64,000 nt of DNA from positions 76,198,001-76,262,000 of the forward strand of contig OZ024747.1 of assembly GCA_964016885.1 (NCBI GenBank). The letters are read 5' to 3'. Position numbers and translations under genes: made by a program. The DNA is from Eledone cirrhosa (lineage: Eukaryota). Of this stretch, positions 1 through 64,000 are shown piece after piece; the first letter of the stretch is position 1; each line of letters starts with the position of its first letter. The notes under the pieces are model-generated. The model saw nothing but the letters and a program-made list of their open reading frames with translations, ran no database searches and was not told the origin of the DNA.

Positions 1-557
1 TTCTAGTAATTGCACAGTTTCAGTTATTTTGCTATCTGACACTTCAAATATATTATATGACAGATTTCAATTGAAATGCAATTTCCTTGTCTATTTTACA
101 CTGTTTCTTATTTAATTTACTGTCGTTCGCGATAATTTCTAATAATATTCCATTTGATATAATATCACACCACCCGAAACTATACGTAGCCATTATAATG
201 CGTATTTATATGCACTCGTATGTATGCTTGCATTCTATAAATTTTTGTCTAACATATTAAGCCATCCAATCTCTTGACAGGAAGAAACCGTTCACATATA
301 TTTACATTTTCTCTTTTATATGAATTATTATAAAATTACTTTTAACTCTCCGAAATATTGCATTCTATCAATACCTCATTTCAATTTATTTATTCTTTGG
401 AATATCTACAAGTAGCTAACTTTTTCGTGTATTTAGTTAACATTGTTATGTTCGAACATACAGCGGTTCATCATTTTATCCATTATCTTCTCATGCAAAG
501 TCAACAACACTGAGTTTCCTTTCACATACGTTTAATTGTTATATTATTTTACGATAA

Positions 558-748
558 AGGCGGTGGATTGGCAGTATCGGTAAAGGGTCAGAAGTCATGC
601 TTTGACGTATAGAGTTACGGCCCTTGCTATTCTGAGTGCAAATCCCGCCGAGGTTAACTTTGCCTTTCATCCTTGCGGGGTCGATAAAATAAAGTACCAG
701 TAATGCACTGGGTAATTGCTGGCCTTGTGCCAAACGTAGAAACAATTA
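558..748 (+). mobile_element. tRNA-derived SINE, family 1 (full-length copy)
   Basis: Head with A/B-box-like motifs (tggcagtatcgg; gtgcaaatccc), central motif CTTTGCCTTTCATCCTT.CGGGGTCGATAAAATAAAGTACCAG and tail GGCCTTGTGCC..TAGAAACAATT. Recurs more than 10 times in the window. Confidence 0.85.
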
Positions 749-1218
749 TTTTACGATAAACCAGTTGGTTATAAATTCTTGTTTAATAAAAGGTCAACTC
801 TGTCCACGAAGACGTATAGTCGAGGACATTCAAAATGAGATCATCCATATTTTCCTTACGAACACTGCATCGACACTAAAATCCTACCTACGGCATTCAA
901 GAAAAGTTCAAACAAATAATTCTGTAAAACATTCAGATATAAATTGAATGTGGAAGGATATTTCACTGCTATTTTTAGCATATTAAGGAACTAAGCAAAG
1001 CATTTGCTCTTATTGTTGTTATCTATCCCAACGTAGACACCGAGTAACGAATGCTACATAATTACACAGATACAGTATGTCGGAAACTACATTATCTTAA
1101 AGACAGGGTGTATATCTGACTGAATTACAAATTCAATTCATTTTTAACAGCTGACTGTACTGAGGAGACGTGAAATAATCTATAAACGTCTTACAAAGAA
1201 TCGTAATCGTTACCATAG

Positions 1219-1219
<1 letters not shown>

Positions 1220-1291
<72 letters not shown>

Positions 1292-1316
1292 CATTTGTAC
1301 ACACACAGACACACAA

Positions 1317-1374
<58 letters not shown>

Positions 1375-1394
1375 GAATGTATTTTGTGTATATA

Positions 1395-1440
<46 letters not shown>
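1220..1440. repeat. Compound (CA)n/(TA)n microsatellite
   Basis: Directly visible. Confidence 0.95.
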
Positions 1441-1444
<4 letters not shown>

Positions 1445-1799
1445 AAACGTATATTTATAAAACGTATTGAAGTAGATTTAATTAGAAACTAAAACATCAA
1501 ATCCACTGGCCTGTTTCAGTCAGGCATTTATCGCCCACCAGGTGAATACATTACAGATAACACAACATTCTCAAATGAGGTGTATATCTTTATCTGCTTG
1601 CTTTGCAGTGAACTTTTAATCTTCACAGTATTCCGTCTATTTCACAAGAAATTCTCCAGCTACTTGGCACTCATATTTACATCTATTACTGTTCTACAAA
1701 GCAAATTATCACGTTTGTTATCGATACATTCATCAAGATGTAACCCTTAATATTCAAAATAAAGAAAACGTTATTGGTTATTGGGGAAATACTATAGAT

Positions 1800-2038
1800 A
1801 TTGATTTCTAATTTCGATACAATGCCAGCAAATTTGAGGGAATGTCAAAGTTGATTAAATCAAACTCAGTTTTTAACTGCTACGGTATGTTATTATGCAG
1901 TCGGCTTTCATTGATAGCGGACGGATGAAAGCCTACGTTGAACATGGCGGGATTTGATCTCAAAATATATTTTTAAAAAACACAGGACAAATACTGGAAT
2001 GGCATTTTATCCGATGTTTTACTTATTCTGCCAAACCA
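1800..2038 (-). mobile_element. SINE family 1, degenerate copy
   Basis: ggatgaaagcc..gttgaacatggcgggatttgatctca and ctgccaa match the antisense of family 1. Confidence 0.6.
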
Positions 2039-3768
2039 CAATCCTTGAAATGCCACACATTACATTTTCTAATGAAAGGCTTGTACGTAATTTGAGAAAT
2101 CGCGGAAAAGCACAAGACCTTTGAAGTTTGTTTTCCGAAGAATTAACGTTTACGAAACTCCAATCCCGTTGCTTTCCGATGTTAATTGAAAATATTAATT
2201 TGGTGGACTTAAAATTGTTTAAATTATCTAAAAGTATATTGATAGAGTCGTTATAGCGTTGAATACAATGGACCGTGTGTTTTGTTATCTATAGGGTTAT
2301 GGATTCAAAACAAAGAAACCATGAAGTATTGGGTGGATTTAATCAACCTATGTCTTCGCTTCTACTTTGCTAGTGTATGATGTGTATTTACAGGGTAAGC
2401 TTATTTCGTACGGGTTAGACGTACAAAATATATTTAATATATCAACGTAATATATCACATAAATATTGATGTTTGTCCAGTTATCGAAACCGTGAACAAA
2501 CTCTTTAAACATGCATTTCAAAATCCGTACGTGTTCTTGTGTTGAATGTGGAAGAGGAAATTTTAAATTGGGATTAGTTTATATCATATAAGTAACGTTC
2601 GACTCGAAACTACGTAGATAGAGTAAAATGGTTTAAAATTATTATTTTTGTTTAAAATATATTAGCTTTATGTGAAGAAGTGTTTTTATGAAAACTGAAA
2701 TATTTTAGATACTGGGGATAAACGTATTGATTAAATGATAGCTGACGGCTGATTTCTTTCTCTGTGTCTAGGATTATAAACTGTTGTCGAAGTATCGTAG
2801 ATTCACAGTGAATTCAATTTGGATGATTATATTGTTGTATTTTCATGCATCTGTGAAGAAATATTCGTTTAAAGATGTGTAGACAAATTTTACACTGTTA
2901 GCTATTTATAGCTTTATTCATGGGTTAGGGGTTTGAGACTTTGTAGATAGTTGAAAGTATTTTGAATCACCCCCTTTTCCAGTCTAACGGTATTTTCAGA
3001 TCAGGCGACTAACACCAAAATAGATGAACTTAATTTTGCTTCATTAATAATTGTATTCCATTATATCTAATATTCTTTCATTACTCAACCGTATTGTCAC
3101 ATTTACGTGAACCATACCTAATGTTTTCATCTTCAACATTTAAAAATATATAATTCCGACTATTTGAAAATAAAACATTTTAGGTAATTTGTGTGTTAAT
3201 ATCATTTTAATGTATTAATGATATTTTTCCTATTTTATTTATATCTCTTTTAATATAACTCTATCTTACATTGTTGAAGCATTTAAAATGATAATTTTTC
3301 TTCTAGCCATTGTAAATACTGATATATTGGGAAGCCACCATCCTTAAACATCTAGTAGGATATAATTATTTCCATTGCTCTATACACTTTCCATTATATA
3401 TATGTTATATTTAATATTTAATACAATTAATCTAAATATTTCATAATGGTTTATGATATTTAAAACATCTGAATATCCTTCACGCTTCTACACCAACTGC
3501 CTCGCTGCAACAAGAATCAAATTACAAATATATTGGAATTCTGTATCACTTCTGTATCTATTTATTTTTTGTTTTTTCTAAGAATCCCCATCCTTTAATC
3601 CCACCATAACGCCCCCCCCCCCTACCACTGCCCTTCCCCTACCATGACAAAATGTATAAATACCAGAAATTTACATTGACAGTCGGCTTTCTGATGATTT
3701 CCTCCGAATGAAACAGTTCTAGTCCTGTAGAAGCCATTTCTATATTAAATTGCTATGTATTGAGTACC

Positions 3769-3805
3769 TTACTTACTGTGGTTATCCCCGATTTAACCCG
3801 GGATC

Positions 3806-3845
<40 letters not shown>

Positions 3846-4613
3846 TATATAGTAATAATAATAAATGTGAAGAATAAAATCGATAGAGGGCTCGATAAGG
3901 ATAAATATATATCAAATATATAAGAAGCACAGAGCAAATATTTATTAAAATAACAGATTGAAGTTTAAGCAAAGAATCGCTGCTTTCACCCTTAACAGAA
4001 TATTCTGATTCAGAAGATCCCGTTAAGGGTGAAAGCAGCGATTCTTTGCTTAAACTTTAATCTGTTATTTTAATAAATATATATATATATATATATATAT
4101 ACATCTGAACTTAGTTTATTTCGTATTACAAATGTTTCGCCGGCATGTAGCTCGAGTCATCGTCCTTGTATGGATCTGGCTGATTCTACTTCTGCATGTC
4201 CGGAGCAAATTTTATCACAATGATAAAATTTGCTCCGGACATAACACCCGTGTCTGAAAGAACCCGCAGAAGTAGAATCAGCCAGATCCATACAAGGACC
4301 ATGACTCGAGCTACATGCCGGCGAAACATTTGTAATACGAAATAAACTAAGTTCAGATGTATATATATATATATATATATATTTATTAAAATAACAGATT
4401 AAAGTTTAAGCAAAGAATCGCTGCTTTCACCCTTAACGGGATCTTCTGAATCAGAATATTCTGTTAAGGGTGAAAGCAGCGATTCTTTGCTTAAACTTTA
4501 ATCTGTTATTTTAATAAATATTTGCTCTGTGCTTCTTATATATTTGATATATATTTATCCTTATCGAGCCCTCTATCGATTTTATTCTTCACATTTATTA
4601 TTATTACTATATA

Positions 4614-4653
<40 letters not shown>

Positions 4654-4690
4654 GATCCCGGGTTAAATCGGGGATAACCACAGTAAGTAA
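3769..4690. repeat. ~920-bp nested palindrome of PLE pLTR-like fragments
   Basis: 3769-4195 is the reverse complement of 4266-4690. Inner fold-backs at ~3935-4080 and ~4380-4520, plus a 22-bp perfect hairpin at 4196-4242. Confidence 0.9.
4249..4339 (+). ncRNA. Hammerhead ribozyme-like motif (type I, extra nt in core)
   Basis: cgtgt-CTGAAAGA-[stem II gca..gtag/ctac..tgc]-GAAA-CATTTG-TA-atacg. Stem I cgtgt/atacg, GUA cleavage triplet. Confidence 0.55.
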
Positions 4691-5410
4691 TTGAAAAAAT
4701 CACTGCCTACTGCGTCGGTGGCAAATTCAAAAGAATCAGTCACGTGACATCGAGGTCAATCAGTGAAGAGTGGTTTGTTCTGCATCCCCATGCATTGAAC
4801 CACAGAGTTACTAAGACAAAACCTATATATTTGCTAGCATAAGTATGCATCTGTATATATATATGTTACTAGATATATTAATTCTTTATAATTATCTCCA
4901 AATTATTTTGTCGAGCAAAAATTGGCCAAAACTGCTATTATAGTAACGGTCCGGCTGCTGTCTTCTTAACAAACCACTCTTCACTGATTGACCTCGATGT
5001 CACGTGACTGATTCTTTTGAATTTGCCACCGACGCAGTAGGCAGTGATTTTTTCAATGGCTTGGAATTTAGTCCACGCTTTGTTTTTTTCCATCTACTGA
5101 ATTATTTTTGTATAAGTTCCCTGTGTCCACGTATTGCCTGGAAACTTAGCTGAGAATAGACTTCCCTGATGACGAAAGGCTTCTCCGTACGTTTCTTCGG
5201 AAACTATGTTTATTCCCTTTCAGAAACTAATTAGTTGGAGTGAAATTTTAGTAAGTAAGTTAATTTTATAATTTTCTTATTTTACGTCTCTCATATTATT
5301 GTTCTGCATCCCCATGCATTGAACCACAAAGTTACTAAGACAAAACCTATATTTTTGCTAGCATAAGTATGCATCTGTGTACATATATGTTACTAGATAT
5401 ATTAATTCTT
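4691..5410 (+). mobile_element. Non-coding HHR-bearing retrozyme-like/non-autonomous PLE (family B), ~524-nt unit in partial tandem with 5' inverted segment
   Basis: Direct repeat 4777-4886 = 5301-5410. Inverted repeat 4691-4779/4968-5056. Ends in (TA)n. Homologous to 48486-50523. Confidence 0.8.
5161..5241 (+). ncRNA. Type I hammerhead ribozyme (family B)
   Basis: ttcc-CTGATGA-c gaaagg...cctttc a-GAAA-CTAATTAG-TT-ggag, with palindromic stem III. Confidence 0.8.
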
Positions 5411-5411
5411 G

Positions 5412-5453
<42 letters not shown>

Positions 5454-6472
5454 ATACATTTATAATATATGCACGTGTCAGACAATATACTATATGGTAT
5501 TGCCTATGCTCAGCATTAATTTATGAAAACACAAATTTTCCACTAAACATATATCTAGTAATCCTGACATATGAAATTTGGCTTGAGAGTTCTTGGGCAG
5601 AAACTGTAATAGGCTTACCAAGATACTCTCATGGAATAGCCAAATGAGGTTTATTTTTTAAAAATAGACCCTGGAAAGAAATATGCAGTTATTGATAAGA
5701 AGAAGCGAAATTAATGCATGCAAGATTTCAGAGCTCTAGCATTACTCCTTCATAATCAGATTATAAACTTTTCAGTCCACCATCGTATATTTATACGTCT
5801 TTTTTATTTGTCGAACAAAATGTTTTCATTTTATCAGAACAAGACAAAGTAGAAGAAACAACAACCGCACCATTATTCACAAAAGACGTGTAACAAAAAA
5901 ATAGTTCCAGTATTGGTAAAAAACAACAATAAATAAGATAAAGAAAACGAAAAATAGAAAACAAAATGAAGACATTGCGAGTGATAGTTAATGTATGTTT
6001 GTGTCTTAGTTTTTGTCTTAGTTTTTGTGTTTATAATTGTCTGTGTTGGTGGTTTTGAATTTATTTTTGTGCATATCTATTTATCTGTGAATTTCAGGGA
6101 GAAGGAGAGAAAAACATTTGTAACTATGATGTAAAACAACATTTATCGTTCCAGCCTGTATGACATGCAATCATTTTAGAAATGTGTCTTCAATGGTGAA
6201 CTATTTGTTGCTGCTATTAATGTTAAAGACGTTTCGTTATTCTCGATGCTAATTTCTCGATTATTTTTGTCATTTATTTTTTTCACTTTTGCTTATTTTC
6301 TTTCACTTCTGGTTGTGATTCTGCTGGTTGCTGTTGTTGATCTTGCATAGTCATTTTTTTTTATAATTTGCTCTTGTAATGCTTGCAGTGATGCAATCAT
6401 CCTTCTCGTTGTCATCGTAATATCGACTTACTGTCCTACTCAGTCGATCTATCGAGATTTTACTATTATCTA

Positions 6473-6541
<69 letters not shown>

Positions 6542-6552
6542 GTTATTGTTAT
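6473..6552. repeat. (TTA)n microsatellite, 3' target/tail of the R4/Dong element
   Basis: Directly visible; abuts the element's 3' UTR. Confidence 0.95.
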
Positions 6553-6627
6553 TCCTTGAATCTCAGTCATTGATGTTGGTTAACTGGAAAGTCCGTTGGA
6601 TTGAATATCAAGCCACTACCTGCAGCC

Positions 6628-8288
6628 TCAGATATTCAGGACGTATCGGAGGGTTCTTGCTGTTCCAAGCAAGCATGCCTTTTGAAGCGTTCCAAAATGC
6701 GTGAAGGGGCCGATTTTCTTTAACCATCCCTGGAAACTTTTGGAGATAGTCCCTAGTGCGCCTATGACAATCGGGATCACTTTGACTTCATGGCAGTTCC
6801 AAATCCTTTTCACCTCCCACTTTAGGTCCTGGTATCGGTTAATTTTCTCCCTCTCCTTCTCTTGCACTCTCGTGTCGAACGGGCAGGCCACATCCACAAT
6901 CAGGCACGATCTTTTTTCTTTGTCCACAACCACCAGGTCAGGTCTATTGTGTTCCAGTTTTTTGTCCGTCTGTATCCTAAAATCCCACAGCACCTTCACC
7001 TGATTGTTCTCCATCACCGCCTCTGGCCTATGCTCATACCATTTCTCAGAATGTGGTAGATTGTTTACTTTGCACAGGTGCCAGTGGATCACCCTGCCCA
7101 TCACATCGTGTCTCCAGCCCTTATAGTGGGTCTGGGCTAGGTGTTTACACTCGGACACAATGTGAGCCACAGTCTCCTCTCTCTCTCCACAGATCCTGCA
7201 CTGTGGGCTAGCCTCCTCCTTGTAGATATGGTGCTTCAACCACTTCGTTTTGAGGGCCTGCTCCTGCGCAGCCATTAGCATTCCTTCTGTAGCCTTTTTG
7301 AGGTCTCCTCTTCTCAACCAGTTCCATGTCTGTGGATCTTTAAATTCAGTTTTCTCAAAGAAGGTACTATGAAGGGATTTTCCCTTAAGGCTGCTCTTCC
7401 TCCTTGATGTTATTTCCTCCTTGGACATCCCCTGGCCTACTGTCCCCTCCTTCAGTACAGTTCTGAGCATTGGCTCCTTACTATAGGTCACGTATTTATA
7501 TAGGTTGTTTTTCTCCATCTGAACACAGTCCTCTATGCTGATAAGACCTCTTCCACCCTCAGATCTCCTTAGGTAGAGTCTATCGACATCACTCCTCTTG
7601 TGGAACATGTTGTAGATAGTCAATAGCTTCCTAGTCTTCCTATCCATTTCTTTTTGTTCAGCAACATTCCATCTCAGAATTCCCGCACTGTACCTAATAA
7701 TAGACACAGCTCGGGAATTTACTGCGCTTATGGCATTTCTGCTGTTCAGATGTGACTTCAATACGCTCCTTACTCTCCGAATGTATTCAGTTCTTAACAA
7801 TTCCTTCATTTTTTTGTTCTTTATGCCATCAGCCTCCAGAACGCCCAAATACTTGTATCCTTCCTCAGAGTCAATTTCCTTTATCATCTCACCTGTTGGT
7901 ATCTGGATCCCGTTACTTCTGCTCAACCTACCCCTCTTCATCACAATGACTCCACATTTACCAATACCAAACTGCATACATATATCACTGCTGAAAATAC
8001 GGACAGTGTCAACAAGCACATCCAACTCCTTCTCACTTTTCCCGAAGAGCTTAAGATCGTCCATGAAGAGGAGGTGATTGATGGTAAGCTCTCCTCTTCC
8101 CAACTTGTATCCTGCTCTCACTTTTCGCAGCATAATGGTCAAGGGCATCAGGGCAAGGACAAACAACAGAGGGGACAGGCTATCTCCCTGGAAGATACCT
8201 CTCTTGATCTTCACGCTTCCCAAGGATACTCCAGTTGATGTCAGCTCTGTCTCCCAGGACCCCATACTCCTGCCTAGCAACTGTCTGA

Positions 8289-8290
<2 letters not shown>
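6628..8290 (-). CDS. 5'-truncated R4/Dong-type non-LTR retrotransposon ORF: RT, CCHC knuckle, restriction-like endonuclease
   Basis: GIFQGDSLSP, HLLFMDDLKL, YKYLG, EGGRGL, CRICGEREETVAHIVSEC, RHD, RPDLVV..IVDVACP, KINRY. Open to the stop at 6628. The part of the track ORF upstream of ~8290 is (AAT)n and a neighbouring 3' UTR. Confidence 0.92.
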
Positions 8291-8351
<61 letters not shown>

Positions 8352-9160
8352 AGTTGCATTTATCTTGCTTTATGTTCATACGAGTTATCACCAAGTCACA
8401 ACCAGTGACCTCAAGAGACAACAAGGTCCGCCATGTTCAAGAAAGAACATACATACTCACACATGCATCTTTAGTGTTTAGACTTGTGATGTACTTATAT
8501 TGACAGAATCTTCCTTAGTATATGGGCAGTTCCCATTAGTACTATCTTTTGTATTTCTCCTATACGCGGGTTTCCTGGGATTTGCGATAAGTAATCATTA
8601 GACGCCTTAGGTATCATTCCCAGAGCACCTACAACCACTGGTATTGTTTTAGTTCTCAATTTCCACATTTTTCAAATTTCTATCTCCAGATCCTTATACT
8701 TGCTCAATTTTTCAAATGTTTTTATAGATACATTCTTGTCTATTGGAACGGACATATTAATTAGCAGGCATACCCTCTTTTTAAAGTCCTTCAATATTAT
8801 ATCAGGTCTATTTGCATCTATTTTTCGGTCTGTTTGGATGCTAAAGTTCCACAAGATTGAGATGTGATCTTTTTCAAGTATGGGAGGTGGTTGATGCTCC
8901 CGCCAATTCTTTTGATGGGGACAGGTCAAAATGCTTACACATTGTCCAATATATGTATTGTGCAGCTCTGTCATGCCTGTTTAGGTATTCGGTTGGAGCT
9001 ATAGGACTGCACATTGAAATTATATGGTCAATGGTCTCTGGTTGTTTGTTACATACACGGCATAATGGGTTGCATCCATTTTTATTATGTTGGCTTGGTA
9101 ATTTTTTGTTAGCAGACACTGATCTTGTGCTGATATAATCAGTCCTTCAGTCTCCGATTT
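8352..9160 (-). pseudogene. Second, divergent R4/Dong-type family, 3' fragment with frameshifts and an in-frame stop
   Basis: ETEGLIISAQDQ, CRVCNKQPETIDHIISMC, RHD, RPDIIL, KYKDL, PVVVGALG, GTAHILRKILSI* (stop ~8495). Flanked by (TTA)n. Confidence 0.88.
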
Positions 9161-9180
9161 TTATTATTATTATTATTATT

Positions 9181-10181
9181 GTTCTTTGTGTCTCAGTCAT
9201 TGATGTTAGTTAACTGGAAAGTTTATTGAAATCAATATCAAGCCACTACCTGCAGCCTCAGATATTCAGGACGTATCGGAGGGTTCTTGCTGTTCCCAGC
9301 AAGCAAGCCTTTTGAAGCGTTCCAAAAAGCGGGGCGGGGCCAATTTTCTTTAACCATCCCTGGAAACTTTTTGAGATAGTACCTAGTGCGCCTATGACAA
9401 TCGGGACCACTTTGACTTCATGGCAGTTCCAAATCCTTTTTAGCTCCCACTTTAAGTTCTGGTATCGGTTAATTTTCTCCCTCTCCTTCTCTTGCACTCT
9501 CGTGTCGAATGGGCAGGCCACATCCACAATCAGGCACGATCTTTTTTCCTTGTCCAAAACCACCAGGTCAGGTGTATTGTGTTCCAGTTGCTTGTCCGTC
9601 TGTATCCTAAAATCCCACAGCACCTTCACCTGATCGTTTTCTATCACCGACTCTGGATTATGCTCATACCACTTCTCAGAATGTGGTAAATTGTTTACTT
9701 TGCATAGGTGCCAGTGCATCACTCTGCCCATCACATCATGCCTGCAGCCTTTATAGTGAGTCTGGGCTAGGTGTTTACACTCGGATACAATGTGAGCCAC
9801 AGTTTCCTCTCTCTTTCCACAGATCCTGCACAGTGGACTAGCCTCCTCTTTGTAAATATGGTTTTTCAGCCACTTCGTTTTGAAGGCCTGCTCTTGCGCA
9901 GCCATTAGCATTCCTTCTGTAGCCTTTTTAAGGTCTCCTCTTCTCAACCAGTTCCATGTCTGTGGATCTCTGAATTCCGTTTTCTCCAAGAAGGTACTAT
10001 GAAGGGATTTTTCATGAAGGTTGCTCTTTCTCCTTGTTGTTATTTCCTCCTTGGATATCCCCTGGTCTATTGTCCTCTCCTTCAGTACAATTCTGAGCAT
10101 TGGCTCCTTACTATCGGTCACGTATTTGTGTAGGTTGTTTTTCTCCATTTGAACACAGTCCTCTATGCTGATAAGGCCTCT
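9181..10181 (-). mobile_element. 5'-truncated R4/Dong-type element (ORF 9258-10148+), close relative of the 6628 copy
   Basis: Very similar C-terminal CCHC/RLE region and the same ~77-bp 3' UTR. Flanked by (TTA)n on both sides. Confidence 0.92.
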
Positions 10182-10509
10182 TATTATTATTATTATTATT
10201 ATTATAATATTATTATTATTATTATTTTTTTTTTTCGTTTGTTAATCGTCACATGTTAAGACCACTCTCGTAAGTTTGTTGTAATTGCAATGTTATCTTA
10301 ATTACATTGTTAAGAATTTAACATTGTTTTATAGCTATGCTAACCAGTATCTTCGTGAGCTGATTAGTTGTTCTTAGATTATAGTCCTAAGTGCTTTAAC
10401 TCCTGTTTGTTTTCCAGACATGCCCACAATTTGATTTTCAACATAATATAGCGGCCGATAAAACATTTCTGAATTAAACAGTGGGCTATCCGTAAGACAG
10501 AACAGTCGT

Positions 10510-10739
10510 AGGTGAAAGGGTCAAAGGAAAAGTTGATCTCTTGTGATTTGAAATCAGGTGAAAGGGTGAAAGGAAAAGATGATCTCGTGAGATTTGAAAT
10601 CAGGTGAAAGGGTGAAAGGAAAAGATGAGCTCGTGAGATTTGAAATCAGGTGAAAGGGTGAAAGGAAAAGATGAGCTCGTGAGATTTGAAATCAGGTGAA
10701 AGGGTAAAAGGAAAAGATGAGCTCGTGAGATTTGAAATC
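10510..10739. repeat. 46-bp minisatellite x5 derived from antisense SINE core
   Basis: Unit aggtgaaagggtgaaaggaaaagatgagctcgtgagatttgaaatc resembles SINE antisense ggatgaaaggcaaagttaacctcggcgggatttgaactc. Confidence 0.85.
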
Positions 10740-11099
10740 AGAGAACAGAGAGCACAAATGAATAGTCAGAAGTATTCTGTCTGAAATTGTAATAATTGTG
10801 CAAATTCTTGGTCTATAGTATTACCGAGGAGTTTTGTCTCAATTAGAAACAATAACTCATGATATACTTCGGTAGCACATTAGGAAAATAATTGATGTGT
10901 TGGTCTAAATGGATTGAGGTATTTGTTCCTTCTCTTTACATTCTGAATCCAAATCGTAGTCGATATTAATTTTGACCTTTATCCTTCGAGTGTTCGAAAA
11001 ATTTAATACCAAAAGAAATGTGGAATTAATCTAATCTATCAATTTAAACCCCACATTTCTGTCCTGCTAACTGTATAATAAAAATAATTATCTTTGAGG

Positions 11100-11255
11100 A
11101 TGGTGAATTCACATTTCTAATCCCACCGAGGTCAACTTAGACTTTCATCCTTCCGAGATCGATAAAATGAAATACCAGTAAAGTCCTCGAGGTCGATGTA
11201 AACGAATTTCTCTACCGATAAATTGAAGGCCTTGTGGCTAAATTAGAAACAATTA
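11100..11255 (+). mobile_element. SINE family 1, degenerate (another at ~10890-11060)
   Basis: gaggtcaacttagactttcatccttccgagatcgataaaatgaaataccagt. Confidence 0.7.
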
Positions 11256-11659
11256 CATGTCGTTGTTGCTGTTTTTGTTGTCATATTATTACAATTATTA
11301 CCATAGTTACAGTTGTTGTTTTTAATGTTACACATGCTACTGTCGTTGCGTCTAACTTTATTCTCGTGCAGAATTCTTATTAATTTTTCTTCTCCCACTT
11401 TACTTCATATGAATTACAATGTTCTTCGCCGTCCATACTTATCTGCTTCCAGATAAAAGCGGAAATACAGAAAGTAGCTATGAGAAAAGAAAGACTACTT
11501 GCAAGTAATTATGAATGTTATATTCCATTAATACTTTATCCTGATGTTCTTGATATTTCGCTATCTTTTTCTCATTTACTCTCCTTGTGTTCATATAATC
11601 TCACAAAAGTGTTTTTTGCTCGTTTATAACGTTCGCTATCACTTGTCTTGATGTTTCTA

Positions 11660-13306
<1,647 letters not shown>

Positions 13307-13369
13307 CGAAAAAGTATTGAAAAAGTATTGAAAAAAACATTAATGATTTGAAGGCAGCTACGTGCGAGG

Positions 13370-13970
13370 ACGTTGTTGACGGTGATGATGATGATATGGA
13401 TAAAGGTTGGGTGGCTTGTGGTGCTGATGGTGTTAGAGTTAGTACTACTGGTGGTGCGGGTGGTGATTGTGACGCAGGGGCGGGTGTTGACGATGATAAA
13501 ATTAATAATAGTAGTTTTAATAATATTTAATGATTGTAGGAATATACCGTAGTAATGTAATATAAAACATGAATAGATATATAATATAATACAGATAATA
13601 CTATCAATAACACAGGAGAAGATGACGATGATGATGATGGTGGTGATGCTGCCGGTGGGGAAGGTGGTGGTGTTAATAATGCCGGTGTTGGAGTTTGATG
13701 TGTTGGTGGTATTAGCGATGTTTGAGGTGATGATAGTTGTGATGGTTGTTGGGATAGTAGTTGGGATGGTGGTGGTGATGGTAGTGGTAGATGGTAGGGG
13801 TGATGATGGTGGTGATGTTGGTCGTGATGATAGTGGAGATAGTGGTTGTAATGGTGGTGGTGATGGTAGTGGTGCTGGAGTTTGTTGTAGTTGTGATGGT
13901 GATGATACTGATACTTTATCAATACATAAATATAATAATAATAACAATAGCAATAGTAACAACAACAATG
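13370..13970. repeat. Degenerate trinucleotide low-complexity tract (GGT/GAT/TAA)
   Basis: Directly visible. Confidence 0.85.
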
Positions 13971-14185
13971 ACAGACGTAGATTAATGCAGTAACAGAATA
14001 TTTTGATAGATAAGAAAATGTTTTTTATGTTATAAAAGTTGTGCCTAGACAAAGTAATATGGCGGTGAGAATATAGTTCGCTCCAGTCTAATAGATAGAC
14101 ATTTTAAAAATTTACATAACTCATATAGAAAACTTACAACTACATTCACTCCGACATACGTATATGATATGATGTGATATGTATG

Positions 14186-14253
<68 letters not shown>

Positions 14254-14255
<2 letters not shown>

Positions 14256-14315
14256 AAAATGTTCAAGACCCCGACGGCAGAGCTCGAGCCGTTTCGACGG
14301 TTATTTCTGGACTTT
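14254..14315 (-). mobile_element. Short pLTR fragment carrying the 3' half of the 42706-type HHR, inserted in (TA)n
   Basis: Reverse complement GAAA-CGGC-tcgagctct-GCCG-TC-ggggtc matches 42772-42800. Confidence 0.7.
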
Positions 14316-14457
14316 ATATATATATGTGTGTGTGTGTGTCTGCGTATGTATATATATAAATATATGTATATATATATATATGTATATGTATATATATATT
14401 GTATATGTGTATATTATATATGTATGTAAATATATGTATGTATCTATCTCTCTCTCT

Positions 14458-14519
<62 letters not shown>

Positions 14520-14617
14520 TGTGTGTGTGTGTGTGATTATTAATTGAATATTTTCAGCTTACTACAAAAGATACATGAGCCTCTATCGTACACGTACACA
14601 CACACACACACATCCAT

Positions 14618-14702
<85 letters not shown>

Positions 14703-14837
14703 TGCATGACATTCTGTGATCATTAAGTATTGTTAAAGAAGTAGAAAACAAATGGCCAACACATTGTATATATTTCATATTTTCAGAAGTGATGAGCCAA
14801 ACCTCAGGCGGAACAACAGGATAAGCATTATTTTATA

Positions 14838-14996
14838 AAGAGCGGTGAATTGGCAGTATCGGTAGAGGGTCGGACGCCATTCTGAATTCAAATCCCACTG
14901 AGGTTAACTTTGCCTTTCATCCTTACGGGGTCGATACAATAAAGTACCAGTAATGCACTCGGTAATTACTGGCCTTGTGCCAATAGTAGAAACAAT
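14838..14996 (+). mobile_element. SINE family 1 (internal deletion)
   Basis: Same head, core and tail as 558-748. Confidence 0.85.
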
Positions 14997-15369
14997 TTTT
15001 TATAAAGAAATGTAATACCCAGGATAATGTAATACTGTCGACTAGCATAAGCATGGCATCAGTAGGAAACTGATATCACTTTTTGGCTGTCTACATTCTG
15101 CAGTATGGTGTAAATGGGCGTAACTGCTAATATATTTATTATTATTTATAATCTAGTTTCTATCTCAGTTAAATAAATATGAGGATACGGCAAATATTTT
15201 GATTCCTGTATAATTACCATATATTTTATGGATATTATGCATATGAAAGATGAAATCATGTGGCTTATTGGTTAGAGAATTGAATTTTTACTCGTGAGGA
15301 TGCGAGTTCGATTCCTGGATGCTACTCATCCTGTTGATATTCCTGAACGTTAAATAGTATTAAAAGTGG

Positions 15370-15650
15370 TAATATCGCAGGGAGTTTCTTGCTCATTTTT
15401 AAACCTGGTGGAGCACATCTCCTTTCAAGGTCTAAAGAAAAGATTTCTTCTAGAGAAGGAAAGAAAATGAGAGAGAGGGGAAGTGACAAAGACATATAGA
15501 GGAAAAATCGAACCCAATAACATTTGTTATTGACTTAGAAATGATGAAACTCAAAGTTAACTTTGGAGGGATTTGAACTCAGAGCGCAGAGAACGAATAC
15601 AGGGAAGCATTATAACCAATGTTCTAATGACACTGCCAATTAGCCGCCTA
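15370..15650 (-). mobile_element. SINE family 1, long-tail subfamily (degenerate)
   Basis: Core plus extra tail (tttaaacctggtggagc) shared with 36870-37131 and 63163-63430. Confidence 0.55.
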
Positions 15651-15984
15651 TATATGAGATGTAGATGTTTGTAAATTTGCTTTCAATTATGGACATTAGA
15701 AAACAATAGATATTGGATATGTATGTGTGTTTTCTCAGTTTCTCAATGGGTAATAAATCCGTTCTATCAGACTGTCGTATAATTGTTTTACTGAATGCTA
15801 AACATGTTTTTTGAAATATCCATATTTGTTAAAAATTTCGGATCTGATATTTAAATTGGAATCATATTTGTCGATATCAGAGAATTATTTCACTGAATAC
15901 TTGTTAAATCTTCGACTGTTGGGAGACACGTTGGGAAAGAGAGAATTATCTCCGACAGCATCTCAAACGGTTAAACTCATAGTT

Positions 15985-16120
15985 AATGCTGGAACCCATT
16001 TTCAGCTGAGTATGATGGGTCAACGTGAAATGAAGTATTTTGCTCAAGAACAACACACACAACCCAGTCCAAAAATCGAACCCAAGACATTTTGATGGTA
16101 AGTACAAAACACCTACCACG
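15985..16120 (-). mobile_element. SINE family 2 fragment
   Basis: Antisense of gggttcgatt..tgtgttgttcttgagcaaaatacttcatttcacg..ctcagctgaaaatg. Confidence 0.7.
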
Positions 16121-16355
16121 ATACCAACAGGTAGTAACAATACAGTATAATATAACTGAAAATTAGCCCTGCTTAAATTCTAATCGTTGTAAAGAGCAGA
16201 CAATCCATTTACATGTTGAAGTGTATAAATAAGTACGTATCTTGTTAAGTACCAAAACATATTTGACCCTGCAAACCTATGACCAAATTGTTCAAGCCGT
16301 AAATATCGTATCATTTTCAGCAGGCATATTATGTATTATTATATAGTAATTAAAA

Positions 16356-16542
16356 AGGGCGATGGATTGGCAGTATAGGTAGAGGGTCGGACGCCTTGCT
16401 TTGACGCATAGAGTTACGGCCCTTGCCATTCTGAGTTCAAATCCCGCCGAGGTTAATTTGCCTTTCATTACGGGGTCGATAAAATAAAGTACCAGTAATA
16501 CACTGGGTCATTGCTGGCCTTGTGCCAAAAGTAGAAACAATT
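16356..16542 (+). mobile_element. SINE family 1
   Basis: Near-identical to 558-748. Confidence 0.87.
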
Positions 16543-17869
16543 ACATAGTAATTAGTGAGAATGTAAATATTATGTAATACGCTAGGGTGTTAGTTAAGAT
16601 ATTTATATATTTGAAAAGTATTTATTTCTAGCGAGTTATAGAGATTGCATATACATACACTTGTTCACCAGCCAACAAGTACTAGATGCACTGGGCTTGA
16701 AGAATATTTCACAGAAAAGGTTATATAAGTAAGTTTCTTCTTCTTCTTCTTCTTATAATAACAATATATATAATCCCGGCGAAGCAAATAAGCTGTAGGT
16801 TATGTGTATAGATGGTGAAAAGTGAGACACCCATCACGTATGCCAGAGACATGCGCAAAAGGAATAACAAAGGCGTCACGAGAAAATGTGTTGACACCAC
16901 CACTTGTCTTTAAGCCAGAAATATGGGTGTACAAGTATGAAATGTAAATGTGTATATTGGACTTTGTTAACCCAATATATGCATTATAACGTTTACCTGT
17001 TAGCCCTATAAACATGTAATTTCGACTGGAATATTGCATGATATGGACTATTTATTGTACGTCTGCACTTGCACGTAGTATAAGTTTACACTCGTGTAGT
17101 ATAAGTTTACTTGGTTGAACTTAATGATTTATAAGCTCCTAATATATATAAAGAAGTGTTATTTTTTCAATAAAATATCGCTATATATTTTTATGGTTAC
17201 TGTTTAAAGTGGTAAGTGTCTATTTATCTGAGTTGGCAAGTTTTATAATGTTTTCAATGCGTTTAAAACGTTACTCGTATAATGTAATATACTTTTTGAA
17301 TGGACTAGTTTATATAGATAATATAAGATCAAATGACCTCTTTCATCTAAGAGGCTCTCATTTGTAGTCATTATTCAAAACGTTTGAATTATGTAAATTT
17401 ACATCCTCGACCACCTCCGTTTTAAAATATTAAAATTTCAAATATATACCATTTTATAATAGTAGCGTTTACAGATCTACCGATGGGGTGACATAGGTTT
17501 TGTGATAAAGGTGTCTAGTAGCTTTTGTTCCTATGTTTTAATGAATACACATTTTGTTTATCTCGGTGTTTTACTACTTTGCTTTTGTTAACTAAATTTC
17601 AACTGTCGATCTTCCATCTACAATTTATACTAGAAATTTATATTAAGCAGATTGATTATTGTACCTCTGTCGTTGCATATATGTTTGGTTAGGGTAACTA
17701 TTCTGATGTATATTAAGCAGACTGGTTGTACCTCTGTCGTTCCGGGAGATTAACAGTTTATTTTTTATCCTATATTTTCTGTTTGCTTCAGGTTAAATCA
17801 CTCAAACCAACGTGGTCTTTCTACCTTCGTAATTCTAAACACAGAATTGACAGTGTGTATTACTTGTAG

Positions 17870-17901
<32 letters not shown>

Positions 17902-18340
17902 GCAAAAGTTTTATTTAAAATTGTTGGGTTACAACAAGTAAATATTTTATAACTGATATAAAGCACTCAAGTTTTGGAGTAGATATACGATATTAAACAA
18001 ATGGAAACTATATTTATAAAACCATATTTATTTCATTATACATATTTCAGGGATACCATATTAAAAATATGGCATGCCTTCCTCAGATAAAATACAATAT
18101 ATAAGCAGTTTTATAAATAAATTTGACGTACCATAAATATTGATCAACTTTTATGTAAGAAACCAACTTCTTACATAAAAGTTGATCAATATTTATGGTA
18201 CGTCAAATTTATTTATAAAACTGCTTATATATTGTATTTTATCTGAGGAAGGCATGCCATATTTTTAATATGGTATCCCTGAAATATGTATAATGAAATA
18301 AATATGGTTTTATAAATATAGTTTCCATTTGTTTAATATC

Positions 18341-18345
<5 letters not shown>
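17902..18345. mobile_element. Fold-back PLE pLTR pair (family C) in (TA)n
   Basis: Apparently perfect ~179-bp arms 17983-18161/18168-18347 with a 6-nt loop. ~80-nt extension on the left arm. Confidence 0.88.
18235..18300 (+). ncRNA. Type I hammerhead ribozyme (mirror copy 18029-18094, - strand)
   Basis: tattttat-CTGAGGA-agg c atgccatatt/aatatggtat c cct-GAAA-TATGTA-TA-atgaaata; 8-bp stem I. Confidence 0.82.
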
Positions 18346-18390
<45 letters not shown>

Positions 18391-18449
18391 ATGTGTATTT
18401 ATGCATAAATTCATATACATACACACACACACGCACACGCACACGCACA

Positions 18450-18508
<59 letters not shown>

Positions 18509-19479
18509 GCGTGTGTGTGTAAGAGAGAGATATAAGAGAGATTGATACCGAAAGAGTCTTGAATAAACCTGAATATCAGACTTTAGCAAGATCTTACAGA
18601 CTGTCAGATTTATTATGTTTTTGAGTAAACCTGAATATCAGACTTTAGTAATATGTTACAAACTGTCAGACATATTATGTTCCGATATCTAAGTCCGGTA
18701 CGTCAACAATGCTTTTTATTCTTTCTTGGTCGATAAAATACGTATGTATCATGTTAAAGTATTACTTTAATCAGTGATACTACTCTTCTCTAATTTAAGG
18801 TATTCTGCTTATGTTAGAATCCAATATAGTTTGGTTACTACTCAACATCGAAACGTCTGTTTTATGTTGTATTTCGTTTCTATTCGTCGAAGTGTTTGCT
18901 AATTGAATTTGTTTCTTACATTTGTATGTTTGTGACATGTTGCTATCGGCGAATTGAAGAAGACGCCAGAGTGTCGGGTAAATATCTTGGGTTATTCGAG
19001 CTGGCTTTCTGTCTCCTGTAGTCAAACAACACAAAGGTAAACTTTAACTGTAATCCTTTAAAATAGCATTCTAGTGTTGTGGTCAATACTCCGCTCCCAC
19101 CTTTTACCTTTTTAAGTCTTCATTGATCTATTTCTTTTTCAGGATATCGACTGTAGTCAAACCTAAACTTGTCCCCGCCAAGATTAAATGCTCATGACAC
19201 GGGGCACAGCTACGAATCCATTAGAAGTAAAGGGCTCAATTATATTTAATTCAGTCGTGTGGTATAATTATAGCGGTTGATTAGCAGTTTGGTTAGAGCG
19301 GAGAATTGGCGGTGTCAACTCCGACAGAACATTTCTCTGTTTAATGGCTTTCCATCTGTGACCACTCCACCAGTTATTCAGATACACTGAATGTGCAAAA
19401 ATTCAAAAGTTACGCCAATCTTCATTTTAAACTATGTACTCTCTGTCTTTTCCTTCTCCCTTGTCTGTAAGGTAAAGAG

Positions 19480-19680
19480 ACTGTTCTAAGACAAAGGCTT
19501 ATTAGGCCGGTGCATATCCCCGGTTTCCTTGGTGTTAAGCGTACATGACTCTCCCTGGATAGGAAGAGTACAAGACTCTCCCTGGATAGGAAGAGTACAA
19601 GATTCTCCCTTGATAGGAAGAGCACAAGATTCTCCCTAGATAGGATGCGGTCTATCGCAGGATTAACTTGCTGTGATTGG
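19480..19680 (-). mobile_element. SINE family 2 3' part with internal 27-bp tandem repeat (~19548-19645)
   Basis: Unit gactctccctggataggaagagtacaa x3.5. Flanks match the antisense of the 20680 and 27057 tails. Confidence 0.6.
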
Positions 19681-19835
19681 AGTGAGCCAAAAGAAAAAAT
19701 AGACACACGCTTTCATAGGATTTAAATTAGACATATGTGTTATTTTTAGCATATCGAGTTACCAGGTCAAGATTCCCTTGTAATTTATGGCTTGAATTGA
19801 TATGGTATAATATACCTGCTTTGTCTACACTTTCT

Positions 19836-20110
19836 GAAGGCGTGTAGCTTGGTGGATAGAATGTTCGGCTCAGTATTGTAAGATCATTAGTTCAACTACC
19901 AGCAGCCCTTTTGCTCTTAAGTAGAACACCTTATTTCAGGTTACTCCAGTCTACACAGTTGGAAACAGCCTTGTCATGCCGAAACTCCCTGAGAAGTATT
20001 TTAAGGTTACACGTGTCTGTGGAATGCTCAGTCACTCGCATTTAACAAGGTGGGTTTTTTTCCATTAATCGAATCACCTGAACCATCCCTCGTCGGAAAC
20101 GACGGAGATC
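19836..20110 (+). mobile_element. tRNA-derived SINE, degenerate (family 2-related)
   Basis: ggcgtgtagcttggtggatagaatgttcggct..gttcaact head, followed by a cttaagtagaacaccttatttcaggttactccagt core. Confidence 0.5.
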
Positions 20111-20679
20111 CAACACACATATACATATGTGATTTATGTTTTTGTATATATTCAACGGGCTTGGCTTTTACGTAGCGTGTTTATATTTCTCTATAAACTC
20201 TTTAAAGCTGTATTCTATATTGGTTTTCTTTATTAAGCAAAATATTTGTTAGTTTATATTTCGTGCCTTTCGTATCCGATCTCCTCCTAGCTAGAAAATA
20301 TCTTCCACCTTATACAGTCTATCGCAAACATCCGGCCTTGTAAATCCTCTTTCAATTTAAATGTTTTCTCTGCCATCCAGTATAAATGTTAGTGTCTGTA
20401 AGACATTTTATATTCCATTCTATTAAGATTAAATATTTGACTTTATAGCTTGAAGTAACAAGCAATTCTAGGGAGATGAAAAACAACTGTATCCATCCAT
20501 CTTATTTTCTATAATACTAATTTCCTTTTTTATAATTCAGCTGCGATATTTTCATAGCATGTTTTCCTTGCAGTAGCGAACAGAGTTATCCGCCTTGGGT
20601 ATGTACACTCTTTTTGTTTATTTGTTTTTTTCTGGATTATTACTTTGCGGTGGTGGTCTATTTTATTGAAAGAACATTG

Positions 20680-20905
20680 CGTGGGTTCGATTCCTGGACT
20701 GGGTTGTGTGTTGTATTCTTGAGCAAAATATTCCATTTCACGTCGCCCCAGTATACTCAGTTGAAAATGAGTACCAGCAATAGCTGGGGATTTATCAGTG
20801 CAATAGACTGGCGTCCTGTGCAGGTTTAGTCTTGTATTCTCAGTCGCTTAACGTCATGGAAACCGGAATAAGAACTGGTCTGATGAGCGTCTGGGCTCAA
20901 GATAT
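20680..20905 (+). mobile_element. SINE family 2 (CORE-like central region)
   Basis: B-box gggttcgattcc followed by tgtgttgtattcttgagcaaaata..cagtatactcagttgaaaatgagtacc. Homologous to 27057-27296. Confidence 0.75.
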
Positions 20906-20966
20906 GCTTTAGACTTTTAGATTTTAGCCTGTTAATAACCATTATTGACCACCATCACAATCACCC

Positions 20967-21033
<67 letters not shown>
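20967..21033. repeat. (CTA)n microsatellite
   Basis: Directly visible. Confidence 0.95.
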
Positions 21034-21034
<1 letters not shown>

Positions 21035-22316
21035 GAAGTTCATGTTTTATTTGTTTCTGTAATAATGAATTCATTTGGCCAGTAAAAGTGTTAGTTTACC
21101 AGAAATATGGAATTCCCAACCCTACTTGAAAGAGATTCATCAAAGTATTTCTGCAAATTTAGTTTTGTATCTTTCTTCCACCTTTGGGAACGTTCTTTAC
21201 CATTCCACAGCAGCCATATTCCTCCCCTTAATAACATTTTCTTTACGTAATATGTTGTTGGTTAGAAGTATAAAACTTTCAGTGTTCTGAAATACACCAG
21301 ACAATTCCTTGATTAACTATAAAAGCACGTAGAGAAACATTTTCTTTCATTTGTTGTAGATTAGGGTTTTTTCCAGATATGTAAAACCAACATATGCTTT
21401 TACATACGAAGCCATCCCTTGCTCTCTTGTGACTAAGCAGATCTAAATATCTCTTGTTTGTTCTGCCTATATCTTACTTCCATGAATGTCTGAGATTAAC
21501 ATTCATTGCTTCCAGTCCATCTTTCGTTGATAAAAGTAATCTAAATATAAATATAAGGCAGCTTTTATTTTACTGATGTCAAAGATGCGTTTCATTTAGT
21601 GTTGTTCTTCTTGATATTAATAAATAATTGGCACAATCTTCTTAAAAGTACAATTCAAATATTCTAAGTATAGCCTACTTTATAGTATAACGATAAAGAG
21701 AGAAGAGACAAGGTTATAATCAACTGTCTAGATTCCAGTCGCTGAGGTGGTTTTAGTAACTGTATAAAGGAAGGCTGGGGCAGGCGTTGAAGTATATTGG
21801 TGGGTGTCTCCATGCTAATTTATTACATAGCATTCTTTTGTATCTATTTTATAGAATTCTTTTGTTGTTGATAGTTTTATAAAACCAAGATACAACGTCG
21901 CTGGCATTACTTGCATTCACATTATTTTTATTCGCATTGACAATGTTTATTCTACCTAACGTTTCCAAAAAACATTCTTCATTTTACAAACACTATTTTT
22001 GATGTAGCTTTCTCTATACGCATTCTTCCCTGTAAACAAAGTTGTCACAGCCAGTGTTGGTCTCCTCAACAATGATCTATCAAGATTGTAGACACCACGT
22101 ATTTTTATGACAGTTTTTATGGTTTCCCGGTGATAAAAAGAACGAACACCACTGCGGGAACACCAAAGAAAAAAACAAATAATAAAAAACACAAATTTCA
22201 CTTCTAACTGTTTATAGTTAAACCAAGAACTAAATGTGTCAACTTTAATCAAAAGGAAATGCTAAACAGGAAGGAGTAAATAAAGAAAATGACTTACTAC
22301 TGGTAGTGACAATATT

Positions 22317-22494
22317 AATTTCTACTATTGGCACAAGGCCAGCAATTATTCCAGTACATTACTGGTATTTTATCGACCCCGTAAGGATCAAAGGCAAAGT
22401 TAACCTCGGCGGGATTTGAACTCAGAATGGCAAGGGCCGTAACTCTATGCGTCAAAGCATGGCGTCCTCTACCGATACTGCCAATCCACTGCCC
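22317..22494 (-). mobile_element. SINE family 1
   Basis: Reverse complement of 16356-16542. Confidence 0.87.
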
Positions 22495-24451
22495 ATTGAC
22501 AATATTAATAATAATAGTAATAATAGTCGTTCGGAAATGAAGGCTATAACGTGGTATGATGTAACACACAACATTGAAGAAAATCATTAAAAGATATTTC
22601 TAATATTATAGGACAGTCTAATATGAAAAACTGAACTCTGTTATAAATAAGGTATCATGTTATAAATGAAGTATTATATATAAACAATGAAGTACTACAC
22701 AACCTGATAAACTGGAAGTTAAGAAAATTGAAGAGATTAGACAGAATGGCGTGGAAACTCCTTCTAGTATTCCAAAGCCATTCTATTAAACGTTATATAA
22801 ACAGAACATGCCTACTCAGCACACAGACATACAACGAGATAATTACTAGATAATAGATAATTAGGAACTAGAGTATGACTAGAAAAATATTTACAAGTAA
22901 ATATATGGAAATTAATTAGTAAAATAAGGAACCATGAAAGAGAAACACGTTTTCTTTGTATATAAGAAAACATTGAGTACAAACGAAAGGTTAACTGCGC
23001 AGTCGAACATTTCTAGATTAGGTTGAATAACACGAAAGGTGTAAAAAAACAAAGTCAAATGAATAAAAACAGGGAGAGAAAATTAATTCATGGCCAATAT
23101 CTGACAATGCTTTTCTAAGAAGTAGAAAACAGCAGTGAAAGTTAAAAGCTAAAGACTATTTGCGTTAAAATGAGAAACAAGAGATCTAAGTTTTACTGTG
23201 TAGGATCAAGGCTCGCCACAAATATTTACCAAATCAAATGTAAACATATTAGCATTAATTGCAGGCTATTCATTCATTACAATGACACAAACGACCACAT
23301 AGTCCTTTCAGAGGCATGATACATTCTGTTACTATATCTATTCGGTAAAATGTCCACTTTAACAAGAATACGAACGTGAAGTGGTATTATCTTGTACCAA
23401 GCAGTCCCTCTCGACTTCCAGGGAAGCCGACCCCCACCCACACATCCAAATATAATTATCAGAGAGGTGAGTAAAACTCTAAGTACGTTGATAAACCTTC
23501 CATTATCTTGTACTAGGTGGTGCTCTTGAAACAATAATCTATATGAATTTCAATTATTGCTGCTTTTGTATTTTCTGTTCTTGGAAGTATATCAATCAAA
23601 TGTCTCTGTGTAGCAGCAGTGCGACCAATCGCATTGTCTTTCATCCATACCATTGATGGTATAAAGAGGAGGAGGAGGGCTGATATTCCTCCACAAAAAC
23701 CTCAAGTATAGATTATAGGTTTGGACAATGGGCAGAGACAAACAACACATAAGATGGTGAGAGGTTGCGAAGTAATTTGCTGTTGAGTGATAACATCGTT
23801 TCGACATAAATATAATAGAAACAGTAATTACAATAAACAGAAAAATGAAATATGTAAATAATAATAAAAGAAACAACGTTGGTACGAAGAACAACAAGGA
23901 GCATTAATAAGATGAGTTGTTAAAGTTTTAATACAAAATCAAATTCTGCGAAAAACTATGGATTCCAACAACAATGTCATATATTAAACATATTGATTGA
24001 TAACACATATTTTGTTTTGCTTCTTTGCTTCTATATGTAATTTTGGTTTACGATGTTTATTATAATCTTGTATTTTTATTGTATTTTATTCTACAACAAT
24101 GCTTGCATGTTTTTAGACATTACTGAAATATAAATGAACTATTGTGAACTATTGAAACAAAATGAAAGTTCTTAATAATTAGTTTTATCCTTTTTATTTT
24201 GATATAATTCAAAGAATTAATGCAAAGAAACAAATATACAAAATAATAAATTTTACAGAGGGAATTATTACTCACTTTTTGCTAAAATCTTAGATCTCAG
24301 TATTCTTGAAATATAAGACACGTAAACATATATTTATATCTCATTAATAAAGTTTGTTGAAGATTATATTTTATTCATGTAATTCTGCTCAGCTCAATTT
24401 CTCTTCCTCGCTCCACTCATTACCTATCTCTCAGACATACTCTTCCTTTCA

Positions 24452-24552
<101 letters not shown>

Positions 24553-24592
24553 GTATGTATATCCATATATATAAATAAATAATTATATATAA

Positions 24593-24687
<95 letters not shown>

Positions 24688-24689
<2 letters not shown>

Positions 24690-25591
24690 AAATCAAGGTC
24701 TAGCAAATAGAGAAAAGGTTTTAAAATAAATTTTAAAAATTTCGCAGTACTTACTATATGTGCCTTTACCGCGGTTTCATGCTCCAGAATAAACGGAAAA
24801 TCCAAGCGGATTTCCATTGAGAAGGGAGCAATCTTCAGAAGGCTCTTCTCCCTCGGAGAATATAAAATTCCCGAGTTCAAATCACAAACTGTCGCCATAC
24901 AAAACCATTCCCAAAATGAGAGCAAATGATTAATGAAAGAAATAATTCTGTCTGGTGCCGTGTGCAAAGACAAAAGGCAGGGTGGACAGGTTAATGTACT
25001 GCCACTAGAAATAGCAGCAGTCTAAACGGCCAAAGTTTTATCTCTACCTTAGGGGGAGATCAATAATAATAAAGTATCAATTCCTACGTGTAAAAAATAC
25101 ATATAGGGGAACAAGTATTATCCAACCGTATGCCAATGTGGTTCTATGGCGGTTCTATGCTATTTATAGTGGCAGGACATTGACTTGTCCACCCTTCCTT
25201 TTGTCTTTACACACGGCACCAGACAGAATTATTTCTTTCATTCATCATTTGCTCTCATTTTGGGAATGGTTTTGTATGGCGTCAGTTTGTGATTTGAACT
25301 CGGGAATTTTATATTCTCCGAGGGAGAAGAGCCTTCTGAAGATTGCTCCCTTCTCAATGGAAAATCCGCTTGGATTTTCCATTTATTCTGGAGCATGAAA
25401 CCGCGGTAAAGGCACATATAGTAAGTACTGCGAATTTTTTAAAATTTATTTTAAAACTTTTTCTCTATTTGCTAGACCTTGATTTTATATGTTCTGGCTT
25501 GTTAATTTATTAACCCGCCATAGAACCACATTGGCATATGGTTGGATAATACTTGTTCCCCTATATGTATTTTTTACACGTAGGAATTCAT

Positions 25592-25600
<9 letters not shown>
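24688..25600. mobile_element. Compound fold-back of PLE pLTRs (family D) in (TA)n
   Basis: 24689-25016 is inverted to 25155-25488; 25069-25152 is inverted to 25516-25598. Confidence 0.85.
25331..25413 (+). ncRNA. Type I hammerhead ribozyme with extended stem II (mirror 24762-24843, - strand)
   Basis: gcctt-CTGAAGA-t tgctcc...[aatggaaaatcc gctt ggattttccatt]...ggagca t-GAAA-CCGCGG-TA-aaggc. Confidence 0.88.
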
Positions 25601-25628
<28 letters not shown>

Positions 25629-25989
25629 GCTGAGTGTGATGAAGAGTATAAGAAACCATTTTGTACATACTAAAGTCGAGTATGTAATTCAGCTAATGCG
25701 TCTTTAATAAAACCAAATGTATATTGCGATTTTAAATTATTTATTTATTTCATAATACATTTCCAGAATGCTAGAACTATATTGAATATGGTTCTCTGTT
25801 AATCTATGTAAAACTTTATCCAGGTACATCGAAAGTATAAATATGTTCTTGTTGGAGAGATTTATACAATGATGAAGGTATTAGAATTAAAAAAATCATA
25901 AACATATTATGCAGGAAGAAAAAGGGATAGAGATAAAACAAAAATAAAAAAGGGAAATGAGCAAAGGTGATGTTGCAAACTCTTCTTCT

Positions 25990-26400
25990 TTGGCTGGGCC
26001 ACTCCAATGCAAATGCATTCATCATCGAGAAATATGTCGTGCATCGCTGTTTGACTGAGACATACCGTAGGGAAATGGGTTGGTGTTGTGCTAAAGAAGA
26101 CTGAATCCTCGTTCAAGTTGCTTCATTTTTAATATCAAGTCGGAGGTTATTGTCAACCAAAACTTGAGTTCAGACCTCTTGGAGAAAACTTCGTGCATGA
26201 GGGTGCGGCTGAAGATTATAGGTGACAGGTGACCATGCAGAAGCAGATCTGATTTTGAGAGGAGACTGAGGTCAGCTAATCGTATGGGGAGTTTCACCTG
26301 GTACCAAACGGTGTTATCAAATCTTACATTGCGGACACTTGTACATTCACATAACCAGCCCACGTCTATGTTACAAAACATCCAGTTCTAGCTTTTTGAT
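25990..26400 (-). pseudogene. Degraded CRE-like non-LTR retrotransposon RT C-terminal region
   Basis: NVRFDNTVWYQVKLPIRLADLSL resembles the W.QA.LP.R.GGLG motif; FLDDECICIGVAQ follows in another frame. Confidence 0.5.
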
Positions 26401-27056
26401 ATATTTGCTTTTGTAGTGAACGCATCTGACAGCATTTTATTTGGATGTCAATCGTAAACAACTTCATACACTTCGCTAAGTTTCATTAAAATATTACTAG
26501 TTACCGAAAATATTGTTCACCCATGCGAAAATGTTCTGATATTTCCAAGAATAAAAAAAAAACTGATCTCAAGCTAACCGAAGGTCAGCTCGTTATACAG
26601 AGGCCATATATGTGAAATCTCCACCCATGGAACAACACTGCTTGTTTAATGTGATGCTTACTACTTACGTATTTACATAAACTCACTACAGTTGCGAGGG
26701 AGGGGAAACATCATTGCTTTTCTGCCGCATTTGAGTGAAAGTTAAACGAACGACTTTAGGCTTTATTGTACATAAAATATATATCATCTGGCTATATAAT
26801 ACTAAACGCATCATAGCCTTTCTATATAATCCTTTTGAATTTGGAAAATTTATCAGATATTGCAATAAATTGTTTTCACTTTGATGAAGTATATTTTTGA
26901 AGTGGCTTTTAAACTGATACAATTTTTGTTTGATAAATAATAATCTTCAATCTAAATTTAATCACTTTTTCATAATTTAATCACTTTTTACTTATTAAAG
27001 TATCACTAGGAACTATGAAGTTGAATGACATAATGACCATGATGTTGATCTTACCC

Positions 27057-27296
27057 TCACGATGTCGTCGGTACAATTCCTGGACAGGCTATTGTGTTGT
27101 GTTCTTGAGCAAAACAATTTATTTCATGTTGCGCCAGTACACTCAGCTAAGAGTGAGTACCAGAAATAGCTGGAGAGTTAACCCTGCTGTAGATCGGCCT
27201 CCTATCACGGGAGAGAGTTGTACTCTCAGTTGCTTAGCACCAATGAAACTGAGGATAAGCACCGGTCTGATGAGCTTTCGGCTTAGAACCGACTTT
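27057..27296 (+). mobile_element. SINE family 2
   Basis: Homologous to 20680-20905. Confidence 0.72.
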
Positions 27297-28700
27297 AGTA
27301 ACTATGAACTAGCCGGATTATTTATTTATCCACGAATATCGCAGTCGGGTGATACTGATATCTAAATAAAAACACGTAAAGAAGAAACCAGCTTACTACA
27401 AAACATTTCTATATGCAATAATGTATTTCTTAAAACATTGAACTGCGATATAAACGGCGAGGAGATTATGAGGGATATGTATATATTATCTAATTGAACG
27501 CTCATATACTACTAGAATAACTAGTAATTTATTCATCGAGCATAAAGTTTTGGAAATAAAAGTAGACCACAAAGTTTCCTCTCTTTTTGTGCTCTACCTA
27601 TACCATCTTCCACCGTTCTACTATGAAAAAAAAACGCATACAGTGTTTAAGAGCGGGCAGACAATTAAAATTTACTCCAGTATGTGAGGATAAAAATAGC
27701 AAGGTATTGATGGATATATTTTAATTCAGATGGCAAAGAGACTTATATGATTACAATACGGAATGTTATCCAGAGTTCGGTCGAAAACCAAGCGTGAGCA
27801 ACTGCAGAAGAAAAAAAAATACATCGACGTAACATCAAACACGATTCGGTTCGAAGTCTTACAAAAGCGAAAACCTTGCTAAAGGTATCCCCAAACCAGA
27901 TGATAGTGTGACATCCAGTAACATGTTAGGCAAATGCACGATTAGTACTCATTTAGCAGTAACTAACATTAGCTTTGTTAAGCTATACACACGAACTATC
28001 ATGTGCTATATATATATATTTATATATATATATATATATAGTTCAAGAAAACGACAAAATAATATATATATATATACATATATATTTTTCAACTATATCT
28101 GTTGTTACACATTTAGAAACAGATCAGTGCAAGGCACGTTAAACCATCATAGGAAAGTTAATTTAAACTTGTTAATTAACTAACCACAATGGAAGGTTTT
28201 TATCATGTTTCTATGACACAATGATACTAAGATTCTAAAGCCAACAATAACGCAAATGCAATATATACACATGGAGTATATATACTCCTCTGTGATTAAT
28301 TCAATATGTATTGTTATAGGAGAACTAAACCTAATAAATAATGCTATAGATGCGTTTTATATAGCAAATGTGTCTATGCAATTTCGTAACTCAATAATGT
28401 TAGCGCTGGGAAAGTTTAAAAAAAGTCATTGTGCTATAGAATGAAATTTTCAGTGAAAGACGAATGGCTCCCGTTCTATTTCTTCAACAAAGTGGTGATA
28501 TGATATAATTAAATGATGGAAAACTAAAAATGACAGAAATATTTTGAAAAGGAAATTGTAACAAAAAGGCGCTCTAAAGAGAATATGATAATCCCGTCAG
28601 GTGCTAGATTAGATAACAATGTACAATAGATGCAGTGAAAATCTTTGGAAAATTCCTCTCAGATAATTTAACCTTTCATAAATATAGAAACGTATATGTT

Positions 28701-28802
<102 letters not shown>

Positions 28803-28987
28803 AAGAGACACACAGATATACACACGCACACACACATACACACACACACGCACACATACAAACACACACACACACACATATATATATATACATAAAAACA
28901 TAGATAGATAGATCGATCGATAGATAGATAGATATGAAAAATGAGAAAAAGAGAGAGAGTGAGAGCGAGAGAGAGAGAGAGAGGGAG

Positions 28988-29044
<57 letters not shown>

Positions 29045-29194
29045 AAGAGTGGAATAGATATTTAGGGAGAGAGAAATTATGGAATGATTAAATATTAAGA
29101 AAAAGGAGAGGCCAAAAAAATTAAACAATTTTTTATCTTTGTTGTCATTGATATCAGTATTAGGTTAACGTGCGTATATATGTATGTTTATACG

Positions 29195-29253
<59 letters not shown>

Positions 29254-29455
29254 TTAGTTATACTATTTATGGTTATGTAAATACAAAACCTTAAGCAGTT
29301 GTAAGTATTTTACACACACCCTAAATAGTGGTAGGCAGTATTGTATTACTACCTTATTACCAGTAAGTTAAGTAGCTCAATGTAAAAACATCAGATGATT
29401 TACAGAGCAGTTATATGAAATATAAGAATCAAAGAACTGTTCAAAACATCATTGT

Positions 29456-29500
29456 GCTTACAGCTGTTTCCTCCAAACCGAGGTTTGGATTCTTCGGAGC
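29456..29500 (-). ncRNA. Hammerhead ribozyme in PLE1 3' pLTR (copies at 33649-33693 - and 33933-33977 +)
   Basis: tgct-CCGAAGA-a tccaaac ctcg gtttgga g-GAAA-CAGCTG-TA-agca. The U4C core variant is present in all three copies. Confidence 0.75.
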
Positions 29501-30938
29501 AATTTATTAATGCATGGACAGTTATATGACCTCCTCTTCAGCCGAGAGACATACCAATACATATTCAAACATTGATACATATTCAAACATTGTGGGTCAA
29601 CATTCATTACAGAATTTAGAGTGGCAGTACACACTTCGAGATTACATTTATATTAATAGGTACAATCAAAAATCAAAAATATAGGTTAAAATACAACATG
29701 AAGATAAGCGGTTATATAGTGCAAATGTTATATGTGTGGCACGCATGTGCGTCTTGTTTATATAGTGTGGCAGAGAGATATGTGTGGTAGAGGCACTTAG
29801 GTAGGTAAATAAGAGTGTTAGGTTGGTAGATCTGGTGGCAAATTCTTTATATGATTGATATAGTCTGTGTGTGGAGAAATATTATAAGCATTAAAGATAG
29901 TGCAAGCATTAAAAGTGTTATAAGTAATGGAGATGCACAGCGCAGGGATGTCAAGTATTTCATGCACTTCGGCATTTTCATGGTCAGGGGAGTGTATTTT
30001 TCGATTATATGCCCTTCACATAATCCACGACAATCCAGTTAGAGATCGTAGTCTGGTGTTCTTTAGTTCGATACAGGAGGTTGTTACGTTTCTAGAAACG
30101 CCATTGAATACCGCCCGGAAGTGTGTGTGTGGCTAAGGGGAGTTAATGCATGCGGGGAGGTAACTCTGGGGTTTCTATATCTAGCCATTAAAATGTGTCC
30201 CAATATAGACCCTAAATTCTATGGTGATGCGCATCTTCCAAGAGAGATTTTTAAAGTGTATTAACTATAGAGTAGTTTAAATAAGTTATGCTGAAGGTGA
30301 TCAAAATATTATGGTGGATTAACCCATCTTAAGGTGCCACAAATGGAAATTATAGATGATGAGCGAGGATTCTAAATTAATGATCTCTGTGGTTGTAGTC
30401 TGCTCATATGACCAGGCGCGGTGATTGCAGGCTTGCTTCAGGACCCAATGATCTCTGGTAGGATCTGGGTCATCGCTTGCTACATTTGATGTCGAAAGAT
30501 AATCATCCCCAGGCCGGCCAAAGGTCAATCCGCAGTCCTCGCGACCCCTCTCTGACCGTCAGATCATCCATATACGTACAACCCGCACGGCAGTTGCAAT
30601 GCATTCACTCACTGCGCTCAGCAGTCCGGTCCTACTGGTCAACAGCGCTACTCGAATAAATCATTTCACATCCGTCTAAGGAAGGTGTTTCCTCTGCACA
30701 ACACTATCCAACCGATCAATTCATGCTCAAATTACCCTTAGAGCGGTGTAGTGCCGTTCAAGTGGGTGGATGTTGTCACACCTGCCGTAGAGGTATAAAT
30801 GGGTATTCTCCCTGTGAAGGGTTCCAGAGGGATGTCGTTGTTTGTGTTATAATGGATCAGTTAGTGTTGGGTATGTAGTATAAGGTGTGTCTCTGGTGTT
30901 TGATGCTAGATGTGGTGTTAGGTTCCAGTCCGACATTG

Positions 30939-33398
30939 CTATATATTGGGCTTAAAGTTTTGGAAGGAATGTCTGAGGCGGTGCTGGCAAGTTGCAAACA
31001 CCTCAGATTTTTTGTTAAGTAGGTTACGGTTGGAGAAGATAATATTGTGTGTCTCTAGTATACAGAGGTTACAGAATTTATTAGGTGGTTTGTACGAGGT
31101 CGCGCTGCCTATCACTTCCCATTTGAGTGTGTATGGTTTATTTTTAGGTTTTAGATAGTGTATGTAGCTAGAAAGTGAGGTGGAGTTGGCTAGGCTGTGC
31201 TTTTTGAACGAGTGGATGTGCGAATTATATCTGATTTTGAAGCAGTTAGAAGTGGAGCCTACATAGGTTTCTGAAGAATTATTAGTCGTGACGGTGCATG
31301 AGTATATGACATCCTTGGTTAGGCATTTTTTATCTAAAGGGCAGGTTCTATTAGCTCTACAGTTACAATTATCCTGTGCGTTGGTCCGCTGGTTATAATG
31401 CAATGCGGAAGTCTGTGTGGTAGATATAGGATTTTGGGTGTTCGGGTTGACAACCCTGGTGTTATTACTTATACTAGTGTTATTTCTATTGTTACTGCCG
31501 TCGCTATGGTTGCTTGCTACAGTGGTATTTAGAGGGTTTGCATCCCGTTGTGATTTTGTTTGTTGGAAGTAAGAACTAATTTTACTATTATTGCTGCTAG
31601 CTATGTGGTATGCTAAGTTAGGCGTCGTAGAGTATGAGATTTTAATGGTGTTTTTGTTTAAGAGGTTGTGGTACTTGTGTCCTAGAGGGAAGTTTTTATC
31701 TAGTAGTGAGAAGAAAGCCCTAGGTATGTTGGTGGAGACATTTAGGTTGAAGGGAGGGTTGAAACATGTATTATTTCTTCTTCTATTTTTGCTTTTAGTA
31801 TTTGGTGTGTTGCTTCGTCCTAAGGCCCCACAGTAGTTTCCATGGTAATGGTTACTTCCGGTGGCACCCTCCGCTTTGGTGCACTTGTGGTTGCTATTCC
31901 TATTATTAGATTTCCTCATGGACATGTTGTGCGAGATGATGTTGTAGCTATGTGTTTTCTTAGGTAGGAACTCAATTTCTATATTATGGCCGGAGCTAGC
32001 TAATGCTTGATTGTAATATTGTGAGTTTTTGCTAAATATGTTTGCGTCATACGACAGACTAGAGATTCTATTGGACACCCCCTTAGAGATAGAGTTTAAT
32101 ATTGATCTAGGGTGATTAGACTTGGTATCTACGTAAATAAGTTTCTCATTAGGCTTATGGAAAGGTGTATATATTTTTGAGTCTAGGTATAGTGTGGCGT
32201 CTAGGAAGTTAACATTTTTAGTGTTTTTGTCCATGGTGATACTAAGGTTAAAGTTTTTGAATGTCTTATGCAGTTGTTTTCTAGTTCTTTCTATATTAGA
32301 TTTTTTATATTCTATAAGTAGAAGTGCATCATCGCGGTACAAACCACCGTTGAGGTAAGGGAGGTCCTTATGGATTTCATTGAGGAGGTATAGGCCGACC
32401 AAATCAGTGACCTGCGCCGAGTCACTAGATCCCATGGTTATGTCGAAGTTGTTGTGCGTATCCTTGCGTGTCCATAGTTGGTCCTCAAAGGAGATTATAG
32501 TTTTACGGGCCGCAAGGATGACATCAACCTGGGCTCTAGTCAGGTCGCTATTGGTCATGGCCATGATAAGTGCCTTATTTAATAGGATAGGGGAAATAGA
32601 GGTGTAGTACGAATTGATATCAAATTGAATAAATTTTTTGTTCTTATTATTCTTGATATCCTTGAACCATTCAATCACTTCACCCGTATTTCCCCATTGT
32701 TTGAGGTGTATCTTGTGTTTAATTTGTGGGATGATTTTATCCAAAATCTTCTTGCTGATAATACCAATGTCGGACTTGGAAGGGCAGATAAGACTTATCG
32801 TGGGGTTGCTGATGAAGTTCTCCTTATGGTCCTTCAGAGAGAATCTAGGGGGGTTCGGAGTGAAAGGTTGCGTATGCCTCTGTAGTCCTAGTTTAGACAC
32901 TATATTATAACCCTCTACATTAATATCTTCTAAGTTTTTCAAGGTGGTTTTTTTGTAGCTTTTATGTAGTTCATTATATATAAACTTTCTATAAGTATTA
33001 TAATCTAGGCTGTATATGTTATTAGTTTTATCTGCGTGTACAATAATTTTATTACTAGTCTTGAATCCATTAATAGAAGTGTTAAGTTTGTTTAAGAAGG
33101 TGTTGCTTTTAATATGGTGCTTATTGTATTTAATGTTCTTAACTAGTTTAACTAGGTCATTTTCAAAGGAGTTAAGTAGAGTGTTATGAGGGGGGCTTTT
33201 AAAGGTTTTAAAGCCGAAGGAGTCAAAATTGTTAGTATTATTCAAGTTGTTAGATTTGTTTCTATCATAATGGAATGTCCTCCATCTCACTCTATTGATA
33301 AATGAATTTACACTGTTGATCAGCAATTTCTCATATGTATTCCTGGATGGTATTGGTATGTTCTTGGTTGACATGGGGAGTTGGTCTTTGATTAGCAT
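30939..33398 (-). CDS. PLE reverse transcriptase + C-terminal GIY-YIG endonuclease (819 aa)
   Basis: FIQFDINSYYTSI, ITMGSSDS, GLYRDD, VNFLDATL, SNHP thumb; CNCR..CPL..C linker; VIY...YVGST..FK.RY..H; CNLC..E..LLNK. Confidence 0.95.
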   Translation of the reverse strand: MLIKDQLPMSTKNIPIPSRNTYEKLLINSVNSFINRVRWRTFHYDRNKSNNLNNTNNFDSFGFKTFKSPPHNTLLNSFENDLVKLVKNIKYNKHHIKSNTFLNKLNTSINGFKTSNKIIVHADKTNNIYSLDYNTYRKFIYNELHKSYKKTTLKNLEDINVEGYNIVSKLGLQRHTQPFTPNPPRFSLKDHKENFISNPTISLICPSKSDIGIISKKILDKIIPQIKHKIHLKQWGNTGEVIEWFKDIKNNKNKKFIQFDINSYYTSISPILLNKALIMAMTNSDLTRAQVDVILAARKTIISFEDQLWTRKDTHNNFDITMGSSDSAQVTDLVGLYLLNEIHKDLPYLNGGLYRDDALLLIEYKKSNIERTRKQLHKTFKNFNLSITMDKNTKNVNFLDATLYLDSKIYTPFHKPNEKLIYVDTKSNHPRSILNSISKGVSNRISSLSYDANIFSKNSQYYNQALASSGHNIEIEFLPKKTHSYNIISHNMSMRKSNNRNSNHKCTKAEGATGSNHYHGNYCGALGRSNTPNTKSKNRRRNNTCFNPPFNLNVSTNIPRAFFSLLDKNFPLGHKYHNLLNKNTIKISYSTTPNLAYHIASSNNSKISSYFQQTKSQRDANPLNTTVASNHSDGSNNRNNTSISNNTRVVNPNTQNPISTTQTSALHYNQRTNAQDNCNCRANRTCPLDKKCLTKDVIYSCTVTTNNSSETYVGSTSNCFKIRYNSHIHSFKKHSLANSTSLSSYIHYLKPKNKPYTLKWEVIGSATSYKPPNKFCNLCILETHNIIFSNRNLLNKKSEVFATCQHRLRHSFQNFKPNI

Positions 33399-34009
33399 AT
33401 TGGCAATATTATATGTCAGCTCAACGATATGGAGCAGTTAATAGTATTAGTTATACTATTTATGGTTATGTAAATACAAAACCTTAAGCAGTTGTAAGTA
33501 TTTTACACACACCCTAAATAGTGGTAGGCAGTATTGTATTACTACCTTATTACCAGTAAGTTAAGTAGCTCAATGTAAAAACATCAGATGATTTACAGAG
33601 CAGTTATATGAAATATAAGAATCAAAGAATTGTTCAAAACATTATTGTGCTTACAGCTGTTTCCTCCAAACCGAGGTTTGGATTCTTCGGAGCAATTTAT
33701 TAATGCAATTTATTAATGCATGGACAGTTATATGACCTCCTCTTCAGCCGATATTTTTGATTTTTGATTGTACCTATTAATATAAATGTAATCTCGAAGT
33801 GTGTACTGCCACTCTAAATTCTGTAATGAATGTTGACCCACAATGTTTGAATATGTATCAATGTTTGAATATGTATTGGTATGTCTCTCGGCTGAAGAGG
33901 AGGTCATATAACTGTCCATGCATTAATAAATTGCTCCGAAGAATCCAAACCTCGGTTTGGAGGAAACAGCTGTAAGCACAATAATGTTTTGAACAGTTCT
34001 TTGATTCTT

Positions 34010-34047
<38 letters not shown>

Positions 34048-34146
34048 GTATATATACATATATATATGTATATATATATACATACATATATATATATGTA
34101 TGAAAAACCATGTGAGAAAAACCAGAGACCCTCCATCTCAACTCTA

Positions 34147-34182
34147 CTTTTGAAAAGCAGAAGAACTGCGAAACCGGTAAAG
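34147..34182 (+). ncRNA. Minimal hammerhead motif with U3-A8 core, in a pLTR fragment (34102-34318) between (TA)n tracts
   Basis: ctt-TTGAAAA-gcag aagaa ctgc-GAAA-CCGG-TA-aag. Confidence 0.75.
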
Positions 34183-34312
34183 GAACCAAATAAATATATA
34201 TATATTTTTTAAAATAAGACTCCAGTTGCATTTTCGATTTCATCTTCTTTTCTTTATACTTTCACTCGTGTAGGACACCTCGGTTATTTTTCATTTTGTA
34301 AAAAAACCTCAC

Positions 34313-34439
<127 letters not shown>

Positions 34440-34689
34440 CAATAGATAGATAATAGATACTTTGATGTACATGACGGCGTATTTGCATACGTATATTTAG
34501 TACGTATATTCCAAAGTCAGCCACTGGAGTCAGTAACTTCGAATCTACACATATATATGTTTTACTTTTGAGTTTTTCCTTCCTCAAATCAAATTCAGAA
34601 ATGCGAAAAGTCAGCCTTTGCCTTCAGCTGAACGTTTGTAAAACGTCTTCTTTCTTTTTTCTTTGCCCACTTGTTCCTGAGAGGGTCGT

Positions 34690-35040
34690 TGGGTCAGAGT
34701 CCTCAAACAAACCTTTCTGCGAGTCCTGTCAAAACCAGCTGGATCCCCAAGGGACACTTGCCAAGTTCAATGAATGTCATCCAAACATTTTGCTCGGGGT
34801 GTACCCCTGAGTCTCCTGCCGGCTGGATTGACCCATTAACTCTGTCCAGCGATTATTTCCTGAGATATTCTAAATACATGTCCATAGTATCGGAGTAGTG
34901 ATCTCTCAATTCAGAGAAATAGTGGTTATACCTGAACAGATACTTCGATCTCTGAGGTACGCACTCCATCAAATAACGTTACTCCAAAGAACCTTCGGAG
35001 GAACACTATTTCAGCCGCCTGTATTCGTGATCGTATCATT
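34690..35040 (-). pseudogene. RTE-clade LINE 3' ORF remnant
   Basis: IRSRIQAAEIVFLRRFFGVTLFDGVR...IERSLLRYYGHVFR...PAGRRLRGTPR, with stops. Confidence 0.75.
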
Positions 35041-35554
35041 TAAAACAACAGCGAAAAAGCAGTGTTATATTTTAGTTATAACATATATAATATAGCTCAT
35101 ATACAGAACCATATAACACATGTAGCATGACATAGAATATGTAAGCCTATACTACATATACTGCCACATAATTGGAATTTGTATTGACCAGAATGATGAA
35201 AATTATTGATAAGAAATCTTCTTCTAGACTATATGATGTTATTGTGCTTAGATTTTAAACTTCTGCTTAGGAATATTTGGTAACGAATTAATTTCATAAT
35301 TTCAACACAGAATGTCAAAACGTTACATTATATATGTGAGATTCTCGCGTATATCTGTTTAGTATGCAGGACACTAACCCAAGATAATCTATTTCAGCCA
35401 TATTGTTGATATTAATAATAACTGTTTTTGCACCACCCGCATTTATATATATTAATCACTCAGAATCTCCAGCATACGGATGTCTATTTAGTATAAAAAA
35501 GATCTCCTGTGTATTTTATTGAACCATATGTTTGAATCATCACTACATTTGTTG

Positions 35555-36095
<541 letters not shown>

Positions 36096-36457
36096 CGTAT
36101 ATCTGTATGTGTCTGAGTATTTGTTTGTGCTGGCTTGGCGTAGATGTGTACATATATTACGTAACCATAATATGTTTAATTGTACGCAATATACTCCACC
36201 GTATTGCTGTAATAAGATCAAAATATGTCCGCTGCTTTCACCAGTTGGCATTAAAAACCCGATAAATTTCAAGCTGTATTGTCAACATTGTTCAGAAACT
36301 TTGATCGATTGATCTAATCACATTTTGACTATGCCAATTAGATTGATGGTTTAAGGCATCAAACACAGAGATGGAGATGTTTTCTATTCATTACTTCTAA
36401 AGTTTCAGATGGAAGATGGCTTTCGAATTACATTACATATGCCAGAGCCTACCGTAC

Positions 36458-36850
36458 ATGTATGTATGTATGTATGTATGTATGTATGTATGTATGTATG
36501 TATGTATGTATGTATGTATGTATGTATGTATGTATGTATGTATGTATGTATGTATGTATGTATGTATGTATGCATGTATGTATGTATGTATGTATGCATG
36601 TATGCATGTATGCATGTATGTATGTATGTATGTATGTATGTATGTATGTATGTATGCATGTATGTATGTATCTATGTATGTATGTACGTATGTATGTATG
36701 GAAGTATGTATGTATGTGTGGGTATGTATGCAGGTATGTATGCATGCATTTATGTATGTATGCATGTATGTATGTATATATGTATGTGTGTGTGTGTATG
36801 TATGTATCTATGTAAGTATGTGTGTATGTATTTATGTATGTATGTATGTA
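36458..36850. repeat. (TATG)n microsatellite
   Basis: Directly visible. Confidence 0.95.
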
Positions 36851-36869
36851 GAGATCTGTAACACCTGAT

Positions 36870-37131
36870 GGAGTCGTAAGGGTACCGTAGTGACATTTTA
36901 AAGCTGGTGGAGCCCATCACTCTCCAGGCTTGAACACAGCCGATTTTCTCTAGTGGGAAGAGAGGGAGAGAGAAAGAAAAATTTTCCCCAGTACAAAACT
37001 GGTATTTTTGTTAGCAACGTCGAAAGGATGAAAGGAGAAGTTACTCTCGACGAGATTTAAACCCAGTGCAGAGAACATGACAGGATACTGCAAAGTATTC
37101 TATCCAACATTCTAATGACTCTGCCAATTCG
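36870..37131 (-). mobile_element. SINE family 1, long-tail subfamily
   Basis: Antisense of 63163-63430, including the ttttaaagctggtggagccc tail. Confidence 0.6.
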
Positions 37132-37329
37132 TTCTTCTAGCAAAAATAATGGCTTACATATAATGTATTTATATACTTAAAAGACGGCAAACTGTTATCA
37201 AATGTACTGGCTCTTTGCACCTTGTGTTTAAATTTCTCCGATGTGAACATTGATTCTCATGGTAGATTACTTAATAAAGTGAAGTTTCAGCACATGCTGA
37301 TGTGTGGTCCGAATTGTTAGTGTTGGAAG

Positions 37330-37800
37330 TGTTGAGCTGTTGTATACGTTATGACTTCTGGTTCTTTGAGTTTTGATTTCAAATTTATGTATGTATGTAT
37401 ACAGGAAACAGCAATCTCAGAGGAGACAAACAAACACATGGATAATTCCCGCTCATCGGCTTTCTTCTGGGGATCATTAAACTTCCGGATGATTCCAGCT
37501 AGAACTAAATTAGGGATTGCCATTATTTCTGTGGCAATATATATTTATATATGAACAAATCACGTTATTTCACGTTGCTTCAGTCCACTCAGCTGACACA
37601 ACTATTGGTTGTATATCGTCACACAGTGTCACACTGAATCTCCCTGATAACAACGTTGAGATTATACATATCAATAGCAATTTCAGACATGTAGGTGTTA
37701 ATTTCCTGGGATGGCAGTTCCGAAAATCGAACAACTGGATACTTTCCCTTGAAACCAACGGAGGTGGAACACAGCTTGATGTAACGTTTAATCGACATAT
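37330..37800 (-). pseudogene. Possible very old hAT transposase remnant
   Basis: Broken frames FSELPSQEINTYMSEIAIDMYN, GRFSVTL and LKSKLKEPEVIT loosely resemble hAT segments and the 43-kb remnant. Confidence 0.25.
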
Positions 37801-38221
37801 TTAGTCAATGTACAACTTAGTTTCTAAAACACGCTTATTTTTCTACATATGTCATTGATGCATCAACTTAAAAAAAAACTTCTCATACCAACTCTAGATA
37901 AATATCTCAAGTACGTATTTGTTCATAATTTACTTTACTGTTACTTCACTGAACGGAATACCTAGCCATAAAATAAGCCATTCGTGACTAACTTAAAAAT
38001 ATTTGCAATAAAACCTACATTAAAACATTTTAAAAGATACATGGCTTTTAAAGTAATATTTATATTTTTCTGTATTACCTTTAGAAGACAACTTGCCAAA
38101 TGGTTGACATAGTTGATTTCAAGCCCAATTAATGCTGTTTAATAGGAAGACGCATTCTCTTGTCAGAATATTTTTTCAAAGTTTTTACCAATATGATTTA
38201 TTTAAATGTAAACATTTTCGG

Positions 38222-38273
<52 letters not shown>

Positions 38274-38465
38274 TTTCTCCACTTGTCTTATTTGAATTTT
38301 TAACAGCAGATCATGATATTTACGTGAAAAATGTATTTTCAGAATATTACTATACAGGTACTGTTCAAAAGTTTTGACATAATGAAAGTAAAAAAAAAAT
38401 GTTAAAATCAATAAATTTATATAAATATACAGACAACCCCGCACACTCACGGACACACAACCACA

Positions 38466-38541
<76 letters not shown>

Positions 38542-38675
38542 CACGCACACACACACATATATATATATATATGCATAGATTCATACATACATAAATACAC
38601 ACATACAGATGTCAATATTTGTAAAGGAAAAGAAATATATGTATGTGTGTATGTATGAATATATATACGTATATA

Positions 38676-38785
<110 letters not shown>

Positions 38786-39046
38786 TACATACATATATAT
38801 TTTATATATACATACATATATATATATATATAACCAAACTTAGTGATGCCCGTATGTATTTATGTGTGTATGAATGTATCTATGTATGTATATATGTAAG
38901 TATGTGTGAATGTATATATTTATGAATGTATGAATATACATATATAAATATGTATATTCATACATTCATACATACGTACGTATATCAGTAAATTTGGTTT
39001 TGCAAACACAAGGAAAACAACCAAATTTGTAAAGCAAAAAAAGTAA

Positions 39047-39079
<33 letters not shown>

Positions 39080-39082
<3 letters not shown>

Positions 39083-39142
39083 ATAATAATAAATTTGAAG
39101 ACTAAAATCCAAACTTTGCTTAAACTTTAATCTGTTATTTTA

Positions 39143-39150
<8 letters not shown>
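39080..39150. mobile_element. Mini tail-out insertion of the 3852-4080 family in (TA)n
   Basis: gtaataataataaat.tgaaga.taaaatc joined to ctttgcttaaactttaatctgttattttaataaa, i.e. both termini of the 3852-4080 element. Confidence 0.7.
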
Positions 39151-39225
<75 letters not shown>

Positions 39226-39481
39226 AATATCATTTTTTTACAATTTTAATCTTGATATTAAATATGTCGTACCCTATGTCGTACCCTATGGCACCGGTTT
39301 AAAAGTATCAAAACAAAGCTTACTCCAAATATGCATATCTTTACCGAACCGAACGTTATACAAATATTCGTAAATATATACAGACATATACCCCCCCCCC
39401 CCCCCCACACACACACACAAACACATACAGACAGACAGACACAGTCACATACGTACACATACACACACGGACATAGCTTTA

Positions 39482-39522
<41 letters not shown>

Positions 39523-39589
39523 TGATATAGGTAAATATATATGTATCTCTTCCTAACTCTTACATTCACTCTCTCTCTCTCGCCCTCTT

Positions 39590-39625
<36 letters not shown>

Positions 39626-40048
39626 TAGACAGAGAGAGACAGAGAAAGAGAGCGTCTGTGGTGCTGAAACCGAGGAAACCACTAATTATGAGTGTACTCG
39701 TTGCAGTGTCGGTATAGAGATATGTGAAATTCCGACTGCGGTGCCAAGTGGTTTCTGCTTGTGTTTTTACACAAGCCTAAACCTCTTGGTGCCGCGGTCG
39801 AGATTTTACATTTCTCTATAAAAATATAAATATTTCGGTCTATATATATATATATGCCTACGTATACGTATCAAATTATAGGGTTCCTTTGCCCGACGTC
39901 TAAGCTTAAACCATTTGGTATCGACACGTTTCACGCTTAGCTGTCGGACAAAGAATCCCTATAATAATATCTACAATCTCATTACCTTCATTACACTTGA
40001 TTACTAAATGGTCTTATCGGTCTTAACTGTTAATCTCTCATCCATATA

Positions 40049-40100
<52 letters not shown>

Positions 40101-40104
<4 letters not shown>

Positions 40105-40527
40105 AAAGAATAGAGGTGTAACACACAAGTTATTATATATTGGTAAACGGAATAGAAAATGCTGACAAATTGTTCACAGTTGAAAAATGGTTTAATTAGG
40201 AATAAAAGAGTATTAGTGATTTTATTGGTTAGTATTCAGTTGTGTTTTTAAGTTTTTAAGTTTTTACCGGTTGCGCATTTCTAAATGCTTTTCAAAAATA
40301 ATTTTGAGATAGAGTGTCCGTGTTGTTTGCTATGATCAGAGAAAACAACACGGACACTCTATCTCAAAATTATTTTTGAAAAGCATTTAGAAATGCGCAA
40401 CCGGTAAAAACTTAAAAACTTAAAACCACAACTGAATACTAACCAATAAAATCACTAATACTCTTTTATTCCTAATTAAACCATTTTTCAACTGTGAACA
40501 ATTTGTCAGCATTTTCTATTCCGTTTA

Positions 40528-40535
<8 letters not shown>
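40101..40535. mobile_element. Fold-back pLTR pair (family E) with atypical HHR motif (40373-40410 +, 40261-40298 -)
   Basis: Arms 40135-40328/40343-40535. ttt-TTGAAAA-gcattt ag aaatgc-GCAA-CCGG-TA-aaa. 34-nt extension on the left. Confidence 0.8.
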
Positions 40536-40612
<77 letters not shown>

Positions 40613-41465
40613 CGAAGGAAATGTGGTAAGGAACCAGGTGGACCATAACGCACCAAAGTACTCAATACTTGAGGTAGTAGAGTGGGTAATAGGAACCAGT
40701 AAGACCCCGACAGCTGAGCTCAAGCCGTTTCGACGGCTAATTCTGGACTAAATGAAAATTTATCCTGGTATTTAAATAGCCGATCTTCTCAAGGGGTAAT
40801 TCCATATATGGTCAAAGTGATTGTCAAAAATCAGTAGTAATTCTGTGGTTGCAAATTAGTAGGGGAGATGGTGACTAAACCTGCCAGTAGGAGAAAGAGG
40901 GGAGGGGGTGGAGTAGACCCAATCAAGCGTTGGTAGTGCCAGCTACAGCTGGGCATGAGGTCAAAGAAGATACAGGGGAGGGGGAGGGGGAGGAAGTCGG
41001 AACGGTAGGTAGAACAATGGGGGGTAGAAATAGGAAAGAAAAAATACTGAGAGTGAAGAAAAGCAAATAAGTGTAAAGAAAAAGAAAAAGTAAAGTAAAT
41101 TAAATTCAACGACCTAGGTGTCAGGCTATTGTTAGGCGAGAATAAAATAAAGAAAGAAAGAAAGAAGTAAATAAATAAATAAATAAATAAATAAGGAAAT
41201 AAGTAAGAGAACTAGGTGGGACGGATAAGGCAAGGACCCTTTTAAGAGGTATAAGTACGTAAATGATACGGTGACGGGTCAACAAAAGGGGCCAAAATAC
41301 TAAAGAGACTACCACGAAATAAACAATAAAGGTTTCCATCCCGGGCCAGCAACGACCCAGTGCAGCAAAGTGAACTTGTACGAGATAATAATTCTGAGTC
41401 CCGGGAAAAATATATACTAATGCTAACTCTAAAAGATCTAAAACAAGCTACATGAAAGTTCGTAC

Positions 41466-41591
41466 GAAATAATAATGCTGTTTTCGACGGACCAACTCCT
41501 AAACAAGAAAGATGAACTGGTTACTGCATGTAAACATAGATTGCGTAGGACTTACCTCGCCCTCAAACCCCATAATGACCCGGGGGGGTAG
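41466..41591 (+). pseudogene. C-terminal fragment of PLE GIY-YIG ORF
   Basis: EIIMLFSTDQLLNKKDELVTACKHRLRRTYLALKPHNDPGG* aligns with PLE1 IIFSNRNLLNKKSEVFATCQHRLRHSFQNFKP. Confidence 0.8.
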
Positions 41592-42705
41592 ACTGGGGCT
41601 ATAACACCCCAGTTGCCGATTTTGCAATGGGTAACCCCTGCTTGCCAAGGAAGACGTAAGATCTTCTTTGTATTCTTTTATCGCTTCCTTTATTTCCTCC
41701 CCCCCTCTCTCCTTTGTCCTTCTACCCCAGCTCTTCTCCTTTGTCGGCGTCTTTTCTCGCCCACCCGAGGCTGCCCTTTGGCCCCATGTAGCCTTAGTAC
41801 CCCCCCCCCCCCCCCCCTCCCCTAGTCTTTGATAGATTTGGTGGACTCCGCCCTTTATAGCAGTTGGCTTAGACCCCGGATACTTTCCCCCTTTTTCCGA
41901 CCGCTCCCACTATTCTCTGTGCCCTCTATATTTCTTAGTGGCACTTATGCCTTATTTTTTCGTTTCAGTATTTCTTGCTTCGCTTTTCTTCTGGGCGGGG
42001 TGGATTCTGAATTTATTTCTCCGTATTCTACCTTTATTTCGTACGAACTTTCATGTAGCTTGTTTTAGATCTTTTAGAGTTAGCATTAGTATATATTTTT
42101 CCCGGGACTCAGAATTATTATCTCGTACAAGTTCACTTTGCTGCACTGGGTCGTTGCTGGCCCGGGATGGAAACCTTTATTGTTTATTTCGTGGTAGTCT
42201 CTTTAGTATTTTGGCCCCTTTTGTTGACCCGTCACCGTATCATTTACGTACTTATACCTCTTAAAAGGGTCCTTGCCTTATCCGTCCCACCTAGTTCTCT
42301 TACTTATTTCCTTATTTATTTATTTATTTATTTATTTACTTCTTTCTTTCTTTATTTTATTCTCGCCTAACAATAGCCTGACACCTAGGTCGTTGAATTT
42401 AATTTACTTTACTTTTTCTTTTTCTTTACACTTATTTGCTTTTCTTCACTCTCAGTATTTTTTCTTTCCTATTTCTACCCCCCATTGTTCTACCTACCGT
42501 TCCGACTTCCTCCCCCTCCCCCCTCCCCTGTATCTTCTTTGACCTCATGCCCAGCTGTAGCTGGCACTACCAACGCTTGATTGGGTCTACTCCACCCCCT
42601 CCCCTCTTTCTCCTACTGGCAGGTTTAGTCACCATCTCCCCTACTAATTTGCAACCACAGAATTACTACTGATTTTTGACAATCACTTTGACCATATATG
42701 GAATT

Positions 42706-42799
42706 ACCCCTTGAGAAGATCGGCTATTTAAATACCAGGATAAATTTTCATTTAGTCCAGAATTAGCCGTCGAAACGGCTTGAGCTCAGCTGTCGGGGT
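42706..42799 (+). ncRNA. Type I hammerhead ribozyme, U3-A8 core (mirror 40703-40797, - strand)
   Basis: acccc-TTGAGAA-ga t cggcta...tagccg tc-GAAA-CGGC ttgagctca GCTG-TC-ggggt; GUC triplet. Confidence 0.85.
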
Positions 42800-42809
42800 C
42801 TTACTGGTT

Positions 42810-42849
<40 letters not shown>

Positions 42850-42866
42850 GAACGAATACGTTAATG

Positions 42867-42914
<48 letters not shown>

Positions 42915-42959
42915 GATATATATATGTGTGTGTGTGTATATACATTAACGTATTCGTTC

Positions 42960-43250
42960 TGCATGATAGTTGATGTGAAATCGTGATTGTGCGAAATCCC
43001 GGTAGTTTCAGCTAGTATTTTGTTTATCAAATTTGACAGATTTATGTCCACACATCTTGAAATGGTGTGTGTCATGGATGGAACCCCCCGTCCAAGGGCA
43101 GTGAAACCATCACTGGAAAACATAATTCGGACGTTCTGATGCTAAATGCAATCACATGTATTACGGATATTAAAGACATTACTTTCGACAGAACTCTGAT
43201 GATTGACATGAAAGAACAAATCTCCGATAGATGTCGCTTTTGATATGCAA
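42960..43250 (-). pseudogene. hAT (Buster/Charlie-like) transposase remnant
   Basis: NVRIMFSSDG..VPSMTHTISRCVD..ISHNHDFTST resembles the VRIMFG..IPLSNNTISRRID..FSLQLDEST segment. Confidence 0.45.
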
Positions 43251-43429
43251 TATTAAAGGTTTCTTAAAAGTAACTTGTTCACATGATCTATGTGATGACT
43301 TTTATATAAACGATGAGTGAGTTTCATTACTGTCACACAAAATATTGCAATTTACGACACTATCTCTAAGTCATCACATAAACGTGCTTTATAACCCTCC
43401 ACCACCACCACCACCACCACTAGCAGCAG

Positions 43430-43460
<31 letters not shown>

Positions 43461-43923
43461 AAACAAAAAACGAAAACTATGTTGTTATACTCAATAAAAA
43501 TATCATGCAATACTTCGCATCGATTCATAACGAAAAAGAAAAATTATAATATTAAACTTCAAAATATTTCAAGTTTTAAATATTTTATCAGATGTCAATT
43601 TGGAGACTCGATTATGTAATTTTAACGTTACTATGTTTTGAATGTTTTTTTACATTTTTCACTTTTTGAATATGTTGGTTGGTTTTTCGGTTGAATATGT
43701 TTTCACAATAATTAGATTTTGTTAGAATATTGCTATCTGCTGTAAGAGTTGCCTGTTTATTACAGTCAAGATTTATCCTCTATCTATCGATATCTATGCA
43801 TCTGTCAGTATAACAACCTTTCAGTATTTTTATCTATACATATTTATATCTTCGATCAACCTACATACCTTCCTATCAATTTATCTATCAAACTGTAAGC
43901 TCAGGTTTCTAGTTACCTCTCTC

Positions 43924-44021
<98 letters not shown>

Positions 44022-44495
44022 AGTATTCATATATCAATCTACCTATCTATATCTCCAGTCTCTTTTTATTCTGTCTCAATCTGTTCACTATCTTATATAA
44101 AATCTACTTTTACCAATTCGTGTTGTAGCGATTATTATCTGATTAAGTAGAAAGAGGCGAAAGCAATGCGTGTTTTATTTATTTGTTAAGAATTCAGTTT
44201 CAAAGTTGCGTGTTACTCGGTTCAATCTCATTCCCTGGTACCTTGATCAAATGTCTTTTGTTATTGTATATTTAATAAAAGATAAAATAATAAAATATAA
44301 CATTATAATTTTGTAAATAGAGGCATTTTTTTCTTTTGGGAATATAATTCATTTCAATAGCATATATATTAAACAAGACAAAAAAGGTTTTAAAGACAGG
44401 TAAATAAATGACAAACTCACATGCAGATGTAGTTAATGCATTCCCCTCAGCGGTGTTGATAATAATATTAATAATTATTATAATAACAATAATAA

Positions 44496-44862
44496 TAATT
44501 GTTTCTATATTTGGCTTAAGGCCAGCGATTTTGAAGGCAAGAGACAAATCGATAAAATAGATCCCAGTACATTACAGGTACTTTATTTTATCGAGCCCGT
44601 AAGGATGAAAGACAAACCTAACCTCGACGGGATTTGAACTCAATAATAATAATAAAATATTGGTTTCTGATTTAGACACAACGCCAACAATTTTGGGGTA
44701 TCGGAAAGTTGATTAAATCTAATCCAGTGCATTACTGGTACTTTATTGTTTCGACTCCTTAAGGATGAAAGGCAAAGCTAACCTCGGTGGGATTTGAACA
44801 CAGATCCATAAGTCTATGCCGTGAAGCATGGTGTCCGACGCTCTACCGATGCTGCCAATCTA
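44496..44862 (-). mobile_element. Two tandem SINE family 1 copies
   Basis: Two antisense cores at ~44570-44643 and ~44730-44800. Confidence 0.8.
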
Positions 44863-44955
44863 CCCATCCACACATACATACATGGATACATACATACATA
44901 CACACATACATACATACATACATACATACATACATACATACATACATACATACAT

Positions 44956-46326
44956 GGTGGCTGCCAACTCGTTTTCGAGTACGGCCACTACTTTATATCC
45001 ATGTAGGAGAACCCCTACCGATGCGCTGAACGAGTGTAACTTTTTAGTCCAGCCAGCGACTTGAAAACTCTGGTACAAACACTACACTTGTGACAATTAT
45101 TGACACATAGTGCTGGGCCCATGGTACCATGTGACGGCAAGTGCAGAGAGATCTCCAGATATAAAGCAATGCCTGTGCCGTGAAGCTTTTATAGTGAGCA
45201 AAGGCACTGCACAAAGCCAGTCCCACTCTCTTAACCAAGATGATATTTACCAAAAAGAAGAACAAGTCAACATCATTGGATACCATCAGGGTTGCAGGTG
45301 TTATATCAGAGTTTTCCTTCTCCTAGAATTCTGCCTTGACAAAGGCTAAGGGGTCATCTCTCCCAGTGATTTTGGATGGCCATTGACTCTTAAGAGCTCC
45401 TTTGCCCTTTGACAGGTTTTGTTTTTAGTCCTGCAGGATGTCCAAAGTCACCCTCCTCACCAAGAAACCTTGGTGGGGTTGCCAGTTTAGTCGCCAACGA
45501 CCCGACCATGAGACAGGTTGTACTGGGATACATGTTACCAGTAGCACCAAGTATATATATGCATACACACATATATGCATACATACATACACACACACAT
45601 ATATGCATACATACATATATGCATACATACATACACACACACATACATACATACATACATACATACATACATACATACATACATACATACATACATACAT
45701 ACATACATACATACATACATACATACATGATGATGGCTGCCCCCTCGTTATCGAGTATGGCCATTGCACGGTATACCACTATTAATAATTATTAATTAAT
45801 TCTATCGTGCAATGCCTGTGCGTGAAGATATTTTTTAAAGTAAGGAAAGACTGTGCACTGAGCCAATCCCACTCTCTGAGCGACAGTAGCTATAACCCGA
45901 AAAGAAGAAAAGATCAACATCATCGGTAACTACTGAGCCGCAGGTTTTATATCGTTATCCCAGTTTCCTGAGTTGCCTTCTCCTAGAAGAATGCCCTGAC
46001 AAAGTCTAGGGGTCCTTCACTACCAGTGGTTTAACCGCGCGGTACATATGTATATACATATTTACACACTTATGAGTTTTCCGCCCTTTGTCGGGTTTTG
46101 TTTTTTGTCCTGCAGGGTGTCCAAAATCACCCTCCTCACTAAGTAAACTTGGTGGGGTTGCCGGTTTTGTCGCCGACTCCCGACAATGCGACAGGCTTAC
46201 TGGGTTACATGTTACCAGTAGCACTCAAGAGTGACCCGACATACATACATACATGGATATGGACACATACATACGTGAATACATACATACATGGATAATT
46301 ACATAAACACATACATACATACACAC

Positions 46327-46357
<31 letters not shown>

Positions 46358-46925
46358 CATACATACATACATACATACATACATACATACATACATACAT
46401 ACATGATGGCTGCAAACTCTGCTAAGAATATTGCAATCACTTGTCAGATTATAGAGTTTGGTACACTTTTAGGCTACGGCCAGCCACACGAACCTGTAAT
46501 ATATCCTGAACAAGTAATGCCTGTGCTTTGAAGGTTTTTTAAGTGGGTAAAGGTCTTGCACTCGACCAATCCCACTCTCTGAACATCGAACACATTACCC
46601 GAAAAGGAGAACTGGTCAACATCATCGGATGCTTCCGAAGCTGCAGGGTTTTTTTTTCAGAGTTTCCTTCTCCTAGAAAGGTGTTGTGACAACAACTGGG
46701 GGCCTTTCAGTCCAAGGTGGAAAACAAATATTTGGATGGCCGTTGACTCTGCTGAGTTCCTCCGCCCTTTGCCGGGTCTTGTATCTCATCCCGCAGGGTG
46801 TCCAAATATCACCCTCCTCACCAAGCTAGCTTAGTGGGGTTGTCGGTATTGTCGCCGATGAACCGACCATGAGACAGGTTGTACTGGGTTACATTTTACC
46901 AGTAGCTCTGGACAGCGACCTGACA
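44956..46925 (-). mobile_element. Three tandem copies of a ~520-600 bp non-autonomous retroelement (RTE 5' UTR-like) separated by (CATA)n
   Basis: Copies at 44956-45548, 45730-46240 and 46405-46925 share ttccttctcctaga, tcaccctcctcac and actggg.tacat.ttaccagtagc. Each has tggctgc next to (CATA)n. Confidence 0.8.
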
Positions 46926-46962
46926 TAATAATGTATGCATGTATATACACATATACATACAC

Positions 46963-48491
<1,529 letters not shown>

Positions 48492-48657
48492 AATTTATAT
48501 CTAGTAACATCTATATACACACAGATGCATATCAATGCTAGCAAATATATAGGTTTTGTCTTATTAACAATGTGGTTCAATGCATGGGGTTGCAGAACAA
48601 TAATATGAGAGACGTAAAATAAGAAAATTATAAAATTAACTTACTTACTAAAAAATC

Positions 48658-48732
48658 ACTTCCAACTAATTAGTTTCTGGAATGGAGTAAATATATTTTC
48701 CGAAGAAATTTATATTCCGTCATCAGGAAAGT
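48658..48732 (-). ncRNA. Type I hammerhead ribozyme, family B (tandem partner 49174-49256)
   Basis: actttc-CTGATGA-c ggaat...attcc a-GAAA-CTAATTAG-TT-ggaagt. Confidence 0.85.
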
Positions 48733-50266
48733 CTTTTTCCGTATAGGTCTCCAGGCATAGCGAGGACACTGGAAACTTATTAAAAAAATAATTCAGTGAA
48801 TGGAAATAGCGATGCGTGGACTGGATTCCAAGCCATTGAGAAAATCACTGCCTCTACGTCCGTGGCAAATTCAAAAAGAATCAATCACGTGACATCGAGG
48901 TCAATCAGTGGAAAGCGAGTGGTTATTAAGACAGCGGCCAGCTTACTACCATAGTAGCAGTCATGGCCAAATATTGCTCGACAAATGAATTGGAGATAAT
49001 TATAAGGAATTTATATCTAGTAACATCTATATACACACAGATGCATATCAATGCTAGCAAATATATAGGTTTTGTCTTATTAACAATGTGGTTCAATGCA
49101 TGGGGTTGCAGAACAATAATATGAGAGACGTAAAATAAGAAAATTATAAAATTAACTTACTTACTAAAAAATCACTTCCAACTAATTAGTTTCTGGAATG
49201 GAGTAAATATATTTTCCGAAGAAATTTATGGAAAATCATTCCGTCATCAGGAAAGTCTTTTATTCCACTGAATTATTTTTTTAATAAGTTTCCAGTGTCC
49301 TCGCTATGCCTGGAGACCTATACGGAAAAAGACTTTCCTGATGACGGAATGATTTTCTATAAATTTCTTCGGAAAATATATTTACTCCATTCCAGAGACT
49401 AATTAGTTGGAAGTGATTTTTTAGTAAGTAAGTTAATTTTATAATTTTCTTCTTTTACGTCTCTCATATTATTGTTCTGCAACCCCATGCATCAGGGAGT
49501 CTATTCTCAGCTAAGTTCTCAGGCAATGCGCGGACACTAGGAACCCATATAAAAATAATAATTCAGTGGATGTAATAAGCTAGCGAGGACTAAATTCCAT
49601 AGCACTGAAAAAGTTCACTGCCTCTGGTCAATGGCAGATTCTAAAGAATCAATCACGTGACACTGAGGTTAGTCAGTTAGGAGTGGGGTGGTATTATAAC
49701 AAGAGCCTACTACTACTACTATGAATTAGCAGTAGATTTGGCAAGTTTGCTCAACAAATAATTTGGAGATAAATATAGAGAATTAGTACATCTACCAACA
49801 TATGCGTACAGATGTACACTAAATTTTAGTAAGTAAGTTAATTTTTAATTTTTAAAATTTTCTTATTTTACGTCTTTCATATAATTGTTCTGCATCCCCC
49901 TGCATAGAACCACCTAGGTACTTTGACATAACTTATATATTTGCTAGCATTAGTGTACATCTGTACGCATATGTTGGTAGATGTACTAATTCTCTATATT
50001 TATCTCCAAATTATTTGTTGAGCAAACTTGCCAAATCTACTGCTAATTCATAGTAGTAGTAGTAGGCTCTTGTCATAATACCACCCTACTCCTAACTGAC
50101 TAACCTCAGTGTCACGTGATTGATTCTTTAGAATCTGCCATTAACCAGAGGCAGTGAACTTTTTCAGTGCTATGGAATTTAGTCCTCGCTAGCTTATTAC
50201 ATCCACTGAATTATTATTTTTATATGGGTTCCTAGTGTCCGTGCCTGGGAACTTAGATGAGAATAG

Positions 50267-50348
50267 ACTCCCTGATGACGTAATGAATTCTCGATAGTTA
50301 TATTGTGTAACTATATTTATCCCATTACAGAAACTAATTAGTTGGAGT
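50267..50348 (+). ncRNA. Type I hammerhead ribozyme, family B subfamily (the 49332-49414 copy has GAAA>GAGA)
   Basis: actcc-CTGATGA-c gtaatg...cattac a-GAAA-CTAATTAG-TT-ggagt. Confidence 0.85.
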
Positions 50349-50520
50349 GAAAATTTTAGTAAGTAAGTTAATTTTTAATTTTTTTAATTTTCTTATTTTA
50401 CGTCTTTCATATAATTGTTCTGCATCCGCCTGCATAGAACCACCTAGGTACTTTGACATAACTTATATATTTGCTAGCATTAGTGTACATCTATACGCAT
50501 ACGTTGGTAGATGTACTAAT

Positions 50521-50593
<73 letters not shown>

Positions 50594-50599
<6 letters not shown>

Positions 50600-51690
50600 T
50601 AAATCATGTCTTTAGAATCACTAGATATAATATATACCATTTCCTCTCCCAATTAGCATAATTAACCATATAAAAAATCAATTAGACCAAGCTATAAGAA
50701 TAAAGGCTCCTATGAATAAATTTTCGACAAATAACCGAAAGCGGCCTCTTTGCGGTGACGCCAATAGAGTATTTATCCAACATTTCAACAGCATGTAGAA
50801 ATTGACCAAATTTACCGTCAACCAAAAACAATTAGGTGTAAATTCAAACTTAGAAGAAATGCGTACATACCTTAAATATCTCTACCATGGTTTCGTCCGT
50901 ATTTTAAGACATCCAATAACAGGAAATGTCCAGAGCTTCGGACTCATCAGGAGCGAACTCAAAATTAGACATTTAATTTTCCAAAGTGATCGCGCTAAAA
51001 ATAGATTCATTTATGTATATGTAAACCTTTATATTTAATAATCTCCCGTTAGGTTGAGACACAATTTGGCGATATTGGGCTGCGCTTTCTAGCAACAAGC
51101 CTACCCGCCGTAAGCAACTAATCACATCCTTTCTAACTTGACAACTGCCACGTCAAGATTCTTAGCCATTTTTGAATCTATTTTTGGCGCGATCACTTTG
51201 GAAAATTAAATGTCTAATTTTGAGTTCGCTCCTGACGAGTCCGAAGCTCTGGACATTTCCTTGTTATTGGATGTCTTAAAATACGGACGAAACCATGGTA
51301 GCGATAATTAAGGTATGTACGCATTTCTTCTAAGTTTGAATTTACACCTAATTGTGGATGGTTGATCGTAAATTTGGTCAATTTCTACATGCTGTTGAAA
51401 TGTTGTATAAATACTCTATAGGCGTCACCGCGAAGAGGCCGCTTTCGGTTATTTATCGAAAATTTCTTCATAGGAACCTTTATTCTTATAGCTTGGTCTA
51501 ATTGATTTTTTATATGGTTAATTATGCTAATTGGGAGAGGAAATGGTATATATTATATCTAGTGATTCTAAAGACATGATTTATGATATATTGCTCTGAT
51601 TATTTAATTTATTAATTCTTCATTGAGCCACAACGTGACCGGTTGCAAAACATATATATCTATGACTTTATGTATATGTAAACCTTTATA
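50594..51690. mobile_element. Head-to-head pLTR pair (family F) in (TA)n
   Basis: 50594-51009 is inverted to 51172-51590 with scattered mismatches; ~100-nt extension on the right. Confidence 0.85.
50880..50953 (-). ncRNA. Type I hammerhead ribozyme (variant copy 51226-51304, + strand, CTGACGA)
   Basis: ctc-CTGATGA-gtccg...cggac-GAAA-CCATGG-TA-gag. Confidence 0.88.
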
Positions 51691-51901
51691 TATATATATA
51701 TATTGTTTGTTACCCTACGTCCCCTTTATTTACGTGTCCCAACGACTTTTTTTAGCCGTTGTTCGCACCAACCTGAGGCATATGGCCCTTAAAGCGATGA
51801 AATGCCTGGGACGGATGAAGGACTTACTTTTTCATATGCACCACCATTTGCAACGCGCAGCCATCATTATTATCATATATATATATATATATATATATAT
51901 A

Positions 51902-53513
51902 CCTAATATATAAGAACAAAAGATGGTTAAAGGAGTTCCATGTATTTTATTATGCGCATTTCAAAAACAAATATCATGATGCAATAATATTTGTGTTTTC
52001 ATCAGATAAAACAGGAGGACATGATATGAAGGCTAAACAACACTTGTGGATAGTTCAGTTTTAGATCAACATATGAGAAGTAGATTTAGATTGATGTGTG
52101 ATATTGGGAAATATATTTTATTTAGAGGGGGGAGGAGTATGAAAAAAAGAGGAGATGAGAGTGAAGGTGGAGAGGGAGGAGTATAGTGAGGAAGGATGGG
52201 ATAGGAGGAGAGATGGGTGATAGAGAGAGAGAGAGAGAGATAGTTTTTATAACTGAGAAAGATATATTGTTTTACATAGAGAGGTTGAAAACCGTTGGAA
52301 GATAATGTATAAATTAAAAGAATTTGAAAATTAACGAAGAGAAAAAGAGAAAAATATGTGCGAAGAAAGAGAAGGAGTTAATATGTATTGAGAATAATGA
52401 GTTAGATGATAGGGAGAAAAGAATAATGAATTGCGGATGAATATTCTAACGTCAAAAAAAATGTATATGTTAACGAAGGATTTTTATAAGGTGATATAGA
52501 GTAAGAATGTGTTGTATTATGTAATAATTGATTCTATGTTAGGCAAGAGTGAGAAAAGGTACAGATTAGGGGTTAGATATTAGAAGAGAAGAAAAGGAAG
52601 TGATAAATATGGGTGATGTAGAAAGAGTCAACAAGTATTATGGAAATTTGAAAATTAACGAAGAGAAAAATAATGTAAAGTTAAGGTTTGTATATTGAAG
52701 GATTTGATAATATGTGCGAAGAAAAAGAAAATGTTAATATGTATTGAGAATAATGAGTTAGATGATAGGGAGAAAAGAATAATGAATTGAGGATGAATAA
52801 TCTAGCGTCAAAAAAAATATATATGTTTACGAAGGATTTTACAAGGTGATATAGAGTAAGAGTAATGAGTAAACAAGTATTATAGAATGTATAATAACCT
52901 TTGAAATAAGGTAGAAAGATGGGTATATTTTTAAAAGAAGTGTATATATATGTGCCTTTGAGAAAAAGATTCTAAATTGATAAAGAATTGAATATTAGCT
53001 GTATACTTTGTGAAATGTTTTATGGAATTTATGCAAGCAGATAGAAAACAAGTCAGTGCGTCTATTTATTATAGAATCTAGATTAGAGATAATGGTAAAT
53101 TTTTCATTTAGGCAGAGATTGCAGATTTTAGATAGAGAACTGTTCAAGTATGAGACGCAGAAGAAAGCTTCTTCCTAAAGATGGTATATTTAATGTTTTT
53201 TGTCTTTCAAGGACCATATGAGTTCTGAGAGAGCCGTGTTGGTTCTTTTAAGTTTGTATTTAAAAGATGAATGATGGTTATAAAGACGAGCTTTAAAAGA
53301 GGTGGAAGTGGAGCCAAAATAGGTGAAGGAATTGGTGTCAGTTATAACTTTACATTCGTAAATTAAGTTTTTATCAAGACAATGGTTGTTGAGAGGACAT
53401 TTATTTTCTTTTGTTCTTATATATTATGTATACTCCAGTCCCACAAACTGTAGAGTGCTTCTTATCCGATATCTGCATTGCTTTATTGTACTACAATAAA
53501 ACTCACCTCCTAC
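51902..53513 (-). mobile_element. 5'-truncated PLE (PLE3 copy b)
   Basis: GIY-YIG remnant, 3' UTR, HHR and inverted tail 53408-53513. (TA)n flanks. Confidence 0.85.
52995..53410 (-). pseudogene. Frameshifted PLE GIY-YIG endonuclease
   Basis: NKCPLNNHCLDKNLIYECKV..TYFGSTSTSFKARLYNHHSSFK ... KICNLCLNEK..INRR..FSICLHKFHKTFHKVYS*. Confidence 0.85.
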
Positions 53514-53558
<45 letters not shown>

Positions 53559-54667
53559 GATAAATCTACCAAGAGTTTACGGTAGTGTCCAATCCGTATG
53601 AAGAACTCAATGTATTCCGGATATCATGGAAAGAAGAGATGTAATGAAAATCCACTTTCGGTGAAAGATAAACGGTATACAGAGTCAAGATAAAATATTA
53701 AACAAATAATGAACAAACAATTCCTTATATTAAACAAAAAAAGTTCACTATTTAACGATCGTTTCTAGGGTATATATGTGTTATAATTAGTATGCATATT
53801 TAACAGATCTATGTACAAAATTATACAAAATTATACAAATTATCAAGATTAAATATACATACCTAACTCATATATACGCCGTCTTCAGAAATAATGAAGT
53901 ATATTTATTGATAATAACAACAATTCAAAATATCAGTTCAAAATTGACCAATGAAAACACAAAGGGTTAAAAGCAGTTTGGTGTGTGTATATACATGTAA
54001 AAACCTTACACATATTTTACAATAATGTGTGTATAATTTGTATGTGCATACTAAAAAGATGGGTGCAAACACAAAATTTCAAGGTTAATATCTCTGTAAG
54101 CTTAATGCGCTGATAAGATACGCAATGATACTTATGGAGTCAAGCATATAAATATATTTTTTTCATACTCACACATATCAGTATAATCACACATACATGT
54201 GCGTATATGCATAAATATACACATAACCACGAACATACAAACACACACACTCCCCCACTCACATTTATATATGTGGATATAAAATCATAAGCAAATAGAA
54301 ATTAAGTCACTCACATAAAAACACTGGTACACACATTTCAAGATCAAGATACAGAAATTAGGTGGGAGGGGGGGGGGAGGGGTCAGTATTAGATTGTCAG
54401 ACCAGACAGCCTAATATAAATGTATCTATAAATTAAGAAAAATAAAAAAATAAAAACAATAAAATATAATAAATATATTATAATGTACATACACATACAG
54501 ATATACATACACTTACATACATGTACGCGCACATAGAGATATCTACACATACATACATACACACATACCTATACTGTCATACACACACATACATTTACAC
54601 GAACATATACATACACATATAAAAAGATATAAATACACACACACTCACGCGCAACACGTACACACAT

Positions 54668-54706
<39 letters not shown>

Positions 54707-55063
54707 TATACACACACACATAGACTCATATATATATATATATACATACATATAATATATATACAAACATATATATCACCACACTCATACCACCATAAAT
54801 ACACATACAAACACCCACATGTATATATATATATATATATACATATATCCACATACACACACATACACATATATATATATATATATACACATATATACAC
54901 ATACATATATATATATATACACACACATAAAAAACAGACATGCACATATATATATATATATATATATACACTTCATTACTCTTATATATACACACAGTAT
55001 ATATACATACACAACCTCACTTATACACATATACACATAAGTTATATTACAATAATAATAAAG

Positions 55064-55106
<43 letters not shown>

Positions 55107-55312
55107 TATACACATACATATATATATATACACATACATACATACACATACATACATACACCCAAATATATACATACATAAATACACACATACGAATAAA
55201 GACATATATTCACACATAGACACCCATATACACATATATACATATACATATATATATACATCTATATATATACACATACATATATATATATATATATATA
55301 CACATATATAGA

Positions 55313-56929
55313 TCTAATTTAACTTCGGATGACATTAACATTATTACACATGCTAGACAAACACTTATTGAATTTCAGAATGAATACTGGACCAGAAACA
55401 CTTACAGTAATCTTTTTGATATTACTATGGGTTCAAGTGATTCCGCCCAAATTACTGATCTTGTGGGCCTCTTTCTCCTTTTCAACATAAATGCCTCTTT
55501 TCCCCACCTCAAAGGTGGTTTATATCGTGATGACTGTCTTCTTCTTTCTAACAACCTTAGCCTTTCAGAAATCGAAAAAAACAAAAAGCATATTAGAACT
55601 TTCCTTAAAGACTATTATAATCTTAATATTACTTTTGAAAAAACAAGTAAAGTAGTAAATTTCCTAGATATAACTTTAGATTTAGCTACGGGTATATACC
55701 AACCTTACCATAAACCTAACCAAAACTTACATTACATACACTCACAATCTAATCACCCTAAATCTATCCTTAAAAACCTTGCATATAATATATCACTTAG
55801 AATTTCTAACCTTTCCTCTAACCAAGATATATTTGATAAAAATGCGACCTTTTATAATGAAGCTCTAGATAGAAGTGGCCACAAAAATAGATTAGAGTAT
55901 ATACCTTCTACTAAAAATACTGAAAGCTTACAGCATAATATTACCAACAAACACCATATGAAAAGTACACACCTAAATGCCACCCACAGTATACCCCAAA
56001 ATACTAAATCTTCTAATATAAAGTATAGTAACCCTCAAAAAACTACTCATCATACGACTATAATAAATATTAATAATAAAACTCCTAATAAAAAAGATAA
56101 AACACCTAAATCTACAAATATAACTAAAGATAGTTGTGGTGAGATCATTAACATTAATCCTCCTAGTAAAAATCATGATACAACATATAAAAATAATAAA
56201 AATAATAAACAACATAGAAACCGTAATAGACGAGTTACTTGGTATAATGCTCCTTTTAATTTACAAGTTAAGGATAATATTGCTAAAAAATTTTTTTATA
56301 TCCTTGAGAAAAACTTCCCGCCAAACCACAAATACCATCAAATCTTAAATAGGTCTACAGTTAAATTCTCATATTCTACAACAAATAACATAAAACAAAA
56401 TATAAGTGCATATAATGCATATAAATGTAAGAAAACCATAAGTATACCACCAGTACATCAAATTAACAATAATATCTCCTCAAATACAGAATTAACGAAA
56501 GGATGTAACTGTAGAAACAAAACAAACTGCCCATTAAAAGGGAATTGTCTTGTTAACAACATAGTCTATAAATGTAATGTTAAAACTAAAGATTCTATTT
56601 GCTCATATATAGGAGCTACCTCTAACAATTTTAAGACAAGGTATAATACCCACAAACATAGCTTTAAAAATGCCGCACTGGCTAATACAACATCTCTAGC
56701 AGAAAAAATCAATAGTTATAAAAATAAAAATATAAAATATGATTTGACCTGGAGTGTGCTCAAAAGAGCCACCCCTTATCAAAATAATAGAAAGGAATGT
56801 AGATTATGTTCCCAAGAACTATTTGAAATAATGAAGTCTAGGGATATCTTATTAAATAAAAGACAGGAATTAATTATATCGTGTAATCATAAACTAAAAA
56901 AAACATTTAAATATTATAAACCTAATTAA
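55313..56929 (+). CDS. PLE RT (from upstream of motif B) + GIY-YIG endonuclease, 5'-truncated
   Basis: The frame is open upstream of the track ATG (SNLTSDDINIITHARQTLIEFQNEYWTR..FDITMGSSDS) and homologous to PLE1. GLYRDD, VNFLDITL, CNCR..CPL, IVY..YIGAT..FKTRY. Confidence 0.92.
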   Translation, partial: SNLTSDDINIITHARQTLIEFQNEYWTRNTYSNLFDITMGSSDSAQITDLVGLFLLFNINASFPHLKGGLYRDDCLLLSNNLSLSEIEKNKKHIRTFLKDYYNLNITFEKTSKVVNFLDITLDLATGIYQPYHKPNQNLHYIHSQSNHPKSILKNLAYNISLRISNLSSNQDIFDKNATFYNEALDRSGHKNRLEYIPSTKNTESLQHNITNKHHMKSTHLNATHSIPQNTKSSNIKYSNPQKTTHHTTIININNKTPNKKDKTPKSTNITKDSCGEIININPPSKNHDTTYKNNKNNKQHRNRNRRVTWYNAPFNLQVKDNIAKKFFYILEKNFPPNHKYHQILNRSTVKFSYSTTNNIKQNISAYNAYKCKKTISIPPVHQINNNISSNTELTKGCNCRNKTNCPLKGNCLVNNIVYKCNVKTKDSICSYIGATSNNFKTRYNTHKHSFKNAALANTTSLAEKINSYKNKNIKYDLTWSVLKRATPYQNNRKECRLCSQELFEIMKSRDILLNKRQELIISCNHKLKKTFKYYKPN

Positions 56930-58249
56930 TAACATTATTCTAGAATTTAATTTAATTTAAATGTTAGTTAACCTATAAATTTAATTTAATTAATTTTTTA
57001 TTACAGATGAGAAAATATTATGTAATCATAAATTTTGAAAAACCTTTAAATATTACTAATATATACTCAGTAATTTAATTTATAGATTAATTTTAATTTA
57101 TTTTAACCTTTTATTATAATTTTTTTTATTATAATTCTTTTACAGATAAAATATAACAAAATAATATCATGTATCCTATGACGGAGAAAGAATTTTTAGT
57201 ATTATAGACCTAATTAATATACATTTTGGAAATATATTTATTATTTGGTTTTAGTTTTAATCAACCTAAAACTTTAATTTTAATTTGCTTAAAATTAGTA
57301 TCCTTGTACAGACGAATTGCAGAATGTCATGTAATCATAGAATGGGATGTGTTTTGGATATATACCTAGTTAATATATTCTGTGCAATTTTTTGAAAAAG
57401 ATATGTATATCTATATGTATATGTATATGTGTGTATTGTATGTGTATCTGTATGTATATTTATGTGACTATATATATATATATATGTGTATATATGTGTA
57501 TATATATATATATATATGTGTGTATATGTATATATATGTGTATGTGTATGTATATGTATATGTATGCGTATTAATTTTGATTTTTATTTGCATATAATTA
57601 TATTATGCTATTGATGAAATACAATATCTGCTTTATGTATTGTATACCTAATTAACATATACTAATTAACGTATACTATTGAAATAAATATATAATTTTT
57701 AATTTAGTTAACATATAATTTATATGCTACTACCGATGTAATACTTTATTTTATTTTTATTTGGTTCTCTTTTCCCTATTACTAAATTCATCTCCTAATA
57801 TTGATACCATAACGTTATTAACTTTGATTTAGTTATAATGTAATTAATAATCTACTACTGTTTGACTTCATAATTCTGCTTCAAATATTATAAACCTAAC
57901 TAATTTACACCTTGTAAATCAATATGTTGACTATCTTTGGTTTAGTTAACATATGATTAATGGTATACTTTTTTATTTTGGGATGCATAGATTTCGTATT
58001 TCCTAGCATTGAAAATATGTAAGAACATACATTGAATTAAGATACGGAAAATATTATATGTTTCTTGAAACATATATTTACTTTGATCCCCTTCTCCAAA
58101 CCCCCCCTTTCCCCCATACTATTATCATCTGTTTTTGTAAGCGTATATGTATGAATATATGTGTAGGTGGGTGTCTATATAGGTTTTGGTATTTATTTCT
58201 AAATATAAAAATACATATATGAGCATGTAAATATGAATGTAAGATTGAG

Positions 58250-58877
58250 TGTGTATATATGATTGTACATACATATGTATGTATATATATGTATATATAT
58301 GTATTATATATGTATGTGTATGTGAATGTGTGGTATGTATATGTGTATGTATATGTATATATGTGTATGTGTATGCTTGTATATAGGAATATATATATGT
58401 GTATATATGTATGTATATGTATATGCGTGTTTGTATGTATGTGTATATGGGTTCTGTATATATTTGTATGTCTCTCTATTTATATGTTTATCTTCGTATC
58501 TATGTGATATATGTGTGTGTGTGTGCACGTATGCATATGTATGTGTTTGTGTGTGTTTGTATGTGTGTGTGTGTATATATATATATATGTATTTGCGCAC
58601 ACTCACATACACATATATATATATATATATGTGAGTGTGTATGTGTGTCTGTGTGTGTGTGTGTGTGTGTATGTGTATATATATATGTATATATATATAT
58701 ATATATATGTATGTGTATATATATAGATGTATATATATATGTATATGTATATATGTGTATATGGGTGTCTATGTGTGAATATATGTCTTTATTCGTATGT
58801 GTGTATTTATGTATGTATATATTTGGGTGTATGTATGTGTATGTATGTATGTGTATATATATATATGTATGTGTATA

Positions 58878-58920
<43 letters not shown>

Positions 58921-59277
58921 CTTTATTATTATTGTAATATAACTTATGTGTATATGTGTATAAGTGAGGTTGTGTATGTATATATACTGTGTGTATATAT
59001 AAGAGTAATGAAGTGTATATATATATATATATATATATGTGCATGTCTGTTTTTTATGTGTGTGTATATATATATATATGTATGTGTATATATGTGTATA
59101 TATATATATATATATGTGTATGTGTGTGTATGTGGATATATGTATATATATATATATATATACATGTGGGTGTTTGTATGTGTATTTATGGTGGTATGAG
59201 TGTGGTGATATATATGTTTGTATATATATTATATGTATGTATATATATATATATATGAGTCTATGTGTGTGTGTATA

Positions 59278-59316
<39 letters not shown>

Positions 59317-59500
59317 ATGTGTGTACGTGTTGCGCGTGAGTGTGTGTGTATTTATATCTTTTTATATGTGTATGTATATGTTCGTGTAAATGTATGTGTG
59401 TGTATGACAGTATAGGTATGTGTGTATGTATGTATGTGTAGATATCTCTATGTGCGCGTACATGTATGTAAGTGTATGTATATCTGTATGTGTATGTACA
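58250..59500. repeat. Degenerate (TA)/(TG) microsatellite inside the PLE2 3' UTR
   Basis: The part from ~58680 is copied nearly exactly, in inverted form, at 54480-55300. Confidence 0.9.
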
Positions 59501-60085
59501 TTATAATATATTTATTATATTTTATTGTTTTTATTTTTTTATTTTTCTTAATTTATAGATACATTTATATTAGGCTGTCTGGTCTGACAATCTAATACTG
59601 ACCCCCCCCCCCCCTCCCACCTAATTTCTGTATCTTGATCTTGAAATGTGTGTACCAGTGTTTTTATGTGAGTGACTTAATTTCTATTTGCTTATGATTT
59701 TATATCCACATATATAAATGTGAGTGGGGGAGTGTGTGTGTTTGTATGTTCGTGGTTATGTGTATATTTATGCATATACGCACATGTATGTGTGATTATA
59801 CTGATATGTGTGAGTATGAAAAAAATATATTTATATGCTTGACTCCATAAGTATCATTGCGTATCTTATCAGCGCATTAAGCTTACAGAGATATTAACCT
59901 TGAAATTTTGTGTTTGCACCCATCTTTTTAGTATGCACATACAAATTATACACACATTATTGTAAAATATGTGTAAGGTTTTTACATGTATATACACACA
60001 CCAAACTGCTTTTAACCCTTTGTGTTTTCATTGGTCAATTTTGAACTGATATTTTGAATTGTTGTTATTATCAATAAATATACTT

Positions 60086-60236
60086 CATTATTTCTGAAGA
60101 CGGCGTATATATGAGTTAGGTATGTATATTTAATCTTGATAATTTGTATAATTTTGTATAATTTTGTACATAGATCTGTTAAATATGCATACTAATTATA
60201 ACACATATATACCCTAGAAACGATCGTTAAATAGTG
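60086..60236 (+). ncRNA. Hammerhead motif with ~116-nt stem II region (mirror 53746-53896, - strand)
   Basis: cattattt-CTGAAGA-cgg c gtatatatg...catatatac cct a-GAAA-CGATCG-TT-aaatagtg; 8-bp stem I. Confidence 0.75.
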
Positions 60237-60283
60237 AACTTTTTTTGTTTAATATAAGGAATTGTTTGTTCATTATTTGTTTA

Positions 60284-60344
<61 letters not shown>

Positions 60345-61093
60345 TTCTATCTATCTATATATCTATATATATATAGAGAGAGAGAGATATATATATATAT
60401 ATAGATAGATAGATAGATAGATACATATATAGACATGTACATATATGTATACACACATACACAGTTGGGTCTTGAATAATCTTCGTCAACCCCAACAACA
60501 ACGACGACAACGACAACAGTAATTATGACTCACATACATACATACATACTTAAATACATGGATACATACATATATACATACATGGATACATACATATATA
60601 CATATATATTCTATGGATACCGGAGGCATGAATATAGAGAAAGGAAATGAAATAGAATTTGCTGTTATATTGCTTCTACTTCTACTATACCATTGTGTGT
60701 TATTGCTATATATAGAATACCATCAGTATCATTCTAGAAAGAGTTATTAAATGAAGGTATTTCATATCTGAAAAGATGCTTGCGAATGATATATAAGCCG
60801 TGTGGTTATCGGACAATAAGCTCAATATTTTTCTCCTCAATGTAAATCAAATACTGGATTTATATTTATATATTCCTTAGTTTAGGCATGTGTAAATAAT
60901 TAACAAGGTATATTGAGACAACGTTCTGTGTATCATCTAATACCATAGCCTCTGACATTTAGTCTGTTTTGTCCTATCGACATCACCTCCACACAGAGTA
61001 GCTTGTATATTAATTCTGATGTCGGTGTTCTCCATATTTCGATTACTATTTCACATAACATCATTTCTATTCGCTTTCACATAACACATACAC

Positions 61094-61158
<65 letters not shown>

Positions 61159-61249
61159 TTATACGCATAGAGCTTAACTAGCTACCGTCGCATATTTGGT
61201 AGGTCAGGCGTGATCATCGCGATTCACATACGACCTACCATACATCTTG

Positions 61250-61302
<53 letters not shown>

Positions 61303-61322
61303 ATATATATATATACATAGAT

Positions 61323-61424
61323 CACCGAGGTTAACTTTGCCTTTCATCCTTACGGGGTCGATAAAATAAAGTACCAGTAATGCACTGGATAATTGCTGGC
61401 CTTGTGCCAAATGTAGAAACAATT
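61323..61424 (+). mobile_element. SINE family 1, 3' half
   Basis: Core and tail present. Confidence 0.82.
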
Positions 61425-61441
61425 ATATATATATATGTGTG

Positions 61442-61521
<80 letters not shown>

Positions 61522-61569
61522 TACATATATATATACATATATATACACACATATATATATATATGTATG

Positions 61570-61600
<31 letters not shown>

Positions 61601-61826
61601 GGGGGGGGGGGTTAAACATCATAGATACGCACACACAGATAGGTACATATATACATTTACATATTTATAGTCTCGAAAACATAGTTGTACATATGTATGT
61701 GTGTATAGTATGTAAGTATTTCTATGCGTTTTATATCTGCTATGTGGACGAGTGAACCTGTAATTCTAGTCTATATTTGTACTTATATCTATATCTGAGA
61801 ATCTATCTATCAACCTATCTTTGTTC

Positions 61827-61924
<98 letters not shown>

Positions 61925-63162
61925 ATATATACATATATGTGCTTGTGTGTCTGTGTGTATGTGTTTATGGGTGTGTGAACATATGTGCATATGTTTATTT
62001 AATGTTTGTTAATGCATCGTATGAAAAGTTCGTTAGAAACAGTGGCAAGCTAGATTCATTCATCCATACTCCTCACTGTTACATTGAACAATGGTAGATG
62101 AAAAATTATATATATTCGGACTGAATACGGTGAGGTCGACTGGCTCTTTTGTTATCAAATGGAACAATAAAAAGATTGAAAACAAAACGAGAGAGAAATA
62201 CTTTTAATCTACTAAATACGGAAATATATAATGCAGACTACAAAGAAATTAAAAAAAATAAAGAATATAAAATGAGAAAAATCTGCAGACAGAAGCCATT
62301 TCATGAATTCATTTGTTTTCTATAGAATATCGGCTTATGCTAATATATGAGTTTTCTTTGAGTTAGGTCTACCATTCAATTAATTAGAAGAATTTCTGGT
62401 TTTGGACAATTAATTCAGACTCTTTGATACAGGTTTTGTAAATGAAATATTACATCCAGTCGGAGAAACAAATCTATCTGACATCGGTAGCTTAAGAAGA
62501 ATAACGTTAAAAAGAACAAGAATTTAACGTAGCATCATTAAGCTGAGTAAAATCTAGAATAAAGGAACATATTTTACAACAGACTGTTAATGGTTATATG
62601 CAAATATCCTTTACCTTATGTAGAAATATCAAATAACTGACGTTTCTTTCCAGAAGCAAAGACAATATCTGCTTCTAACGATCATTTAAATCAACACACT
62701 AGTTTAAGTCAACCCATGATTGAAATTTATTTCAAGCCCAATAATAAGGCTTACGTATATTGTATCAACAATATATGTTAAGTATTTACGACTTTATGTA
62801 TTCAATCGTTAGTGAATGTTAAATATCATACATACAGCACTTTATAGTTTTGATGATGAGATAATTTTAGTCTGGTTCGATCATTAGATAGAAAAACTGA
62901 AAATATTGCAATATTGATTATTATATATGATCAATGAATAAAATAGATTCAGCATTTATAACCAGCAATAATGAAACACTACATTTTAATTTAAATCAAT
63001 ATACTAACAATTTCACATATTGATTCGTTTAGTAGATTTTACTAGTATTTAGTAGATCTTACTTAGATTCATTTAGTTCATATTTTGGTTGAATATTTTA
63101 TAATTTAGTGGCACGTGGAACTTATATGGAAGTAAGGAAAATCTTGACGCCCCAATGTATAT

Positions 63163-63430
63163 AGGCGGCGAATTGGCAGAGTCGTTAAGACGTCGGATAG
63201 AATGATTTACGGGTTTCGTCCCACCTCTTTGCGCGCTCTGAGTTCAAATGCCGCCGAGGCCAACTTTGCCTTTCATTCTTTCGAGGTTGATAAAAAATGT
63301 ATCAGCCCAGTACTGGATTGATTCTTCCTCTATAGAAAATATCGTCTGTGTTCAGACATGGAGAGGGTTGGGCTCCACCAGGTTTAAAAGTGCCCTAGAC
63401 CTGCCATACGATGGTGCCACTATGACTCCA
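63163..63430 (+). mobile_element. SINE family 1, long-tail subfamily
   Basis: ggcggcgaattggcagagtcg head, gagttcaaat B-box, core and extra tail. Confidence 0.75.
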
Positions 63431-63532
63431 AAAGGAGTTATGGGATCTTTATCCTTTATCCTTTATTTATTTCAGGAATATAGTACAAATAATTCGAATC
63501 AACCAGTTGCCTGCAATGTGTCAGTACTAGTA

Positions 63533-64000
63533 ATAATTGTTTCTACTTTAGGCACAAGGCCAGCAATTACCCAGTACATTACTAGTAATAATTGTTTCTA
63601 CATTTGGCACAAGGCCAGCAATTAACCAGTGTATTACTGGTACTTTATTTTATCGACCCCGTAAGGATGAAAGGCAAAGTTAACCTCGGCGGGATTTGAA
63701 CTCAGAATGGCAAGGGCCGTAACTCTATACGTCAAAGCATGGCGTCCAACCCTCTACCGATACTGAAGCTTGGTGGACGGGAAAGTCGAATAAATCGACC
63801 CCAGTACGTTACTGGTTCATTATGTTATCAACCGTGTAAGGATGAAAGGCGAAGCTAACCTCAGCATTGACTTTATAAATTGCCGGCCTTGTGCCTGTAT
63901 TAGAAACCATTATTATTTAAGTCTTCAAAGGTTAACTTTGCCTTTCATCCTTACGGGGTCGATAAAATAAAGTACCAGTAATGTGCTGGTTAATTGTTGG
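63533..64000. mobile_element. Cluster of SINE family 1 copies and fragments in both orientations
   Basis: 63533-63765 (-, duplicated tail), 63780-63865 (-), 63878-63915 (+), 63928-64000 (+, runs off the window). Confidence 0.82.

Follow-up and report, generated by a model that had tools for sequence, protein, structure and literature searches.

A hammerhead-bearing non-coding repeat of Eledone cirrhosa, probably a passenger of Hydra-clade Penelope-like elements

Metazoan non-LTR retrozymes are non-coding tandem repeats carrying one type I hammerhead ribozyme (HHR) per unit (PMC7229834; bioRxiv 10.64898/2026.07.22.740005). They have a GC content below 50%, occur in thousands of copies together with Penelope-like elements (PLEs), and have been argued to be non-autonomous PLE derivatives with consensus lengths of 51-972 bp (bioRxiv 10.64898/2026.07.22.740005). 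PLE insertions in turn are described as a partial tandem with an inverted arm and a one-sided tail, and PLEs of the Hydra clade target (TA)n and carry near their 3' end an HHR with a stem II mismatch and, frequently, a GUU cleavage site (PMC8557442). The repeat unit reported here shares all of these traits of retrozymes and of Hydra-clade elements. Unlike retrozymes as far as the available parts of these sources describe them, its unit exceeds the 170-400 nt of the assayed circles, stem II of its PLE-type HHR is long and built in two parts, and its copies show the inverted arms of PLEs and, within (TA)n, two fixed ends; the two PLEs of the stretch analysed yielded no pLTR homologue. Unlike Hydra-clade PLEs, the unit has no ORF, and a bulged hairpin that it has in common with them is not mentioned in the available part of PMC8557442. 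The tail, described as 30-40 nt in PLEs (PMC8557442), measures 117 nt in the unit and 164 nt in PLE1, a PLE of the same stretch.

Two further systems are close. In the Poseidon element PAc of Anolis, as in our unit, two internal RT starts define the tail, the target is AT-rich and both strands are primed (PMC11167929). PAc starts lie inside an AC-rich stem-loop in the ORF, whereas each start of the unit lies 5' of its own bulged hairpin; RNA reads ending at the HHR cut were looked for in PAc and not found (PMC11167929), whereas genomic 5' ends of the unit cluster there. Like the unit, the non-autonomous Chlamys elements, e.g. MRC1, are short PLE passengers with head-to-tail insertions; unlike it, they share 3' sequence with their autonomous partners and are mostly without HHRs (PMC8557442).

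Analysing a 64,000-nt stretch of Eledone cirrhosa DNA (contig OZ024747.1, positions 76,198,001 to 76,262,000; hereafter the window), we found three copies, A, B and C, of a hammerhead-bearing repeat of about 525 bases (Table 1). A 19-mer spanning GAAA, stem III and the predicted cut had 12,089 exact matches in the 3.0-Gb genome and its reversed control had none, indicating that the unit occurs far beyond chance. Searches with whole units gave 3,088, 3,442 and 1,878 first-look candidates, of which about 40 were scored each. The 73 cut-to-cut intervals collected reduced to 54 distinct monomers of 471-571 nt, 25 of them of 523-526 nt, and copies ranged from fragments to ~4 tandem units. The longest ATG frame on either strand of the three window units was 53 aa and blastx of these units against the two window PLE proteins returned nothing below E 0.4. 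The unit is thus ORF-less: it has the tandem non-coding organization of retrozymes, with one type I HHR each, and no RT and GIY-YIG ORF between pLTRs, as an autonomous PLE would have. Amplification at the DNA level also occurs locally, one insertion being repeated at ~2.55-kb spacing (G000:C4:38.10-38.12 Mb); divergence was lower within an array than between arrays in 13 of 28 cases, the compared segments partly including flanks. Run X1 covers unique flank at ~15x and hence behaves as DNA. Related pieces are present in small-share runs of organisms B-E.

Self-BLAST recovered the three partial tandems of the preliminary description, with periods of 524 (4775/5299), 516 (48485/49001) and 530 nt (49821/50351). 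The HHR motifs, the pairings of stems I and II and the palindrome ACTAATTAGT were likewise all in place, as was the one copy with GAGA, whose core is at 49338 (+ strand). The interval cited there, 48486-50523, proved to be two insertions, one of subfamily A (-) and one of subfamily C (+), whose inverted arms join head-on with a 3-nt overlap, likely as a result of later deletion. Inverted arms, absent from that description, are present in each of the copies A, B and C. Of the two minus-strand HHRs described as intact, the one at 49174-49256 is so, while that at 48658-48732 has an 8-nt deletion in stem II and has lost its fold, stems I and II not being folded in the MFE structure. Copy A alone has two HHRs on one strand; its unit is 516 nt long, whereas the usual length in subfamily A is 525 nt.

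Table 1. Copies of the unit and other PLE-type elements in the window
Feature	Position	Strand	Remarks
Copy A main arm	48486..49261	-	~1.5 units; 3' end at S2 into (TA)n(TG)n; locus L081
Copy A type I HHR, full length	49174..49256	-	predicted cut after 49180 (GUU)
Copy A type I HHR with 8-nt stem II deletion	48658..48732	-	predicted cut after 48664
Copy A S1 bulged hairpin	49091..49114	-	GUUC-UGCA..UGCA-UU-GAAC; second copy ~48575-48598
Copy A S2 hairpin motif	48977..48995	-	CUCC..G-UC-GAG, just 3' of internal S2 site
Copy A predicted anti-junction helix segment	48902..48917	-	complementary to both flanks of cleavage site
Copy A inverted arm	49264..49492	+	holds GAAA>GAGA HHR; 3' end lost at copy C junction
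Copy C inverted arm	49490..49822	-	
Copy C main arm	49821..50523	+	~1.3 units; starts 7 nt after predicted cut; S2 end in (TC)n(TA)n; locus L061
Copy C type I HHR	50267..50348	+	predicted cut after 50343
Copy C S1 bulged hairpin	50417..50440	+	S1 at 50412
Copy C S2 hairpin motif	50004..50022	+	
Copy B inverted arm	4690..4779	-	
Copy B main arm	4775..5413	+	~1.2 units; S2 end in (TA)n(TG)n
Copy B type I HHR	5160..5241	+	predicted cut after 5236
Copy B 117-nt tail, S1 (5296) to S2 (5413)	5297..5413	+	S1 hairpin 5301-5324
Copy B S2 hairpin motif	4896..4915	+	
PLE1, autonomous Hydra-type PLE, candidate helper	29248..34021	-	832-aa frame 30939-33437
PLE2, Hydra-type	53555-60292		5'-truncated frame 55220-56929 (+); long inverted arms, microsatellite-rich flanks, S1 hairpin
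F2, HHR family unrelated to unit	50598-51703		period 657; canonical core, palindromic stem III, ends ~103 nt apart
F3, short HHR family	24690-25598		period ~487-491; U.U mismatch under stem II, ends ~110 nt apart

In the unit the HHR core reads CUGAUGA-C...A-GAAA, and a C.A mismatch lies beneath stem II. PLE HHRs have an extra base between positions 9 and 10.1 (PMC4209133), many Hydra HHRs (File S2) are mismatched under stem II, with U at the cut and a short self-complementary stem III, and the HHR of PLE-X1_cBra has an identical ctgatgac/agaa core (PMC8557442 File S2). The unit HHR matches the Hydra HHRs in its mismatch under stem II, its GUU site and its short self-complementary stem III. 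Alignment of distinct HHR motifs upheld the covariation of stem II across the family: with the 131 distinct motifs reduced to 28 representatives, 92.5% of cells were paired vs 82.1% in shuffles and 55 double-sided changes were counted vs 21, one stem II pair taking four pair types, figures that do not represent a probability, the sequences being related. MFE folds of the monomer formed stems I and II and did not form stem III, which fits dimer dependence (PMC4209133). Rfam Hammerhead_1 (RF00163) did not report the HHRs of 48300-51700 at E<=10, probably because of the long insert in stem II; the 150 Rfam matches listed for the window were microsatellite-driven miRNA noise.

To describe the ends we used 64 best-match loci (70 less six that repeated an insertion already included or belonged to one local amplification) and 49 tail-selected loci (11 of 60 were dropped as duplicates). 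Among the 105 arms of the best-match loci, 60 ended at one site, S2, 33 at a second, S1, positioned 117 nt upstream of S2, and 12 elsewhere. With S2 taken as a narrower class, 46 of 47 S2 ends and 32 of 33 S1 ends ran into TA/TC. An inverted arm was present in ~60% of loci (38/64 best-match and 30/49 tail-selected), and where both outer ends survived, S1 was paired with S2 (28/28 and 19/20 loci of the two sets, which share about ten). Copies of the unit are therefore 5'-truncated partial tandems with an inverted arm and a one-sided 117-nt tail, as in non-autonomous PLEs, and combine (TA)n targeting with a Hydra-type HHR. Off-site arm ends at five loci (L002, L066, L083, L089 and L196) continue into non-TA sequence and may be further template-switch chimeras.

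We conclude that the unit is, with good probability, a non-autonomous passenger of Hydra-clade PLEs, likely borrowing their RT. The mechanism first proposed, a non-coding HHR unit copied beyond unit length by the RT of a (TA)n-targeting PLE, is retained, with the helper narrowed to the Hydra clade. It is unlikely that a different (TA)n-targeting clade (Naiad or Neptune) serves the unit or that it is a satellite or foldback repeat spread at the DNA level, its ribozyme a relic. Naiad likewise prefers (TA)n and has inverted arms with tails (PMC8557442), but the hairpin common to Hydra elements, the Hydra-type HHR and a chimera with a Hydra-type ORF (L150, below) point to the Hydra clade. Many near-perfect inverted repeats in the window would suit a foldback origin; the fixed, strand-specific 3' ends and ragged 5' ends are, however, marks of retrotransposition, and an assembly artefact is made less likely by contigs from other runs, in which S1 is again followed by TA.

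The protein of PLE1 has RWR, DKT, CxCX5C, CxxC and CxH, and since RW(R), DKT, CxCX5C, CxxC and CxH are the motifs given for Hydra (PMC8557442 section 11), the clade call was based on them; Pfam did not recognise either window PLE protein. All 150 scored matches of the PLE1 protein were 90-100% identical, many of them 98-100%, and many keep the full 832-aa frame, indicating that PLE1 is young and high-copy. Its fixed ends, at 29412 and 29248, lie 164 nt apart and both have hairpin motifs of the unit type. Between the unit and either window PLE there was no extended nucleotide homology, only short motifs in common, and therefore no parent or specific helper is named. Families F2 (4,736 first-look candidates) and F3 (which at G000:C1:176.44-176.45 Mb forms an array of about 19 copies) show no sequence relationship, share the two-end pattern of the unit and had no ATG frame >46 aa in the monomer examined.

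Other repeats of the window were recorded as well. A family at 3769-4690 (also L150:1230-2590) represents the 3'-terminal part of another, third Hydra-type PLE, whose ORF end is seen in L150; in the window it forms a near-perfect palindrome adjoining the inverted arm of copy B. Near-perfect inverted repeats with (TA)n flanks at 17980-18349, 40134-40537 and 40689-42814 are probably other PLE-type insertions. Two fragments of a non-LTR RT element, each from an (ATT)n tract, lie at 6628-10241 (-), and a very high-copy short repeat at 5575-5780 shows ~140-nt go-back joints in reads. SINE-like dispersed short repeats are found at 556-751, 11107-11255, 14876-15004, 16334-16547, 22311-22516, 44496-44864, 61323-61431 and 63158-64000. 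Shortly after the predicted cut, at 5251-5256 and equivalent positions, the unit, F2 and F3 have a splice-donor-like GTAAGT/GTATGT, and PLE1 has GTAAGC; introns in PLE pLTRs are known.

The preliminary description had named as its refuting case that all copies are the pLTR of one long PLE, and had asked if any copy is joined to an RT ORF. A PLE protein match was present in 22 of 216 overlapping stretches (40 of the 216 being about +-4 kb around position-picked sites), and in 21 of these 22 microsatellite sequence parts the unit from the match. In the exception, L150, a unit arm is fused directly to the 5'-truncated C-terminus of a Hydra-type ORF with its own, different 3' UTR and end, and the opposite arm contains 3.9 units. 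One fusion was thus found, and no copy in these stretches was the pLTR of an ORF. That the units are 5'-truncated pLTR ends of a long autonomous PLE, given their short period by local duplication, appears very improbable from these separations and from the lengths of the 54 distinct monomers, although the architecture of the unit is that of PLE ends and a rare parent with this HHR is possible, a few hundred of the >12,000 sites having been inspected. L150 itself reads as one insertion that would have been copied from two RNAs; a deletion between neighbours is possible at this single locus.

A predicted bulged hairpin (YUC-stem-2 nt bulge-GAR) follows closely on the 3' side of each fixed end. 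S1 is within about 6 nt 5' of YUC-UG..CA-U(U/A)-GAR in the unit, F3, the window F2 copy, PLE1 and PLE2, and in the unit this motif lies 5-6 nt after the end, once per unit; S2 is followed closely by CUC-C..G-UN-GAG in the unit, F2, PLE1 and the window F3 copy. The motif was defined after seeing the five families; its strict form occurs once in each unit subfamily, and in shuffled units it occurred anywhere in about 2% (S1) and about 1% (S2). Published Hydra consensuses, read by eye afterwards, showed the hairpin clearly in three of six, namely Hydra-2_Amil (U-A and A-U upper pairs), Hydra-1_Ajap and Hydra-2_Ajap; by the same reading it was partial in Hydra-1_Crog and not seen in Hydra-1_Obim (PMC8557442 File S7). 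The S2 form was not the MFE fold in most local contexts, nor was the hairpin of the 3769 family folded in the MFE structure; the strict S1 motif was absent from the F2 copy L242, and an F3 copy was scanned without the strict S2 motif. Given that the hairpin lies 3' of the start and is uncopied at that end, it is best read as an RT-binding element, in line with the internal initiation of PAc cDNA (PMC11167929).

The 5' ends of the copies are not evenly spread. Among 43 tail-anchored S2 arms, 14 stop at -1 to +19 of the predicted cut, nine on the first pass and five of the 15 at risk on the second; the stop hazard near the predicted cut was 0.0129 per nt vs 0.0018 elsewhere (sevenfold), and none of 5000 simulations reached so full a 21-nt stop window. 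In the full-unit set, 14 of 39 arms at risk stop at the cut on the second pass. AT-richness was rejected as the cause of the truncations, because the next 40 nt are richer in AT (82% vs 71%) yet have 3 stops vs 14 (5 stops in the full-unit set); a second, smaller stop cluster in another AT-rich stretch indicates some AT effect. Most of the cut-region stops lie 4-19 nt past the cut and not on it. The cluster may be read as run-off from cleaved 5' ends with slight trimming, and this pile-up suggests that the RNA is cleaved in vivo and that templates are linear; an RT stalled by the folded ribozyme could also give such stops. The second-pass pile-up is easier to reconcile with linear multimers cleaved at some of their sites than with an intact circle, so that at least some templates would be linear multimers. 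With 33 of the 43 arms passing the predicted cut, sites left uncut or religated are common; more than one unit is present in 21.

Circular RNAs have been shown for retrozymes in coral, mussel and axolotl (PMC7229834). A classical retrozyme cycle, in which the unit would be released and ligated to a ~525-nt circle serving as rolling-circle RT template, has the PLE helper in common with our preferred reading and differs in the template. The arms that pass the cut or exceed one unit, and the 3.9 units of L150, are what such a circle would yield, and priming at S2 needs an RNA crossing the unit junction; tandem genomic copies can, however, supply long linear templates. In 11 of 13 monomers, all but those of 471 and 484 nt, the predicted cut is bridged by pairing with a segment that lies about half a unit away, and this pairing, which is kept in the GGG subfamily, could splint ligation and silence the ribozyme. 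The helix is 91% paired, but it has no double-sided change, its single p values run from 0 to 0.17, and it was not significant in F2 or F3 (p 0.48 and 0.075). Sense circular folds gave z of -4.7, -1.7 and -3.1 (30 shuffles). The second-pass stops at the cut (in both sets) are hard to obtain on a closed circle. On balance we regard the circle, which the preliminary description thought probable, as possible, though we would sooner expect it not to be the main template. Double-sided changes were present at two pairs of a long-range helix that spans S2. Junction insertions were rejected as a mark of template jumping: they had 656 matches vs 7 in the control, but 96 of the 100 listed belonged to one GGG subfamily.

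In the cycle that we infer for a Hydra passenger, tandem copies would be transcribed across the unit junction, and a weak, probably dimer-dependent HHR would cut some of the sites, giving RNAs that start at a cut and retain uncut sites. A Hydra RT-endonuclease would bind one of the two bulged hairpins, nick (TA)n DNA and prime on the AUAU/UAU adjacent to that hairpin on its 5' side. One arm would be copied from S2 and the opposite arm from S1, yielding the inverted structure with the 117-nt tail on one side, and cDNA would stop randomly or at the 5' end left by a cut. Against this explanation we count that only one of nine retrozyme dimers was cleaved in vitro (bioRxiv 10.64898/2026.07.22.740005) and that HHR mutants of PAc were still inserted in vitro (PMC11167929). 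A bolder form makes the unit a minimal RNA replicon: the bulged hairpin, from coral and sea cucumber to the present genome, would be a recognition code of Hydra RTs for priming on the AUAU 5' of it, the HHR would set template 5' ends in vivo, the antisense segment would splint a circle, and at least three unrelated parasites would use the code. We put this forward tentatively, leaning slightly against it.

The preliminary description did not recognise the family as a described one. We too found no paper on the unit family, the hairpin or the truncation bias in a search of the published literature, and the family may already be deposited in Repbase or Dfam or stand in the supplements of the 2026 preprint; the kind of element, by contrast, is already described, as non-LTR retrozymes that are non-autonomous PLE derivatives (bioRxiv 10.64898/2026.07.22.740005). 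New are the hairpin at both ends, the 5' truncations at the predicted cut and the fusion of L150 to a Hydra-type ORF end. How PLE RTs choose their RNA and what role PLE hammerheads have are open questions (PMC8557442, PMC11167929). A 525-nt RNA, two mapped starts and a candidate helper available as many open 832-aa frames make both testable in vitro. As a cis signal, the hairpin goes beyond co-occurrence in tying a retrozyme-like repeat to a single PLE clade, and the truncation pattern provides genomic evidence that the ribozyme may cut in vivo.
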